A stretch of 63,674 nucleotides of DNA, the filler included, from Nitrospinae bacterium RIFCSPLOWO2_12_FULL_45_22 (GTDB taxonomy: Bacteria > 2-12-FULL-45-22): NCBI GenBank assembly GCA_001803565.1. It is 5 parts of 5 records of this genome, joined end to end, with 100 filler letters (N's around TTAATTAATTAA, not from the genome) between each part and the next. Parts side by side here need not be neighbours in the genome. Positions count along the whole stretch, not along the records: positions 9,869 to 31,003 come from MHDQ01000120.1; 4 more parts are not named here. One strand, written 5' to 3'. The position numbers and the translations under genes were made by a program. The notes beneath the pieces were generated by a model. It was given only the letters and a program-made list of their open reading frames with translations. It was not told the origin of the DNA and searched no databases. How positions within the stretch are numbered: the first letter of the stretch is position 1; the number at the start of each line of letters is the position of its first letter. This document shows positions 1-63,674 of the stretch, piece after piece.

Positions 1-25
1 CTTTTAACTCTTTTGCTGTTTCCAT
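1..25 (-). CDS. 5' end of a gene running off the window (METAKELK...)
   Basis: ATG at 25 preceded by a GGGAGGGG RBS-like sequence on the minus strand; same orientation as the upstream cluster. Confidence 0.5.
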
Positions 26-122
26 ATGACCCCTCCCAAAATCAATTCTTTCAGTCTTAGCTGTTTAGTCTTTATTGCTATATTTATTGAAATATAACAG
101 TTCAGCCCCTATCGAAAATGAA

Positions 123-257
123 TGTCATTCCGACCCCTTCGCCCCTGTAATTCCGAGCGAAGCGAGGAATCTTTTATTGGAGCTCAGGGTAAACTCCGGG
201 TGGAATCTTTATTTACCTCTGGACTGGGAAAGATTTCTCGCTGCGCTCGAAATGACA
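123..257. repeat. REP-like intergenic inverted repeat
   Basis: TGTAATTCCGAGCGAAGCGAGGAATCT ... AGATTTCTCGCTGCGCTCGAAATGACA are imperfect reverse complements. Confidence 0.7.
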
Positions 258-542
258 AAGAACCTGAACTGTTACACGAGAATTTAATGAATCATATAAA
301 GCACATTATACTTGTATTTCTATCACAGCCCTACCAGCGGCATGGGGGAACGTACCCAGCAGTCCGGTGCATGTTCTGTACGGATGCTTACCGAGTTTCA
401 TAAGAAACACCGGCCTGCATATCCGAGGATGAACTCCAAGAATATTTCTTCTACCGCAAAAACGTCAATAAGTAGTCCCCTCAACACCATGCGCATTTGT
501 TACTGTGTAATCTGCCTCTTCTATGTCAAGGTGTTCAAACGG

Positions 543-1757
543 CTAAGGAAGGCCAATAATGGTTACATTACAGGCAAATTTTCCTGGATGTCCTCCCTGG
601 TTATGGGCCAGGGCGAGCCTTTGATCTGTCTTCCATTTCTTCTTCTGGCGAGAAGGTTCCTGCGCCCTTCCTTGAATTTGTTTGTAGTTTTCATAGGTCT
701 CCCGGCAGCCGCTTGCGCCTATGGGATGGCCGAAGGATTTCAAGCCACCGCTGATATTGACTGGCATCTCTCCTTCGAGGTAATAGGCATCCATATCAGA
801 CATCTGTTCTTTATATTTCCCTTGTTCACAAAGGAGGAGTGATTCGGTCGCTATAAGCTCCGCAATAGAGAAACAATCGTGGAGTTCAACCAAATCTATT
901 TCCTTCCGTGGGTCTTTTATCCCTGCCTGTTCATATGCCTGTCTGACCGCACCTTCTGTTTCATCCCACCAGGTAAAATCGTAATCGGTTAAAACCTTTC
1001 CCATGCCCGGACCTGAAGCGGCGCCGAAACCCTTAAACACAACATAATCATCCCTGAAATTTTTGGCATCTTCGGTCCGACAAAGTATAGCTGCTGAGGC
1101 ACCATCGGTTACTCCGCAGCAATCAAACAATCCCAGGGGCCAGGAAATCATTGGTGCCTTTATGACTTGTTCTTCGGTTATCTCTCTCCGGAGGTGGGCT
1201 TTGGGATTTCTGGCGCCATAATGATGGCTCTTCACGGAAATTTTTGCCAATAGCTTCTTCCCTTCTTCTGGGGTTAGACTGTATTTAGCGAAATAACTGG
1301 TTGCGGCTAATGCATAACGCGTGGGTGCACTCACACCATAGAAGTAGACCGGTCGCCATGCCTCTGTGCCGCTTGTCGTCGGGCCAGTGGCTAATCCACC
1401 AAAACCCACATCTTTCATCTTCTCGGCCCCAATAACAAGGACAAGGTCGAATGCCTTGGCAATCAGCGCGTAACAAGCATTTCTCAGCGCCTCCTGCCCT
1501 GTGCCACAGGCATTTTCCACCCGGGTACAAGGTTTGGATCCCAGTTTCAAGGGAGAGGCTAAAGTCCCAGCGGCAGTGGTGTTGTACATGGTTCCAATCC
1601 AGGCCGCTTGAATATCATTTGACCCTATGCCGGCGTCTTCATATGCCTCATAAGCGGCCTCGATGACTAAATCCTCAATGCCTACATCCCATCTCTCCCC
1701 AAATTGGGTGCACCCCATACCAACTATAGCAACTTTGTCTTTAATGCTTTCTGCCAT
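543..1757 (-). CDS. Thiolase-family protein (SCP-x/non-canonical acetyl-CoA acetyltransferase)
   Basis: VENACGTG, ELHDCFS, NISGGLKSFGHPIGASG thiolase motifs. Confidence 0.9.
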   Translation of the reverse strand: MAESIKDKVAIVGMGCTQFGERWDVGIEDLVIEAAYEAYEDAGIGSNDIQAAWIGTMYNTTAAGTLASPLKLGSKPCTRVENACGTGQEALRNACYALIAKAFDLVLVIGAEKMKDVGFGGLATGPTTSGTEAWRPVYFYGVSAPTRYALAATSYFAKYSLTPEEGKKLLAKISVKSHHYGARNPKAHLRREITEEQVIKAPMISWPLGLFDCCGVTDGASAAILCRTEDAKNFRDDYVVFKGFGAASGPGMGKVLTDYDFTWWDETEGAVRQAYEQAGIKDPRKEIDLVELHDCFSIAELIATESLLLCEQGKYKEQMSDMDAYYLEGEMPVNISGGLKSFGHPIGASGCRETYENYKQIQGRAQEPSRQKKKWKTDQRLALAHNQGGHPGKFACNVTIIGLP

Positions 1758-1772
1758 TTTTCCCCTCCCTTG

Positions 1773-3191
1773 CTATACTCTTATTGGTCGTGGCTTCCAG
1801 CAATAGTTGTGGATGCCCGATCCGTCATGAAGGTTTCTTAATGTCATTTCTACCCTCATACCCACGCTGACCTTTCCTGGTTCACGATCGGTCAATACGC
1901 CAACATACCTCCCTCCCCCCTCAAGGTCAATCACGCAACTGATACTGGGCAAATCTTTCACCATAGCCCTTTCGTCCATAGCAAAGCTGAAAACAGTTCC
2001 TTGTTTATCCGAAAGCCTCACCTCTTCATAATCATCTTTAGTCCGGCAAACGGCACACACCCGCTGTATGGGATGCTGAATAGTGCCGCAACTCCGGCAC
2101 TTCCCTCCATGAAACCTGAGAAATTGGTTGCGTTCTCTCCATAGGGATGCGAGAGAGGAAATATCTGGTGGCCTGCGCTCAGCCTCCCACACCATCAGAT
2201 CACGAAAGAGGAGGTATTTGCCATAATTGGAAAGCTTGAGTTTTGAGTCAAGATGGCGTTTTATTCCACGCCTGTCTTTCATTTTTTCAATGTTTTCAGT
2301 AACGCTCAAACTGAAGGCATCAGCACCATCGCTATAGTTTGCAAGCAAAATCTTATCGCCCGGCTTTGCCTCTTCCAATGCCGCAATCAGCATCATGGGG
2401 GCAAGGGCACAGCCCGTATGACCCACACTGTCAAATAGAGGCTCCTGTATCTTTTTCGGATCTAACCCCAATATCTTAACCATTGCTGCGTGCCTCCTTG
2501 CATCTGGGGCGTACAGGACGAACTTAGAAAAATCTTCTTTGGCCAACTTATGCTTAGTCATTAAGCCCTTAATAGCCCGGGGAAGATGTTTCTCATAACC
2601 CTCTTCAATGATAAACCTGTCTTCCCAGGTGAGCAGATAGGTATCCTTCTCCTTTCTCCACCCGTCCATGAACTCACTATAGATGGTGTAGGTTCCGTCT
2701 ATTTCTACAGCAACATCTGTATCGCCCAGAATGATCGCCGCAGCTCCATCACCAAAGAGCGGTTCGGAACCAGAGTTAGGAGCAGGGAGACGGCAATCGG
2801 CAGTGGCGATGACTACCCTCTTTGCCGTTCCGCTTTTCACCGCTTCAGTACCTGCTTTCAAGGCGCTGGTTCCCGCCCGGAGAGAATTGGTAAAGTCAGC
2901 CGTGAAAAATTCCCCATCTACAGGAAAATCGAGTCCAGCGGCTATGATACTGGCACATTGCTTTTCTCGGTAAGGGGGGGTGTTTGAGGCAAAATAGAGG
3001 CCATCCGCCTGACGCTCCATGCTGCCCAGCGCGTCAATACAAGCTTCCACGGCCATCGTTATGGTATCTTCATCGAAGTTCGCGACTGCTTTTTCCCCTC
3101 TCCCTGTGGTGCCGCCCCAAACCTGGGCCAACAACTCCCGACTCATGCGGTATATCGGTATGTAAGCACCATAAGAAATTATTCCTACCAT
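1773..3191 (-). CDS. HMG-CoA synthase-like protein fused to a Zn-ribbon/OB-fold (DUF35-type) domain
   Basis: N-terminal GIISYGAYIP, DEDTITMAVEA, GDGAAA; C-terminal CRSC...CAVC plus OB-fold; adjacent to thiolase. Confidence 0.85.
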   Translation of the reverse strand: MVGIISYGAYIPIYRMSRELLAQVWGGTTGRGEKAVANFDEDTITMAVEACIDALGSMERQADGLYFASNTPPYREKQCASIIAAGLDFPVDGEFFTADFTNSLRAGTSALKAGTEAVKSGTAKRVVIATADCRLPAPNSGSEPLFGDGAAAIILGDTDVAVEIDGTYTIYSEFMDGWRKEKDTYLLTWEDRFIIEEGYEKHLPRAIKGLMTKHKLAKEDFSKFVLYAPDARRHAAMVKILGLDPKKIQEPLFDSVGHTGCALAPMMLIAALEEAKPGDKILLANYSDGADAFSLSVTENIEKMKDRRGIKRHLDSKLKLSNYGKYLLFRDLMVWEAERRPPDISSLASLWRERNQFLRFHGGKCRSCGTIQHPIQRVCAVCRTKDDYEEVRLSDKQGTVFSFAMDERAMVKDLPSISCVIDLEGGGRYVGVLTDREPGKVSVGMRVEMTLRNLHDGSGIHNYCWKPRPIRV

Positions 3192-3583
3192 GTTTCGTCT
3201 CCTTCTATCATGATGGTCCTGTCTCCCTCAATAGCTATCACATTCCTTCCCCTTTTCGGTTGAGGCTGTTTTCAGCCTTTTCAAGTTGCTATAGCTATGG
3301 TTAATCCAAGAGAGACATCTATTGCAGGGGCCTTCCTGGCCTCTTCCCAGAACTTCTCATTCCGTATATCCACAGGTTTGGAAATCAGAAAGACATGTCG
3401 CCCAGCCCTTTCGGGTTGATCAAGGCTAAAGGCTTGTGGGACATGCTCGGTGATCACTGTGGTAAATTTTTGCTTTTTGCGGGGGAGTCAGTATTATCAG
3501 GAATTTTGTTTATAGCCTTTTTAAGTCTGCAAAGAGACATTAAATTTTCCCCAGTTTAGAGAGATATTAGCTTTTTTAATATT

Positions 3584-3710
3584 GCTACAGAGGCCCAGAG
3601 AACGCAGAGGAAGGGTAGTTGCAGAGCCCGGGTACCCCATGGGTGCTGCTTAAACTTTTACCTTTATGGCAGGGCAAGGCCCTGCTGCTACTCTGTGTCC
3701 TCTGTGGCTA
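3584..3710. repeat. Intergenic palindromic (REP-like) element
   Basis: GCTACAGAGGCCCAGAG ... CTCTGTGTCCTCTGTGGCTA inverted arms with internal hairpins. Confidence 0.55.
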
Positions 3711-3772
3711 AATGTCTGAAAAGTTTTAGGGAAAAACTTTTGTCTCTAAATTTTGCTCAAACAAAATTTCTA

Positions 3773-5578
3773 TTAAATCAACCGCATTCTGAATTCCTGT
3801 ATAGGCCCAGGGGTCGTCCCTTTGGGGGCCCAAATATTATCAACGTATCCCAGGAGTTTCTTGAAGGTATCTTCTTTAAACCCCCGAAAATTTCTATAGA
3901 ATTCATATTTCTTATCCCTTACCGGATAAACGACTTTATAGGGAGACCCGTTTTCCCCTTTTCCGTTTTTCTCATAGATATACATCTTGAAAGGTTCCTG
4001 CTTAGGGTGGCGATTTTGGGGATCAATATGCTCCTGAAGTTTTGCCTGGAAGGCCTTGGTCAGGACATAATAGGACATGATCTCCTGAGATGGGGTGGGT
4101 TTCCCGAAGTTCTTTATGTACCGCTCCTCGGTCTGCCTAATTCTACGTCGCACCAGACCATTGGGGGCAAAATGTTCACAGGCCCGGATCATGGGATAGA
4201 GCATTTCAGCACCCTCTTTATGAAGCCCGGCCCGCTGGTCTCGCAATAAGGGGTTATTAGATGCCCGACACCAGTCGTAACCATTGAGCTCTACCTTGAG
4301 CTGCCGCATTACCGTGGGGCCCCAGGTATGATAAAATTTACGATAGCCCTCTAAGATTAGATGCTCAATCTCATGGGGCTCAAAATTCTTATGCTTATAG
4401 CCACCTCCATAGAAATTTATATCGACCCAGGGGACATCATATACCCGCCCTTCTTCCTGGAGCCGGTCCCAGAGGGGAGTGCCGGGAAAGGGAAAGACCC
4501 GACTGATCTGGTGGGTGGTCATCTCACAGGCAACATAATAATTGATATCCTCCAGGATATTTACCCGGTCATGGAAATCAAACCCCAACATCAGACCGCC
4601 ACTACAAGATATCCCCCTCTTTAGAAGGCTATGGATAGTATCCTTGGCATCTCCTGTCCTCTTCTGATAGCCTTCCTTGGGGGCAAACTTTGACTCCACA
4701 CCGATAAAGGTGGCCTTAAATCCATTCAAAGGTAATTCATCAAAGTCGTACTGGCTCAGGGACTCTACGCTACTGGGTGATACCCAATTGATTTTCCTGA
4801 GACCAAACTCGGTATCTTCCTGGATAAGCCGGCCTACTTCCCGAACCTCATTGGTATATTTCAACCAATCTTCATCATAGATACTCACCATTATCGTATC
4901 GGGATAGGTCCGATAGACCTTTTTTATATCCTCAAAGATTTTATCTGGGGGAGAGATCTGAATTCGGTTATTGTCGTGCATCTCTGTCGTCGCGCAAAAA
5001 TCACAGGCACTGGGACAGCCCAACCCCGCGGTAACCCATCCCATATTCCCTTTAGGATGATGATCTATCCAGGGAAGATTATCGCCACAGCGTGGTAAAA
5101 GGTTTTGGGTAATGGGGGCATCGACTGGTTCTCCCAGCAGCTTGCGGAAGAAACTGACCCCTTCTCCCTTACAAATATAATCCGCATGCTCTTTCTTGAA
5201 ATCCTCTGGATAATAGGCATTGAGGGCCAGGGCCCCATAATGGCCCAGGACAATCTTGCTCTGGGGAGATAACTTACGGATCATCTTGCACATATCCAGA
5301 GTGATATCCATACAGGTCTGGAAAAAGCTTATCCCCACAAAGTCATATCCTTTTTTTACCTCTTTTTCAAAATAGTCCCAGGTAGGGTACTCCAGGAAGA
5401 TCGAGGGTACGGAGATATTCTGGGCAATGGTATGTACCCCCTGGCAGTGGACATGACCACTCAAGGTAAAGATATCCTGCTGCTGCGTGAAGCGCTGGAA
5501 GGAAATATCAGTCAAGGATACATTATTAAACTGGATGGGATAGGGCTGGCAGGGAGTAGAAAATAATATCTTCGTCAT
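3773..5578 (-). CDS. Cobalamin-binding-type radical SAM protein (paralog 2)
   Basis: CPSACDFC CxxxCxxC motif after an N-terminal B12-binding-like domain; start moved to ATG 5578 (GAGGAAGG RBS; MTKILFSTPCQPYP aligns with the paralog start). Confidence 0.8.
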   Translation of the reverse strand: MTKILFSTPCQPYPIQFNNVSLTDISFQRFTQQQDIFTLSGHVHCQGVHTIAQNISVPSIFLEYPTWDYFEKEVKKGYDFVGISFFQTCMDITLDMCKMIRKLSPQSKIVLGHYGALALNAYYPEDFKKEHADYICKGEGVSFFRKLLGEPVDAPITQNLLPRCGDNLPWIDHHPKGNMGWVTAGLGCPSACDFCATTEMHDNNRIQISPPDKIFEDIKKVYRTYPDTIMVSIYDEDWLKYTNEVREVGRLIQEDTEFGLRKINWVSPSSVESLSQYDFDELPLNGFKATFIGVESKFAPKEGYQKRTGDAKDTIHSLLKRGISCSGGLMLGFDFHDRVNILEDINYYVACEMTTHQISRVFPFPGTPLWDRLQEEGRVYDVPWVDINFYGGGYKHKNFEPHEIEHLILEGYRKFYHTWGPTVMRQLKVELNGYDWCRASNNPLLRDQRAGLHKEGAEMLYPMIRACEHFAPNGLVRRRIRQTEERYIKNFGKPTPSQEIMSYYVLTKAFQAKLQEHIDPQNRHPKQEPFKMYIYEKNGKGENGSPYKVVYPVRDKKYEFYRNFRGFKEDTFKKLLGYVDNIWAPKGTTPGPIQEFRMRLI

Positions 5579-5750
5579 GATACCTTCCTCCGTTACAATG
5601 AAAAAAGCGTTGAAGATGACTGCTATAGGCCCTCTGTTAGAACTGGGGATCGCGGGAGTAGGAATCAGGATGGGGAAATCAGAAAGTTTACCCCACACCT
5701 GATCACTCACCCCTGTTGCTGATAGCTGATGCTAAATGCTTACAAAGGTC

Positions 5751-7559
5751 TTAGAGCAGTTTAAATTTTACCGATGAAGAGATAGCAGGAGATTCCTCGG
5801 CCTCTGCTATGCGATCCTTATCCAGGAAAGGCATGAGCTTACCCAAGGCCCCTTCCTTTATCCCCCTCCATGCCTGGTAAAACTCATATCCACGATCCCT
5901 TACTGGATAGAGGACTTTGTATGGCGCCCCGTTTTTCCCTTGGCCATTCTTTTCATAGATATAGACCTTGAAGGGTTCCTGCTTGGGATGCCGGTTGCGG
6001 GGGTCTATAGCCTCTTGGATCTTGGCCCGGAAGGCCTCAGCCAGGACAAAGTAGGACATTACCTCCTGAGATCGACGGGGTTTGCCAAAAAGCTTGATAT
6101 AGCGCTCCTGAGTTTGCCTGATCCTCCTCCTTACCAGTCCGTTTGGCGCAAAGTGTTCACAGGCCCTAATCATAGGGAATAGCATCTGAGCGGTCTCCTG
6201 ATGCAATCCAGCACGCTCTTGCCTCAACAGTTTATTATTACTGGCCCGACACCATTCGTAGCCATTTAATTCCACCTTTAGCAGACGCATAACAGTAGGA
6301 CCCCAGGTCTCATAAAACTTTCGATAGCCTTCAAGGGTTAAACTCTCGAGTTCATGAGGCTCAAAATTTCGATATTTCATTCCCCCACCATAGAAGCTCT
6401 GGTCTACCCATGGTATATCATACAACCTATCTTCTTCCTTTAGGCGGTGCCAGAGAGGTGTCCCGGGAAAAGGCGAAACCCGGCTGATTTGGTGGTTGGT
6501 CATCTCACAGGCTATATAATAGTTTATATCCTCCAGGATATTAACCCGATCATGGAAATCAAATCCCAACATCAGACCACCAGAGCAAGTTATCCCTCTG
6601 CTTAAAAGCTGGTGGATGGTGTCTTTGGCTTCTCCTGCCCTCTTCTGGTAACCTTCTGTAGGGGCAAATTTTGACTCTACGCCGATAAATGTTGCCTTAA
6701 AGCCAGTGAGGGGTAATTCGTCCCATGCGTACTGGCTCAAAGACTCGACACTGCTGGCCGCTACAAAGTTAATCTTTCTCAGGCCAAATTCGGTATCTTC
6801 TTGAATAAGTCTACCGAGCTCACGGACTTCCTCGGTATATTTGAGCCAATCTTCATCATAAATTATTATTCCCATGGTTTCAGGAAAAGTCTGATAGACC
6901 CTTTTTATCTCCTCAAATAATTTATCTGGCGGATAGAGCTGTATCCTTTCATTCGCATGCATCTCGGTAGTGGCACAAAAATCGCAGGCACTGGGGCAGC
7001 CTAGACCAGCAACCACAAACCCCACCGCCCCCCGGGGGTGCTTATCTAACCAGGGTAAGTTATCACTGCACCGAGGAAATTGTCGCTGTTCAATGGGGGC
7101 ATCAATAGCTTCTCCCAGCAATTGCCGGAAGAAGGATACTCCTTCACCAATGCAGACATAGTCAGCATGTTCCCGTTTAAAATCCTCTGGAAAGAAGGCA
7201 TTAAAGGCCAGGGCGCCATAATGTCCTAACACTATCTTGGTATGGGGGGATAGTCTTCGGATCATCCGGCACATATCCAACACGATATCCATACAGGTCT
7301 GAAAAAAAGTGATTCCAATGAAATCGTACTCTTTTCTGACTTCCTTTTCAAAGTAGTCCCAGGTAGGATATTCCAAGAAGATGGAAGGGGCGGAGATGTT
7401 CTGGGCAATTAAATGGGTTCCGTGGCAATGCATATGGCCACTCATGGTAAAGATATCCTGTTGTTGGGTGAATCGCTGAGAAGAGGCATCGGTTAAAGAG
7501 ACATTGTTGAATTGCGTTGGGTAAGGCTGGCAGGGGGTGCTAAATAATATCTTGGGCAT
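5751..7559 (-). CDS. Cobalamin-binding-type radical SAM protein (paralog 1)
   Basis: CPSACDFC motif; colinear and highly similar to 3773..5578; AAGGAGG RBS. Confidence 0.8.
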   Translation of the reverse strand: MPKILFSTPCQPYPTQFNNVSLTDASSQRFTQQQDIFTMSGHMHCHGTHLIAQNISAPSIFLEYPTWDYFEKEVRKEYDFIGITFFQTCMDIVLDMCRMIRRLSPHTKIVLGHYGALAFNAFFPEDFKREHADYVCIGEGVSFFRQLLGEAIDAPIEQRQFPRCSDNLPWLDKHPRGAVGFVVAGLGCPSACDFCATTEMHANERIQLYPPDKLFEEIKRVYQTFPETMGIIIYDEDWLKYTEEVRELGRLIQEDTEFGLRKINFVAASSVESLSQYAWDELPLTGFKATFIGVESKFAPTEGYQKRAGEAKDTIHQLLSRGITCSGGLMLGFDFHDRVNILEDINYYIACEMTNHQISRVSPFPGTPLWHRLKEEDRLYDIPWVDQSFYGGGMKYRNFEPHELESLTLEGYRKFYETWGPTVMRLLKVELNGYEWCRASNNKLLRQERAGLHQETAQMLFPMIRACEHFAPNGLVRRRIRQTQERYIKLFGKPRRSQEVMSYFVLAEAFRAKIQEAIDPRNRHPKQEPFKVYIYEKNGQGKNGAPYKVLYPVRDRGYEFYQAWRGIKEGALGKLMPFLDKDRIAEAEESPAISSSVKFKLL

Positions 7560-7828
7560 GATCTATCCCTCCTTAGCAATGTGAAGCCATAATATCGCCA
7601 CATGAATCCTACCAGACGATTGGTCAATTATTATGGCCAGTTACATATTCAAGATTATCTGTTCATATCTCGAATAATAGTTCAGAATATATAATGTCGA
7701 AAAAATTGTCAAGAAGTTATTTTGGAATACTCAACACCCAGTGACAGGTTTATGACCCAGGGGGTCATAAAAACTTCCATAAGAAGGCAAAAAATTTTTA
7801 ATACCAAAGTTATGGTTTGTTTCTCCTA

Positions 7829-9148
7829 TTAAATTATCTTCTCCCCTTTTAGTCCCTCCAGATCTCCTCCCGTCAGGCCCAAATACTTGCCATAAATATA
7901 TTCATTATCAGCACCTATAGGCTTAGCAACCGTCTTGATGCGCGGTGGCGTCTTAGAGAAGCGAATAGGGAGGGGAGAGACGGTCATTTTTCCATAGTAA
8001 GGATCGTCAAAGTCTATGACAGAACCCCTAGCCCGATAATGGGGTTCCTGGCATATGTCTTTTGCATTCATCACCGGGGCACAGACGAAAGAGTATCTAT
8101 CCGCTATTTCCCGCAACTCATCCCGTGTGTATTGGCTAATCCAGGTATCGATGGTTGCCATGAGCTCCTCCTGATTTTCTACCCGTTCGTAATTGTTCAG
8201 AAAGCGGGGGTCATTTTTTAATTCCGGTTTTCCCATGGCCTCACACAGATTATGGAATATCTTATTGCTTCCACAGCCAATAATTACATACCCATCACTG
8301 CACTTTGTTACATAATAAGGGGCGACCACATCGTTTTTGTTACCCCGGCGCTCAAAAATATCCTTAAAGACACTATATCTAACCAGGGTATAATCCGAAA
8401 TCCTTATTAGTCCTTCAATCTGAGAAAATTCAATAAATTGTCCTTCACCCGTCTTTTCCCGATAATAAAGGGCAGCCATAATAGCAGCAAAACCCCAAAT
8501 AGCCCCTACTGTATCACCGATCCCTAATGACTGGGTGGGAATACCGGGATATTTGGGGTCATCTTCAGGAAAGCCAGTCGCATAAAGCTTACCTCCATAT
8601 GCCTGGGCCAGCAGATCATAAGAGATCATATCTGCTTTAGGTCCCCATTGTCCCGGTCCATTGGTAGCCAGATAGATAAGACGGGGGTTTTCTTTGTTTA
8701 GATGACGATACCCTAATCCCCACTTATCCATAGCCCCTGCCCGGAGGTTTTCGAGAATGACATCGGTATCAGGCATTAGGGCAAACTTCTTAAATATTTC
8801 CTGACCTTTCTGGGTAGTTATATCGAGTGTGACATGATATTTATTTCTCGCAGTGGTAAAGGTAATCAAATTCGATCCCTTTATTTCATGCTTCCTAGAA
8901 CCAGCATAGCGGATAGTATCGCCACCCATAGGGAGATTCTGACGATTTCCTGGCGGCAACTCAAATTTTATAACCTCAGCCCCTAACTCTGCCATAAAAC
9001 AGGAAACCATAGGACCGTTTAAGGCAGTGGCGACCTCAAGTACCCTTACCCCTTTTAACAATTCAGGCTTTTCCCTGACTTTGGATGGATCAAACATAGA
9101 CCTGGCATAATCATGATACTCTTCCTTTTTCCATTCACTCTTTTGCAT
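7829..9148 (-). CDS. Family III CoA-transferase (CaiB/BaiF)
   Basis: LKGVRVLE, LGAEVIKFE, DVILENLRAG, GPGQWGP...YDLLAQA. Confidence 0.9.
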   Translation of the reverse strand: MQKSEWKKEEYHDYARSMFDPSKVREKPELLKGVRVLEVATALNGPMVSCFMAELGAEVIKFELPPGNRQNLPMGGDTIRYAGSRKHEIKGSNLITFTTARNKYHVTLDITTQKGQEIFKKFALMPDTDVILENLRAGAMDKWGLGYRHLNKENPRLIYLATNGPGQWGPKADMISYDLLAQAYGGKLYATGFPEDDPKYPGIPTQSLGIGDTVGAIWGFAAIMAALYYREKTGEGQFIEFSQIEGLIRISDYTLVRYSVFKDIFERRGNKNDVVAPYYVTKCSDGYVIIGCGSNKIFHNLCEAMGKPELKNDPRFLNNYERVENQEELMATIDTWISQYTRDELREIADRYSFVCAPVMNAKDICQEPHYRARGSVIDFDDPYYGKMTVSPLPIRFSKTPPRIKTVAKPIGADNEYIYGKYLGLTGGDLEGLKGEKII

Positions 9149-9230
9149 ATTCCTATCCTCCCATTATGCCCCAACCTCGGGGGTTTGGCTTACTATTTGA
9201 CAAATCCATATGGAATAAAAAAAAGGGGGT

Positions 9231-9251
9231 ATTCACTTGACTCAAGTGAAT
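9231..9251 (-). promoter_or_regulatory. Perfect palindrome in the CoA-transferase leader (operator or terminator stem)
   Basis: ATTCACTTGA-C-TCAAGTGAAT; on the minus strand it is followed by ACCCCC and a T8 tract. Confidence 0.45.
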
Positions 9252-9684
9252 TTTCCCTAACATATTGAACTTATTGGGTTTCTGTACATTTCATTGTGTG
9301 AGGCCAGGATGTGTAATAAGTCTCTATATTTCAATAAGTTAGCTGTTGCATACTTGAACAAAGGGGATACCCCCTTTAAAAAAATAAAAAACATATGGGA
9401 GGAATCACCTATCAGTGGTGAATGAGACAGAAGAAACAACGGGCATGTCCAGGTACCGGTACTGGGGGAGGTGAGCTAGCACTGATATTTCTTTGTTTTT
9501 GGCGAAAGCTGGCAGTCGAACGGTCGCTTCAAAAGTGCAGACTGGTGATTACTCCTCATCAACTCAACAACCAGTGAAAATCTGGATTCAAAGACCAATT
9601 AATTATTTGAATAATGAGGTATTCGAACAGCTAGTCGAATTTTATTATATCCTTGTGTGATATGTCAACCTCTTATTATGTTTT

Positions 9685-9768
9685 TGTCAAGCCAAAATAG
9701 AAATGTCCTCTTTTTACCAAAATAGAAATGTCCGGTTTTAAGGTACTGGAAGTATCCGTTCTCTCTCC
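9685..9768. mobile_element. Terminal inverted repeat of an IS (ISNCY/IS1202-like) at the contig end
   Basis: Starts TGT and carries two direct copies of CCAAAATAGAAATGTCC (9692-9708, 9717-9733); the contig breaks right after. Confidence 0.6.
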
Positions 9769-9868
9769 NNNNNNNNNNNNNNNNNNNNNNNNNNNNNNNN
9801 NNNNNNNNNNNNTTAATTAATTAANNNNNNNNNNNNNNNNNNNNNNNNNNNNNNNNNNNNNNNNNNNN
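9769..9868. other. Artificial contig spacer
   Basis: N-run with TTAATTAATTAA six-frame stop linker. Confidence 0.98.
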
Positions 9869-10627
9869 CAGGCCGAGAGACTTTGCCCCTACCACGGCCC
9901 GCGCCGCATCAAAGAATTTCATCACTACCCTAAAACCCTCTCCTTCACCGGCTATACGGTTAGCAGCCGGGATTCTGGCATCCTCCAGGATAAGCTCTAC
10001 ATTAGGGATGCCGCGGAAGCCCATCTTGTCTTCTTTTTTGCCAACACTGACCCCCGGGGTGCCTTTCTCTAAAATAAAGGCCGTGATCCCATCCACCCCT
10101 TTGCTGGGGTCGGTCTTAGTAAAAAGGGTGATAAAATCGGCAATGTCACCCATAGTACAAAAGCATTTCCGCCCATTCACGATATAATAATCCCCGTCCC
10201 TGATAGCCCTGGTAGTGAGGGCACCGGCATCAGAGCCAGCATTAGGCTCGGTCAGGGCAATACCGGAAAACTTTGTGCCCGTAGCCAGTTGGGTAAGGAA
10301 GCGTTCCCGCTGTTCTTCAGTACCAGCCTTTTCCAGCAACAATACGCTGGTTAGGGGTGTGTTGGCCACAAGAGTGGTTACAGCCAGGGAAACCTTGGCT
10401 ATCTCTTCTACTACCAGACCCAGGGTAGTGAGGCTCTTTACCCCCGGGCCGCCATACTTCTCTGGTACCATCAACTGCACCAGGCCCTGTTTTCCTAAAA
10501 GCTCGGCAATGTCCCAGGGGAATTCATCCGTAGCATCTATCTCCGCAGTCCTTGGGGCGATCTTTTCTGAGGCAATGCGCTTGACAGTCTTTAATAGGAG
10601 TTCTTGTTCACTGGTAAGTTCTAACAC
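9869..10627 (-). CDS. Acyl-CoA dehydrogenase (3' truncated by contig end)
   Basis: ALTEPNAGSDA, NGRKCFCT, GKKEDKMGFRG motifs. Confidence 0.92.
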
Positions 10628-10667
10628 TCCCCTCCCCCCGCATCAGCGAATGTCCGAATAGTATAAC

Positions 10668-10858
10668 GTAACCGTTCAGCCACCAAGGCACTAAGTCACC
10701 AAGGGGTGGCAAATGAGATGTAAACCCCTCGCAAAAAAGTTCAAATGTCAAAGCTCAAATTTATTTGACATTTCGATTTTAATCTTTTGATTTTAACCAT
10801 TGGCCTTAGTGTCTTTGTGCCTTAGTGGCAGAAAGAAGATACACAGGTGAACGGGTAC
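10668..10858. repeat. Intergenic palindromic repeat (second copy near 35667)
   Basis: CCGTTCAGCCACCAAGGCACTAAGTCACCAAG ... CTTAGTGTCTTTGTGCCTTAGTGGC...GAACGG. Confidence 0.65.
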
Positions 10859-10898
10859 ACTATAACTATGATCTCATCCTGGATTATCCAGTACCTTA

Positions 10899-11099
10899 CT
10901 ATTTGCTGCTGAAGACCTTCAGCATCAGCCCCTTTCAGGGTCAGTAACTAACTGTGCCAGTAACTATGCCAGCGAGCCCGATCAGGCCGATAATCCAGCC
11001 CGAACCACCCCCCACTACAAAGGCCAATATAAGGAGAATAATTCCTAAAACCAGCCTGATCATTTGTTCTATTTTCTCCATATTTTTGCTGATAGCCAT
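10899..11099 (-). CDS. DUF2892/YgaP-like two-TM small membrane protein, candidate selenoprotein (SY-U-P-U)
   Basis: AAGGAGGGAGG RBS; MAISKNMEKIEQMIRLVLGIILLILAFVVGGGSGWIIGLIGLAGIVTGTVSY*P*KGLMLKVFSSK; first TGA (10943-10941) sits at the family's conserved Cys-Pro; SECIS-like hairpin follows. Confidence 0.75.
10905..10929 (-). promoter_or_regulatory. Bacterial SECIS-like stem-loop
   Basis: GCTGATGCTGAA-GGTC-TTCAGCAGC; the GGUC loop starts 23 nt and 17 nt after the two UGAs. Confidence 0.65.
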
Positions 11100-11241
11100 A
11101 ACCCTCCCTCCTTAATTTTGGGTTACTCATAGAAAAGTTTCTCTTTTAACCCACAAAACACCTCTGCCAACTGTAAATAGGCAGTAAGGCGTGAGTAGTG
11201 AAGAGTGATCTCTTAACTACTTACTCCTCACTAGTAATTGA

Positions 11242-11613
11242 TTAAGCTGGCAATAACTTAGCTATAAGGGCCTTAATTTGTTCAATTCCAAAGGGTTTGG
11301 CCAAGAAACCATTCGCAAGGCCTTCGGCAAAAACTTTATCCACTTCATTTACTTTATATCCAGAGATGAGGACAAATGGGATTTCAAGGTTTTGGTTTTT
11401 TACGGCTTTAAGTAGTTCTATCCCGCTCATTTGTGGCATACGGATATCCGAGATGATTAAGTCAACTTCATTCCGGGTCAAGGTTTCTAAAGCCTCCACC
11501 CCATTAGCCGCCATAATGGATTGATAGCCTAAAAAGTTTAATATATCCAATAACAGCTCCCGGATGCCTGGTTCATCATCTACTACAAGAATTTTATATG
11601 GTTTCGTCTTCAT
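11242..11613 (-). CDS. Single-domain response regulator (receiver)
   Basis: ILVVDDE, DLIISDIRMP, ISG, FLAKPF. Confidence 0.92.
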   Translation of the reverse strand: MKTKPYKILVVDDEPGIRELLLDILNFLGYQSIMAANGVEALETLTRNEVDLIISDIRMPQMSGIELLKAVKNQNLEIPFVLISGYKVNEVDKVFAEGLANGFLAKPFGIEQIKALIAKLLPA

Positions 11614-11769
11614 AGTTCCTTTTCTCCCTGCTACACCCTAAGTTTCTATCCTTATACACCACCCTATTTTAGTTGTCAACAAGAAAACTTCCTTGCAACG
11701 TCATTAATACAGAGGTAATATCTCTCTCAAATTAGAGATTAAATTAACCACCTTTGAAAGGTTTCGCTA

Positions 11770-12111
11770 ATGAGATGGAGGAAGCTAACCACATCATTGA
11801 GGCATGCCTTTTTTTCTGGGTCAACTACCGAGATTTTTAACCCTCAGGAGATGGCTCTTTTAGAGAAGATTGCTGGTATTATAAGACGGAGAGGGATGGC
11901 TACGCCAGCGATTATCTTTCTGGAATCAATTGGCCCATTAAATTTCATTGGGGGCCAACTCCTTCATTTCTTGAGCCCTATTCTTGAATTAGCTGGCAAT
12001 CCCTTAGAATTAAAGGAGATAGCCCGGATACTAGAACGTCGTGAAGCCCTGGAAGTACTGATAAGGCTGATAGAAGAAAAGGAGCAGGGGAAGGAATGGA
12101 CAGGGAGTTAA
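11770..12111 (+). CDS. Hypothetical protein
   Basis: 113-aa ORF overlapping the start of the glmL-like gene. Confidence 0.7.
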   Translation: MRWRKLTTSLRHAFFSGSTTEIFNPQEMALLEKIAGIIRRRGMATPAIIFLESIGPLNFIGGQLLHFLSPILELAGNPLELKEIARILERREALEVLIRLIEEKEQGKEWTGS

Positions 12112-13892
12112 GGGTTATCCTGGCTACCGATTGCGGCAGTACTACTACTAAAGCTATCCTGATTGAAAAGATTGGTGAAGAATATCGCCAGACCTGTCGT
12201 GGCGAAGCTCCAACCACCGTAGAAGCTCCCTATGAAGATGTTACCAGAGGGGTTCTTAATGCGATTCAAGAACTAGAAGAGCTTTCTGGCAGGAAGATAC
12301 TGGCCGGAGAGACGATCATTACCCCGGCCCGGGATAATGAAGGGGTTGATATATATCTCTCTACCAGCAGCGCCGGTGGTGGATTACAAATGATGGTGGC
12401 TGGTGCGGTGAAGCATATGACGGCCGAGAGCGCCCAGCGATGTGCCCTGGGCGCTGGCGCTATAGTTATGGATATATTGGCCTCTAACGATGGCCGCATG
12501 GGCTACGAGAAGATCGAGCGGATCAGGCAACTCCGGCCGGATATGATCCTATTATCCGGTGGGACAGATGGTGGTACTATCACCCATGTAGTAGAATTGG
12601 CAGAGTATATAGCTGCGGCCAATCCCAAACCTCGTTTAGGCCACAGCTTTCAATTACCGGTTATCTATGCCGGTAACCGGGAGGCCCGGCCAAAGATCAA
12701 GGAGGTGTTGGGCCAACACACCGCTCTCTATATAACCGAGAATATAAGACCTGTGCTGGAACAGGAGAACCTTCTACCAGCAAGACATAATATCCATGAC
12801 CTCTTCCTGGAACATGTCATGGCCCAAGCCCCTGGCTATAAACAGCTTATGGAATGGGTAGGAGCTCCCCTTATGCCTACACCGGCCGCCGTGGGTAATA
12901 TCATGGAGACTATTGCCCGTAGAGAGGGGATAAATTTGTTAGGGGTAGATATTGGTGGTGCTACTACCGATGTATTCTCTGTCTTTCAGGGCATATTTAA
13001 CCGTACAGTCAGCGCCAATCTGGGTATGAGCTATAGTATATCTAATGTAGTGGCAGAAACAGGTATGGAGAATATTTTGCGCTGGTTACCTTTCCAGATA
13101 GATTCTCGGGAGCTAAGGAACCGGATAAAAAATAAGATGGTTCGCCCTACCAGTATACCACAGACCCTGGAGGAGCTGATGATGGAGCAAGCCATAGCCC
13201 GGGAGGCATTAAGGCTTGCCTTTGAACAACATAAACAACTGGCTGTGGGGCTGAAAGGAGTACAGCAAGAAAGGTCTATTGCTGATGCCTTTGAGCAGCA
13301 GGCTACAGGACAAACCCTGATAGATATGTTTAGCTTAGAGCTGTTAGTAGGTAGCGGTGGGATTCTTTCCCATGCACCCCGCCGGGTTCAAGCAATGCTG
13401 ATGCTTATAGATGCCTTCCAGCCCATAGGAGTTACCAGGCTAGCGGTGGATAGCATCTTCATGATGCCCCAGTTAGGGGTTTTAGCTACGGTCAATGAAA
13501 AAGCAGCACTGGATGTCTTTGCGCGAGATTGCCTGATCCATTTGGGGACATGCGTGGCGCCAAAGGGGAAAGGCCGGGTAGAGGAGAAATGTATGGAATA
13601 TAAGATTAATCTGCCAGGCCAAGCTACTATTGAGAATTCTGTGGTTTTTGGAGAGATAAAGCTTTACCCCCTAAGGCTGGGAGAGGAGGCAGAGATAGAG
13701 GTATTGCCGGGTAAAGGCTTTGACCTGGGGATCGGGAAGGGAAAAAAGCTGAAAAGAAGGGTACCGGGAGGGGTAGTGGGATTGGTGCTGGATGCCCGGG
13801 GGCGGCCTTTAGAATTAGCCAGGGACACAAAAACAAGGATTAATCAACTCCAAAATTGGTGGCAAACACTAGACCTCTATCCCCGGGAGTAG
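12096..13892 (+). CDS. GlmL/MutL (glutamate mutase reactivation factor)-family ASKHA ATPase
   Basis: ATDCGSTTTKA, SSAGGGL, LSGGTDGG, MPTP, VDIGGATTDVFS. Confidence 0.85.
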   Translation: MDRELRVILATDCGSTTTKAILIEKIGEEYRQTCRGEAPTTVEAPYEDVTRGVLNAIQELEELSGRKILAGETIITPARDNEGVDIYLSTSSAGGGLQMMVAGAVKHMTAESAQRCALGAGAIVMDILASNDGRMGYEKIERIRQLRPDMILLSGGTDGGTITHVVELAEYIAAANPKPRLGHSFQLPVIYAGNREARPKIKEVLGQHTALYITENIRPVLEQENLLPARHNIHDLFLEHVMAQAPGYKQLMEWVGAPLMPTPAAVGNIMETIARREGINLLGVDIGGATTDVFSVFQGIFNRTVSANLGMSYSISNVVAETGMENILRWLPFQIDSRELRNRIKNKMVRPTSIPQTLEELMMEQAIAREALRLAFEQHKQLAVGLKGVQQERSIADAFEQQATGQTLIDMFSLELLVGSGGILSHAPRRVQAMLMLIDAFQPIGVTRLAVDSIFMMPQLGVLATVNEKAALDVFARDCLIHLGTCVAPKGKGRVEEKCMEYKINLPGQATIENSVVFGEIKLYPLRLGEEAEIEVLPGKGFDLGIGKGKKLKRRVPGGVVGLVLDARGRPLELARDTKTRINQLQNWWQTLDLYPRE

Positions 13893-14198
13893 TTTCACTG
13901 CATAGGAATTTCTATTTTAATAATGCAGTTTTTCAGTATATCAATCCCGAAAAGAGCAAGAGGGTAGAAGTAAAACAGATAAGATGAACCACAAAGCCTG
14001 TCCTGAGCCCTATCCTTAATAAATATCCTCATATCCCTTAATAGCTACTTAGTCATGGCCTCGGAAGTTTGACACCCTTGCCACAATATTGTGGGAGGGT
14101 GTCAAAGTTGGGTTGACTCAATAGGGTTGAAATTAAATGGCTTTTGCTTTATTATTCGTAAAAGAAGACCAAAGAGAAGAGGGAGTAATTTAATCCAA

Positions 14199-15530
14199 AT
14201 GCTTATTGATAAACCTTTATCCATAGATACTATATTTAAGTACGAAAGACCGCTCGAACAGATTAAGAATATCCTCAATGTGGCAAAAGAACTAATGGAT
14301 GCCAACACAGGGGGCAGCGTAACTATTGCTGTAACTGGCGATTGGGGGAGTGGCAAGACCACCATCTTAAAGGGAATGGAAAGCTTTTTTAGAGACCTAT
14401 GTAGCTTTCCGGTGGTCTTTTTTGAGGTATGGAAGTATCATAAGGAAAAAAATCCTCTGGTCCCTTTAATCCTACAAATAAGAGACTCTTTAAGCCTGAA
14501 GGCCAGTATAAAAGGTAAATTAACGAGGATTGCAAAACCCTTATCTGTGATAGGGCTTAATCTTGCAGACCTTGTCTTAAAACTCTCTACCCAGGATAAG
14601 TTGAGTGTAGGCGGGGTAATGACCATTTTTAAAGAGGTTGAAGATATTCAGGAAAATCTAAAATCTAGATACAAGGATAATATCGAAGCCTTAAGAGGAA
14701 CCATTGGGGATTTAATAAAGAATTATGACCCTGATGTGAACAAGGATCAACCATATAGAACATCCTGGCAGGAGTTGGAGAAAGAGAAAGGAAACCTGGC
14801 CTGGCGCTCCTCGGAGAAAAAAATCTTTGTACTCCTTATAGATGACCTTGATAGGCTTGTTCCCAAAAAAGCATTCGCTGTAATAGAGGAGTTGAGGTTC
14901 TACTTTGATATTGATAATGTCCTGATAGTGATGGGGGTAAACGATAGGATCTTAAATGGCTATGTAGAAAAATACTACGGAATAACAAAGGAAGATCATC
15001 ATCTCATTCATAACAGAGGAGAAAAATTTATAGACAAGATATTTCATTGGAACTTTGAAATACCATTTAGTATGTCAGAGGCAATTCATTTAAGAAGCCT
15101 GGAAACACATCTGGAAGAGAGAGAGTTGGAGGCATTAAAAATCCTCCTTCAAGCTATAGACCATCTACCCCATAGGAGATGGGTAAAATTGGTAAATAGA
15201 ATTGAGAAAAAATGCTCCCTGGCATTCAGCAATGATATATATGAGATTGTATTTGCCGCATTCTTAAAGGAACTATTCCCTGACTTTGAGCTATTCTCCA
15301 GAAGATTCCCTTTAATTACATCCGCTCTATATAACCTGTTTGCTGGTGAAGTATTCCATTTCCTTGACTTTACAAAACGTATAAAAGATCAGGATTATTC
15401 AGAAGGGTTGCCAGAAGAAGTTGTAAGTGCAGTAAAGATAATCTTGGACGACAAAACCTACCTGGACCTCCCTGAAAGGAACATCATTACCTTCCATAGC
15501 CGGATTAGGGGAAAGAAGGAAGAGGTTTAA
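14199..15530 (+). CDS. KAP-family P-loop NTPase
   Basis: IAVTGDWGSGKTT Walker A, FEVWKY, LLIDDLDR Walker B, FIDKIF; ATG 14199 preferred as start. Confidence 0.85.
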   Translation: MLIDKPLSIDTIFKYERPLEQIKNILNVAKELMDANTGGSVTIAVTGDWGSGKTTILKGMESFFRDLCSFPVVFFEVWKYHKEKNPLVPLILQIRDSLSLKASIKGKLTRIAKPLSVIGLNLADLVLKLSTQDKLSVGGVMTIFKEVEDIQENLKSRYKDNIEALRGTIGDLIKNYDPDVNKDQPYRTSWQELEKEKGNLAWRSSEKKIFVLLIDDLDRLVPKKAFAVIEELRFYFDIDNVLIVMGVNDRILNGYVEKYYGITKEDHHLIHNRGEKFIDKIFHWNFEIPFSMSEAIHLRSLETHLEERELEALKILLQAIDHLPHRRWVKLVNRIEKKCSLAFSNDIYEIVFAAFLKELFPDFELFSRRFPLITSALYNLFAGEVFHFLDFTKRIKDQDYSEGLPEEVVSAVKIILDDKTYLDLPERNIITFHSRIRGKKEEV

Positions 15531-15531
15531 T

Positions 15532-16506
15532 ATGCCCCTCAGTTTAGATGAATATTATAGAAGCGGTCATCTCTATCTTGAGTCAGAGAGAGGGAGAGAG
15601 GAGGTCTTTACCCTTTTAGCGAAGGAGCTTGAAACCAGCCTTAAGGAAAATAGATGGAGAAAGGCTCTATGGGTAGCAGATAATATATATGATTTTGTGA
15701 AGAAGAGTAATCTGATCTATGCCAATTTTGACCTCCCAAATCTCTCCGGGTTGAGACAAGAGAGTGATGAGATCAAAAAAAGTGCCCTTAAATTTTTAGG
15801 AGAGAAAGATAATATCAAATTATTCAAAAAAGCAATTGTCAGGATGGACAAGGCATCCTATAAGTCCAGGGTCTTTCTCATCCTCATTAAATACCTGCCA
15901 GAGATAGAGGGCCTTCCCCTGGTACACTTTACGGATCTGTATCTTATGATCTTTAATACCCTCTATTTTCTGGATAAGACCGAGGGGGCAGAGGTAGAGA
16001 GGTTTGATCTGGGCGATATGCTGGTAAGGGCCTCCTTAAGGTATGATTGCCGTGAGATGTGCGCATCCTTTCTGAGTGATCGGAAGCTAAAAGACCTTCT
16101 GGATTCCGAGGAATACAGATATAGATTTACTCCCTATAGAGAGTATGGGAGCAAACTCGTTAAGGCATTGGACAATATGGATAAGAAAAACAAACCTGAG
16201 GTAGCAGTACTTACCCCCTTTGTCTTTACCGATATGCTCTTTTACCTTATTGATGAGCGTTTTGAGGGGCGTCTCAGGAAGGGGTTGATTGAGGGGAAGG
16301 AGAAGATACTCCTGCATATCAGAGAGAGGGTGGATGGCCTGTTTGAGGGTGATGATAAAGAGCTCTTAAAAGAAATGATCTCTTTTCGTATCAGTACAAG
16401 GATAGATGAACTGGCTAAATCTAAACCCTTTGGTCCGGGCTATTCTGTAGCTAAAGAGCTTCCTTTTCAGTTTCAAAATCAGAGGATAGAGAACCTAAAA
16501 GATTAA
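15532..16506 (+). CDS. Hypothetical helical protein co-transcribed with the KAP NTPase
   Basis: 324-aa ORF starting 1 bp after the KAP stop, with GGAAGAGG RBS. Confidence 0.75.
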   Translation: MPLSLDEYYRSGHLYLESERGREEVFTLLAKELETSLKENRWRKALWVADNIYDFVKKSNLIYANFDLPNLSGLRQESDEIKKSALKFLGEKDNIKLFKKAIVRMDKASYKSRVFLILIKYLPEIEGLPLVHFTDLYLMIFNTLYFLDKTEGAEVERFDLGDMLVRASLRYDCREMCASFLSDRKLKDLLDSEEYRYRFTPYREYGSKLVKALDNMDKKNKPEVAVLTPFVFTDMLFYLIDERFEGRLRKGLIEGKEKILLHIRERVDGLFEGDDKELLKEMISFRISTRIDELAKSKPFGPGYSVAKELPFQFQNQRIENLKD

Positions 16507-19500
16507 GGAACCACTCGAACCTCTGGAGATAGAGAGGTGAAAGCGTTGTCCTAGCAACCATATCCTGAAATCCCTTCTTCACCTTTTCTGTGCCAATCCT
16601 TTCAAAGGTCTTATTCCTGATAAAGAAACCGATTATCCCTATCGCAAGTCTTTTATCCTTATCCCAGAATATGTCAAAGACCTCAAGGAAGTCACGGATA
16701 TATCCGGCTATCTCCGGGTAGTCAGGGGGAGAGATACGGGTAGAGGAATCTATTAAAGGGGGTAAGGTTGCAAAAAGATCTTCATAATCCTTCCTCCCTC
16801 TGTAGATATCAAGGGCCTTCTCATAGTATTCTATCGCCCTGGCATAATCTCCTCTGGCTTGATAAACCATTGCCAGATTGTTGTAGGTAGCAGCAGTATC
16901 GGGGTGGTCTCTGCCCAGCCTGGTCTCCCTTATCTTAAGGGCCTTCTCATAGTATTCTATCGCCCTGGCATAATCTCCTTTGGCTTGATAAACCACGGCC
17001 AGGTTGTTGTAGGTAGTGGCAGTATGGGGGTGGTCTTTGCCCAGCCTTGACTCCACTATCTCAATGGCCTTCTCATAGTATTCCATCGCCCTGGCATAAT
17101 CTCCTTTGGCTTGATAAACCATTGCCAGGTTGTGGTAGGTAGCGGCAGTATCGGGGTGGTCTTTACCCAGCCTTGACTCCACTATCTCAATGGCCTTCTC
17201 ATAGTATTCTATCGCCCTGGCATAATCTCCTTTGGCTTGATAAACCACGGCCAGGTTGTTATAGGTTTGGGCAGTATCGGGGTGGTCTTTACCCAGCCTT
17301 GACTCCCTTATCTTAAGGGCCTTCTCATAGTATTCTATCGCCCTAGCATAATCTCCTTTGGCTTGATAAACCACGGCCAGGTTGTTGTAGGTAGTGGCAG
17401 TATGGGGGTGGTCTCTGCCCAGCCTTGACTCCCTTATCTTAAGGGCCTGCTCATAGTATTCTATCGCCCTGGCATAATCTCCTTTGGCTTGATAAACCAT
17501 TGCCAGATTGTTGTAGGTAGTGGCAGTATGGGGGTGGTCTTTACCCAGCCTTGACTCCACTATCTTAAGGGCCTTTCCATAGTATTCTATCGCCCTAGCA
17601 TAATCTCCTTTGGCTTGATAAACCGATGCCAGATTGTTGTAGGTAGCGGCAGTATGGGGGTGGTCTTTACCCAGCCTGGTCTCCTTTATCTTAAGGGCCT
17701 TCTCATAGTATCCTATCGCTATATCATACTCCCCTCTGGCATGATAAACCCCTGCCAGATTGTGGTAGGTAGTGGCAGTATCGGGATGGTCTTTACCCAG
17801 CCTTGACTCTATTATCTTAAGGGCCTTCTCACAGTATTCTATCGCCCTAGCATACTCTCCTCTGGCTTGATAAACCGATGCCAGATTGTTGTAGGTAGCG
17901 GCAAGGTCTTCATCTTCCTTTTTAATCTCTTTAAGGCTTTCCTCAAAGGTTATGAGAAGGTTCTCTGTAACTATCTCACTCAACCCCTCCCATTGAGAAA
18001 GGGTTATGAAGACCTTGAGGAGATATTCTTCTATGTTTCTATCCATTGTCTCCTGATGGTAAGTTGTAAAGATAGAAAGGATGTTCATCAGGTCGTATGG
18101 GGTCAAGCCCTCTTTATCTCCTCCTAAGATATGGAGGAGTTTGTCCTTCAGTAGGGTTAGACCTTCTGCCCGGAAGTCACCTTTGAAGTAGGACTTTATG
18201 ACCTGATATGGCAGGTAGTGGTCAGCAAGCCTCTTCAGGATAAGGAGTCTCTCTGTAAGGAGGGAGATAAACCCTGCCTCAAAGAGGTGGTTAAGGAGGG
18301 TCTTGGAAAAGGGATATTCCAGGGAGAAGAGCCTCTCTGTTTCTTTTCTGTTACTTTCAAAATAGGGCCGGTAAAACTCAAGGACTTCTCTTAGCTCCCC
18401 TGTCCCAAAGACCTTGTCCAGTGATATGCCCCTCTTTTCAATCACTGCGGAGAGGGAGAGTGGATGATAGCCATAGAGGGCTACTATGAAGGGTAGATTC
18501 TCTTTGAAGAATGCCTTTTCCTTTTTATCTAAACCCTGGTACAGGAAACCTACTTCGCCATCGCTATATTCACCGATCTCAAGGGTATTCTCAAGGGGTT
18601 GTCTGGTAGAGAGATAGGGCTTCAATCGGCTGGTAAGGATGGTAAAGGCCGTTTTTGTGTTTAAGATTTCGCTTAAAAATCTCTGATACCTATCCCGTAT
18701 TACCCCCTTTTCATCCTGTATGGACTCAAGGTTATCAAGGATAAATAGCCAGGGGGTAGCAATCTTCTCATTCAAAATTCTCCACTTCTTTATAAAGTCC
18801 TTCCCCTCAAGCTCCTCCTTACTTATAATTTCCTCGCGTTTAAACTCCTCAAGGAGCCTCTCCACCAGGGCCTCAGGGGTGTCTATATGTTCTGCTCTCA
18901 GGTCAATAAAAATAATGTGTTTAAACCTGCCCTCAAAAAACTCTGCTAGATAGGCCGCCAGGGTGCTCTTCCCTGCCCCACCGATCCCGTGAAGGACGAG
19001 ATGGTTCTGATCCCCCCCTATCAAATCCGAGGCCTGCCTAACGATACCGTATCTATAGACATAGTTCTTGATAGTCATTGGGGGTCGGTAGATGACCTTT
19101 TTTGCCTTTTCCCTTTTCTCTGCCTCCCCTTTAAGGTCAAAGCCCCCCTTTCCGGCTTTACCGAATACAACGGGTTTCCACCAGTCTATATTAAGCATCA
19201 GCCTCGCATCGTTTAATACATTCTCAATGGTCTCCTCTTTAAAGACCCTCTGGTAAATGAGCCTGGTGGTTTGGGTAGCCAGGTCGTCTCTTACCGGCGC
19301 GAGGTTGGCAATGACCATGGCTGAGTCAATATTTTGGAAGATATTATAGGCGAGGGATGGGGCATAGGGGGAGGGTTTTGCTGTCTCACAGGCATTGAAG
19401 TAGAAGAGGGCTACATTGGCGCCCTCAAAGAGTCTCTTTAGTTCATCTGAAGTAAGGCGCTTCTCTCTTTCATTGTCCTTCTCATCCTCTATCGCCAGCA

Positions 19501-20134
19501 AACCACCCCCGGCACCATGCCCAATAAAGTGGACGATGTGATAGTGCCCTCTCAAGAGCCTCTTCCTCACAGTGGGTAGGTTTACCTTCTCCTCGATATC
19601 TATCTGCACAAGACCCTTTCTCAAGTAATCATCAAGGGCGGTGTATATGGTCTGGAGCTCTCTCAAGGGATCAATGGGATGCTCCTCATAGGTCTCAAGG
19701 GGGAGGGAGAGGAGGGTAAGGATCCTTATAGGTAGTTGGGCTGGGAGTATCTTTTTGTCCAGGGCAGGTATGTCTCTCAGGATAGAGATATTCCCCCTCT
19801 TTAGCAAAAATCCCGTCTCTGTCCTATCATTGTTAATAATCTCAAAGGGGAGGCTATGGAGCTGCGGGTCATTGGATTTGATGGTGATATTCAGGCTGTG
19901 CTGGTCCTTTAGTTCCTCGAGGATAAGGGTGATCCTTTCTCTCCTCTTTGCGGTGGCGAATATGCTATGGAAGAGCTCAAAGCCGTAGGCAATGAGCTCA
20001 CTATCCGGGAGGCGGCCCTCTTTAAGGAGCTTCTCTTGATAATAGGGGCTCAGACTGTAGGCTGTCGGTTCATCACCATCAACCGAGACTGTATCTTTGG
20101 TGATAAAGATATCCATGTTCTTCTTTTCTCCCAT
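16451..20134 (-). CDS. CHAT (caspase-like) protease - STAND/NB-ARC NTPase - TPR protein
   Basis: LPFE, HFIGHG and FNACET His/Cys dyad; GIGGAGKS Walker A, LFILDNLE Walker B; nine 42-aa TPRs. Confidence 0.88.
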   Translation of the reverse strand: MGEKKNMDIFITKDTVSVDGDEPTAYSLSPYYQEKLLKEGRLPDSELIAYGFELFHSIFATAKRRERITLILEELKDQHSLNITIKSNDPQLHSLPFEIINNDRTETGFLLKRGNISILRDIPALDKKILPAQLPIRILTLLSLPLETYEEHPIDPLRELQTIYTALDDYLRKGLVQIDIEEKVNLPTVRKRLLRGHYHIVHFIGHGAGGGLLAIEDEKDNEREKRLTSDELKRLFEGANVALFYFNACETAKPSPYAPSLAYNIFQNIDSAMVIANLAPVRDDLATQTTRLIYQRVFKEETIENVLNDARLMLNIDWWKPVVFGKAGKGGFDLKGEAEKREKAKKVIYRPPMTIKNYVYRYGIVRQASDLIGGDQNHLVLHGIGGAGKSTLAAYLAEFFEGRFKHIIFIDLRAEHIDTPEALVERLLEEFKREEIISKEELEGKDFIKKWRILNEKIATPWLFILDNLESIQDEKGVIRDRYQRFLSEILNTKTAFTILTSRLKPYLSTRQPLENTLEIGEYSDGEVGFLYQGLDKKEKAFFKENLPFIVALYGYHPLSLSAVIEKRGISLDKVFGTGELREVLEFYRPYFESNRKETERLFSLEYPFSKTLLNHLFEAGFISLLTERLLILKRLADHYLPYQVIKSYFKGDFRAEGLTLLKDKLLHILGGDKEGLTPYDLMNILSIFTTYHQETMDRNIEEYLLKVFITLSQWEGLSEIVTENLLITFEESLKEIKKEDEDLAATYNNLASVYQARGEYARAIEYCEKALKIIESRLGKDHPDTATTYHNLAGVYHARGEYDIAIGYYEKALKIKETRLGKDHPHTAATYNNLASVYQAKGDYARAIEYYGKALKIVESRLGKDHPHTATTYNNLAMVYQAKGDYARAIEYYEQALKIRESRLGRDHPHTATTYNNLAVVYQAKGDYARAIEYYEKALKIRESRLGKDHPDTAQTYNNLAVVYQAKGDYARAIEYYEKAIEIVESRLGKDHPDTAATYHNLAMVYQAKGDYARAMEYYEKAIEIVESRLGKDHPHTATTYNNLAVVYQAKGDYARAIEYYEKALKIRETRLGRDHPDTAATYNNLAMVYQARGDYARAIEYYEKALDIYRGRKDYEDLFATLPPLIDSSTRISPPDYPEIAGYIRDFLEVFDIFWDKDKRLAIGIIGFFIRNKTFERIGTEKVKKGFQDMVARTTLSPLYLQRFEWFLNLLGSLSSDFETEKEAL
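16800..17910 (-). repeat. Nine tandem 126-bp coding repeats (TPR)
   Basis: Unit about TATTYNNLAxVYQAKGDYARAIEYYEKALKIxESRLGKDHP, nearly identical at DNA level. Confidence 0.92.
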
Positions 20135-20739
20135 GACCTTTTATGCACAGGTAGGTGTTAACTCAGGCCCCTCTATTTACCATAGATTATATGGTAATCT
20201 AAAACCCTTCCTGACATCAAGATTTTTCTCATTTCGCCTATTCTTCTTGACTCCGCGCGAAATCCTTTAGAATATTCCCGGGTGCTGCCCCCCCCCTTTT
20301 TTTTCTGATCCCGCTTGCTTAAGAAACCCCTAAGACGTGTGGATGGTTTTAAATTAATAAACCTCCAAAACCTTTCTATGAGATTTAAACCCGAGTTTCA
20401 GATTTGGGCTATTCCATGACGGAAATATTCAGTAAAAACTAATTAAATTCTTTGTGTCCTTTGTGGTAACAAATTTAACTTACAAAAATTGTTTGACAAG
20501 AAAGGAATTAGTATGCTACAAATATTTAATTTATCGTCGCTTTTTGCAATCAATTCCCCCTGAAAACTGGGGGGGGTCGTAACAGTTTAGCCCAATAAAG
20601 CATCTCATGGATTATTTGTAGTGGCAAAGCTTGTCTGGCAAAGACTTTTTCCGTGGCAACTAACTANNNNNNNNNNNNNNAGCTTGTCTGGCAAAGACTT
20701 TTTCCGTGGCAACTAACTAGTTATTAAAGGAGATAAAGG

Positions 20740-21761
20740 TTGCTAGAAGTAAATTTTACCCTGGTGGTTCAGATGGCCCTTTTTCTGGTTACCATGTTTT
20801 TGTTAACAAAGTTGCTCTTTAAGCCCATCATGCAGACCCTGGAGAAAAGGGATGCAGCTATTTATGGTAGCCGGCAAGAGGTAGAAGTAAAAGAAAAGCA
20901 GTTCAAAGAACAGTTAGAGAATTATCATACCACGATAGATGCTGCCAGGAGGCGATTAGCAGAGGAGTTGGCTCAAAAAAGGAAAGAGGCAGAGGCCGAA
21001 CAAGCCGCCCTACTAAATAAGGCACGGGAAGAATCTTCTAATCTATTAGATGAGGCCCGGATAAAGATAAAAGAAGAGGAAGAAAAGGCCAGGATAGCCC
21101 TCAGAGCGCAAGGCCAGCTATTCGCCTCATTTATAGTGCGGAAGCTGTTAGGCCGCGACCTCTTGCAAAAGACATTAGGACTATTGCCCTTATTCTTATT
21201 GGTCCCCTCAGTTGCTATCTTTATTTTCCCGGCGCTGCTTTGGGCGGTAACCGAAGGCCCTGCCCATAACGGCGGAGTGCCAGCCGAACAGTACATTAAG
21301 CTGGCCTGGCAAATCATCAACTTCATTGTCTTAGTGGTTGTACTATATCTACTCATGCGCAAGAACCTGGCAGATTATTTTGTCCAACGTAGTAACACGA
21401 TAGGGACAGAGATTGATGCAGCCCAAAAAGCCCGGATAGAGATGGAGCGAAAAATTAAAGAGTATGAGGCAAGACTGACAGGAGTGGATCAGGAGGTTGC
21501 TCGTATGCAAAAAGAGGCACAGAAGGAGATGGAAGCCCTCCGGCAAAAGATGCGGGAAGATACTAAGCGGGTTTCAGGGCTGATCTTGCAGCAATCCCAA
21601 AAAAGTATCCAGTTAGAGACTAAAAGGGCGCAACAAGCCCTGCAGGCTGAAGCGTCTTTGCTGGCTATCAACCTTGCCAAGGACATTTTGAAACGGGAGA
21701 TAACCCCAGAAGACCAGACCCGCCTGGTCCAGAACTATATCGGTAAGATAGGAGAGTCAGC

Positions 21762-21765
<4 letters not shown>
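20740..21765 (+). CDS. atpF: ATP synthase F0 subunit b'-b fusion
   Basis: Two b-type modules (LLFKPIMQTLEKR...KLLGRDL and QIINFIVLVVVLY...YFVQR) in one frame; AAGGAG RBS with TTG start; upstream of atpH. Confidence 0.85.
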
Positions 21766-23826
<2,061 letters not shown>

Positions 23827-23833
23827 TTTATCT

Positions 23834-23998
23834 GTAAGCATTCAGCCGTCAGCTATCAGTGGTCAGCAAGACTTATGGCAGGGAGTCAGCATTCAGGGAT
23901 TGGCACTCAGGTGAAATCTTTTGATTCTTAACCGCTAACTACTGACCCCTGATACCTTGTTTATTACTGAAAGCTGAGGGCTGATAGCTGAACGCTTA
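23834..23998. repeat. Palindromic intergenic repeat inside the atp operon
   Basis: TAAGCATTCAGCCGTCAGCTATCAG ... CTGATAGCTGAACGCTTA; related arms near 5718 and 38148. Confidence 0.65.
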
Positions 23999-24010
23999 TC
24001 TATATTTGTT

Positions 24011-24874
24011 ATGTCGAGCCTAAGGATTATTCGCCGCAGAATAAACAGTATAAAGACTACGCAGCAGATAACTAAGGCCATGAAGATGGTCTCTGCCGTC
24101 AAGTTTAGGCGAGCGCAAGAGCGGGTGATAGCCGCCCGGCCTTATGCCTACCGCATGGCTGAGGTAATCAGTAGACTGGCTAAAAGGACTAATCCAGAAG
24201 CCCATCCTTTACTGACCAGGCGGGCTAGAGAAAAGGCCTTGCTTATAGTTATAACGGCCGATAAAGGGCTCTGTGGTAGTTTCAATAGCAATGCAATAAA
24301 GAGAACGATGGCCCTTCTGGAAGAGGACCAGGTACAGTTCTCTCTTATAACTCTCGGGAAAAAAGGGACGGGTTACTTCAAGAAACGAAATGTAGTTATA
24401 AAAAGGGAGTATATAGACCTTTTCCGAAGCTTTTCATATAAAGACGCAGCGGCTATAGGCCGAGAGGTTAAAGAGGCTTATATCCAGGGCGAGGTTGATG
24501 AAGTGATCATGGTATATAATGAATTTGTTTCAGCCATGCAGCAACGGCTAACAACAAAGACCCTCCTCCCTCTTGCCCTGCCTTCTTTAGGAGAGGGTGA
24601 AGGGGGGGAATTTATTGAGTATATTTATGAACCTTCAGCCAGCCAGGTACTGGAAGCCCTGCTAAATAGATATGTCGAGGTCCAAATCTTTCATGCCTTG
24701 CTTGAATCGGCTGCCAGTGAGCATGGGGCCAGGATGACAGCTATGGATGCAGCGACAGAAAATGCCTCAGAGATGATTGATCGCCTCACTCTCCTGCTTA
24801 ACAAGGCCAGGCAAGCGGCTATTACTAAAGAACTGATCGAAGTAGTTAGCGGTGCCGATGCCCTTAAAGGTTGA
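24011..24874 (+). CDS. atpG: ATP synthase F1 gamma
   Basis: QITKAMKMVS, DKGLCG, RQAAITKELIE. Confidence 0.97.
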   Translation: MSSLRIIRRRINSIKTTQQITKAMKMVSAVKFRRAQERVIAARPYAYRMAEVISRLAKRTNPEAHPLLTRRAREKALLIVITADKGLCGSFNSNAIKRTMALLEEDQVQFSLITLGKKGTGYFKKRNVVIKREYIDLFRSFSYKDAAAIGREVKEAYIQGEVDEVIMVYNEFVSAMQQRLTTKTLLPLALPSLGEGEGGEFIEYIYEPSASQVLEALLNRYVEVQIFHALLESAASEHGARMTAMDAATENASEMIDRLTLLLNKARQAAITKELIEVVSGADALKG

Positions 24875-26314
<1,440 letters not shown>

Positions 26315-26328
26315 ACGCCCTTAGCGCT

Positions 26329-26745
26329 ATGGCCGATAAAATATTGCTGGAAATTGTTAGCCCAGAAAGACAAGTAGTTAAGGAGCTGGTGGATGAAGTG
26401 ACCGCCCCGGGTATAGAGGGCTATTTTGGTGTATTACCCGGACATACCCCATTCCTTACTACCTTAAAGATTGGTGAGATAGCTTATAAGACAGATAACA
26501 TTACTCGTTATTTAGCGCTCTGCTGGGGCTATGCCGAGGTAGAACCAGATAGGGTCGTTCTCCTGGCTGAGACGGCTGAGCCCGCAGAAGAGATTGATAT
26601 AGAAAGGGCGGAGCGGGCCCGCCACCGGGCTGAGGATCGCCTGCGGCAAAAGACGGAGGAGTTAGATTTTGAACGGGCCCGCATAGCCTTAGAACGGGCA
26701 CTTATCCGGCTCCAGGTAGCGAGTAAGAGAGTGAGTGGCCTATAA
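26329..26745 (+). CDS. atpC: ATP synthase F1 epsilon
   Basis: LEIVSPE, GVLPGH, EIDIERA. Confidence 0.95.
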   Translation: MADKILLEIVSPERQVVKELVDEVTAPGIEGYFGVLPGHTPFLTTLKIGEIAYKTDNITRYLALCWGYAEVEPDRVVLLAETAEPAEEIDIERAERARHRAEDRLRQKTEELDFERARIALERALIRLQVASKRVSGL

Positions 26746-26837
26746 AGGCACGCGTAACAGTAGCCCTGTTAACTGAACCCCGTGAACTGTTACAGGCACG
26801 CAATAATATAAAGCAGGAATAAATAGGTGGTTTTAAG

Positions 26838-27353
26838 GTGGTGTCCCTCGCATTAAGAGACGTGGCTTATATCCTGCCCAAAAAAATCTTATTATTTATC
26901 CTGTATCAAGTTTTTTTCGTTTTCCTTTTCTTTCCCTCAGTACAAGCTGGCGAGCTTATTTGCCAGGTCTGCCAGCGAAAAATCCACCCCCAGGTCAGCT
27001 TTGTCCTGGAGTTACGAGATGGGTCAAGGATAAAGACTTGCTGTCCCGGGTGTGCCATTTATCAGCAAGCCCAGGCAAAGCTCAAGGTCAAGGCTGCTTT
27101 TGCTACCGATTATATAAGTGGAAAAGCCCTTAAGGCAGAAGAGGCTATCTTTGTGGAGGATAGTGACCTGGATTTCTGTAGTCATCCAGCAATGCTTCTC
27201 ACTGAGTCAAAAACCCCACTGGCAAAGGTTTGGGACCGCTGCTTGCCCAGCCTGGTAGCCTTCGGAAACCCTGATGACGTCCGTAAGTTCCAACAAAAAC
27301 ATGGTGGCCACCTTCTCTCCTATGAAGACATAGTAAGGGAGAGACAGAAATAA
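26838..27353 (+). CDS. Exported NosL-like metal-binding protein
   Basis: Signal-like hydrophobic N-terminus, CxxC, CCxxC, TDY, AF...FQQKHGG; start uncertain. Confidence 0.6.
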   Translation: MVSLALRDVAYILPKKILLFILYQVFFVFLFFPSVQAGELICQVCQRKIHPQVSFVLELRDGSRIKTCCPGCAIYQQAQAKLKVKAAFATDYISGKALKAEEAIFVEDSDLDFCSHPAMLLTESKTPLAKVWDRCLPSLVAFGNPDDVRKFQQKHGGHLLSYEDIVRERQK

Positions 27354-27366
27354 TAATCTATAGGTC

Positions 27367-29541
27367 ATGCAAGGGAGGGGTTTTATGGAGCAGGGATTAG
27401 TGCTCGCCTTTTTCTGGCATATGCATCAGCCCATATATAAAGACCCTATAACCCAACAGTACCTCTTACCCTGGGTAAGGTTGCATTCTACCAGGGGATA
27501 CTTTGATATGATCTCTATCCTGGAGGATTTTCCCCAGATAAAAGCGACTTTTAACCTTACTCCTTCGTTGCTTCAGCAGATAGTAGATTATTCCACTAAC
27601 GCTAATATAAACGATGTTTATCTGTACTATACCAGAATACCAGCCGCAGAGTTGCCCCAGGAGGGAAAGCTCTTTATCTTAAAAAATTTTTTTAAATGTA
27701 ATTGGGATACAATGATTAAACCCTTTCCTCGTTACTGGTCTCTCTTACAGAAGCGGGGGTTGAATCCGAGCAGAGAGGATCTAAACAGTACGGCGGGGAA
27801 ATTTTCTGGTCAAGATTTTTTAGATCTACAGGTTCTTTTTAACCTGGCATGGTTTGGTTTTCGGGCTAAGCAGCGCTGGTTTGAGCTTTCGGAGCTGATA
27901 AAAAAGGGGGAAGGATTTTCCGAGCAGGATAAAGAGTTGGTCTTGTCTATCCAGCAGGCAGTCGTCAAAGAAGTCCTCCCTTATTATCGGAAGTTGGCCG
28001 AAGCCGGGCAGATTGAATTGACTACCAGCCCTTATTGTCATCCTATATTACCTTTGCTCTGGGATACCTCCCTGGCCCGTAGGGCATTCCCGAATATATC
28101 CCTTCCCAACCCATTTCAACACCCAGAAGATGTAAGGGCTCAGATTGATAAAGCTATTAGTTGCCATAAGGAGATTTTTGGCATAGCCCCAAAAGGGCTG
28201 TGGCCTTCAGAAGGTGCGGTCTGCCCTGAATTGATACCAGTTTTATCCGAAGCGGGTATAGAATGGATAGCTACCGATGAAGGGATTTTATGGGGCTCTC
28301 TGCCAACCGAAGGGCGGGGCAGGGATTCTCTCTATAAGCCATATCGGGCTACCTTTAGGGATAAGGAAATAGGTATAGTATTCCGGGATCGGGGGTTGTC
28401 CGACCTCTTTGGTTTTGTATATCATCACAATAGGCCGGAAAACGCCGTAGAAGACTTTTTCGGACGCCTATCCCAGATAAAAAATTACGTAGAGAACCCC
28501 CTGGTTTCCATAATCCTGGATGGTGAGAATCCATGGGAATACTATCCTGATGGGGGGCAGGGTTTTTTGTCCCTGCTTTATCAAGGCATTACCCAACAAA
28601 AAGTCCTCCAGACCACCAAGTTAGGAGATTATATCCGTTCTCATCCCTCTATCCTAACGCTGAGTAAACTAGCCTCTGGCTCCTGGATAAATAGCAACTA
28701 TGAAATCTGGATAGGTAGCCAGGAAGATAATCAGGCCTGGAACTATTTGGGACATACCCGGCAGTGGCTGGAATACCAGAGGCAAAAGGGCAGCCGCCCC
28801 AACGAACAGATAGCCATTGCCCTGGAAGCAATTTATACGGCCGAGGGGAGTGACTGGTTTTGGTGGTACGGGCCCCAGTTCTCTAATCCCTATAAGGGGA
28901 TATTTGATGAACTGTTCCGAAAAAACCTTATGCAGGTCTACCGGGCTTTAGGTGAGGAGGTCCCGCAGTATCTCTCCTTCCCTGTCTGTCAAGCGGAGAG
29001 GCAGGAAAAGAGCGGCCTGCCTGTGGGTTTTATTTCTCCTCATATTGATGGTAAAATAACCCATTTTTATGAATGGCGGGCAGCCGGGTTTTACACGGTT
29101 AGCTTAGGGCAAGGGGCTATGGCCGAGGGCCAGGCCCTGCTATCGGCGATCTATTTTGGTTTTGATCAGGATAATCTTTATTTTCGCTTAGACCCTATGC
29201 CTCTCCCGGAAGGGCTGGATACTGCGGCATGGGAAATCCATATCGAGCTGCGTGGCCCAGAAGAAAGGAAGCTGATGTTCCCTTTCGATAAAGAAAGATG
29301 TAACGGACTAACTTTGCATAAAGCTGGCCTGGTCAGCCAGACTTTTTCGTCTATAGCTTATGATAAAATAATAGAGGTCGGGGTCCCTTTTCGGAGCCTG
29401 GATTATTTACCCGGTTGTTCTATCGGCTTTTGTGTATCTATTCAGAATAGCTTCTTGGAAATAGCCCGCTATCCGAGGGAGGGACTCCTTAACTTTACTA
29501 TACCCGAAGAGTCTTTTGAAGCTACCATGTGGAGCGTCTAA
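27367..29541 (+). CDS. Glycoside hydrolase family 57 (amylopullulanase-like)
   Basis: WHMHQP, HPILPL, GLWPSEG, ILDGENPWE, AEGSDWFWW. Confidence 0.92.
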   Translation: MQGRGFMEQGLVLAFFWHMHQPIYKDPITQQYLLPWVRLHSTRGYFDMISILEDFPQIKATFNLTPSLLQQIVDYSTNANINDVYLYYTRIPAAELPQEGKLFILKNFFKCNWDTMIKPFPRYWSLLQKRGLNPSREDLNSTAGKFSGQDFLDLQVLFNLAWFGFRAKQRWFELSELIKKGEGFSEQDKELVLSIQQAVVKEVLPYYRKLAEAGQIELTTSPYCHPILPLLWDTSLARRAFPNISLPNPFQHPEDVRAQIDKAISCHKEIFGIAPKGLWPSEGAVCPELIPVLSEAGIEWIATDEGILWGSLPTEGRGRDSLYKPYRATFRDKEIGIVFRDRGLSDLFGFVYHHNRPENAVEDFFGRLSQIKNYVENPLVSIILDGENPWEYYPDGGQGFLSLLYQGITQQKVLQTTKLGDYIRSHPSILTLSKLASGSWINSNYEIWIGSQEDNQAWNYLGHTRQWLEYQRQKGSRPNEQIAIALEAIYTAEGSDWFWWYGPQFSNPYKGIFDELFRKNLMQVYRALGEEVPQYLSFPVCQAERQEKSGLPVGFISPHIDGKITHFYEWRAAGFYTVSLGQGAMAEGQALLSAIYFGFDQDNLYFRLDPMPLPEGLDTAAWEIHIELRGPEERKLMFPFDKERCNGLTLHKAGLVSQTFSSIAYDKIIEVGVPFRSLDYLPGCSIGFCVSIQNSFLEIARYPREGLLNFTIPEESFEATMWSV

Positions 29542-29964
29542 ACTTGCCCCCCATTAGCCAAAGGCTCCGTTACCTTACCTCTTGCTGGCCTGTACCTGAA
29601 CTATCCTGAGACCTGTCCTCTACCAGCACCTTATAACTGCGGAGAACTATGCCGATAAGATAAGATGGAGGAGTAACCCTTACCAGGCTAACTGACCCAT
29701 AGCATTGCCACCCCAGGAAGGAGCTAGCTGGCAGATCGGGCCGTCCATATCGGGAATTTAATGCTTATTGATAACTAAAATCAAAGTAATTATAATTATA
29801 ATAACTATACCTTGATTGATGATTGTTTAATCTTCTTGCTTTTTTTAAATTATTAGATATAATAAGTCCACTCTTGGCGTTTTATGATTCTTTTTCTTTT
29901 TGCCTGATTAATTACCTATAATGGGCGCCCCATGCTTTTCTAAATAATTACCAGGAGGGGGAAA

Positions 29965-30963
29965 ATGCCAGAACTCAGAAAAGACCCGGTTACCAGCCGC
30001 TGGGTTATTATTGCTACCGAGCGGGCCCAAAGGCCTTCAGACTTTGGCGTAGAGCCAGAGATCAGCCGCGGTGGATTTTGTCCCTTTTGTCCAGGTTTTG
30101 AAGGCAAGACTCCCAGAGAAGTAATGGCCTATCGGCCCAATGGCTCTTTACCAGATACTCCGGGCTGGTGGGTGCGGGTAGTGCCTAACAAGTTCCCGGC
30201 CCTGATGATCGAGGGAGGGCTAGGTAAGGTAGGCTATGGCATGTTTGACCGGATGAATGGCATTGGGGCTCATGAGGTTATAATTGAGACCCCCAGGCAT
30301 GAGGCTACCCTCTCTAGCTTAACAGAAAAGGAAATAGTGGACGTGTTCTGGGCTTATCGGGACCGGATCATTGACCTTAGCCGGGATAATCGCTTCCAAT
30401 ATATCCTTGTCTTCAAGAACCATGGCTCTTCAGCCGGTGCATCCCTGGAACATTCCCACTCGCAGCTTATTGCCTTGCCCATTGTCCCTAAGCAGGTAAT
30501 GGAGGAGTTATCTGGTTCTGCAGACTATTATCGCTATAAAGACCGCTGTGTATTTTGCGACATGGTAACTCAGGAATCCACCGAGGGCACGCGGGTAATA
30601 TACCAGAATGAGGACTTTCTGGTGGTGGCCCCCTATTCCTCTCGCTTTCCTTTCGAGATCTGGGTTTTACCTAAGTATCATAATTCCTCTTATGTAGAAG
30701 CGCAGAAGATCCATTATGAGCGCTTAGCCAATGCCTTCAGTATAAGCTTAAAGAAATTGGATCGGGCCTTAAATAAACCCCCTTACAACTTTATCCTCCA
30801 TACTGCCCCCATTAAGAACCAGTGCGAAGCCCATTATCATTGGCATTTCGAGATAATGCCTAAACTGACTAAAGTAGCAGGATTCGAATGGGGCTCGGGC
30901 TTCTATATCAATCCTACACCACCAGAAGAGGCCGCTAAATTCTTGTGCGACCTGGAAATCTGA
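29965..30963 (+). CDS. galT: Galactose-1-phosphate uridylyltransferase
   Basis: MPELRKDP, CPFCPG, GASLEHSHSQ, AGFEWGSG. Confidence 0.92.
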   Translation: MPELRKDPVTSRWVIIATERAQRPSDFGVEPEISRGGFCPFCPGFEGKTPREVMAYRPNGSLPDTPGWWVRVVPNKFPALMIEGGLGKVGYGMFDRMNGIGAHEVIIETPRHEATLSSLTEKEIVDVFWAYRDRIIDLSRDNRFQYILVFKNHGSSAGASLEHSHSQLIALPIVPKQVMEELSGSADYYRYKDRCVFCDMVTQESTEGTRVIYQNEDFLVVAPYSSRFPFEIWVLPKYHNSSYVEAQKIHYERLANAFSISLKKLDRALNKPPYNFILHTAPIKNQCEAHYHWHFEIMPKLTKVAGFEWGSGFYINPTPPEEAAKFLCDLEI

Positions 30964-31003
30964 TTCTACTCTATCTCCCCCTTGGGCGCCAAACCATCCC
31001 TTT

Positions 31004-31103
31004 NNNNNNNNNNNNNNNNNNNNNNNNNNNNNNNNNNNNNNNNNNNNTTAATTAATTAANNNNNNNNNNNNNNNNNNNNNNNNNNNNNNNNNNNNNNNNN
31101 NNN
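31004..31103. other. Artificial contig spacer
   Basis: N-run with TTAATTAATTAA. Confidence 0.98.
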
Positions 31104-31350
31104 GCCGGAATGACGACTTATGCGTATTTAATTTGGACGCTGTGTATAGCATTTCAAAATCAAAGACCTGAGATTAAGAGATTTACTGAAACAAGTTCAG
31201 CACAAGCATAGAGACTGGGAGACTAAATATCTAATCTCTTTTTAGTCTCTTAATCTCCTGGTTTCTCTAATTGTTAATTGCTAATTTTGCAATGAAGCCA
31301 AAAATCCGTGTTCATCCGTGTGTATCCGTGGTAAACTTTAGGAGCAAGGT

Positions 31351-34300
31351 TTATACTTTTTCCCGGTGCAGGTACCAGAGGGTCTTGGCCCTTACCCATC
31401 GCGCCCAACCATCCAGGATCAAATAGATAGTAGGCATAACCACCAGGGTCAGTAAGGTACTGCAAAGCAATCCGCCAAAAATGGCCCAGCCCAGAGGCTG
31501 TTTCATCTCAGAGCCATCTCCCCCCATAATCGCCATAGGCAAAACCCCTAAAAGAGTAGTTACGGTAGTCATGAGTATGGGCCGGAGGCGAGTAGAGCCA
31601 GCTTTTATGATAGCCTCTCGGACCGGTAATCCCCTCTCCCGTAACCGGTTAATATAATCCACCAGGACAATGCCATTATTGACCACCACACCCATTACAC
31701 AAATAATACCAATAAAGGATGGGACTGAGAGATAAGTCCGGCTAAGGAATAGGGCCCAGAATACCCCTATCAGACTATAGGGCACGGAAAACATAATAAT
31801 AAAAGGGTGGGTCAGGGATTCGAACTGAGCAGCCATGACCATATAGACCAGGGTAATAGCCAATATGAAGCCCAGGCTCAGGCTTAGAAAGGACTCGATC
31901 ATATTCTTATAAGAGCCGCTATATTCGATGAAGTATCCAGGCGGCATTCTAAGCCCCTCCAGTCCATCCTTTATCCGGCCTATCACCCAGGCCAGGTCTT
32001 TACCGCTGATATTGGCGGTGATAGTAGCGACCCGCTTTTGTCCTTCCCGATAGACCTTGCTCGGCCCACTGGATTTAACTACCCTGGCAATATCCCTTAA
32101 ATAAATTTGGCTACCAAAGGGAGTGGTAAGGAGGATATTTTCCAGGTCCGCAATACTATCCCGATCCCGTTCCCTTAGCCTCACCCGGATATCAATCTCA
32201 TCCCCTTTATCTTTATACCGGCTGGCTACCTCACCATCTATACCCGCATCTAATAGATGCCCTATCTGCCGCACCGTCAAGCCAAACTGGGCCATCTTAT
32301 CCCGGTCAAACTGGACATGGAGTTCTGGATCGCCAAAGGTAAATACTTCTTCTACGTCATATACTCCATCCACCGTTTTTATCTTTTCTGTTACAAGCTG
32401 AGAGAGCTGGGTTAGGATGAAGAGGTCTTTGCCGAAGATATTTACCTCTACCGGCTTGGTGCCGGCACCACCCAGGGAATGGGTCTGGAGATTAACAAAA
32501 TTGAACTTCTCTACCCCAGGGATCTTTGTAATGTCCTCCCGTAACGCATTGACGATCCCTTCGGTATCCTTATCCCGCTCCTTCCGGTCTACTAGCCGGG
32601 TCATGAACATGGCCCGCTTACCGTCAAAGGTACTCTGGCCCATAGTCCCACCTCGCGCTATACCGACCACGGTATGTTCTCCTTTTACTTCTGGCCTTTT
32701 GAATATGACATTTTCTATCTGGTGGGCTATCCGGTCGGTCTCTTCTAGCTTAGTACCGATGGGTGTCTCAATATCTAGCATGAAGGTAGGAGAATCGGCT
32801 AGCGGCATGAACTCTTTACCTATAGGGATAATCAGGAGCAGGCTCCCAAGGAAGAAAAGGGTACTACCACCCAAAGTGACCATTTTATGGTTCAAGACCC
32901 AATTTAATAGACCTTGATAAAGCCGGATAACTGGTTTTAACCACTTATCCTGAGCGGTTCGAACCAGGTGGGCGTTTAGCAATTTAGAGCTCAGCATAGG
33001 GACAACGGTCAAGGCGATTACTAATGACATCATGAGGGAATAGGCTACGGTGAGGGCCAGCTCGCGGAATATCCGGGCCGAGATACCGGTAGTAAAGACA
33101 ATAGGTATAAAGACGACGATAGAAGTTAAGGTAGAGGCAGTAATGGCCATCATTACCTCGTTCGTTCCTTCCCGGGCCGCGCTCAACCTGTCCTTCCCCT
33201 CTTCTTTGATATGACGGAAGATATTTTCCAACACTACAATCGAGTTGTCTACCAGCATCCCTACGGCCAGTAATATCCCTCCAATGGTCATCATATTAAT
33301 GGTCAAGCCAGTAAAATATATGGGGATAAAGGTAGCCAGGATAGAAAAGGGGATAGCCAGGCTGATTATCAGGGTGGGCCTGATCTGGCGCAGAAAGAAA
33401 AATATTACTATGATAGCTAAGAGGCCGCCCTGCCATATATTGTCCCGGACATTGCCCATAGCCATATGGATATAATCAGCCTGGTCAAAGTGCTTGCTCA
33501 GGGTCACTCCGGGCGGCAGGTGCTTCCTCATCTGATGAATCTTCTTCCAGACCTTCTTGGATATTTGTACTGGGTTGACCCCGGTCTGCTTGAGGATAAC
33601 TACCATCCCGCCGGGCTGCTGATTATGCCGGGAATAGACCAGGGTCTCGGCATAAGTATCATAGACCCGGGCGATATCCCGCAGCCGGATAGGGGCCTGA
33701 CCCTTTATTGCCAGGACCATCTCGCCTAACTCACTGACCTGGCTCACCTCCCCTAAGGCCCTGACCAGATAATCTTTCTGCCCCTCTTTTATATTACCGG
33801 CGGAGATGTTTAAATTTTCCCGGTTCAGGGTTTGCAATACCTGATCCAGGGCCAGGCCATAACCCGCCAGCTTCTCCTGATCTACGGCTACCAACACCTC
33901 TCTATCTGAGCCGCTATAGACCGAGACCGAGGCCACGCCATCAACGGCGGTCAACTGGTCTTTAATGTAGTCATCGGCGATCTTCTTCAACTGGTGCACG
34001 TCATACCCACCGCCAGAGAAGCTCAACATCATCACCGGGATATCCGAGGGGTTAAACTTGGCAATGATGGGCTTATGAGCCTCATCCGGCCAAAAATGAT
34101 CCGGTATCTGATCTATCTTCTCCCGCACCTCTACCGGCGCAATATCCATATCCGTGCCCCATTCAAACTCTACCGAGACCACCGAGAACTCCCGTTTCGA
34201 GATAGAGGTTATCTTTTTTACCCCAGAGATGGAATTAACTGCCCCCTCGATCAGCTTGGTCAAAGACTCTTCGATCTCCTCGGGCCCTACGCCTTCATAT

Positions 34301-34449
34301 TCGGTGACAATAGTGACAAAAGGGAAGGTCAGGTCGGGTAAGAGATCAACCGGGAGCCGGGAGAATGAGGCTAGGCCTAAGATAATGATGATCAGGATGA
34401 TCATAGAGGCCGCTACTGAGCGGCGGACCGAGAAATCTGATAGGGACAT
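31351..34449 (-). CDS. RND efflux permease (AcrB/AcrD/AcrF family)
   Basis: GMLVDNSIVVLENI, GVVVNNGIVLVD, RLRPILMT; 1032 aa. Confidence 0.95.
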   Translation of the reverse strand: MSLSDFSVRRSVAASMIILIIIILGLASFSRLPVDLLPDLTFPFVTIVTEYEGVGPEEIEESLTKLIEGAVNSISGVKKITSISKREFSVVSVEFEWGTDMDIAPVEVREKIDQIPDHFWPDEAHKPIIAKFNPSDIPVMMLSFSGGGYDVHQLKKIADDYIKDQLTAVDGVASVSVYSGSDREVLVAVDQEKLAGYGLALDQVLQTLNRENLNISAGNIKEGQKDYLVRALGEVSQVSELGEMVLAIKGQAPIRLRDIARVYDTYAETLVYSRHNQQPGGMVVILKQTGVNPVQISKKVWKKIHQMRKHLPPGVTLSKHFDQADYIHMAMGNVRDNIWQGGLLAIIVIFFFLRQIRPTLIISLAIPFSILATFIPIYFTGLTINMMTIGGILLAVGMLVDNSIVVLENIFRHIKEEGKDRLSAAREGTNEVMMAITASTLTSIVVFIPIVFTTGISARIFRELALTVAYSLMMSLVIALTVVPMLSSKLLNAHLVRTAQDKWLKPVIRLYQGLLNWVLNHKMVTLGGSTLFFLGSLLLIIPIGKEFMPLADSPTFMLDIETPIGTKLEETDRIAHQIENVIFKRPEVKGEHTVVGIARGGTMGQSTFDGKRAMFMTRLVDRKERDKDTEGIVNALREDITKIPGVEKFNFVNLQTHSLGGAGTKPVEVNIFGKDLFILTQLSQLVTEKIKTVDGVYDVEEVFTFGDPELHVQFDRDKMAQFGLTVRQIGHLLDAGIDGEVASRYKDKGDEIDIRVRLRERDRDSIADLENILLTTPFGSQIYLRDIARVVKSSGPSKVYREGQKRVATITANISGKDLAWVIGRIKDGLEGLRMPPGYFIEYSGSYKNMIESFLSLSLGFILAITLVYMVMAAQFESLTHPFIIMFSVPYSLIGVFWALFLSRTYLSVPSFIGIICVMGVVVNNGIVLVDYINRLRERGLPVREAIIKAGSTRLRPILMTTVTTLLGVLPMAIMGGDGSEMKQPLGWAIFGGLLCSTLLTLVVMPTIYLILDGWARWVRAKTLWYLHREKV

Positions 34450-35555
34450 CAGTTAATCTCCTGGTTAGAAAAGAATACCCGGGCACCGTGGGCCAGCCCA
34501 TAATTCCCTTCGGTTACTACCAACTCGCCTGCTTTTATACCAGCCAGTACCTCTATCTTACCATCTTGCTCATAACCGGTGCGGACTTCTATCCTATGGG
34601 CAATAGAGTTGTTCACTTTATAAGCCACCTTCTTGGCCCCTATCTCGGCAATGGCGGATTTGGGTACTAATATCACGTCCCTATGCTCGGCTACCTGAAT
34701 CTTTACCCGGGAGAACATACCGGCATTAAGTAACCTTTCTTCATTAGGGACTTCGATAGTTACTTTCAAGGTACGACTCTGGGGGTCTATTAGCGGTCGA
34801 ATCTGGATGATCTTGCCAGTAAAGGTCTTTGCCGGATAACTATCTATTACTACCAGGGACTCTTGCCCTAATTGAATCTCGGCCTTTTTTATCTCTGACA
34901 CCTCTACTTCGGCCTTTACCCGTGAGATATCCATTAGATGTAGCAAAGGTAGTCCCGGACTGATCTGCTCCGCCTCATTAGCGTATTTCTGGACAATGGT
35001 TCCAGCAAAAGGGGCCCTGATCCAGGTGTTATCCAACTGGGTTTGAGCCATCTTAAGCTGTGCCTGTGCCTCTTTTCGCTGGGCCAAAGAAATACTATAT
35101 TGGCTCTGCAAACGGTCATATTCTTGCTGCGAGATGACCTTTTGCTGAGATAATTGCTCTGCCCGCTGCCAGTCTCCTTTGGCATTATTTAATCTTGCCT
35201 CGGCCAATTCTAACTGGGCCCGGGCCTGGTCTAAGGCAATAGCCAGCTCGTTATCTTCCAATTGGATGAGCAGATCGCCTTTGCTGACCTCCGAGCCTTC
35301 TCCTACCAGTATCTTCTCTATCTTGCCCGGGATCTTAGAGCTGATCTTGGTCTCTGCCCAGGGAAAGAGGGTACCTATTGCCGGGATATAATAATTGATG
35401 TCTCCCTTTGTTGCCCGGCTTACTTTGACCGGGATAGCATACTCTCCTTCGGCCTTCTTATCATCCGGAGAGCTCTCTGAGACTATTCCACACCCTGCCA
35501 GAACGATCACCACCGCTACTAAAATACTTAGCTTATGCATGCCTGCTTGTTTCAT
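34449..35555 (-). CDS. RND periplasmic adaptor (membrane fusion protein), probable lipoprotein
   Basis: LAGC lipobox, ISSKIPGKI, IRAPFAG. Confidence 0.92.
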   Translation of the reverse strand: MKQAGMHKLSILVAVVIVLAGCGIVSESSPDDKKAEGEYAIPVKVSRATKGDINYYIPAIGTLFPWAETKISSKIPGKIEKILVGEGSEVSKGDLLIQLEDNELAIALDQARAQLELAEARLNNAKGDWQRAEQLSQQKVISQQEYDRLQSQYSISLAQRKEAQAQLKMAQTQLDNTWIRAPFAGTIVQKYANEAEQISPGLPLLHLMDISRVKAEVEVSEIKKAEIQLGQESLVVIDSYPAKTFTGKIIQIRPLIDPQSRTLKVTIEVPNEERLLNAGMFSRVKIQVAEHRDVILVPKSAIAEIGAKKVAYKVNNSIAHRIEVRTGYEQDGKIEVLAGIKAGELVVTEGNYGLAHGARVFFSNQEIN

Positions 35556-35666
35556 GGGATAAACACCACCTTTTTTTGTGAACCATTTATAAATAAATTG
35601 AACAAGGATTCATTTTAGTTTTACAAAGATTCTTTGGTTTGTCAAGGAGATTTTTCTTCCTTTACT

Positions 35667-35795
35667 ACCCGTTCAGCCACCAAGGCCCTAAGTCACCAGG
35701 GAACAAGCCGTGAAGAGTGAGGAGTGAGCAGTAAGGGGTTAACAACTCTCGGCTTACTCCTCACTCCTCACGGTTTAGGGGTCTTCGTGGCAGAG
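35667..35795. repeat. Intergenic palindromic repeat (family of 10668..10858)
   Basis: CCGTTCAGCCACCAAGGCCCTAAGTCACCAGG plus inner GTGAGGAGTGAG/CTTACTCCTCAC arms. Confidence 0.6.
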
Positions 35796-35871
35796 ATGGA
35801 TTGCTGGTTGACGTGGGCAGGGAAATAGGAATAAAATGGGTTTTTAATGTAGGGTGGGAAGGAGTTCTTCT

Positions 35872-38145
35872 ATGTCATATGTTGAGATTTTATTACCATT
35901 ACCTATAGATTATCCCTTTACCTATTCTATACCTAAAGGACTGGAAGCCAAAGTTCAATTAGGGAGTCGGGTACTGGTGCCGTTTGGGCGACGGCGATTA
36001 ACGGGTTGCATAGTAGGTTTTAGTCAGGAGAGCTCATTAGCCCAGATTAAGGAGATAATAGAGGTATTGGATGATACCCCTTCGGTGGATGCGAAATTAT
36101 TAGAGTTAACCCAGTGGGTAGCAGGGTATTATTTTGCCCCGTGGGGAGAGGTGATTAAGGCGGCTTTGCCAGGCCAAATGCTCCTTTCTGCTACCCAATA
36201 TTTGCATATTACCGAGGAAGGGCAGATGGCCCTCCAGCAAGGAGGTCTTACGGAGCCAGCAGGTACGATTTTGACCTTTATAGCTAGCCAGAAAAGGGTC
36301 AGGAAAGACCATTTAATTAAGGCCATCGGCCATAAAAAGACTGGCCTCCAAATAGACTTGCTCCAGGAAAAGGGCTGGATCGAAGCGGAATGGAAAACCA
36401 GGAAAACAGGGGTTAGAACCAAGCCCGATGGAATTTATCCCTCCCCCCTCCCCCTCACTCAAGGGGATGGGGTGATGGGGGGGGTGATAGGGCCTGAACT
36501 CGCCCAAGAAGAGTTGACGGCTGATCAGGAAAGGGCCTTAGCTGTTATTGTGGAGGCCATTGAGTGGGGGGAGTTCAAGGTATTTTTATTGCAAGGGGTA
36601 ACCGGTAGCGGCAAGACTGAATTATATCTTCAGGCAGTCGGATTAACTTTGGCAAGAGGTAAACAGGCCCTGATCCTGGTCCCTGAGATAGCCTTAACCC
36701 CCCGGCTAATGGAATTGTTCAGGGATCGCTTTGGAGACCGAGTAGGGGTCCTACATAGCGGTCTCCTACCAGGAGAGCGGATGGTGGAATGGCGAAGAAT
36801 AAGAGACAAGAAAGCAGATGTGGCTATAGGGGCCCGATCGGCCGTATTTGCCCCGTTTAATAATCTGGGTCTGATTGTAGTGGATGAAGAGCATGATAGT
36901 GCTTATAAACAAGAAGAAGGCCCACGGTATAATGCCCGGGATATAGCGGTCATGCGGGGTAAGCTAACCGGCTCGCTCGTGATCCTCGGCTCCGCTACCC
37001 CTTCGCTAGAGTCCTTCTTTAATGTCAGAAACAGGAAATTTCACCCCCTAATCCTTCCCCGCCGCATCCTGGATCGGCCCTTACCGACAGTAGAGATTGT
37101 AGACCTGAGGGAAGAGAAGCGGTACCTGAGAAGGCCAGTATTCTTTTCTGCCCGGCTAAAAGAGGCTATAGAACAGAGAATAGCACGGGGAGAACAGACC
37201 CTGCTATTCCTTAACCGGCGTGGTTTTGCCCCCTTCATCCAATGTACTGACTGTGGTTTTGTCTTTCAGTGTCTTAACTGTGATGTATCCCTCACTTACC
37301 ACCGCACCGAGGATCTTATGCGGTGCCACTATTGTGGCGAGCAGGTAAAAGTGACTGATGTTTGCCCCCAGTGTCATGGGATAAAGCTCTTACCCTTTGG
37401 CATAGGTACCCAGAGGTTGGAAGAAGAGCTCAGGAAGGTATTTTCTGGGGCACGGATTGCCCGCTTAGACCGGGACATTGCGCGGAAATGGCTGGAGACC
37501 AGGAAAGTCCTGGCGGGGTTGAGGGATGGGTCGCTAGATATCCTGGTCGGGACCCAACTTATTGCCAAGGGGCATGATTATCCAGGGATAACTCTGGTAG
37601 GGGTGATCTCGGCTGATATCTCTTTGAATATACCGGATTTCCGGGCTGCGGAAAGAACTTATCAACTACTTACCCAGGTAGCAGGCAGGGCCGGTAGAGG
37701 AACCCTCAAGGGAGAGGTAATTATTCAGACTTATAATCCACACCACTATGCCATCCAGTCGGCCAAAGGCCATGATTATCACGAGTTCTGTCGCCAGGAG
37801 CTGGAGTTCCGGCGGCGCCTCAACTATCCGCCTTTTAGCCGTATGATAGCGATAAGGATCGAGAGTCCTAACCAACAAAGATGCCAAGAGGCAGCAGCTC
37901 ATTTAGGAGAGTTAATCCAGCAGGTTAAATCTCCGTATAGCGATAAGGTAGAAATACTGGGGCCTTCCCGGGCCATGCGGGCAAAGATCCGGAACCGATA
38001 CCGGTGGCAGATATTGCTAAAGGCGCCCCGGATTAAAATCCTGGCGGGGATAATCAGAGAATCCCTAAAAAAGCCCTATTTATCTACTTGCAAAAGCTCC
38101 AATATTAGGATAAATATTGATGTAGACCCAGTTGATATGTTATGA
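35872..38145 (+). CDS. priA: Primosomal protein N'
   Basis: GVTGSGKTE, DEEH, four CxxC pairs, QVAGRAGR; ATG 35872 after AAGGAG. Confidence 0.95.
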   Translation: MSYVEILLPLPIDYPFTYSIPKGLEAKVQLGSRVLVPFGRRRLTGCIVGFSQESSLAQIKEIIEVLDDTPSVDAKLLELTQWVAGYYFAPWGEVIKAALPGQMLLSATQYLHITEEGQMALQQGGLTEPAGTILTFIASQKRVRKDHLIKAIGHKKTGLQIDLLQEKGWIEAEWKTRKTGVRTKPDGIYPSPLPLTQGDGVMGGVIGPELAQEELTADQERALAVIVEAIEWGEFKVFLLQGVTGSGKTELYLQAVGLTLARGKQALILVPEIALTPRLMELFRDRFGDRVGVLHSGLLPGERMVEWRRIRDKKADVAIGARSAVFAPFNNLGLIVVDEEHDSAYKQEEGPRYNARDIAVMRGKLTGSLVILGSATPSLESFFNVRNRKFHPLILPRRILDRPLPTVEIVDLREEKRYLRRPVFFSARLKEAIEQRIARGEQTLLFLNRRGFAPFIQCTDCGFVFQCLNCDVSLTYHRTEDLMRCHYCGEQVKVTDVCPQCHGIKLLPFGIGTQRLEEELRKVFSGARIARLDRDIARKWLETRKVLAGLRDGSLDILVGTQLIAKGHDYPGITLVGVISADISLNIPDFRAAERTYQLLTQVAGRAGRGTLKGEVIIQTYNPHHYAIQSAKGHDYHEFCRQELEFRRRLNYPPFSRMIAIRIESPNQQRCQEAAAHLGELIQQVKSPYSDKVEILGPSRAMRAKIRNRYRWQILLKAPRIKILAGIIRESLKKPYLSTCKSSNIRINIDVDPVDML

Positions 38146-38361
38146 AATAAGCGCTCAGCTATCAGTAGTCAGCTTTCAGTTAAAACAGCCTATAGCCCAT
38201 TGCCTATTGTCTTGCTGGGTATGGCTATTTTCTCTCAGAAATCCATTAAACCTGTAGTGGCAGAGCTTGCTCTGCCGAGGATGTCGAGCAAGCTCGACCA
38301 CTACATGAAATTTTGGGATACTTTATTTGGCTAAACTATTACAATATAGGGGAGAAGTTAG

Positions 38362-38456
38362 ATGCCGGTGTTAAATATAGTGACTTATCCTAATCCCATC
38401 CTGAGAAAAAAGGCTGCCCCACTAAAAACCATAGATGGCGAAATTCAAGCCCTGAT
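38362..38456 (+). CDS. def: Peptide deformylase, 5' fragment (contig end)
   Basis: MPVLNIVTYPNPILRKKAAPLKTIDGEIQAL; the usual priA-def order. Confidence 0.8.
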
Positions 38457-38556
38457 NNNNNNNNNNNNNNNNNNNNNNNNNNNNNNNNNNNNNNNNNNNN
38501 TTAATTAATTAANNNNNNNNNNNNNNNNNNNNNNNNNNNNNNNNNNNNNNNNNNNN
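38457..38556. other. Artificial contig spacer
   Basis: N-run with TTAATTAATTAA. Confidence 0.98.
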
Positions 38557-38557
38557 C

Positions 38558-39205
38558 CAGGAACTCTTTCTTATCCTAAGCGAAAATAGGCCCCTAAAAG
38601 TTATCCAGCGCATGTCTGATTTTGACCTCTTAAGGTCTATTTATCCTAAAATAACTTTTTCTCGAGAATTGCAAACCCTACTTGCCCAAGTAGAAGATTC
38701 TTTGAAGTGGTATCATAGTTTAACCCGGGGAGATAAGCTCGAGGAATGGTTCATATACCTCTTAGCCCTGGTGAATGACTTAAATGAAAGCGATATAGAA
38801 GCACTAAGGAAACGATTAGCGCTACCAATCAATCATGCCCGGAAGGCGCTGGAAGACAAGGAGCAAGCCGAGAGAACGCACCAGAGTTTAAGAACCAGGT
38901 CGGGTCTAAGACCTAGCCAACTAGTAGATGCCCTTAGTACACTTTCCCCGGAAGCCTTAGTATTCCTCAGGGCTAAAGCCCTTGATGATCTCATCAGGAA
39001 GCAGATCACTCTCTATCTAACCACATATAAAGAGATAAAACCACGGGTTACCGGCAAAGACTTGATTACTTTGGGCATAAAGCCCGGACCCCAGTTCCGT
39101 CACATATTGCATAAAATCCGGGAATTAAAGCTGGACGGCCTCTTAAACGGAAAAAGTGACGAGATTGAATATATAAAAGAGTGGCAAAATTTTTACCACG
39201 TATGA
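38558..39205 (+). CDS. C-terminal part of a tRNA nucleotidyltransferase/poly(A) polymerase-family protein
   Basis: Frame open from the contig start (QELFLILSE...); VTGKDLITLGIKPGP C-terminal motif. Confidence 0.75.
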   Translation, partial: QELFLILSENRPLKVIQRMSDFDLLRSIYPKITFSRELQTLLAQVEDSLKWYHSLTRGDKLEEWFIYLLALVNDLNESDIEALRKRLALPINHARKALEDKEQAERTHQSLRTRSGLRPSQLVDALSTLSPEALVFLRAKALDDLIRKQITLYLTTYKEIKPRVTGKDLITLGIKPGPQFRHILHKIRELKLDGLLNGKSDEIEYIKEWQNFYHV

Positions 39206-39376
39206 ACACAGATAGACACAGATGTAAAAGTATTCGTTTCAATGCAAAATGCAAAATTAGCAATTAGCATTTCAAAATCATTTCCCCCTATTGTTAATTG
39301 CTAATTTTTCATTGCTAATTTTGCAATGAAATAAAATGCTGTATTAATCAGTGTTCATCCGTGTTCATCCGTGGCA
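39196..39376. repeat. Palindromic intergenic repeat (related copy near 31270-31335)
   Basis: CCACGTATGAACACAGAT ... ATCAGTGTTCATCCGTGTTCATCCGTGG; inner GCAAAATTAGCAAT / ATTGCTAATTTTGC. Confidence 0.6.
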
Positions 39377-39394
39377 AATATTGGTTATATACAA

Positions 39395-40075
39395 ATGGAT
39401 TTTAGTCCCCTAATACAAAAGATATCTATTATAGCCCTACCAATAATAGTGGGTGTAATATTTCACGAAATAGCCCATGGATGGGTAGCTTACAAATTTG
39501 GCGACCCTACGGCCAAAGAACAGGGCCGCCTATCCATCAACCCTTTAGTACATATTGACCTGTTCGGTACCATTATCATGCCCCTGATCCTTATCTTCTC
39601 TCAAACTGGCATGATATTTGGCTACGCAAAACCTGTCCCGGTAAATTTCAGCAACCTGCGTGAGCCTAAAAAGAATATGGTATGGGTAGCCGCTGCGGGC
39701 CCAGTAACTAATATCCTCCTGGCCTTTTTGAGTGGTATAATCTTTCGCCTCATAGTGCTTATGAACCCTTATTATTTTTCCTGGAGTCCAGTATTATTCG
39801 ACCCCTTACTGTTAATGTTGAGATATAGTGTCCGCCTTAATTTGGTATTGGCTGTTATAAACCTGATCCCTATCCCACCAGTGGATGGGGGGAGGATCTT
39901 GACCGGACTACTGCCCTCTAGACAGGCCCTGGCGTATAGTAAGATCGAACCGTTTGGCCTATTAATCCTGGTGATGTTGATATTTTTTGATCCATTGGGG
40001 GTCTTTAGTGGGCTCGTATGGCCTATAATTAGCCTCCTAGATGCACTATTTTTGGGTTATAGATTTTCTGCCTGA
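39395..40075 (+). CDS. Site-2 protease (M50) family
   Basis: HEIAH, AAAGP, NLIPIPPVDG. Confidence 0.92.
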   Translation: MDFSPLIQKISIIALPIIVGVIFHEIAHGWVAYKFGDPTAKEQGRLSINPLVHIDLFGTIIMPLILIFSQTGMIFGYAKPVPVNFSNLREPKKNMVWVAAAGPVTNILLAFLSGIIFRLIVLMNPYYFSWSPVLFDPLLLMLRYSVRLNLVLAVINLIPIPPVDGGRILTGLLPSRQALAYSKIEPFGLLILVMLIFFDPLGVFSGLVWPIISLLDALFLGYRFSA

Positions 40076-42903
40076 TGGAGGATTTAATGGAGATCGAAGG
40101 TATTAAGGATTTTAAAGAAACTTTAAACCTCCCTAAGACTGACTTTCCTATGCGGGCTAATCTGCCTCAGAAAGAGCCGGAGATATTAGCAAAATGGGAA
40201 AAAGAGAGTATCTATTATCAACTCAGACAAATACTGGCCCAATGCCCTAAATATATCCTGCATGATGGGCCACCCTATGCCAATGGCCACATACATATGG
40301 GCCATGCCCTGAACAAGATACTGAAGGATATCATTGTCAAGGTGAAGGCTATGGAGGGGTATAATGCAGTCTATGTCCCGGGATGGGATTGCCACGGCCT
40401 GCCTATTGAACAACAGATAGGATTGCAATTAGAAGAAAAGAAAAGAGATATCCCGAAGAACGAGATCAGGCGCCTCTGCCGAGAATTTGCTGCGAAATAT
40501 ATAGATATTCAACGCGAGGAATTCAAACGCCTTGGTATTCTGGCCGATTGGGAGAGGCCTTATCTGACTATGAACTACAAATATCAGGCTGATATTATCC
40601 GTCAGTTAGGGATATTTATGGCCAAAGGGAATTTATATAAAGGACTGAAACCGGTCCATTGGTGCCCCTCCTGCCAGACCGCCTTAGCAGAAGCTGAGGT
40701 AGAATACGAGAGTCATAAGTCTCCCTCTATCTATGTCAGGTTCCCTTTGAAAGATGAATTGGGAGATAAATTCCCGGCCTTGAAGGGAAAACCAGTATCA
40801 GTGGTTATCTGGACTACTACCCCCTGGACCCTCCCGGCTAACCTGGCTATCGCTCTACATCCTGATTACGAATATGTAGCAGTAGAGTGGCAAGGAGAGG
40901 TCATGATAATAGCCAAAGAATTATTGGCCCCGGTAATGAATATTTTTGCTGCCCGGGATTATCAGATACTGGCTTCCTTCAAAGGATCTGTCCTGGAAGG
41001 ATTAAAGTGTCAACATCCCCTCTTTCCCCGGGAATCTTTACTTATAACGGGTGAGCACGTAACACTTGATCAAGGGACTGGCTGTGTCCATACGGCCCCA
41101 GGCCATGGGTTGGAAGATTACGAAATCGGCATTAGATATGGTCTCGAGGTATATGCCCCGGTGGATGAGCGGGGTTATTTTGTCGAATCATTACCGCAAT
41201 TTGGAGGTATGAAGGTCTTTGAAGCTAATGCTGCTATTAACCGGACCCTGCAGCAAAACGGTTATCTGGTACTAGAAGAAACCTTAATCCATTCTTATCC
41301 CCATTGCTGGCGCTGTAAAAACCCCATTATTTTCCGGGCAACACCTCAGTGGTTTATCTCTATGGAAAATAATGGATTACGTCAGGCGGCTCTAGAAGAG
41401 ATCGAAAAGGTACAATGGATACCCGCCTGGGGCCAGGCCCGCATCTATAGTATGGTAGAAAATCGGCCAGATTGGTGCATATCCCGGCAGAGGGCCTGGG
41501 GAGTCCCTATAACGGTAGTATACTGCCTGGCCTGTCAGCATGCCCTGGCATCAAAAGAATTAGCAGACTATGTAGCAGACCTGGTAGAAAAACATGGGGC
41601 AGATATCTGGTTTGAGAAGTCTACGGAAGAGCTATTGCCGCCTGGTACCAGTTGCCCCAGGTGTGGTGGCAAGGACTTTACCAAAGAGGATGATATCCTT
41701 GATGTCTGGTTTGATTCCGGGGCAAGCCATGCGGCGGTATTAACCCAGAGAGATGATCTGGTCTGGCCGGCAGATATGTACCTCGAAGGGAGCGACCAGC
41801 ATCGCGGTTGGTTCCAGAGCTCGCTGCTGATAGCGGTTGGGACCAGGGGTGCGGCCCCTTACCGGACAGTCCTTACCCATGGCTATGTGGTAGATGGTGA
41901 AGGGAAAAAGATGTCAAAATCGTTAGGCAATGTTATTGCCCCCCAGGATATTATAGAAAAATATGGCGCCGAGATCCTTAGACTATGGGTCTCTTCGGAA
42001 AATTATCGGGAAGATATCCGCATCTCGCCCCAGATACTGCAGCGGTTGGTGGAGGCCTATCGCCGCATAAGGAACACCTGCCGCTTCATCTTGGGCAACC
42101 TATACGACTTTGATCCACAGCTCCATCATATTCCCGATCAGCGACTCCCAGAACTGGATAGATTAATCCTGCATCGGTTGCAGAAGCTAATAGAAAAGGT
42201 GCGTAGATCTTATCAGGAGCATGAATACCACGTATTTTATCATGCCTTCCATAATTTCTGTACCGTGGACCTTAGTGCCTTTTATCTGGATACTATTAAG
42301 GATAGATTATATACCTTCAGGGCTGGCTCAGAAGAGCGGCGTGCCGCCCAGAATACCCTCTGGGAGATTATCCTGGCCCTGGTTAGTCTTATGGCCCCGG
42401 TACTTAGCTTCACAGCCGAAGAAGTATGGCAATACTTAGTCGGTAGGAGCCAACGAGAAACCAGCGTCCACCTTACCAGGCTCCCTCAGATAAATCCCGA
42501 GCTTGTTTATGAGGAACTGGCGAGCCGTTGGGAAAAAATCTTAGAGGTCCGGAGTGAAGTAACCAGGGCATTAGAGGTGGTTCGCAAAGAGAAAAAAATC
42601 GGTAACTCTTTAGAAGCCCGAGTTGATCTTTTTCTAACTACAGACTTATACCAGCTTATGGAAGATTATGCCTCAGAGCTGGCTACCATTTTTATTGTCT
42701 CAGATGCCCATATCCATCCAACCCCAGCCCCACCAGCTAATCCCAATCTCTTCACCAGCCAGGATATCCTGGGATTGTCTATCCTGGTCTCCCCAGCCCC
42801 GGGCCAGAAATGCGAACGCTGCTGGATATATAGTGAAACTGTAGGATTGAATAAAACATATCCCACTATTTGCCATCGCTGCGTGGGTTGCCTGGAAATT
42901 TAG
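40075..42903 (+). CDS. ileS: Isoleucine--tRNA ligase
   Basis: PPYANGHIHMGH, GWDCHGLP, KMSKS, C-terminal Zn finger. Confidence 0.97.
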   Translation: MEDLMEIEGIKDFKETLNLPKTDFPMRANLPQKEPEILAKWEKESIYYQLRQILAQCPKYILHDGPPYANGHIHMGHALNKILKDIIVKVKAMEGYNAVYVPGWDCHGLPIEQQIGLQLEEKKRDIPKNEIRRLCREFAAKYIDIQREEFKRLGILADWERPYLTMNYKYQADIIRQLGIFMAKGNLYKGLKPVHWCPSCQTALAEAEVEYESHKSPSIYVRFPLKDELGDKFPALKGKPVSVVIWTTTPWTLPANLAIALHPDYEYVAVEWQGEVMIIAKELLAPVMNIFAARDYQILASFKGSVLEGLKCQHPLFPRESLLITGEHVTLDQGTGCVHTAPGHGLEDYEIGIRYGLEVYAPVDERGYFVESLPQFGGMKVFEANAAINRTLQQNGYLVLEETLIHSYPHCWRCKNPIIFRATPQWFISMENNGLRQAALEEIEKVQWIPAWGQARIYSMVENRPDWCISRQRAWGVPITVVYCLACQHALASKELADYVADLVEKHGADIWFEKSTEELLPPGTSCPRCGGKDFTKEDDILDVWFDSGASHAAVLTQRDDLVWPADMYLEGSDQHRGWFQSSLLIAVGTRGAAPYRTVLTHGYVVDGEGKKMSKSLGNVIAPQDIIEKYGAEILRLWVSSENYREDIRISPQILQRLVEAYRRIRNTCRFILGNLYDFDPQLHHIPDQRLPELDRLILHRLQKLIEKVRRSYQEHEYHVFYHAFHNFCTVDLSAFYLDTIKDRLYTFRAGSEERRAAQNTLWEIILALVSLMAPVLSFTAEEVWQYLVGRSQRETSVHLTRLPQINPELVYEELASRWEKILEVRSEVTRALEVVRKEKKIGNSLEARVDLFLTTDLYQLMEDYASELATIFIVSDAHIHPTPAPPANPNLFTSQDILGLSILVSPAPGQKCERCWIYSETVGLNKTYPTICHRCVGCLEI

Positions 42904-42906
42904 ACG

Positions 42907-43383
42907 GTGAACCGGATAATTTTTCTAATCATTTCCTTAGCCATGATTCTATTATTGGATCAAGCCAGCAAGCTCTATATAGCAAAGAATATCCCCCTCT
43001 ATTACTCGATTGAAGTGGTGCCCAATCTCTTTAATATCACTCACATAAGGAATACCGGCGTAGCCTTTGGTCTGTTTGCGGGCGAGAAGACGATGCTAAC
43101 TACCCTTTTCTTTTTGACAATATCCGGGATAGCAATAGGGGTTATTAGCTATTTTTATTATATATCATCTTACAAAAACATTCTCACTCGGGTAGCCTTA
43201 GCCTTAGTACTGGGCGGTGCTATAGGAAATCTGATTGACCGGATACGGTTCCAGGAAGTAATTGATTTTATTGATCTTCACTGGTACCATTACCACTGGC
43301 CCGCCTTTAATATCGCTGATTCTTGCATTACTATTGGCCTTGGTCTCTTTATCCTGGAAACCCTGATAACAAAGAGGACTTAG
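42907..43383 (+). CDS. lspA: Lipoprotein signal peptidase
   Basis: NTGVAFG, GNLIDR, VIDFI, FNIAD. Confidence 0.96.
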   Translation: MNRIIFLIISLAMILLLDQASKLYIAKNIPLYYSIEVVPNLFNITHIRNTGVAFGLFAGEKTMLTTLFFLTISGIAIGVISYFYYISSYKNILTRVALALVLGGAIGNLIDRIRFQEVIDFIDLHWYHYHWPAFNIADSCITIGLGLFILETLITKRT

Positions 43384-43510
43384 AAATTCTAAATACTAAA
43401 TTCGAAATCCTAAACAAATTCCAAGGAGCAAAAGCCAAAATTCAAAACAGCTTTGGTCACTTGAACATTTGAATTTTGATATTGTTTAGAATTTAGGGTT
43501 TCGAATTTTG
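43384..43510. repeat. AT-rich palindromic intergenic repeat
   Basis: AAATTCGAAATCCTAAACAA ... TTGTTTAGAATTTAGGGTTTCGAATTT. Confidence 0.6.
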
Positions 43511-43524
43511 GCTTTGTTAATAAT

Positions 43525-44304
43525 ATGCACCCAATCTTATTTAAATTAGGCCCAATAACTATCTATACCTATGGGTTGTTTATTGCCCTGGCCTTTTTGG
43601 CTAGTATATATTTAGCGGCTCGTTCGGCAAAGAGAGAAGGGATTGACTCCCAGAAGATTATAGATCTATCCTTTTATCTTATGCTGGCTGCTATTATCGG
43701 CTCTCGCCTACTCTATGTCTTGCTAAATTTCAAATATTATTTATCTGCCCCTGGGGCTATATGGCAGATATGGGAAGGGGGTCTGGTCTTTTATGGTGGG
43801 TTGATAGCTGCGGCTGCTGTGAGTTTTATTTATATCAGAAAAAAAGGCCTTAATCTGTGGCAGATCACAGACATTTTTGCCCCCTCCCTTGCCCTGGGTC
43901 AGGCTATAGGACGCTGGGGGTGTTTTTTTGCTGGCTGCTGTTATGGCAAGCCCACTGATCTGCCATGGGCAATAACCTTCCATGATCCCGCCAGCCTTGC
44001 CCCTCTCGGCATACCTTTGCATCCCACCCAACTCTACTCTTCTCTAAAGGATTTAATTATTTTTGCCATCCTTATTCTACTGCAGAAACGGAAGAAGTTT
44101 CATGGGCAGTTATTCTGGGCTTATGTCTTATTTTATGCGGTACTCAGGTTCATAGTAGAATTTTTCCGGGGCGACCCCCGCGGTTTTCTCCCAGGTGAAT
44201 TACTATCTACTGCTCAGGTTATAGGAATAGCATTATTTCTCCTGGCAATAGTAATGCTCCGGAGGCTAAGATTCAAAGAACGGACCAATAATTCAATAGT
44301 ATAG
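43525..44304 (+). CDS. lgt: Prolipoprotein diacylglyceryl transferase
   Basis: GGLVFYGG, GQAIGRWG, HPTQLY, RFIVEFFR. Confidence 0.96.
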   Translation: MHPILFKLGPITIYTYGLFIALAFLASIYLAARSAKREGIDSQKIIDLSFYLMLAAIIGSRLLYVLLNFKYYLSAPGAIWQIWEGGLVFYGGLIAAAAVSFIYIRKKGLNLWQITDIFAPSLALGQAIGRWGCFFAGCCYGKPTDLPWAITFHDPASLAPLGIPLHPTQLYSSLKDLIIFAILILLQKRKKFHGQLFWAYVLFYAVLRFIVEFFRGDPRGFLPGELLSTAQVIGIALFLLAIVMLRRLRFKERTNNSIV

Positions 44305-44423
44305 GAATTTTCATTTTAATAATGCGGTTTTGGGGTAGTCGCAGGCTTTAGCCTGCGCTAATTTAAAGTAACCGTAACCGTTCACCGCAGAGCATGCCGA
44401 GAACCTTGTAGTTTTATTTTTGA

Positions 44424-45389
44424 GGATTCACAATTCCATACACGGCCATAGCCATAGAAAGAGAAAGCCATCCCGTAGTTATTCACACCCACAAGGCCAA
44501 TGAGATTGCCCGCTATCTTATAGAAAAAGGATCGGTACCGGGTCTTGAAGATGCAAAAGTACTCCAACAAGAGGTTACCAGAGGAATAAGTCGGTTTGAC
44601 TTTCTCCTGGAAAAGGACATGAGGGGAATTATTCTTGAAGTTAAATCATGTACCCTCTTTAGCAGGAGGGTAGCCATGTTTCCCGATGCCGTAACGGTCA
44701 GGGGAAGAAGGCATATAGACGAACTCTCAAGACTTTCTGGGAGCGGGATCGCTGGCGCAATTTTATTTCTAATACAGTGGCCGTTTTCAGAGTTCTTTAT
44801 GCCGGAGCATCATACAGACCTGGAATTTAGCAACACCCTTTGTAGAGCAAAGGAGAAAATAAAAATCTTTCCACTCTCCCTCTCTTGGAACAGAGACTTT
44901 TCTATAAACTTGTCCCAGGTAAGGATTCTGGATATACCCTGGAGTATCATTGAAAAAGAAGCTAAAGATAGGGGGAGTTACCTGCTTCTTCTCAGACTAC
45001 CAGAGGAAACCACAGCCGATGTAGGTTCACTGGGAAAGGTACATTTCAGGAGCGGTTACTATATCTATATAGGCTCAGCCAAAAAAAATCTCTCCAAGCG
45101 CATAGAGAGACACAAAAGGTTGAGAAAGAAACTTTTCTGGCACATTGACCATTTAAGAGAAATTGCTGATTTTCATGTCGCCCTGCCCATACGCACACAA
45201 GATGCCCTTGAGTGTGAAATTGCCGCAGCCATAAAGAAAGTTGCAGAGTGGGAAATAACCAGGTTTGGATCATCAGATTGTTCCTGTGATTCCCATCTTT
45301 TTGGAACTTTAAATGATCCACTTGCCTCGCCCCACTTTCACTCGATACTTCAATTCTACAGAATGGAAAGGCTCTTAAAGGATCTATAA
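44424..45389 (+). pseudogene. sfsA: 5'-truncated SfsA nuclease fused to a DUF123/GIY-YIG-like domain
   Basis: Frame open from about 44424 (…HTHKANEIA…SRFDFLL…EVKSCTL…FPDAVTVRGRRH) with no start and no SfsA N-terminus; C-terminal YIYIGSA, FWHIDHL, FGSSDCSCDSHL. Confidence 0.75.
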
Positions 45390-45399
45390 ATCTTCTATT

Positions 45400-45438
45400 C
45401 GGTGGCGGAACGCCATCCGCACGAGTAATTTGTTATGC
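45400..45438 (-). mobile_element. Partial attC-like site downstream of hicB
   Basis: GCATAAC-AAATT-ACTCGTGCGG-ATGGCG TTC CGCCA-CCG, 9 nt after the stop; distal arm missing. Confidence 0.5.
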
Positions 45439-45447
45439 AAGAAATAA

Positions 45448-45661
45448 TTATACGTATATCAGTTTGTTGCCTTTTGGTTCGGGGATTACATCGCCGAATT
45501 CCTTAGCTGTATCCATCCACAATTGAATCGCTTCCTTAGCATTTTTCAATGCCTCTTCCGGAGTACCGCCATGTGCCATACAGCCGGGAAGTTCAGGCAC
45601 TTCTGCTATAAATACCTCATCTTTCACTGCTCCAGTAAATTATAATCTCATATTTATACAT
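45448..45661 (-). pseudogene. hicB: HicB-family antitoxin with a 1-nt frameshift
   Basis: MYKYEIIIYWSSE / DEVFIAEVPELPGCMAHGGTPEEALKNAKEAIQLWMDTAKEFGDVIPEPKG; span 214 nt (extra A in GAAAGAT). Confidence 0.85.
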
Positions 45662-45881
45662 TAATTTCCCCTCCAAGTTTATATCTTAGAATAACATTTC
45701 TTACTTGTTTCACTTGATATGGTTTTGTCTTATCCTTGTCTTTCTGTAAATTAATCTTTTCAACTATACCCTCTTTTCGAAAAATATGATGGCTGCTTCT
45801 TATCCGTTCTTCAAAGCCTAAGTTTTTCAGCAAGTTGCATAAGTCCTCGAAATGAATATTTGCATCGGTGGGGATCATCAT
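45654..45881 (-). pseudogene. hicA: HicA-family toxin, N-terminus apparently lost
   Basis: DANIHFEDLCNLLKNLGF..RIRSSHHIF..INLQ..KPYQVKQVR; overlaps the hicB start. Confidence 0.7.
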
Positions 45882-45985
45882 TATTAATCCCTACCTGAAA
45901 CCAGAGCATAATGATTATGTGGCGATTTCTAATGATGAGGGAGAGGCAACTTTCAAGCAACTCAAAAAGTATGGCAGAAAAATAG
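45868..45985 (+). pseudogene. Fragment resembling an S24 (LexA/phage repressor) peptidase domain
   Basis: GIIIINPYLKPEHNDYVAISNDEGEATFKQLKKYG. Confidence 0.5.
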
Positions 45986-46327
45986 AATCAAAATTAAGCC
46001 AATACTCGGCAAAAGACGGATTCGCCCAACAAAGGATTTCCATGGTTGTAGAAATTTACGTTGATACATTACTTTTCCTCCTTTCATCCTGGCAAGTGCC
46101 AATTCCACCTCATTCTTTTTGGGGTTGCCGAAGTTGCAAAGACAATCCCGACTAATCGTAGCTAAGTCGGCAACCCCGTATTCAGGAAAAGCGTCAGACA
46201 TCCCTCCCGTAGACGAATTATCTTTGACCAAATAGGGAATCTTCTATCACAAAAAGAGTCTCATCGCCACATCTGGTAAGTTGAATAGCTTCAGGCTAAA
46301 CCCGGTACATTACGATATGGGTCAGCC

Positions 46328-47038
46328 TTAACGATTCTCCTCGGGACCTTCCGGGCACATGCCTTTCTCCATTCGGAAGAAATGTGCTGGTTCCTTTACT
46401 TCAGGCCGTACCGGTTTACGGAGGGTTTCCCGGACAAAGGCCACCCGGTCCACAAGACGCAACTCCGGATACACCCGGTCGATCGCCTCAATCAGCACCA
46501 AATCCTCAACGGCGATGGCTATTCCTGGATCGAACCAGTGCGCTGGCTCTTGCCATTCCCACCCCTGTTTCAGCGCTTTACCTCCGATTCCGACCACTGA
46601 CTTAGGTCGAATGTCGGTCGCGAGTCTCTCCCTGACGAAATGGGCCGGCTCCATCCAGTCCGTCCGCAGCTTCAAATGAAGTGCATCGAACCAGATTAAG
46701 TACAGATTGTAGTTTCCCGCCGCGACCTTCCATGGGTCCGGCATTGGTCCAAATACTTTGGATAGTTCCTTATCAAAAAGCGTGTCTTTGAGGTGTTCCG
46801 CCCCCATGCAAATACACTTATGTACACCCTTGTCTCCCACCTCTAACACGACTGGCACGGTGGTAGTTACCACAAACCCTATCTGCCGTGATACCTGGTC
46901 GAATGCGTTGTCTATCTTTACCTGATATTTCTCACGGATGCGGGTGTATATGGTAATCAGGTCATCGTGCAGTTTTACGACCGCCGGATGCGCTGGTTCC
47001 ACCCAATCGCGTATGCGAGCAAATGTTTTTCCGTCCAT
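46328..47038 (-). CDS. Hypothetical protein with four EPAH motifs
   Basis: AAGGAGG RBS; DWVEPAH, DWMEPAH, EWQEPAH, EVKEPAH and GPMPDPW. Confidence 0.8.
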   Translation of the reverse strand: MDGKTFARIRDWVEPAHPAVVKLHDDLITIYTRIREKYQVKIDNAFDQVSRQIGFVVTTTVPVVLEVGDKGVHKCICMGAEHLKDTLFDKELSKVFGPMPDPWKVAAGNYNLYLIWFDALHLKLRTDWMEPAHFVRERLATDIRPKSVVGIGGKALKQGWEWQEPAHWFDPGIAIAVEDLVLIEAIDRVYPELRLVDRVAFVRETLRKPVRPEVKEPAHFFRMEKGMCPEGPEENR

Positions 47039-47149
47039 AGTGCACCTCCTTATATAATTATGTGGTGTAAAAGACTCAACCTTCTTTTTACTTGTTACTT
47101 ATGAATTAGACCTTCAGCAATTTTTGGTCGTGGGAAAAAAGCTTTTTAC

Positions 47150-47303
47150 ACACCCCTTCTTCCCCTCTTTTTAGATGGGAACCGCTATAATCTCCCTTCT
47201 ATCTATCGTTCGACTGAGCGTTCGTCTGAGACCTCGGCGTGAGCTCGGTCGAACGCTCACGCCGAAGACTCACGACGAAGTCAAGAGGGGCAGAGGGGGA
47301 GTT
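47150..47303. repeat. Composite palindromic (REP/MITE-like) element
   Basis: CCCCTTCTTCCCCTCTT ... AAGAGGGGCAGAGGGGG arms around nested CGACTGAGCG/CGCTCACG hairpins. Confidence 0.55.
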
Positions 47304-47365
47304 ATCTACCCTTATACTTCACCGAAACTTAACAAAGAAACTTTCCTGCGCAGGGAAATAGTGTT

Positions 47366-49144
47366 TCACCTCCTTTCATCTTTTTGTTCAGCCAATCGGT
47401 TTTTAAACACGTGATACGGGATTGGCGCGGGCGCCACTCCCAGCAAGTCTGTGTCTTCCATCCATTCGGAATCTGGCGTCATAAACTCCAAATTCTCCAG
47501 ACTCTCTAGGCCGTAATAAGGCTTAGGTTTGCAGCTCAGGAAGGGCAGCGCTCCGGTATTTGACACGAACCTCGACACCCTGGCATCCTGGCCACGATGA
47601 TCGTACGTATTGCTCAACCTGCGCAGAATACGCTCGCCCTGGGCATGTAAGCCTCTGCTCCTTTCGTCAACGCGTTCTCTCATCTCGCGCGCAAAACCAC
47701 GGACCATGACATGATCGTTCGGGTTTGCTGTTGCCACAAAGTCGTAGATCTGGCAGAGGCACTCGTAGGTATCCAGGTTGGTCTGCTTGATGAAGTTGCG
47801 CACTGATGCGCGCAATGTCTGTGTCAGTACTTCCGGATGGAACCGACGCAGCAGTTGGAAGTAGAAATCCACCTGCATGTTGAAATAGTGCAGTCCGAAA
47901 TCGCTGAAATTACGATCAAAGAAGGCGTAGTTAGCGATTTGGTGAAATGCCTCAGAGCGCGGGTCTTTAAGCCGGTAATCGAATCCAAAGTAGTCACCAA
48001 GCAGCCGGCCTTCAGCCCTCAGTTTCGCCTCTAACCCAGTACCTGGGTAAGCCTCTGCACGGCAGAAGTTGAATGGATTCTCGATGTGCCGTTCGATAAA
48101 GCGTAAATTGACCAGGATATCATTCAAAACTGTGTCGGGTTCGAACATGAGTAAATTATAGGCGAGGTGCACATCGAAGTCATTGAGAATGCGCAGTGCG
48201 TTCAGTATCTGGTCGAGGGTGCATTTGCGGTTCAGGTTACGCAGCCCATTCTCATGTGCGTTTTCCACCCCCAGGAATACACGAAACAATCCCAGGCCAT
48301 CCAGCACCCGGATCGAGTCATAGGTAATGCTATCAGGCCGCGCCTTGACTGCTATGGCGATCCCTTCGATTCCCTCTTGCTTCAATCCGTCTCTCAGTTC
48401 CTCGAAGCGGCGAAGCGCCTTCTCTGGTCTTGGGAGAAAGAAGTTGTCATCCTGAAAATTAAAGATCCGGACACCGTAGCGAAAGTAGAGTTCCTTCATC
48501 TCTGCCACGATGTTCTCCACGCTTCTCACCCGAAACTTCTTCCCACCTCCCCTTTCATACCAGGCATTAATGCTGCAAAAAGCACAGTTGCGCCAGCATC
48601 CCCGGCTGGTCAGGATGCTCGCAATGGGCTTATCGAAATATTCGTGGAATGTTAATCGTTTGGGAAACGGTAATGCGTCTAGATTATCCTGATTGCCAGT
48701 TGAAATGTTGGTTGTTACTGATCCATCAGATTTTCGATAGCAAAGGCCGTGTACCCTGGATAGATCTTCAAGATGATCAGCCAACATACTAACGATATGT
48801 TCGCCTTCACCCAGGCAGACCGAATCAAATGCGGGAAAATCCCGGAGCAGATGTTCTGAGTTGAATGAGGCGAAGGGACCACCTGCCGTCAAATGACCAT
48901 GAAAACCACCTTCCCGGAGCGCCTGCGCCAGGTAACAGAACTCTCGTGCGCGACCTGTGAACATCATAGACAAACCGATGATCTGTGGGGAGAAGGCGAT
49001 CACCTGCTTTAGTGCCTGTGAGATGTCATACTCCGAGTTGAATGGGACGATTTCCACCTGGTGTTCTTTGTATTCTAGTGCAGAGGCTATGTAACGCAGG
49101 CCGAGGTTTTCTTCCAACTCTGCACCTACCAATGCAACTTTCAT
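47366..49144 (-). CDS. B12-binding-domain radical SAM protein
   Basis: Start at ATG 49144 (AGGAGGTGG RBS); ENLGLRYIAS, GGPFAS, GEGE, TSRGCWRNCAFC, FQDDNF. Confidence 0.9.
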   Translation of the reverse strand: MKVALVGAELEENLGLRYIASALEYKEHQVEIVPFNSEYDISQALKQVIAFSPQIIGLSMMFTGRAREFCYLAQALREGGFHGHLTAGGPFASFNSEHLLRDFPAFDSVCLGEGEHIVSMLADHLEDLSRVHGLCYRKSDGSVTTNISTGNQDNLDALPFPKRLTFHEYFDKPIASILTSRGCWRNCAFCSINAWYERGGGKKFRVRSVENIVAEMKELYFRYGVRIFNFQDDNFFLPRPEKALRRFEELRDGLKQEGIEGIAIAVKARPDSITYDSIRVLDGLGLFRVFLGVENAHENGLRNLNRKCTLDQILNALRILNDFDVHLAYNLLMFEPDTVLNDILVNLRFIERHIENPFNFCRAEAYPGTGLEAKLRAEGRLLGDYFGFDYRLKDPRSEAFHQIANYAFFDRNFSDFGLHYFNMQVDFYFQLLRRFHPEVLTQTLRASVRNFIKQTNLDTYECLCQIYDFVATANPNDHVMVRGFAREMRERVDERSRGLHAQGERILRRLSNTYDHRGQDARVSRFVSNTGALPFLSCKPKPYYGLESLENLEFMTPDSEWMEDTDLLGVAPAPIPYHVFKNRLAEQKDERR

Positions 49145-49203
49145 AAACCACCTCCTTCTTAAATCTAATGAGTCGTTATACGATAACTTTGCCTTAGAAA
49201 ATC

Positions 49204-49265
49204 TTTGAATGTTCCGCTTGAGGGACGCGACATAAAGCACCGCTCCCCTCAAGCAGTTGTTAGGC
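49204..49265 (-). mobile_element. attC-like site (62 bp, R' box degenerate)
   Basis: GCCTAAC-AACTG-CTTGAGGG...CCCTCAAG-CGGAAC-ATTCAAA: RYYYAAC, 5-nt and 6-nt spacers, paired L boxes. Confidence 0.55.
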
Positions 49266-49334
49266 AAAACCATCTCTACTCGTGTCTGACCCCATTTTCC
49301 ACGAGCCGAGATGCCAAAACCGCAGCTAGACTTC

Positions 49335-51680
49335 CTATGAACTAGGTGGCTCCTCCAGACAGAACCCGATATCAACTGCGACGCAAAACGCAAACCCATG
49401 GCTGTCATAGTTGGTGCGGTCACACACCACCATGTGAATAACGTACCCGCAGGGGTCCATATCAGTCGTGTCCAGTCTCCAATAGCCCGATTCGCCTGTG
49501 GTAGGCACCGTCGGGAAGGAACGGCTAGTCGCGAAGGTATAAGTAATTCCTCCGTCACCCGAGAGCATGACCGTGGCCCCGTGGGCTGGCCCGTCTGGGA
49601 TGACGTCGAGGCTTACGCTCCCGAAGTGCTGGTTGACCAGGTCGCTCGTGCCAGGGTCATGGACCTCGTACGTACCGGTCAGGATGGTACCCACGGGAAA
49701 CTTACCGCAGTCTATAGCCGGAATGGGGTTGCCGTTGAACGTAGCACCGGTGATGGTCAAGGTAACCGGGGCGTATGGCTGAAGTGCAATATTTGCCGCA
49801 GGGACTGACGATGGGGCGGTGTTGTCAACGCGCACCCTGATTACCTGCGCTCCTGGATAGAGTGTAGGAGGACTGACATTCGGGTCTTTCGCCTCCATTC
49901 TGATCTCCCATTCGCCTTCCATCGAGGCGTTCGTCAGCCACCTGGCAAGTTTATCCACCACCAGGAAGCGGGTGGAGGGAGCCGTGTGGTCTTCCAGGTA
50001 TTCGTACCAGCCCTCGCCCAGGCCATCGCCATCGTCAGTGGCCGTGAGGTTGAGGTTAAATATTGTATCACCCGGCGATTCCTCTTGCTGCACTGCGCCT
50101 ATGAATTTTGTGACGTCAACTTCTATCGTGTTGGTGAGCGGATGCCAGGTGTCAATGCCGTCATCTTTTCGGACCAGGATTCTGTATTTCAGTGGTAAAG
50201 CCCCGCCGCCATAGGAATCTGGCAGGGTGCCTGCAATGCGTCCGGTGATGGTAATGCCGCCTCCAAATGGACTCAAGGTTACTGAGAAGGCGCCGATCTC
50301 CGCATCGCCGGTAGCCAGCCCGGTGGCTGGATCAATGTCATCAACTGCGATATCGCCAACGGTCTCGATAACCGGGCTACGTGCCACCGCTTTGCTAGGC
50401 CGCAATTGGATGAGGCATTCCTCGCGATTTCCCCAGACCGGAACATAGTTCGGGTTCGCGGGGGGCGGTGGGGTCTCCCAGGATAGAATGGCGCGTAGAC
50501 GGACGATCTTCGGCCCAGCTTCACAGGGCACGAGATACTGGGAGAAGTCTTTCTTGAGAAAGACGGCATACTGGACATCCTCCGGCGGGATGGTCTGGAG
50601 GTCGTGGACCTGCGCGGTGGCTGTGCCCATATAGGTGAAGCCGCTGCCGTCGCCGAAGTCGATCCAGAAGGCCACGTACTCTGTTGACCCCTTGGCACAT
50701 AGCCCGCCGGAATAGCCGGAAGACCTTTTGATCGTGAGCACTGCTTCTAGCAGGTCGCTTTGTGGGCGAAGACCGACGCATCTTAGCTCTTCATAGCTGG
50801 TGTCTCCGTCCGTTACGATCTGGAGTTTGCCGAAAAGCTCCGCGATTTCGCTCACGCTAAGTCCAAGGGACGCTAAAGGACTATCACCATTCGCTGTGAC
50901 TAAGGCTGAGGTTACCGTCTTGGCCGTCAGGAGCGTCTGCGCCTCTGTGAAACCGAAGCGGTGAACCGGCACGCCCTTGTTCGCATAGAGCACCTTCTTC
51001 TGGGAAAGGCTTAGAGTCTCCAGCGTAAAAGGTTTAATTGTGATATTTGGGTCCAGGCCAGCAATGACGGGGCCGATTGGGTCCGGGATCTTGACCTGAA
51101 GGTCAACAAGCCCTTTTACCAGGTCACCCACGAAGAAAGAGTACTTGGGTTGAATCTGGACCTGGACGGTCAAGACATTCCCATAGACCGGCGGCCAGTT
51201 GGGTTGATTTGCCGGCGGCGGCGTGTCCCAGGAAAGGATGGCTCGCACCTTGACGATGTTCTCGTTGGTGCAACGCTTCTTGAACGGGGTAAAGTCCTTC
51301 CTCACGGCGTAGCAGAGGGGCTTGCCGCCAGGGATGTTATGGACTCGCACACTGCTCAATCCCACATCGTGCCAGACACCGTTGTCATGTATGTCGACGT
51401 AGAACCGAACATACTCAAACGATCCTTGGCTGCAGATGTCGCCTCCGTATCCAAACTCCTGCTTAAGGTGGAGCACAGCTTCCAGGCGGTTGGATGGAGG
51501 GTTTAGCCCCACACACATCAACTCTTCATAGGTCGTAACGCCTTGCTGAAGCTTGACTGGCTTGTATGGACTCAACTCCAGGTTGCCGAAGTAGTTGGGG
51601 TTTTGTAGGATCAACGAACGGAACTGTGCCCGCTCTCGTTCTAATGTTGTTGTGTTTTCGGAATTTTCACAGGTTTTCAT
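49335..51680 (-). CDS. Hypothetical 781-aa protein with an internally duplicated Cys-containing domain of about 130 aa
   Basis: YEELxCVGL..LEAVL...GY.G..C..GS.EYV.F..D...RAILSW.TPPP...P...PV.GN occurs twice; AAGGAGG RBS. Confidence 0.85.
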   Translation of the reverse strand: MKTCENSENTTTLERERAQFRSLILQNPNYFGNLELSPYKPVKLQQGVTTYEELMCVGLNPPSNRLEAVLHLKQEFGYGGDICSQGSFEYVRFYVDIHDNGVWHDVGLSSVRVHNIPGGKPLCYAVRKDFTPFKKRCTNENIVKVRAILSWDTPPPANQPNWPPVYGNVLTVQVQIQPKYSFFVGDLVKGLVDLQVKIPDPIGPVIAGLDPNITIKPFTLETLSLSQKKVLYANKGVPVHRFGFTEAQTLLTAKTVTSALVTANGDSPLASLGLSVSEIAELFGKLQIVTDGDTSYEELRCVGLRPQSDLLEAVLTIKRSSGYSGGLCAKGSTEYVAFWIDFGDGSGFTYMGTATAQVHDLQTIPPEDVQYAVFLKKDFSQYLVPCEAGPKIVRLRAILSWETPPPPANPNYVPVWGNREECLIQLRPSKAVARSPVIETVGDIAVDDIDPATGLATGDAEIGAFSVTLSPFGGGITITGRIAGTLPDSYGGGALPLKYRILVRKDDGIDTWHPLTNTIEVDVTKFIGAVQQEESPGDTIFNLNLTATDDGDGLGEGWYEYLEDHTAPSTRFLVVDKLARWLTNASMEGEWEIRMEAKDPNVSPPTLYPGAQVIRVRVDNTAPSSVPAANIALQPYAPVTLTITGATFNGNPIPAIDCGKFPVGTILTGTYEVHDPGTSDLVNQHFGSVSLDVIPDGPAHGATVMLSGDGGITYTFATSRSFPTVPTTGESGYWRLDTTDMDPCGYVIHMVVCDRTNYDSHGFAFCVAVDIGFCLEEPPSS

Positions 51681-51714
51681 TACTATCTCCTCCTTGTTGA
51701 GATGATAAGGATGA

Positions 51715-52255
51715 GTCGAGTAGATCGGTTTCTCCCGATGCTACAGGTTGAGGTTTGTTTTCTCCGTTTTCTGCCTGGTTTCCCGGCAGTACCACAATAT
51801 TTCAACCATACATCAGTTGGCCCCAACCCTTTCCCTCCCCCGGTATTACCCGGCCTCATTGGTAATATGGGTTGATCCGACTACCTATGCTCCGTCCTCT
51901 GGCCTCGTCTCCTCGGCTTCACGTACCCACATTGCTGCAGGAAAGCATAGGTCCTCCCAGGTTCCTGTGAAATCCCTTGGACAGCATGCCATGGACTATG
52001 ACCCCGGTGGAGTATCCGCCATCTCACCTATATCGATGGCTTCGTTGCTGTCTTCCGTGTTCCTTAACCACGTCGACTCGCTCCACATCATAAGCATTTT
52101 CGGAACTGAATACCTTCACCCTTACGGCCTACTGCCTCCCTGTTTACGCTCCACCCATACGATTACCCGTATAGATGCAAAACTCGGGACGGTCGGCTAA
52201 CTTTATCAGGTTGGCTTCTCAACCAACTGAATCTCACAAGCTTGGCCTGGCGCAC
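51715..52255 (-). ncRNA. ORF-less group II intron derivative (domains I-III and VI; IV-V deleted)
   Basis: 5' GTGCG, 3' CTACTCGAC; DIII GCCGGGTAATACCGGGGGAGGGAAAGGG; EBS1-like loop TAAGGAA complementary to the flanking TTCCTTA. Confidence 0.8.
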
Positions 52256-52371
52256 TAAGGAATTGCTTTTTTGTTTAGGAAAGATTAACATAGCGATAAG
52301 GAAAATTGCAACCTTTTTTTCTAACGGATGTTCACCCCCTCTTATTTTACTAAGCTATTGAAAATATAAGA

Positions 52372-53793
52372 AGGTTTTAGGACATAGCTTTGCCGGAAAG
52401 TTGGCTATATGGCAGATCATCGCACGAGTAATTGACCAGGGTTCCAGGCTTTCCGCTGTTCGGCTGGCACAAACACACGCAGCATGCGACCTATTAGAGA
52501 TAACACGTGGATTTGATGAGAACGATCCCTACGACAATCTAAAATGGTTAGCCGATAATCAGGAAAAAATCGAAGATAGTCTATTCCGATCAAGGCGTGG
52601 TAAAGATAAGCCACAAATATTCCTTTACGACGTAACAAGCAGTTATTTAGAGGGTGAAAGAAATTATTTTGCTGAGTACGGCTATCCACGCGACCAAAAA
52701 AAGGGGAAAAAACAAATAGTCATCGGATTATTATGTGATGAGTATGGTGCTCCAGTCTCTGCAGAGGTCTTTGCTGGTAATACACAGGATCCACAAACGT
52801 TTTGCTCGCAGGTTAAAAAAGTGGCAGATCGCTTTGGTTGTGAGAATGTAACATTTGTAGGTGACCGAGGGATGATTAAAAGCGCTCAGATAGATGCTCT
52901 ACCAGAAGGTTTTCACTACATTACGGCAATAACCAAGCCACAGATACATACTTTAATTACTCAAGGTCTCATTCAGATGGGGTTATTTGATGAGAAGATT
53001 TGTGAAATTGAGGATGACGGGGTGCGTTACATCCTGCGACGCAATCCATGTCGTGAAGATGAGATCGCCAAGACCCGCTTGTCAAAGCGTCAGTGTATTG
53101 AGAAATTTATTAGAGAGAAGAATCTCTACCTGGATGAACATCCGAGGGCTAAGGTATCCGTAGCAATAAAAGAGGTGGAAGAGAAGATAAAACGTCTTAA
53201 AATTGACATCTGGTTGAAAGTTGAGGAGCAGAATAGGGTATTAAGTTTGAAGCAAGATGATACCGCACTAAAAGAAGCATCCCTTCTGGATGGTTGCTAC
53301 GTGATTAAGACTGATCTTCCTAAAGAGGCAGCAGATAAACAGATTATCCATGATCGTTATAAGGATTTAGCTTTAGTGGAACAAGCTTTTCGTAACTGCA
53401 AAACTGTGATTCTGGAAGTTCGGCCAGTGTTTGTGCGGACAGAGAAGAGTACTCGTGGTCATGTGTTAGTAGTGATGCTTGGATATATGATTGTACGGAG
53501 GCTCCATCAGGCCTGGGCCGGGTTTGATTTGACTGTTGAATAAGGTCTTAAAAAATTATCAACTCTTTGTTCCATAGAAATGAAAGTCAAAAATAATAGT
53601 TCTTATTTGAAGATTCCTCGACCACGGAAGGAATCCAGGGAATTATTGAATGCATTAAATATTAGGATGCCTATAGTCTTGCCTCATCGGGAGGTGAATG
53701 TAGACACTAAGAAAAAATTGCCAAAGCAACGCAAACTCCTTTAAAAATAATGCCTTATGACCAAATCATACCTTATCTTTTGGGGTGAACAGG
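52372..53793 (+). mobile_element. IS1634-family transposase pseudogene
   Basis: FLYDVTSSYLEG, YGYPRDQKKGKKQIVIGL, VGDRGM, VEQAFR; N-terminus missing; premature TAA at 53541 with the frame continuing to 53744. Confidence 0.85.
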
Positions 53794-54140
53794 ATGGCCA
53801 TCTCTGGGGGCGAATGTACCTTAAACAGATTATGGCTGCTGCAATATGTGAGAGAGCTAAAGAGGCTAAACCCGGACCCTAATGCAAGGATTCATATAGA
53901 TACTAATGGCTCTATCCTGACAAAGGATTATATAGACGAGCTGGTCGAAGCCGGCATGACCGATATAGACCCAGACCTTAAGGGGTATTATCCGGAGACA
54001 TTTATGCGGATAACCGCCATAGAAGATAAAGGACTTGTGGAGAGGTACTTGAATACCGCATGGGATGCAGTTAGGTATCTGATTGATAAATATAAGGATA
54101 GGGTTTTCATTGGTATAGGGATACCGTACAATAAGGAACT
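53794..54140 (+). pseudogene. Internal fragment of a radical SAM (glycyl-radical activating-enzyme-like) gene
   Basis: ISGGECTL, HIDTNGS, DLKG; no CxxxCxxC; begins at the IS end. Confidence 0.65.
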
Positions 54141-54459
54141 TTTATCGGCTCAACAGATAAATCCCAATTTTTTTTTTGCACTATCAAAAACATGGTCTAC
54201 TTTATATATCAAACAAAACCAATGGGAAATAAAGTTTTGGCCTATTGACAATGCGCAGGTAATATTTGCTAACCCTTTGTTTTTATTAAGATTTTATGAA
54301 TCTTAAAGTTTCTCAGCTACATAGCCAAAAAGCCTTAAAAATAAATCAGTTAGATGGTTTTTATCTGCACAGAGTCAATAGGTAATAAAGTTTTTACTTG
54401 TTCACCTTTGTCTTTATACCTGATCATTTTGCACATCCTAAAATCCTTTGGGATCTGAT

Positions 54460-55890
54460 CTAAGCCTTCTCATTAATCCTGGCCCGCAGATTCTGAGCCC
54501 GAATGCGGATTGAACGAGCGGCAATGGCTGAAAACGTCTTCCACGGTTCTTCGGATGGACGAACCAACCCTAGGATTCGGCGGTGAAAGGGATTATCTTT
54601 CTCGCCAACATGTTTGGCCTCCTCAACCCCGACCGAATACCCTTCTGGGTTGGCTGCCTCGTTATACATTCGAAGCGAGGTTACATTTAGATCCTCATCG
54701 ACCAGGACTATCGCACCGCCATAGAGTGGTTGGGCCTCCACGGTCTCCACCACCCAGCCACCGGTGTTATAGACATTTACCCATTGCGGATATCCTTTAA
54801 AATTCATATCTTCCTGAAAGGGTTTGTGGGTATGACCGAAAATAAAGGTAACATCAGGCGGCATATTTCCTTTCAGTTCATTCAGAATCTGCTGCCGCAA
54901 GGGCCCGTTCATATAAGCCCAAAGGCCTTTTTCGGCATCCTGGCTTAGTAGACGAGCTGTGTGGGTTCTCTCCCTCCCGGCAATCTTACCCGCCACCGCA
55001 TTAAAAAGCCACTTTAGAAGCTTGGCCTCCATTGCGTCACCCCAGCCCGGAATATCATATCTCTTTGCCATATTAGTAGCCAATGTGGAGAGGAGATTTT
55101 CAACCTGTTCCCAATCCTGCATTTTCTCATATATTAATTCGATATCCTGGCCGGCATCTCCGGAACGTCCCATAGTCGACCAGAAAAAATCAATCCAGGC
55201 AAAATTTTCAGCCTCTATGTCCCAAACCTGTCTTGGCATTTCATGGTCAGGGAAAAGCAGAGTCCTCAGGGTGCTTATTAACTGATAGAGCGATTCGGTG
55301 AAATGACCATGATGAAAAATAAGGCACTTCTGGTTATCCTTTCCCAAAAGGCCAAAGTTAGGATAGGCTATGGGGATAATGGTATCCTTTAGATGAGGAA
55401 ACCTTTGAACCAGTTTTGTCAAAAAGTAGGCCCGCACTGGATCGGGATCGTTCTCGACAAACATATTTGTGGTATGCCAGGGAATATTCAAAGGCTTGCC
55501 CGGCTCAACCTTCGCCATGTAACCCACATACTGGGTCTCGCGGGCACTCTCCCAAAAATGATGGTCGTGATTACCCGGTATGTAAACAATCCTGTCAAAA
55601 AGCCCTTTTCCATGCGGCATAATCAATTCTATAAATCGTTCGAAGACCATGGCCGCCTGATTGTCCGTAGTCAAGGCCAGTTCGAGGATATCTCCATTTA
55701 GTATCAATATTGGCTTTTTCTTGTCCTCGTTCTTCGAGATAAGATATTCCAAACACTCTACCAGTTGCTTCATTACCGGGCTCGGCTGCATTGGGTCGGG
55801 ATCGGTACTGGCTGTTTTCAGATTGGTTAATAGACTATCTTCTTCACCCAGATGCATATCTGATAAGCAGACATAACGTATATCAGGCAT
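54460..55890 (-). CDS. Calcineurin-like metallophosphoesterase
   Basis: SDMHLG, NGDILE, PGNHDH, HHGH, FGHTH, NTGGW. Confidence 0.88.
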   Translation of the reverse strand: MPDIRYVCLSDMHLGEEDSLLTNLKTASTDPDPMQPSPVMKQLVECLEYLISKNEDKKKPILILNGDILELALTTDNQAAMVFERFIELIMPHGKGLFDRIVYIPGNHDHHFWESARETQYVGYMAKVEPGKPLNIPWHTTNMFVENDPDPVRAYFLTKLVQRFPHLKDTIIPIAYPNFGLLGKDNQKCLIFHHGHFTESLYQLISTLRTLLFPDHEMPRQVWDIEAENFAWIDFFWSTMGRSGDAGQDIELIYEKMQDWEQVENLLSTLATNMAKRYDIPGWGDAMEAKLLKWLFNAVAGKIAGRERTHTARLLSQDAEKGLWAYMNGPLRQQILNELKGNMPPDVTFIFGHTHKPFQEDMNFKGYPQWVNVYNTGGWVVETVEAQPLYGGAIVLVDEDLNVTSLRMYNEAANPEGYSVGVEEAKHVGEKDNPFHRRILGLVRPSEEPWKTFSAIAARSIRIRAQNLRARINEKA

Positions 55891-55947
55891 ATTGCCACCT
55901 CCTCCTGAACAAAGCCATTCCTTTAATTAGTTGTCACCTTTAAACTT

Positions 55948-56106
55948 TCAGTCTTCATCCTCCAATATCATGACACCCCGTAATCGAACTGTGAGAGGTT
56001 CAGCATCTGCAAAGATAGTACTTCCGTTAAAGAGATGATCTAACTTTTGCAAAGAAACCGTGGGTGCAATACGGGTAGGAGAACCCCACCATGTTAGCAT
56101 TGCCAT
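55948..56106 (-). CDS. Small 52-aa ORF or gene remnant
   Basis: AAAGGAGG RBS; MAMLTWWGSPTRIAPTVSLQKLDHLFNGSTIFADAEPLTVRLRGVMILEDED. Confidence 0.5.
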   Translation of the reverse strand: MAMLTWWGSPTRIAPTVSLQKLDHLFNGSTIFADAEPLTVRLRGVMILEDED

Positions 56107-56241
56107 AGTTTGTCCTCCTTTATTAAACGAAGTTAAAAGGCCAAAAGTTGCGACATGATCGTTCGTGGTACAATTATCAAAGATTTAAGAAGAAACTAAT
56201 CTCCTCCATACGCCAAGGGCGTAGAAGGTGGAATTGAACAT

Positions 56242-56685
56242 TCATCCCAAAAGATTCAAGAAAGTATGCCGTCCTATTACCACAGTAACCTTTCCCGTCC
56301 GGATGCCTTCTTCTGCCCATTTAGGAAGCTTCCCCCCTCGCTGCTTCCGGGCGGCTTCGACGTTTAGGTAGTGGTCAGCATTTTGCGTTACGTCCCCCAG
56401 TTCTCCGGCCAAAGCCTTCTGGGCAATACTCATCGCCCCCTTCCACCCGTCTGGGTCATCCTCTTTGGCCGTGAACACCTTTGCATAATTGGGATCCTTT
56501 GGCGAAGTCCAAGAAAATTGATTGGGCTTCAAGATGACAGCACTGATACCCTCAGCCATTCCTTTCTTGACCCGGTTCAGGATAACATTGCATACTCCTT
56601 GCTGCCCCTCCTCTGGCTCTCCCCGTGCCTCTGCCCACAAGCAGACAGCCAATAGGTCTTCTTGTGAAAAGTCTTTTAGGTTCAT
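56242..56685 (-). CDS. Cell wall hydrolase (SleB/Hydrolase_2 family)
   Basis: WAEARGE, VILNRV, PNQFSW, IGRHTF. Confidence 0.9.
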   Translation of the reverse strand: MNLKDFSQEDLLAVCLWAEARGEPEEGQQGVCNVILNRVKKGMAEGISAVILKPNQFSWTSPKDPNYAKVFTAKEDDPDGWKGAMSIAQKALAGELGDVTQNADHYLNVEAARKQRGGKLPKWAEEGIRTGKVTVVIGRHTFLNLLG

Positions 56686-56780
56686 TTCTGCATCCCTTTC
56701 TTCGCATTTTGGGTTAAAAACTCTTGCCCCAGGGCATTCTGCGCACTTTCTTTGAATGTTTATAAATGAACATCTAGAAA

Positions 56781-57334
56781 TTATAATGGGCGCGCATCAA
56801 GATATTCCTGCATAGCCTTCCGGCCTGCTCTAATCAGGGATTGCAGGCGGACATCACTCATATCGAATTCAGTCGTGCCATACCCTTTTGCAGGGAGCCG
56901 ACAAACCTCTTCTTTGTGGCCCTCCATAACAGGTTTATCATGGGCATTGGTCATAGTATTGGCAAGCCGCTTAATTCTCTGAATTGTCTTAAGCCGCATG
57001 ACATTCTCCAACAATCCACCAGTAACCTTTTCTGTCCCTTTAGCCTCTTCTGCCTCACCGGAATCAGCCACCGGCTTCATTTCGTCAATCAACAGCCCAA
57101 GGTTGGGCACGACATCAGGGTCCGTATCACCCATAATGGCCCTCACTTCTTCATCATCTTTAGCTGTAATTAAATGTAAGGGAAAATTAGAAAGAACACC
57201 GCCATCAACTATCTCGTGTCCAGATATATCCTTACCCCGATGCCATCCCCACTCCGGCTTCCACCTTACCTCCTGCCAGACAAACGGGATACTCATGGAC
57301 ATCCGCACTGCCCAGGCAACCGGGCAATCCGGGG
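56781..57334 (-). CDS. Patatin-like phospholipase, C-terminal part (contig end)
   Basis: AWAVRMSMSIPF, VDGGVLSNFP, TTEFD. Confidence 0.82.
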
Positions 57335-57434
57335 NNNNNNNNNNNNNNNNNNNNNNNNNNNNNNNNNNNNNNNNNNNNTTAATTAATTAANNNNNNNNNN
57401 NNNNNNNNNNNNNNNNNNNNNNNNNNNNNNNNNN
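57335..57434. other. Artificial contig spacer
   Basis: N-run with TTAATTAATTAA. Confidence 0.98.
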
Positions 57435-57926
57435 TTGAATCTGAAAGATACCTACAGCGAATCTGACCTGGAGGCTGCGATTCTCAGGGAACTGGAATCT
57501 TTTATTCTGGAACTTGGCGCAGGATTTACCTTTATTGCCAGACAGAAGCGAATGACAATTGATAATGAAGACTTCTACCTCGATTTACTCTTTTACCACC
57601 GTAAGCTGAAACGGTTGGTGGCTGTTGAACTCAAACTGGGAAAGTTTAAAGCGGCATTCAAGGGACAGATGGAACTCTACCTGCGGTGGTTGAAGAAGTA
57701 TGAAAAGGAAAAGGATGAGACCGATCCCCTTGGACTGATTCTGTGTGCTGAAGGCTCTCATGAACAGATTGAATTGCTGGAGTTGGATAAATCTTCCATT
57801 AAGATAGCGGAATATCTAACCGAATTGCCTCCGAAAGAATTACTGGAAAAGAAACTTCATGCAGCGATTGAGAAATCTAAAGAATTGCTGGAGCAACGGG
57901 CAGGAGAAAAGAAGGAGAAAGGATAG
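57435..57926 (+). CDS. DUF1016/YhcG PD-(D/E)XK protein, C-terminal part
   Basis: ELGAGFTFIARQKR, DLLFYHRKLKRLVAVELK, GQMELYL, GLILC. Confidence 0.9.
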   Translation: MNLKDTYSESDLEAAILRELESFILELGAGFTFIARQKRMTIDNEDFYLDLLFYHRKLKRLVAVELKLGKFKAAFKGQMELYLRWLKKYEKEKDETDPLGLILCAEGSHEQIELLELDKSSIKIAEYLTELPPKELLEKKLHAAIEKSKELLEQRAGEKKEKG

Positions 57927-57932
57927 GGAAAA

Positions 57933-60900
57933 ATGAATAAAATAACTGCCAAACAAAGCAATCCATTCTCTACAGGTGGTGGAGGGGTAAATTTTGAGAT
58001 TCGTGTTCAAGCAGTATTTGTTACATTGATGATGACTGGAGGATTTGCACCCTGTTTGCCTGCATGGCCTATCAACAAAATTAAACTACAAGGGAAATAC
58101 AAAGGGTTTGATACCGATGACTTGATTATTTTTACTAAAAGTCCAGATGGTGAAAAAGAGAGAAAACTACTTGGTCAGATAAAACACTCTATCAGCATTA
58201 CTGAGGATAATAAAGAATTTGGAAAAGTAATTCAAGCTGCATGGAATGACTTTAAAAATCCAAAATTATTTACAAAAGAGTCAGACGCTATTGTACTCAT
58301 TACCGGCCCCTTAAGTGTCTCAGACATTAATGATGTACGGATAATTCTTGAATGGGCGCGTGATTCAGAAGATGCATCTGATTTTCTAACAAAAGTCAAT
58401 CTGGTTAATTTCAGCAGCAATGCAAAGAGAAAAAAGTTGAGAGCTTTTCAAAAATGGCGATGCTGACCTTTCAGATGATGATCTCTGGCGGTTTATGAAG
58501 AGCTTTCACCTTCTTGGGTATGACCTTGATACTAAGTCAGGCATAATCCTCTCGTTACTTCGATCTCTTATAGGTCAGCATTCTCCTGAAAACGCGCAGT
58601 CACTCTGGGCGCAGATTATTGATGAGGTTCAATTAGCAAATCAAAACGCTGGAACTATCACAGTAGATTCGATTTCTGAAGAACTTCGCTCTGCATTTCA
58701 AAGGCGGACTGTGACGACAGTTCCTATTGACCTTACCCGAATACCGTCAGTACAGGCGATAACAGATTGGAGCAAAATTAACTATGCTTCAGAACTTGCC
58801 ATTGCAAGCCTTTTGGGCTCATGGGATGAAAAGTCAGAGGCGGATAAGGCAATTGCAGGACAACTCGCCAACAACGATTTCGCAGGCTGGATTCCTAAAA
58901 TACGAGAGATTCTACAAGTACCCGAAAGTCCGCTTACTCTCAAAAATGGCAAATGGTCTATTAACAGGCGATTAGACTTATGGCAAATAATTGGTCCAAG
59001 ACTGTTCGATGAACAACTTGACCGTTTCAAACAACATGCCGTTAATGTGCTGAAAGAGCACGATCCAAAATTTGAGCTGCCCCCGGGAGAACGATATGTA
59101 GCAAGTATCCACGGGAAAGTATCTCGCTATTCCGGGAACCTTAGAAAAGGACTGGCTGAGAGCCTTGTTCTTCTTGGTAGCTATCCCCAAGCGTTAAACA
59201 ACTGCTCAACGAACAAAGCAGAGACTATTGCCGCTCTTGCCATAAGAGAGATATTTGAAGAAGCAGATTGGATTCTCTGGGGAAGTTTAAACAATCTGTT
59301 GCCGCTCTTGGCTGAGGCATCTCCAGATCAGTTCCTTAATGCAGTCGAAGAGGCTCTACAAACCAAGCCATGCCCATTTAACGAATTGTTTGCCCAAGAG
59401 GGAAATGGTATCACTGGTGGTAACTATATGACCGGCTTACTCTGGGCGCTTGAAGCACTTGCTTGGGATGAACAATACTTGACTCGTGTCACTGTCATAC
59501 TTGGAGAACTGGCCATACTCGATCCAGGAGGCAACTGGGCGAATCGCCCTGCCAATTCGCTCACAACAATTTTCCTCCCTTGGCTCCCTCAAACAACTGC
59601 ACCGGTTGAGAAACGCAAAGTTGCGATTCAGACGCTTCAGAAAGAACTGCCTGATGTTGCATGGAAACTTCTGCTAAGTCTGTTACCCAACCAGCATCAA
59701 ATCTCTACAGGGTCGCATAAGCCAGCTTGGCGTCAGACGATACCCGAAGAGCGATCAAAGGGAGTTACTCATCAAGAGTATTGGGATCAGGTGACATACT
59801 ATGCAGATATGGCCGTTGATGCGTCTCAGGTTGATTTATGCAGATTAACCAAGCTGGTCGAGCATCTTAACAGTATTCCACAACCCGCATTTGATAAACT
59901 GCTGGCATATTTTGAATCTGGAGAAATAACTGGCAAGCCAGAAGAAGAGAGGCTCCCACTGTGGACTAAACTTGTAAATTTTGTTGTAAAACATAAAAGA
60001 TATGCCGATGCAAAATGGGCATTGAGCCCTGAACTGGTTGAAAAAATCAGCAAAATTACTGAAAGACTTGCTCCTCAAAATCCTAAAAACTTATACCGAC
60101 ACCTTTTCAGTAGTCGGGATTTAGATCTGTATGAAGAAAGCGGCAATTGGGAACATCAACGAAAGAAATTAGAAGAACGCCGACAAAACTCTATCCGGGA
60201 AATTCTTGCAAGAGATGGGATTGGAGATGTGATTAAGTTCGCCGAGGATGTTGAGTCCCCCTGGCGTATTGGGCTATCTTTAGGTTTTGTTGCTGAAGAT
60301 AACGCGGACTCAGTAATGCTGCCGAAATTGTTGGACTCAGGAAACAATAGGTCTGCCCAATTCATAAGTGGTTTTATCGGGAGCCGCTACCAGAACCAAG
60401 GATGGACATGGGTAGATCAGACTGATACGTCAGGTTGGTCAACAAAACAAATAGGTCAATTCCTTGCTAACCTGCCTTTTACAGATGAAACATGGAAACG
60501 TTCTAAACAGCTCCTAGGAGCCCATGCTGCTAAGTACTGGAGCAAGGTCGTTGTGAACCCTTATCAGTCAGAAGGAAGCATTGAAGAGGCCATTGATAAA
60601 TTGATGGAATATAACAGGCCAAAGGCTGCTCTTAGCTGCATACACTTTAAGCTATACAATAAACAGCCATTGGACCAGGTTCGAACAATAAAGGCACTGC
60701 TTGCAGCAGTCTCGTCAACAGAACCTGCTTATTCAATAGATGTGTACCAGACGGTTGAGATTATCAAGGCCCTGCAGAATGATCCTAATACTGCTCCCGA
60801 TGATCTGTTTCTGGTTGAATGGGCTTATTTACCGCTTCTTGATCGACACCAGGATGCTTCACCGAAACTGTTAGAACAGCGACTGGCGTCTAATCCGGAA

Positions 60901-61470
60901 TTCTTCTCCGAAGTTATTCGTTTGGTTTACCGCTCCAAGAATAAAAGCAAGTCTGAAAAAGAACCTACCGAGCAGCATCAAGCCATTGCGACAAACGCCT
61001 TCCGCCTACTTAGCGAATGGAGGACTCCTCCGGGTGTGCAGGCTGATGGAAGTTTTTCAGGTGATCATTTCAATCGATGGCTTGATGCGGTCAAAAAAAC
61101 ATGTTCAGAGTCCGGGCATCTCGAGGTAGCTCTTTCTCATGTTGGAAATGTGATCATTCATTGCCCACCAGATCCTAATGGTCTATGGATTTACAGCTCT
61201 GCAGCCAATGCTTTAAATGCTAAGGATGCAGAAGATATACGGAGAGGCTTCCGTCTTGGAATATTTAACTCACGTGGAGTTCACTGGGTAGATCCGACTG
61301 GAAAAACAGAGAAAGAACTTGCTGCCAAATACAGACAACAAGCCGAAGAAGTCGAAACTCATGGATATCAACGTTTTGCTGTCACCCTCAGAGAATTGGC
61401 AGATTCGTATGAGCGAGAAGCTGAGCGGATTATCGATGAGCACAAGACTCGTGGAGCGAACGAAGAATGA
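57933..61470 (+). pseudogene. Large cargo gene in the R-M locus, split by a frameshift near 58450 (ORFs 57933..58466 and 58495..61470)
   Basis: N-part has a nuclease-like TDDL...GQIKH pattern; the +1 frame is already open from 58441 (NGDADLSDDDLWRFMKSF). Confidence 0.6.
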
Positions 61471-62717
61471 GTAAGCAAAACGAAAACAGACAGGGATATA
61501 AGAATACAAAAGTCGGGTGGATTCCTAAAGAGTGGGCAGTTAAGGTGCTTGGGTCATTTGGTTCATTTTCAAAAGGAAAGGGAATCTCCAATAGCGAAAA
61601 AAAAGAAATGGGACTATCTTGTATTACTTACGGCGAAATTTATACAACCCATGATTATGTTATCAAAGATTTCAATTCCTTTATAGATATAGAGACGGCA
61701 AAAAAGAGCCAGCGGATTAAGAGAAATGATGTTCTCTTTGCCGGTTCTGGTGAAACATTGGATGAAATTGGAAAGTGTGTAGCTTATACAAAAGATGTGG
61801 AGGCCTATGCTGGAGGGGATATTGTTATTTTTAGCCAAAATAACGTTGATTGTATTTATTTGTCGTATTCATTAAATAGTGATTTAATAACCAAACAGAA
61901 AAGAAAACTGGGACAAGGTTATTCGGTTGTTCATATTTATTCAAGTGGATTAAAAAAATTGTATGTTCCCCTTCCCCCTCTTCCTGAACAGAAAAGAATC
62001 GCTGAAATTCTCTCCGTTTGGGACGAAGCCATTGAGCAGGTAGCAAATCTGATAAACGCTAAAATAGCACTCAAAAAATCCCTCATGCAACAACTCCTTA
62101 CAGGCAAGTTGCGGTTTAAGGAGTTTGTCAAAATAAAATTTAATAAAATCGAACTAGCGGAGTTTCTGATTCCAACACCAAGGCCAGTTCCAAGGCCAAA
62201 CTCAGCATATACTGCATTAGGGATTCGCAGTCACGGTAAGGGCACGTTCTTAAAGGCAGTAGAAAATCCTGAAGCAGTAATGATGGACACACTTTACGAG
62301 GTTAAAGAAGCTGACCTTATCGTAAATATAACATTTGCATGGGAAGGTGCAATCGCAATTGTCAAGAAATCAGACGAAGGAGCTTTCGTTTCCCATAGAT
62401 TTCCAACATATACCTTTAACAGAGAAATAGCCATTCCTGAATATTTCAGACATGTCATACGAACAAAACGATTTATACATGAACTTGGACTTGTTTCACC
62501 TGGAGGAGCTGGACGAAACCGTGTTATGAGTAAGACAGATTTTCTGAATATAGTCGTGTCCATCCCATCAGTAGACGAACAGAAGAAAATAGCAGTAGTG
62601 CTGAATGGAATTGATAAGGAGATTGAACTCTTGGGGAAAAAACTCGAATACTTAAAAACACAGAAAAAAGGCCTGATGCAAAAATTGCTGACAGGCAAGA
62701 TTAGAGTAAAGGTATAA
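61467..62717 (+). CDS. hsdS: Type I restriction-modification specificity subunit
   Basis: GWIPKEW, PLPPLPEQKRIAEIL, KKSLMQQLLTG, KKGLMQKLLTG. Confidence 0.95.
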   Translation: MSKQNENRQGYKNTKVGWIPKEWAVKVLGSFGSFSKGKGISNSEKKEMGLSCITYGEIYTTHDYVIKDFNSFIDIETAKKSQRIKRNDVLFAGSGETLDEIGKCVAYTKDVEAYAGGDIVIFSQNNVDCIYLSYSLNSDLITKQKRKLGQGYSVVHIYSSGLKKLYVPLPPLPEQKRIAEILSVWDEAIEQVANLINAKIALKKSLMQQLLTGKLRFKEFVKIKFNKIELAEFLIPTPRPVPRPNSAYTALGIRSHGKGTFLKAVENPEAVMMDTLYEVKEADLIVNITFAWEGAIAIVKKSDEGAFVSHRFPTYTFNREIAIPEYFRHVIRTKRFIHELGLVSPGGAGRNRVMSKTDFLNIVVSIPSVDEQKKIAVVLNGIDKEIELLGKKLEYLKTQKKGLMQKLLTGKIRVKV

Positions 62718-62730
62718 AAAGGATGGCACT

Positions 62731-63674
62731 ATGCAACAAGCCCCGTTAATGAAAGAAGACCATATATCACAAATACCAGCTTTGCAGCTCTTACAGAATC
62801 TGGGATATACCTATCTCACTCCTGAAGAGGCGCTTTCTCTTCGTGGTGGTAAGACACGGAATGTAATACTGGATGGAATTCTCGCAGATCAACTTCGCAA
62901 GATGAATGTCGTTCGCTACAGGGGAGAAAAGTATCCATTTACAGAAGGAAATATTTTCTCTGCAATTCAGTCATTAAAGGATATTGTCTACGATGGACTT
63001 GTGCGCACAAATGAGAAGGTGTACGACCTTCTTTGTCTTGGCAGAAGCCTCCAGCAGTCAATTGAAGGCGATATCAAGAGTTTTACCTTACAGTATATAG
63101 ACTGGGAATATCCTGAAAACAATGTCTATCATGTCACGGAAGAATTTAGCGTAGAACGTGCAGGCAGTAAAGAAGAATACAGGCCGGACATAGTGCTTTT
63201 TGTAAATGGCATTCCACTGACAATCATAGAATGCAAAAAACCTGAGCTCGGTCCGGGAAAGGATCCGATTGAGCAGGCTATCTCTCAGCATATCCGTAAC
63301 CAGAAAGATGATGGCATCCCGCAGCTTTTCCTGTATTCTCAACTTTTGTTAGCAGTTTCTAAGAACGATGCAAAATACGCCACAACTGGTACTCCAATGG
63401 ATTTTTGGGCAGTATGGAGAGAAGACAACGATGTAGACGAAGAGATACTTTCTCTCATAAATAAACCTCTTTCAAATGCTCAAAAAGACAAGCTATTTCA
63501 AAATAGGTTTAAATATGTCCGTGCGGACTTTGATTCAACCGAGAAATCAGGCGGCAGGGAGGTTACTGGGCAGGATCGCGTCTTATATTCGCTTTGCCGT
63601 CCAGAACGGCTTTTGGAATTAGCCTATCGTTATATTCTCTATGATGCAGGGGAGAAGAAAATAGCACGCTACCA
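62731..63674 (+). CDS. hsdR: Type I restriction endonuclease subunit R (runs off the window)
   Basis: EDHISQIPALQLL, RPDIVLFVNGIPLTIIECK, KIARY. Confidence 0.93.
   Translation, partial: MQQAPLMKEDHISQIPALQLLQNLGYTYLTPEEALSLRGGKTRNVILDGILADQLRKMNVVRYRGEKYPFTEGNIFSAIQSLKDIVYDGLVRTNEKVYDLLCLGRSLQQSIEGDIKSFTLQYIDWEYPENNVYHVTEEFSVERAGSKEEYRPDIVLFVNGIPLTIIECKKPELGPGKDPIEQAISQHIRNQKDDGIPQLFLYSQLLLAVSKNDAKYATTGTPMDFWAVWREDNDVDEEILSLINKPLSNAQKDKLFQNRFKYVRADFDSTEKSGGREVTGQDRVLYSLCRPERLLELAYRYILYDAGEKKIARY

Follow-up and report, generated by a model that had tools for sequence, protein, structure and literature searches.

Two in-frame UGA codons and one conserved SECIS-like hairpin point to a probable Sec-Pro-Sec membrane protein in the DUF2892/YgaP-like family

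On the minus strand of the window, i.e. the whole stretch of 63,674 nucleotides (filler included) from Nitrospinae bacterium RIFCSPLOWO2_12_FULL_45_22 that was analysed here, positions 11099-10902 hold a DUF2892/YgaP-like two-helix reading frame, which can be read directly as ...SY-TGA-CCC-TGA-KGLMLKVFSSK-TAG; a preliminary description of this DNA had given the same reading. The ribosome-binding site named there is also found, AAGGAGGGAGGG (11102..11113, like all features below on the minus strand), ending 2 nt ahead of the ATG (11099-11097). From this start codon, 52 sense codons run up to ...GIVTGTVSY and are followed by the first TGA (codon 53, 10941..10943), the Pro54 codon CCC (10938..10940) and the second TGA (codon 55, 10935..10937), which probably is a second selenocysteine (Sec, U) codon and otherwise a stop. 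Thereafter come AAG GGG CTG ATG CTG AAG GTC TTC AGC AGC AAA and the tandem terminators TAG and TAA (10896..10901; TAG 10901-10899, TAA 10898-10896). If both UGAs are Sec, translation with TGA as U gives a coding sequence of 66 residues (10902..11099), laid out as M1...Y52-U53-P54-U55-K56...K66. The codons behind the second UGA comprise a 10-nt spacer, AAGGGGCUGA (10925..10934; K56, G57, L58 and the first base of M59), and a SECIS-like hairpin, UGCUGAA-GGUC-UUCAGCA (10907..10924), which at the same time codes for M59-L-K-V-F-S64. The mechanical ORF list contains a 52-aa piece (10941-11099) of this gene, so that the earlier remark that the ORF track misses it is right for the full-length form, but not for the truncated one; in the public protein collection, too, the gene is present only as the 52-aa form (P0001, on 34 contigs).

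In an AlphaFold2 model, the protein is a plain helical hairpin with helices at residues 3-29 and 34-52 (mean pLDDT 66.5) and a tail, residues 53-66, with pLDDT below 50. The first model helix, together with the hydrophobic stretch IRLVLGIILLILAFVV, suggests a transmembrane helix at about residues 14-29 (11013..11060, limits estimated), and a second one is predicted from model and sequence at about residues 34-52 (10944..11000), ending just ahead of the putative Sec-Pro-Sec. A profile search with the protein against PDB sequences gave no match. With both TGAs read through, Pfam PF11127 (YgaP-like_TM) is matched at 47.2 bits (E 2.4e-12; cut-off 25.3), residues 4-59 aligning with profile positions 2-58 of 66, while the 52-aa piece reaches 35.0 bits only. 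The two helices of the model, the hydrophobic sequence and a length within the ~60-70-residue class are those of PF11127, and the Cys-Pro expected at the end of helix 2 is present if UGA is read as Sec, the codons here being UGA-CCC. Sequence comparison places the gene firmly in the DUF2892/YgaP-like family, matches to which occur in 151 of 301 phylum-sample genomes. With the Cys-type DUF2892/PF11127 proteins it shares the size, the two hydrophobic helices, the N-terminal K-N-x-G...R motif and, aligned with UGA-CCC, the Cys-Pro closing helix 2; it differs from them by UGA in place of Cys, by a second UGA where these relatives have Leu, Val or Ala, and by its tail, which is K-G-[FL]-M-L-K-V-F-S-K in the subfamily described below versus x-Y-x-L-L-G-I-S-T in the Cys-type proteins.

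In 55 aligned homologues, the column of the first UGA contains Cys in 44 sequences (Cys-Pro in 41), in accordance with the conserved Cys-Pro which had been proposed for this position; another eight sequences are cut off exactly there, and two (P0007, P0008) carry W-P-W, their source having translated TGA as Trp. Among the closest sequences, P0002-P0004 (79-85% identical to the window protein) all end at Tyr52. The column of the second UGA contains no Cys in any of the 55, but L in 25, V in 6, A in 5, P in 3, I in 2 and S, R and G in one each, with W in both W-P-W rows and a gap in the eight truncated ones. The search for Cys/UGA pairs suggested in the preliminary description consequently succeeds for the first UGA and fails for the second. 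Single-Sec DUF2892 genes (L095, L096, L097) resemble the window gene in having UGA at the same Cys position, Pro behind it and a hairpin within the coding tail, but they have a single UGA and keep the usual tail of the family (U-P-L-[WY]-x-V-L-G-I-S-T), and the hairpin, GUGCU-CGGGAUC-AGCAC (loop start 17 nt after the UGA), is unlike that of the window gene.

The TGAs are not a sequencing error. As had been advised, the site was compared with independent contigs, and these agree: metagenome contig L001 matches the window letter for letter over 361 nt, Logan contigs of runs X9 (10675-11410) and X19 (10674-10953) show zero differences, and that of run X10 (10699-11650) has six, all within 11027-11073 and none at the TGAs, the tail or the hairpin. 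As we read the codons, five of these six differences are synonymous and one changes Leu16 to Val, a pattern fitting purifying selection. Run X19 is labelled metatranscriptomic, but is flagged as probably DNA and was not counted as expression; no RNA run is among those listed as carrying the stretch, and the samples with this DNA come from groundwater and soil. It is extremely improbable that the feature is an assembly or sequencing artefact or a pseudogene, or that TGA is read as Trp or Gly throughout. The Trp translations of P0007 and P0008 and the nine N runs of the window could be taken to favour such explanations, but no N run comes closer to the site than 9825-9868, the variant of run X10 is mostly synonymous, and TGA ends 8 of 30 other Pfam-backed ORFs in the window (TAA 12, TAG 10), one of them the ATP synthase gamma gene, which matches its Pfam model over the full length. 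Genome-wide reassignment of TGA (NCBI tables 4 or 25) was rejected on this latter count. No other TGA-joined ORF pair in the window resembles a selenoprotein gene, the seven candidates all being off-frame or neighbouring genes, and no tRNA genes were found in the window. Compared with the ATP synthase beta of 151 phylum-sample genomes, the one encoded in the window reaches 78-79% identity at most.

The gene is one of a distinct subfamily, whose members in this analysis come mostly from MAGs of Thermodesulfobacteriota. Other genomes yielded 37 unique genes of this subfamily, and each of them contains TGA-(Pro/Leu)-TGA and the hairpin core CUGAAGGUCUUCAG, which never varies, both the first and the second TGA being present in 37/37. 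The codon between them is CCC in 25, CCG in 4, CCT in 4 and CCA in one (Pro in 34) and encodes Leu in the remaining 3. As TGA-NNN-TGA and the hairpin are kept in every one of these unique genes, the feature is beyond chance, and by sequence comparison the conservation of two UGAs with one hairpin is established for these 37 genes. A DNA pattern leaving both UGA positions free occurred at 25 places in 185,579 species genomes; the present gene accounts for 21 of them, each reading TGA-CCN-TGA, and the remaining 4 match by chance. Profile searches independent of the motif led to the same picture: in 401 phylum-sample genomes, 16/16 subfamily places have two TGAs (15 scoring 57-104 bits, with one outlier at 37.5 bits), next to 38 Cys homologues without stops, all at or below 45 bits, and in 55 genomes of one order two TGAs were present at 16/16 places. 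Subfamily members with a sense codon at the second UGA position were not encountered among the genes recovered. N-terminal peptide patterns found nothing in genome contigs, and the metagenome scan matched only the identical contig L001 and L002, an unrelated ATPase gene. The flanks of 27 subfamily loci (81 ORFs) contain no conserved partner, the commonest genes being a convergent BacA (7), an MFS transporter (5) and a radical-SAM + PTS-EIIA pair (3). Among 49 ORFs flanking Cys-type relatives, there are 2 rhodaneses and 1 DsrE-like gene, too few to build on.

All gene callers end the gene at the first TGA (P0001-P0004, P0006 and others). Taken literally, both UGAs would be stops, the product would be a 52-residue DUF2892 protein without the family Cys, and the hairpin would be a terminator, stability or other 3' element. 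This seems very improbable to us: the stop would hit the family's most conserved residue across the whole subfamily, and the TGAs, the Pro codon and the next 30 nt are conserved although the N-terminal parts of the genes keeping them are just 38-55% identical to that of the window gene. An intrinsic transcription terminator was also considered and rejected, as a scan of 10600-11700 gave zero terminator-like sites and what comes after the hairpin is GCAAAUAGUAAGG, not a U-run. A further point against two plain stops comes from the genomes which carry the subfamily, where by sequence comparison the Sec machinery is demonstrably present: five tested carrier genomes (G001-G005) have selB in 5/5 and selA in 5/5, and all 15 carriers in the phylum sample have parts of the machinery, with selA in 11/15 and, in the four lacking a selA match, tRNA-Sec in 4/4, selB in 3/4 and selD in 3/4. 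It should be noted that co-occurrence of selA with the subfamily weighs little, since selA is present in 371 of 401 phylum-sample genomes anyway. That the first UGA encodes Sec, as had been proposed, is highly likely, with Cys in 44/55 homologues, TGA in 37/37 subfamily genes and a SECIS-like hairpin behind it.

The hairpin itself (10924-10907) consists of 7 base pairs capped by a loop of 4 nt (10917-10914). The stem and the GGUC loop are as first described, but the distances of 23 and 17 nt that had been given for the stem refer to the loop start after the first and the second UGA, respectively; the stem starts at 16 and 10 nt. Fold energies are -7.4 kcal/mol for the 18-nt hairpin, -8.2 for the core of 20 nt and -9.3 for the 39 nt that follow the second UGA. 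The fold of the 81-nt stretch is not unusual, with a z of -1.1, and the case for the hairpin therefore rests on conservation and not on folding energy. The codons CTG AAG GTC within it are the same in 37/37 genes, with zero synonymous change, which on the evidence of these sequences establishes constraint at the RNA level; compensatory changes do not occur, because the hairpin never varies. A lower stem, pairing the Phe codon with codons after the hairpin in some folds, was dropped, as the C/U at the Phe wobble position does not track the opposite G/A. Searching Rfam at the hairpin with loose thresholds gave nothing meaningful and no bacterial SECIS family among the matches; the sole Rfam match of the window is a group II intron elsewhere.

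A bacterial SECIS model in the available text of a 2026 review (PMC13188914) demands a loop of 3-9 nt, an upper stem of 4-16 bp, a G in the first two loop positions, a UGA-loop distance of 16-37 nt and an MFE of -7.5 kcal/mol or lower. As far as this text defines the model, the hairpin, with its invariant core, fits it for both UGAs (loop 4, stem 7 bp, GG, 23/17 nt, -8.2/-9.3), which bears out the preliminary description, while the bare 18-nt hairpin, at -7.4 kcal/mol, falls just short of the -7.5 limit. The likeness to the SECIS of E. coli fdhF that had been pointed out is also real: both have a GGUC tetraloop closed by A-U (AGGUCU), including G23 and U24, both lie inside the reading frame, and the loop starts 18 nt after the UGA in fdhF versus 17 nt after the second UGA here. 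As described in the accessible part of PMC8659212, fdhF differs in carrying a bulged U in the upper stem, named as needed there, where the window has a perfect 7-bp stem, and in serving one UGA at a UGA-stem spacing described as fixed, 11 nt, where the present element would serve two, at 10 and 16 nt from the stem. Our literature search found no experiment in which one hairpin serves codons 10 and 16 nt away.

The second UGA deserves more caution. The usual test by Sec/Cys pairs fails here, as no homologue has Cys at this position (0/55), and for the same reason its reading as Sec is unproven. An alternative is that only the first UGA is Sec and the second is a stop, resulting in 54 residues ending in Sec-Pro, with a wholly 3' untranslated SECIS and a tail conserved as RNA. 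Besides the missing Cys, this reading has in its favour that constraint on the hairpin portion of the tail acts on the RNA rather than on the protein (zero synonymous changes in 37 genes) and that engineered bacterial SECIS elements function when set after a stop codon. We nevertheless consider it unlikely. The true terminators of the subfamily genes are mixed (TAG 13, TAA 6, TGA 5), and an ordinary stop should drift in the same way, yet TGA is found in 37/37; in the single-Sec relatives L095 and L096, a tail of much the same length is translated. Moreover, a UGA 10 nt ahead of a hairpin of the SelB-binding type stands at almost the fdhF spacing, which makes reading as Sec hard to avoid. The spacer, finally, varies like codons, keeping K, G and hydrophobics while wobble positions are free: K in 35/37 (AAG 19, AAA 16), G in 34/37 (four codons), then F/L/I and M/L/V, with entropies summed over codon positions 1, 2 and 3 of 2.9, 1.0 and 3.9, i.e. 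mostly third-position variation, although this count is partly biased, since 21 of the 37 genes came from a pattern forcing the tail K-G-[LF]-M-L-K-V-F. Because TGA is invariant while terminators vary, and because variation after the second UGA is codon-like, Sec is favoured there. Of the two options left open in the preliminary description, a second Sec or an end at U-P, the former is hence the better supported one, Cys in 0/55 homologues notwithstanding, and that both UGAs encode Sec is quite likely.

With both UGAs read as Sec, the gene likely encodes a 66-residue, two-helix inner-membrane selenoprotein, representing a conserved subfamily in which Sec-Pro-Sec closes the second helix. With the UGA codons six nt apart there is room for a single hairpin only, and we regard it as fairly likely that this one SECIS hairpin recodes both, giving a membrane-embedded Sec-Pro-Sec. 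SelB with Sec-tRNA(Sec) would bind the GGUC hairpin, and Sec would enter at the first UGA with the hairpin 16 nt behind the codon; two codons on, Sec would be inserted again at the second UGA with the hairpin 10 nt behind, near the 11 nt of fdhF. For this, the same hairpin would need either another charged SelB or one recharged on the spot while the Pro codon is read, and translation would then continue through the hairpin into the basic tail KGLMLKVFSSK. Lys/Arg residues occur at both protein ends and only a short loop joins the helices; judged from these features, the two selenols would most likely lie on the cytoplasmic side of the membrane.

More than one Sec per chain is known from other prokaryotic selenoproteins, often with a presumed metal-binding or redox role; the double selenoproteins listed in Table 1 of the review, as far as its text is available (PMC13188914), are of UxxU, UxxxxU and CU-type, so that U-x-U would be tighter than UxxU and UxxxxU, and that text contains neither UXU nor UPU as a string. 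For the function of the pair, we can offer a guess: it may be a redox-active diselenide/selenol pair or a chelator of soft metal or of sulfur/selenium species. The membrane redox or sulfur/selenium carrier role suggested in the preliminary description is likewise a guess. P1B-type metal ATPases bind soft metals through Cys-Pro-Cys within a membrane helix, and in Mia40 Cys-Pro-Cys is a redox-active pair. Both share with the present protein two chalcogen side chains with Pro between them, but the analogy is one of mechanism only, as there is no relation in sequence or fold and the residues here would be Sec in a 66-residue helical hairpin.

The subfamily is absent from the selenoprotein lists checked, and no paper describing it was found in our literature search, which returned none linking DUF2892 with selenoproteins and none containing PF11127 at all; matches for YgaP with selenocysteine and for DUF2892 alone were unrelated by title and abstract. 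A term search of the available text of the Haft preprint (10.1101/2022.07.06.499078) gave no mention of the family, and the text supplements of deep-Sep and BSepDB contain neither DUF2892 nor YgaP nor PF11127, while bioRxiv and PDF supplements might list it. Public protein sets hold the subfamily only as 52-residue stumps or in Trp-mistranslated form and NCBIfam has no model for it, which is why a conserved selenoprotein would have been missed in annotation and in selenoproteome counts.

Two UGAs six nt apart with a single invariant hairpin offer a small natural system in which to see how strictly bacteria hold to the UGA-SECIS spacing, and the same gene layout would show whether SelB can act twice from one site. 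If the proposed decoding is true, SelB would be replaceable or rechargeable at one hairpin within two elongation cycles, and the spacing of 11 nt inferred from E. coli fdhF would not hold as a general rule. In the very large DUF2892 family, the one invariant Cys would then stand out as a reactive residue, be it in redox or in metal binding. Since Sec usually stands in for a catalytic or metal-binding Cys, the existence of this subfamily makes the lone conserved Cys the candidate working residue of the DUF2892/YgaP-type proteins, a widespread membrane family.

The gene lies on the minus strand (11099-10902), with a strong Shine-Dalgarno sequence (AAGGAGGGAGGG, 11113-11102) upstream of the ATG at 11099 and 52 sense codons from this start, which encode MAISKNMEKIEQMIRLVLGIILLILAFVVGGGSGWIIGLIGLAGIVTGTVSY. 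They are followed by the first UGA (UGA1, 10943-10941), a CCC codon, directly after it the second UGA (UGA2, 10937-10935), and a tail of eleven sense codons (KGLMLKVFSSK) closed by TAG and TAA; the tail codons also hold a hairpin with a perfect 7-bp stem and a GGUC loop (10924-10907). The layout put forward in the preliminary description, an ORF with a strong ribosome-binding site reading SY-TGA-CCC-TGA-KGLMLKVFSSK-TAG and carrying a GGUC hairpin, is borne out by the sequence, and the gene said to be missed by the ORF list is indeed missing there as a full ORF, but it is listed as a 52-codon piece. The product belongs to the DUF2892 family (Pfam PF11127, now YgaP-like_TM), scoring 47.2 bits when read through versus 35.0 bits for the truncated piece; no NCBIfam model matches the read-through protein. 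Very probably, this is a real, conserved and unannotated selenoprotein gene.

A metagenome contig (L001) equals the window over 361 nt with zero differences, and contigs from three more public sequencing runs (X9, X19 and X10) span the site, those of X9 and X19 again with 0 differences. The X10 contig is a strain variant, whose six differences all fall within the N-terminal coding part (five synonymous changes and one Leu16 to Val), with TGAs, tail and hairpin free of any difference, and the 52-aa truncated product is recorded from 34 contigs. A base-call or indel error at 10935-10943, a possibility raised earlier, is countered by the agreement of these contigs at the TGAs. Since TGA serves as a normal stop codon in the window, closing 8 of its 30 Pfam-backed ORFs (ATP synthase gamma included), a general reassignment of this codon is excluded, and the idea of an artefact or of an altered code, contradicted by contigs and TGA stops alike, is left with a negligible probability. 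Further downstream, in the spacer to the acyl-CoA dehydrogenase gene, a 36-nt stretch (10668-10703) recurs with differing flanks in many contigs from four metagenome runs, 10704 is directly followed by 10814 in contigs of X9 and X10, so that 109 nt are missing there, and an imperfect inverted repeat is present (10736-10752 / 10764-10780); the intergenic 10668-10814 region resembles an inserted small repeat or mobile element of MITE type.

HMMER, run against 1.84 billion representative proteins, returned 53 matches, 52 of which were aligned together with three closer relatives (55 rows besides the window), while P0005, which looks like a chimeric copy of the window's own product, was left out. 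The UGA1 column holds Cys in 44/55 rows, followed by Pro in 41 of these 44, as expected from the Cys-Pro described earlier as conserved in the DUF2892 family; eight further rows end exactly at this position, two are source translations reading W-P-W and then KG[LF]MLKVFSK, i.e. with both TGAs taken as Trp, and one has no Cys. At the UGA2 position none of the 55 rows has Cys, the column consisting of Leu, Val, Ala, Pro and others. The homologue comparison proposed for both positions therefore speaks for UGA1 and against UGA2, and that UGA1 encodes selenocysteine (Sec) can be stated with high confidence.

The tail was turned into a degenerate DNA pattern with both UGA positions free, which was run on one genome per species (185,579 species) and found 25 places, four of them chance matches and 21 this gene, always reading Tyr-TGA-CCN-TGA. 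The carriers are nearly all MAGs labelled Thermodesulfobacteriota or Deltaproteobacteria, Syntrophaceae, Syntrophorhabdus and Desulfobacteraceae being among the labels. Because the DNA pattern forces the tail, a subfamily profile was also run without it on six-frame translations with stops read through. Among 401 genomes of the phylum it matched 54 places. Two in-frame TGAs were present in 16 of them, with scores of 57-104 bits for 15 and of 37.5 bits for a GC-rich outlier; the remaining 38 lacked a stop and are ordinary Cys homologues at 45 bits or less. Within one order (55 genomes), each of the 16 places matched carried both TGAs, and as many as three copies occurred in a single genome. Neither profile search returned a subfamily member with Cys, another sense codon, TAA or TAG at either UGA. 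The general Pfam model found a DUF2892 gene in 151 of 301 genomes and, among the 150 matches listed (34 further places exist), at least two places with two TGAs and at least three with one. Single-UGA DUF2892 genes (loci L095-L097) differ from the two-UGA subfamily by an ordinary family tail and a different hairpin.

Some copies deviate from the common form. One genome (G319) holds two diverged copies, L077 (contig C74, 827-1024) and L094 (contig C363, 382-579), with Sec-Leu-Sec instead of Sec-Pro-Sec and a common longer tail, SKKSCKWT, that adds a Cys; the genes next to L077 encode an MBL-fold hydrolase and a NifU-like protein. The GC-rich outlier (L093; genome G169, contig C14, 1501-1698) keeps TGA-CTC-TGA, and its hairpin has a G-G mismatch (CUGAAGGUCUUGGG) and folds at -4.6 kcal/mol; this copy may be decaying or may use a variant element. 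Locus L012 (also L110; about 1877-2036) keeps TGA-CCC-TGA and hairpin despite an N-terminal half broken by a stop and by unrelated sequence before helix 2, and probably either became a pseudogene recently or reflects an assembly problem.

The pattern of variation was followed in 37 unique genes, the window and L012 with its broken N-terminus included; 21 came from the pattern forcing K-G-[LF]-M-L-K-V-F and 16 from profile searches and follow-up of matches, the latter showing the same trend with more substitutions. Both TGAs are invariant and flank a Pro codon in 34 genes (CCC 25, CCG 4, CCT 4, CCA 1) and a Leu codon in 3. Two plain stops are very unlikely, as the motif and 30 nt beyond it are conserved in genes with 38-55% identity to the window gene over the N-terminal half. 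The hairpin-core codons CTG AAG GTC occur in 37/37, TTC in 36/37 and AGC in 35/37 genes; because these five codons show zero synonymous change and the upstream coding sequence is free at third positions, the core is under RNA-level constraint, as for a protein-binding hairpin. For part of the tail, conservation as RNA is certain; this, like the negative Sec/Cys test for UGA2, favours a reading with Sec at UGA1 and a stop at UGA2, i.e. a 54-residue product ending in Sec-Pro; we consider it rather unlikely. The spacer that separates UGA2 from the hairpin, four codons long, varies as coding sequence does: Lys in 35/37 (AAG 19, AAA 16), Gly in 34/37 (all four Gly codons used), followed by Phe/Leu/Ile and Met/Leu/Val/Thr, the summed entropy at codon positions 1, 2 and 3 being 2.9, 1.0 and 3.9. 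Past the hairpin, 1 to 8 or more sense codons, mainly for Lys, Glu and Asp, precede the true terminator, which is TAG in 13, TAA in 6 and TGA in 5 of 29 genes and lies beyond the 60 nt examined in the other 5; real terminators thus drift, whereas UGA2, always TGA, never does. Sec at both UGA1 and UGA2 is the reading we regard as likely.

The bacterial SECIS model, as found in excerpts of PMC13188914, has an apical loop of 3-9 nt with a G within its first two positions, an upper stem of 4-16 bp, a UGA-to-loop distance of 16-37 nt and an MFE of -7.5 kcal/mol or lower. The window hairpin (loop GGUC, 7 bp; -8.2 kcal/mol for the 20-nt core, -9.3 kcal/mol for the 39 nt after UGA2) lies within these ranges, so that both UGAs qualify and the proposed folding check turned out in favour of a SECIS. 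The distances of 23 nt and 17 nt after UGA1 and UGA2, reported previously for the stem, are right for the start of the loop but not for the stem itself, which begins at 16 and 10 nt, compared with 11 nt in E. coli (excerpt of PMC8659212). In the E. coli fdhF sequence, the UGA (codon 140) stands 18 nt ahead of a GGUC loop with an A-U closing pair; the window has the same apical AGGUCU, confirming the likeness noted before, and UGA2 (17 nt) is almost at the fdhF distance, with UGA1 two codons further out. Unlike the E. coli element, the window hairpin has no bulged U. Compensatory changes are absent among the subfamily genes because the hairpin never varies, and Rfam gave no match at it, loose thresholds included. 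A possible lower stem was rejected, its pairing positions lacking covariation, and so was a transcription terminator, the site not being terminator-like.

The carriers are Sec users. In five carrier genomes selB and selA were each found in 5/5, all over curated cut-offs, and at least 11 of the 15 carriers in the phylum sample have selA; G280 has no match, and G318, G368 and G404 are absent among the matches listed. All four of these genomes have tRNA-Sec (73-80 bits), three have selB and three selD, the latter with one in-frame TGA each (G280, contig C55, 11675-12601; G368, contig C101, 6550-7473; G404, contig C252, 1471-2397), i.e. the selenoprotein form of selenophosphate synthetase. As selA occurs in 371 of the 401 genomes, the carrier data show compatibility, not specific association.

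In the proposed mechanism, SelB with Sec-tRNA(Sec) would dock on the hairpin for decoding of UGA1; after passage of the Pro codon, UGA2 would be reached with the hairpin at the ribosome entrance, and a second Sec would be delivered from the same hairpin by SelB newly bound or recharged, before the ribosome melts the hairpin and translates it as tail. Slow peptide-bond chemistry at Pro might, speculatively, buy time for the second delivery. The protein is modelled as a helical hairpin (helices 3-29 and 34-52; mean pLDDT 66.5, tail below 50), and Lys/Arg at both ends together with a short loop between the helices place both termini and the Sec-Pro-Sec site probably toward the cytoplasm at the membrane surface. 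Sec in place of the family's only invariant Cys tentatively points to a nucleophilic, redox or soft-metal-binding role, and the second Sec two residues on suggests, with equally low confidence, a diselenide/selenol pair or a chelating site. No consistent neighbour gene was found in 81 flanking ORFs of 27 subfamily loci; neighbours vary by clade and include a convergent BacA gene (7 loci), an MFS transporter (5) and a radical-SAM plus PTS-EIIA pair (3). Around Cys-type relatives, just 3 of 49 flanking ORFs encode sulfur-transfer proteins.

Elsewhere in the window, nine N runs, mostly pairs of 44, were seen (9769-9868; 20667-20680; 31004-31103; 38457-38556; 57335-57434), the pair at 9769-9868 breaking the acyl-CoA dehydrogenase-like ORF just downstream of the gene. 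At 14091-20134, a KAP-family P-loop NTPase (14091-15530, plus strand) and a nearby CHAT-domain protein of 1226 aa, rich in TPR repeats (16451-20134, minus strand), could form a module for defence or signalling. The ATP synthase b subunit ORF (20740-21765; 341 aa) has two stretches matching the ATP-synt_B profile and may be a fused b/b' or have a mis-called start. A group II intron D1-D4 RNA (51992-52219, minus strand, 108.8 bits) is adjoined by a DDE transposase ORF and a 780-aa ORF without Pfam match (ORFs at 49335-51680, minus strand, and 52401-53543, plus strand). The window end (57435-63672) groups a type I restriction S subunit and the first part of an R subunit with a YhcG-type PDDEXK nuclease and a 991-aa ORF that matches no Pfam family; together they look like a type I restriction-modification island.

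Within the paper collection searched in full text, there was no co-mention of DUF2892 and selenoprotein, and PF11127 did not occur; judging by titles and abstracts, the three papers with YgaP and selenocysteine and the five with DUF2892 are unrelated. Excerpts of PMC13188914 count 119 families of prokaryotic selenoproteins, 'a small subset' with 2-3 Sec, and tabulate the motifs UxxU, UxxxxU, CU and CxU; the strings UXU and UPU are absent from its text. The family is not mentioned in the Haft preprint on eight new families and is absent from the text supplements of deep-Sep and BSepDB. A selenoprotein with Cys homologues is a known type; what would be new is Sec-Pro-Sec decoded from a single hairpin, and such a gene would offer a clean system for testing the UGA-SECIS spacing rule.

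Follow-up and report, generated by a model that had tools for sequence, protein, structure and literature searches.

What does a cobalamin-dependent radical SAM enzyme act on when it scores far below every named subfamily and is accompanied by one dedicated neighbour? To our knowledge, few enzyme classes are as large and as little characterised as this one, and for the majority of its members no substrate is known. The question is raised by two genes in a 63,674-nucleotide (nt) stretch of DNA, hereafter the window, from Nitrospinae bacterium RIFCSPLOWO2_12_FULL_45_22 (assembly GCA_001803565.1). A preliminary description had noticed there a B12 radical SAM gene co-oriented with the gene of a 236-amino acid (aa) protein, the partner, which carries four xEPAH motifs and GPMPDPW (residues 97–103). 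This arrangement is borne out on the minus strand, where the enzyme gene precedes that of the partner (Table 1). The genome itself thereby names a probable substrate. Its site is short, invariant and amenable to synthesis, each protein carries up to ten copies of it, and a new enzyme family would become directly assayable.

Table 1. Features of the cassette, in window coordinates
Feature	Residues	Nucleotides	Strand	Remarks
Class-B (cobalamin-binding) radical SAM enzyme, 592 aa		47366..49144	(-)	Pfam PF02310 and PF04055 above cut-off
B12-binding domain, N-terminal	11-119	48788-49114	(-)	PF02310, 58.7 bits vs cut-off 32.1
Radical SAM core	178-335	48140-48613	(-)	PF04055, 69.6 bits vs cut-off 29.5
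CWRNCAFC = CX3CX2C, radical SAM [4Fe-4S] motif	C183, C187, C190	48575..48598	(-)	invariant in 25/25 aligned orthologues
Family-specific C-terminal region	341-592	47369-48124	(-)	very conserved
C361, within NPFNFCRAEAY	361	48062..48064	(-)	sole further invariant Cys (invariant columns, 25-orthologue alignment)
Intergenic spacer, 327 nt		47039..47365	(-)	no conserved ORF inside
EPAH-repeat partner protein, 236 aa		46328..47038	(-)	ORF
EPAH site 1, DWVEPAH	E14-H17	46988-46999	(-)	caps long helix 18-53
EPAH site 2, DWMEPAH	E130-H133	46640-46651	(-)	flexible linker start
EPAH site 3, EWQEPAH (EPAHWFDPG)	E164-H167	46538-46549	(-)	runs straight into conserved helix
EPAH site 4, EVKEPAH	E216-H219	46382-46393	(-)	C-terminal tail; tandem extra copies there in relatives

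Gene pair and distribution

Conserved adjacency of the partner to this radical SAM clade, proposed at the outset as a check, is found from both sides. When loci in genomes were seeded with the partner, the enzyme adjoined it in 35 of 37. Of the two exceptions, one lies at a contig end and the other is a truncated orphan copy; with 36 testable loci the proportion becomes 35/36. Seeding on the enzyme instead places the partner directly downstream in 73 of 80 metagenome loci, the window's own contig among them, with a gap of 2–331 nt. The remaining seven loci offer at most 132 nt of downstream DNA, which makes the testable proportion 73/73. The spacer in the window is unusually long, most other loci having 2–150 nt, and such gaps are too short to hide a small precursor between the genes. 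No third gene is conserved beside the pair, the next commonest neighbour family occurring in 15 of 117 loci, and no conserved leader, protease, exporter or leader-recognition domain was found near it in these 117.

The hosts include Planctomycetota, Acidobacteriota, Thermodesulfobacteriota, Chloroflexota, Methanoperedens and Bathyarchaeota; among them are anammox bacteria, Geobacter relatives, and peat and soil Acidobacteriota. In the enzyme tree the archaeal sequences are not monophyletic, Bathyarchaeota being sister to an acidobacterial sequence with 100/100 support, which argues that the cassette moves as a unit. The partner was not found in 40 other genomes searched, one of which belongs to the same order and 39 to the same domain. 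Groundwater, soil and sediment metagenomes account for the 20 sequencing runs in which the stretch is present whole or in part, and no RNA run is listed among them.

A DDE transposase and a group II intron fragment lie near the cassette. Such an intron fragment, outside the cassette, is also the sole Rfam match, no riboswitch being found, and a scan for promoters and terminators over positions 45800–52400 returned fewer sites than in shuffles. One might suppose that the two genes simply hitch-hike side by side on a mobile island, functionally uncoupled, with the motifs a structural quirk of the partner. The G+C content of the cassette (50.5–52.7% against 45.2% for the genome) and the transposase and intron fragment nearby would suit such an island; however, adjacency in 35/36 and 73/73 testable loci holds in wholly different neighbourhoods and phyla, and leaves this explanation close to refuted. 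Judged from comparative genomics, enzyme and partner are an inseparable, undescribed two-gene unit of anaerobic bacteria and archaea.

The enzyme

The enzyme's N-terminus, MKVALVGAELEE, is common to all 25 aligned orthologues, and its conservation fixes the true start at 49144, the position that the preliminary description had given as the end of the locus; the ORF listing ends the frame at 47366. By its domains, the protein is a cobalamin-dependent (class B) radical SAM enzyme of class 1 architecture, predicted to bind cobalamin and to cleave SAM. The class 1 layout, as outlined in an excerpt of PMC13331322, places an N-terminal B12 domain before the radical SAM domain, the same order as here. 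Since C361 is the sole invariant cysteine beyond the CX3CX2C motif, the enzyme has no cysteines for a SPASM or twitch auxiliary cluster; C361 may be a catalytic residue. Two further cysteines N-terminal to the core, C70 and C135, are nearly invariant in the 25 orthologues.

Mean column identity across these orthologues is 70%, and identity between bacterial and archaeal hosts is 60–91%, C-terminal region included; by these measures the enzyme is under strong constraint. The 960 homologues at E≤1e-20 are all generically named. When the enzyme was compared with named class-B subfamilies (HpnR, HpnJ, BchE, rSAM_ocin_1, BzaD, ApyD, ladderane B12 rSAM, MCR Gln methyltransferase, PhpK and others), the 25 NCBIfam matches listed, of 27, all fell several-fold below cut-off, the best being HpnR with 94.8 bits against 650. 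A ladderane or hopanoid lipid enzyme was ruled out by such scores. An anti-phage defence system was likewise discarded, as PADLOC has no match for the partner and only a generic one, PDC-M51A (E 1.2e-10), for the enzyme. Pfam matches no peptide-recognition (RRE-type) domain in the enzyme. Prediction gives its C-terminal region the form of a helical bundle, for which a structure search returned no PDB match at E≤0.001.

The partner protein

The partner, whose ATG is preceded at 7 nt by AGGAGG, has at least 644 homologues and retains about 50% identity across phyla. The earlier impression that it represents no described family holds. No Pfam, NCBIfam or PADLOC family matches it, and a full-text literature search on the EPAH motif or repeat, with or without radical SAM, yielded nothing relevant to the pair, just as one on B12 radical SAM enzymes with repeats or histidine yielded nothing on the enzyme–partner family. 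A weak-threshold Pfam scan of 65 family members matched no family to the window's protein; DUF1128 was the only recurrent weak match, in 8 of the 65, at a best E of 9.4e-5. A profile search of 1.84 billion representatives gave 178 clusters at E≤0.001, and among the best 150 of them many of the lower-ranked are short (about 50–130 aa), presumably fragments; the clusters may include links to other families.

The AF2 model of the partner (pLDDT 72.5, pTM 0.66) shows a folded core of residues 18–126, joined by helices 177–189 and 195–206, and a flexible linker and tail that carry sites 2–4. Foldseek found nothing for this model in the PDB at E≤0.001, the best match being a TonB C-terminal domain at E 0.22. 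A wide VIA search reached at best Z 5.3 (rmsd 3.5 Å, 91 aligned residues) with TolA/TonB C-terminal domains, a value too low to signify anything beyond a widespread arrangement, and the ESM Atlas held no usable match. No conserved cysteine or other cofactor motif was found in the partner across alignments of 24 and 65 sequences.

The EPAH sites

The original observation took the unrelated spacers as a sign of selection on the motif itself, and the same two alignments agree: all four site positions are kept, in contrast to the linker between motifs 2 and 3. Chance is no explanation for the motifs, since the family's own composition predicts 0.0035 EPAH per 236 aa against the four observed. Counted over the 507 motifs of 120 proteins, conservation is about 100% for each of E, P and H and 95% for A. 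Copy number varies, as had been anticipated, from 1 to 10 across the family, 10 being the maximum in loci; in the 120 proteins it ranges from 2 to 7, with four copies in 89 of them. Additional copies stand in tandem within the linker and tail, for which flexibility is predicted. Site 3 is retained even where the other sites of relatives have decayed. In one subclade with an intact enzyme the partner keeps a single recognisable site, EPPHWFD, so that modification at multiple sites is not essential.

The concern that the motifs might be buried structural elements does not apply to motifs 2–4: their segments have a pLDDT of less than about 56 and are not part of the folded core. The idea of a di-iron ExxH four-helix protein was rejected, the sites being located in flexible segments and variable in number. 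Enzyme residues were compared with motif position 3 (A, V or P) in search of covariation, and none was found, enzyme columns conserved at 95% or more being unchanged in the five EPPH-type loci; A and V at this position are mixed within single proteins. In a six-frame translation of the whole 3.67-Mb assembly, the partner is the only open frame of at least 60 aa with two or more EP[AVP]H, and the only one of that length with any [DE][WV]xEP[AVP]H. By this count it is the exclusive motif-bearing candidate target in the genome. Taken together, the behaviour of the sites fits a recognition or modification site.

Proposed function and alternatives

We favour, at a probability of roughly 55%, the reading that a dedicated enzyme modifies its protein substrate at the EPAH sites, comparative genomics being the ground on which we infer that these motifs are the sites of modification. 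The class-B radical SAM enzyme would bind the folded core of the partner and then modify one residue in every [DE]-[WV]-x-E-P-A-H-[FWYP] site that is exposed; the change would be made to the partner protein itself, not to a released peptide. The likeliest chemistry would be C-methylation by way of cobalamin, at an unactivated carbon in His, Pro or Glu and adding 14 Da per site, which is favoured because most characterised class-B enzymes carry out C-methylation. The second choice would be a radical crosslink inside the site, for example from Glu to His, with a shift of -2 Da. Class-B enzymes also perform non-methylation chemistry, according to an excerpt of PMC13331322, and the +14 Da shift is for this reason only a prior. 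Against the favoured reading stand the single-site subclade, the lack of covariation, and the lack of a Pfam match to an RRE-type domain in the enzyme.

Prediction of the complex, one of the checks first envisaged, gives weak backing to the pairing. Three predictions of enzyme with partner reached ipSAE 0.30, 0.46 and 0.34 (median 0.34) against 0.00 for the best control, scores in a weak band. Of 157 solved complexes 116 attain the mark, as do 2 of 215 mismatches; at 0.60 or below, just 18 of the 157 attain it, and so do both mismatches. In these runs the partner's pLDDT was at least 59, contacts agreed in at least 11%, and no interface was reported.

A pairing could also mean something else. 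The partner is far more conserved and more globular than usual RiPP precursors, and may be a subunit instead of a substrate: an adaptor, scaffold or chaperone whose E-x-x-H sites bind metal or corrinoid or dock the enzyme multivalently, in which case the enzyme would truly act on a small molecule or on a protein whose gene lies elsewhere. Glu and His commonly serve as metal ligands, and the well-folded core, together with an intact enzyme that accompanies even single-site partners, suits such a role. Many class-B enzymes act on small molecules, and the best NCBIfam similarities, all far below cut-off, are to HpnR, HpnJ and BchE. However, no conserved gene for biosynthesis or transport stands nearby to supply or use a small molecule, the partner is without conserved Cys or other cofactor motifs, and no other protein in the genome bears the motif. 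Moreover, a stoichiometric subunit would hardly be expected to expand in tandem to ten near-identical sites within disordered segments. We consider a non-substrate partner unlikely, though a serious contender.

The variable number of identical cores per protein suits another possibility, in which the partner is a true precursor or scaffold, its modified EPAH units being excised by housekeeping proteases to release a small peptide or cofactor, so that more copies give more yield. PQQ and mycofactocin are peptide-derived cofactors of this general kind, and the side-by-side genes recall radical SAM/RiPP pairs. Loci of the Brocadia type even have a gene for a papain-like peptidase (Peptidase_C70/C39_2) just upstream of that of the enzyme, but it occurs in only 4 of 117 loci and is absent from the window, and conservation extends to no protease, exporter or leader-recognition domain. 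With site 1 capping a structural helix and site 3 leading into a conserved one, excision would destroy the conserved fold. Release of the sites appears quite improbable.

Returning to modification of the intact partner, its product would be, as a guess, a metal- or cofactor-binding protein of anaerobes. A bolder and rather doubtful extension is a new redox or metal-binding group built from Glu-Pro-Ala-His on a dedicated scaffold, such as a Glu-His crosslink or a C-methyl-histidine centre; this would be a new protein-derived cofactor that anaerobic Bacteria and Archaea share through horizontal transfer. If the product is such a cofactor or metal site, it would add to anaerobic metabolism a component missed by annotation. 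More generally, the favoured reading predicts an undescribed post-translational modification in anaerobes that matter to the environment, among them anammox bacteria, archaea that oxidise methane, and Acidobacteriota of peat and soil.

Comparison with known systems

OxsB carries out a ring contraction on a nucleotide. It is the nearest solved structure by sequence (PDB 5UL2; E 2.3e-14 over enzyme residues 28–352) and has class 1 architecture, a likeness that covers the shared cofactor domains only and is uninformative on substrate. The RiPP peptide C-methyltransferases (PoyC-type; TIGR03975 rSAM_ocin_1; CysS) likewise combine an N-terminal B12-binding domain with a radical SAM core; the enzyme resembles solved CysS at E 1.5e-5 and scores 87.7 bits with TIGR03975, far below the cut-off of 281.85. 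In the PoyC-type class, as an excerpt of PMC13331322 presents it, the enzyme is encoded beside a ribosomal substrate with several sites, to which the pair here can be likened. The initial label of RiPP-like is apt insofar as a maturase adjoins its candidate substrate (35/37 and 73/80 loci). It does not extend to the substrate itself, which, unlike in PoyC-type systems, is a conserved folded 236-aa protein and not a short leader-core peptide, nor to the surroundings, in which a conserved leader, protease, exporter or other tailoring gene was not found. Archaea among the hosts and the family-specific helical C-terminal region set the pair further apart.

In the TvgA/TvgB poly-cyclopropylglycine system, described in an excerpt of PMC9062424, a radical SAM enzyme modifies every TVGG copy in the product of the adjacent gene, much as is proposed here. 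The same excerpt has the TvgB subfamily binding up to three [4Fe-4S] clusters, whereas the present enzyme has a B12 domain and one extra invariant Cys; TvgA is a short peptide, and motif and hosts also differ. The modifiers of methyl-coenzyme M reductase (MCR), namely the arginine (Mmp10) and glutamine (TIGR04014) C-methyltransferases, provide the parallel for modifying a side-chain carbon of a full-length protein, as proposed for the partner. The enzyme scores 57.9 bits with TIGR04014 against a cut-off of 360, and the cobalamin domain of Mmp10 is C-terminal (class 2, in an excerpt of PMC13331322) where that of the present enzyme is N-terminal. Unlike MCR, the target here would be a dedicated, adjacent partner that bears its sites as repeats.

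The enzyme–partner cassette and its immediate neighbors

Several contigs are strung together in the window, with runs of N at 9769–9868, 20667–20680, 31004–31103, 38457–38556 and 57335–57434, so that gene order across these joints is meaningless. The cassette, made up of a 592-aa radical SAM enzyme and a 236-aa partner with four EPAH sites, lies on the piece at 38557–57334 within a row of three co-oriented genes. The preliminary description of this pair proved exact, coordinates included. The enzyme start listed in the table is taken as the true one because the N-terminus MKVALVGAELEE is common to all 25 aligned orthologues. The spacer between the two genes, at 327 nt, is unusually long, and by eye it holds a perfect inverted repeat, 10 bp per arm around a loop of 10 nt (~47235–47264, minus strand).

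Features of the cassette and its surroundings
Feature	Position	Strand	Basis
256-aa ORF	44619–45389	+	
HicA-type toxin–antitoxin region	45654–45881; 45868–46155	−; +	Pfam
236-aa partner gene	46328–47038	−	AGGAGG precedes it
DWVEPAH (site 1)	partner residues 14–17		motif search
GPMPDPW	partner residues 97–103		motif search
DWMEPAH (site 2)	partner residues 130–133		motif search
EWQEPAH (site 3)	partner residues 164–167		motif search
EVKEPAH (site 4)	partner residues 216–219		motif search
Radical SAM gene	start 49144, end 47366	−	ORF listing, conserved N-terminus
781-aa gene	49335–51680	−	ORF listing
Group II intron fragment; DDE transposase ORF; 173-aa ORF	51992–52219; 52401–53543; 53785–54306	−; +; +	Rfam, Pfam

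The third gene, upstream of the enzyme, encodes a 781-aa protein that matches no Pfam or NCBIfam family and shows, by eye, two similar segments of ~130 aa. It has 1647 homologues at E ≤ 0.001, the best 120 of which are 49–91% identical; one from Brocadia sinica reaches 89%, and others come from Dehalococcoidia, Thermoanaerobaculia and Acidobacteriota. The protein belongs to a large orphan family of its own, apart from the pair. Since its gene stands beside the cassette elsewhere only in the Brocadia carolinensis locus, it is a separate module. Just downstream of the cassette is a 75-aa ORF with a HicA-type toxin–antitoxin domain and 32.9% G+C, and the 256-aa ORF joins an SfsA nuclease-like domain (PF03749) to DUF123 (PF01986), an uncommon-looking fusion.

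Linkage and spread of the two genes

The two genes are found together almost without exception. Among 37 loci seeded on the partner, one genome per species, the enzyme adjoins it in 35, with the order reversed in one (L003). The two exceptions are a contig that ends 191 nt upstream (L037) and a truncated partner copy (residues 47–220) beside molybdopterin-enzyme fragments (L032). Of 80 metagenome-contig loci seeded on the enzyme, 73 have the partner directly downstream, the window's own contig among them, with a gap of 2–331 nt; the remaining seven have at most 132 nt of downstream DNA. A further short precursor would not fit into gaps of this size. Any third gene family is confined to 15 or fewer of the 117 pooled loci. 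Four Brocadia-type loci (L002:4638–5880 and L039–L041, ~2361–3664) carry genes for a papain-like peptidase (Peptidase_C70/C39_2) and a 212–236-aa protein directly upstream of the enzyme; both are absent from the window. A third possibility for the pair, that a peptide or cofactor is released from the partner, would sit poorly with this lack of a conserved protease.

A maximum-likelihood tree was built from 25 enzymes, those of the window and 24 of the 35 genome loci (leaving out L003, L011, L013, L016, L022, L023, L024, L026, L029, L030 and L036). The window's enzyme groups with that of Brocadia carolinensis (support 100/100), Bathyarchaeota is sister to an acidobacterial row (100/100) and separate from the Methanoperedens pair, and Acidobacteriota and Thermodesulfobacteriota are each split over several supported clades. 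This branching, together with the changing neighborhoods, indicates that enzyme and partner were transferred as one unit. The cassette has a G+C content of 50.5–52.7% versus 45.2% for the assembly; a DDE transposase and a piece of a group II intron are found in its vicinity. Mobile-element remnants border this higher-G+C block: the 5′ intron fragment (RF02005, 108.8 bits, E 7.5e−31), for which no domain 5/6 match was found, adjoins the transposase ORF (PF01609), beyond which is the 173-aa ORF with an incomplete radical SAM domain.

The enzyme

With a B12-binding domain at its N-terminus and a radical SAM core, each over the Pfam cut-off, the enzyme has the layout termed “class 1” among cobalamin-dependent radical SAM enzymes (PMC13331322, in part), and by this architecture it belongs to the class-B superfamily. 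Chemistries known for the class comprise methyl transfer, ring contraction, ring formation and thioether formation (same source, in part). The cluster motif C183-x3-C187-x2-C190 is invariant in the 25 aligned orthologues, and because C361 is the sole other invariant cysteine, there is no SPASM-type auxiliary cluster. NCBIfam places the enzyme outside all named subfamilies, far under every cut-off (best HpnR, 94.8 bits versus 650). Among solved structures, OxsB (E 2.3e−14), the radical SAM protein 9ccb and CysS come closest in sequence. There are 960 homologues at E ≤ 1e−20, with only generic or automatic names (“hypothetical,” “anaerobic Mg-protoporphyrin cyclase”) among the best 120. Identity to orthologues of six bacterial and archaeal phyla is 60–91%, and conservation extends over a family-specific region (341–500) that folds alone, in a model, into a helical bundle without a significant PDB match in a structure search.

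The partner and its repeated site

The partner falls in no Pfam, NCBIfam or PADLOC family, nor did any family match it in a weak Pfam scan; 8 of 65 homologues, P0089, P0090 and P0104 among them, match DUF1128 (YfkK/UPF0435) weakly (best E 9.4e−5). At E ≤ 0.001 there are 644 homologues, the best 120 at 47–99% identity; those with a named source come from Brocadia, Methanosarcinales and Hydrogenedentota. When 1.84 billion cluster representatives were searched with a profile, only 178 clusters were returned; many of the lower-ranked among the 150 listed are short (about 50–130 aa) and are taken to be fragments.

Two alignments, of 24 sequences and of 65, show full or almost full conservation at all four EPAH positions, and the linker that joins sites 2 and 3 is unalignable. 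Across 507 occurrences in the 120 proteins the consensus is [RP]-[DE]-[WV]-x-E-P-A-H-[FPWY], with E, P and H at ~100% each and A at 95%. Four copies are the rule (89 proteins), with two in 1 protein, three in 7, five in 13, six in 7 and seven in 3; fetched loci reach 10. Additional copies form tandem runs in the linker or tail of proteins of 400–533 aa. One subclade has EPPH instead, and in four related loci the partner retains only the third site, EPPHWFD, beside an intact enzyme. The assembly from which the window comes encodes the partner only once, and the motif occurs in none of its other open frames.

An AlphaFold2 model (65 alignment rows; pLDDT 72.5, pTM 0.66) has a confident core of residues 18–126 plus helices 177–189 and 195–206, without a significant PDB match in structure searches. 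Site 1 caps the first helix, and sites 2–4 lie in segments of pLDDT below ~56. This globular, conserved core and the existence of single-site variants favor the main rival reading, in which the partner would serve the enzyme as a subunit or chaperone and its sites would bind metal or a cofactor; the tandem site expansions and the lack of small-molecule pathway genes nearby speak against it.

A predicted enzyme–substrate pair

The findings as a whole fit best with a dedicated enzyme and its protein substrate. This reading draws on the obligate linkage of two genes with nothing else conserved; on a short site that does not vary, lies exposed, has multiplied in tandem and is found nowhere else in the genome; on an extra enzyme domain that is very strongly conserved; and on the chemistry of characterized class members, for the most part methylation of unactivated carbons, several positions within a single peptide among them (PMC13331322, in part). 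Complex prediction gave ipSAE values of 0.30, 0.46 and 0.34 (best control 0.00). Of 157 solved complexes, 116 attained that mark, as did 2 of 215 mismatches; at ≤0.60 it was attained by only 18 of the 157 and by both mismatches. The modeling, run on custom alignments, lends weak support to the pairing; the partner's pLDDT did not fall below 59, and contacts agreed to 11% or more. Candidates for the modified atom lie within the never-varying E, P and H, while motif position 3 seems an unlikely target because A, V and P are all tolerated there. The first choice of reaction would be C-methylation of the EPAH sites, the second a crosslink inside the site.

Comparison with known systems

That the gene pair is real is strongly supported, and its chemistry and role are directly testable. 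Like RiPP clusters, it has enzyme and putative substrate genes side by side; otherwise it does not conform to the usual pattern of a RiPP cluster. A full-text literature search found no description of the EPAH motif or the gene pair. We liken the pair to the class-B radical SAM peptide and protein methyltransferases, namely PoyC-type, CysS and MCR-modifying enzymes. It also resembles the repeat-motif system TvgA/TvgB, in which TvgB, a multi-cluster radical SAM enzyme, acts on TVGG repeats (PMC9062424, in part). The pair is an undescribed family pair inside a known kind of system.
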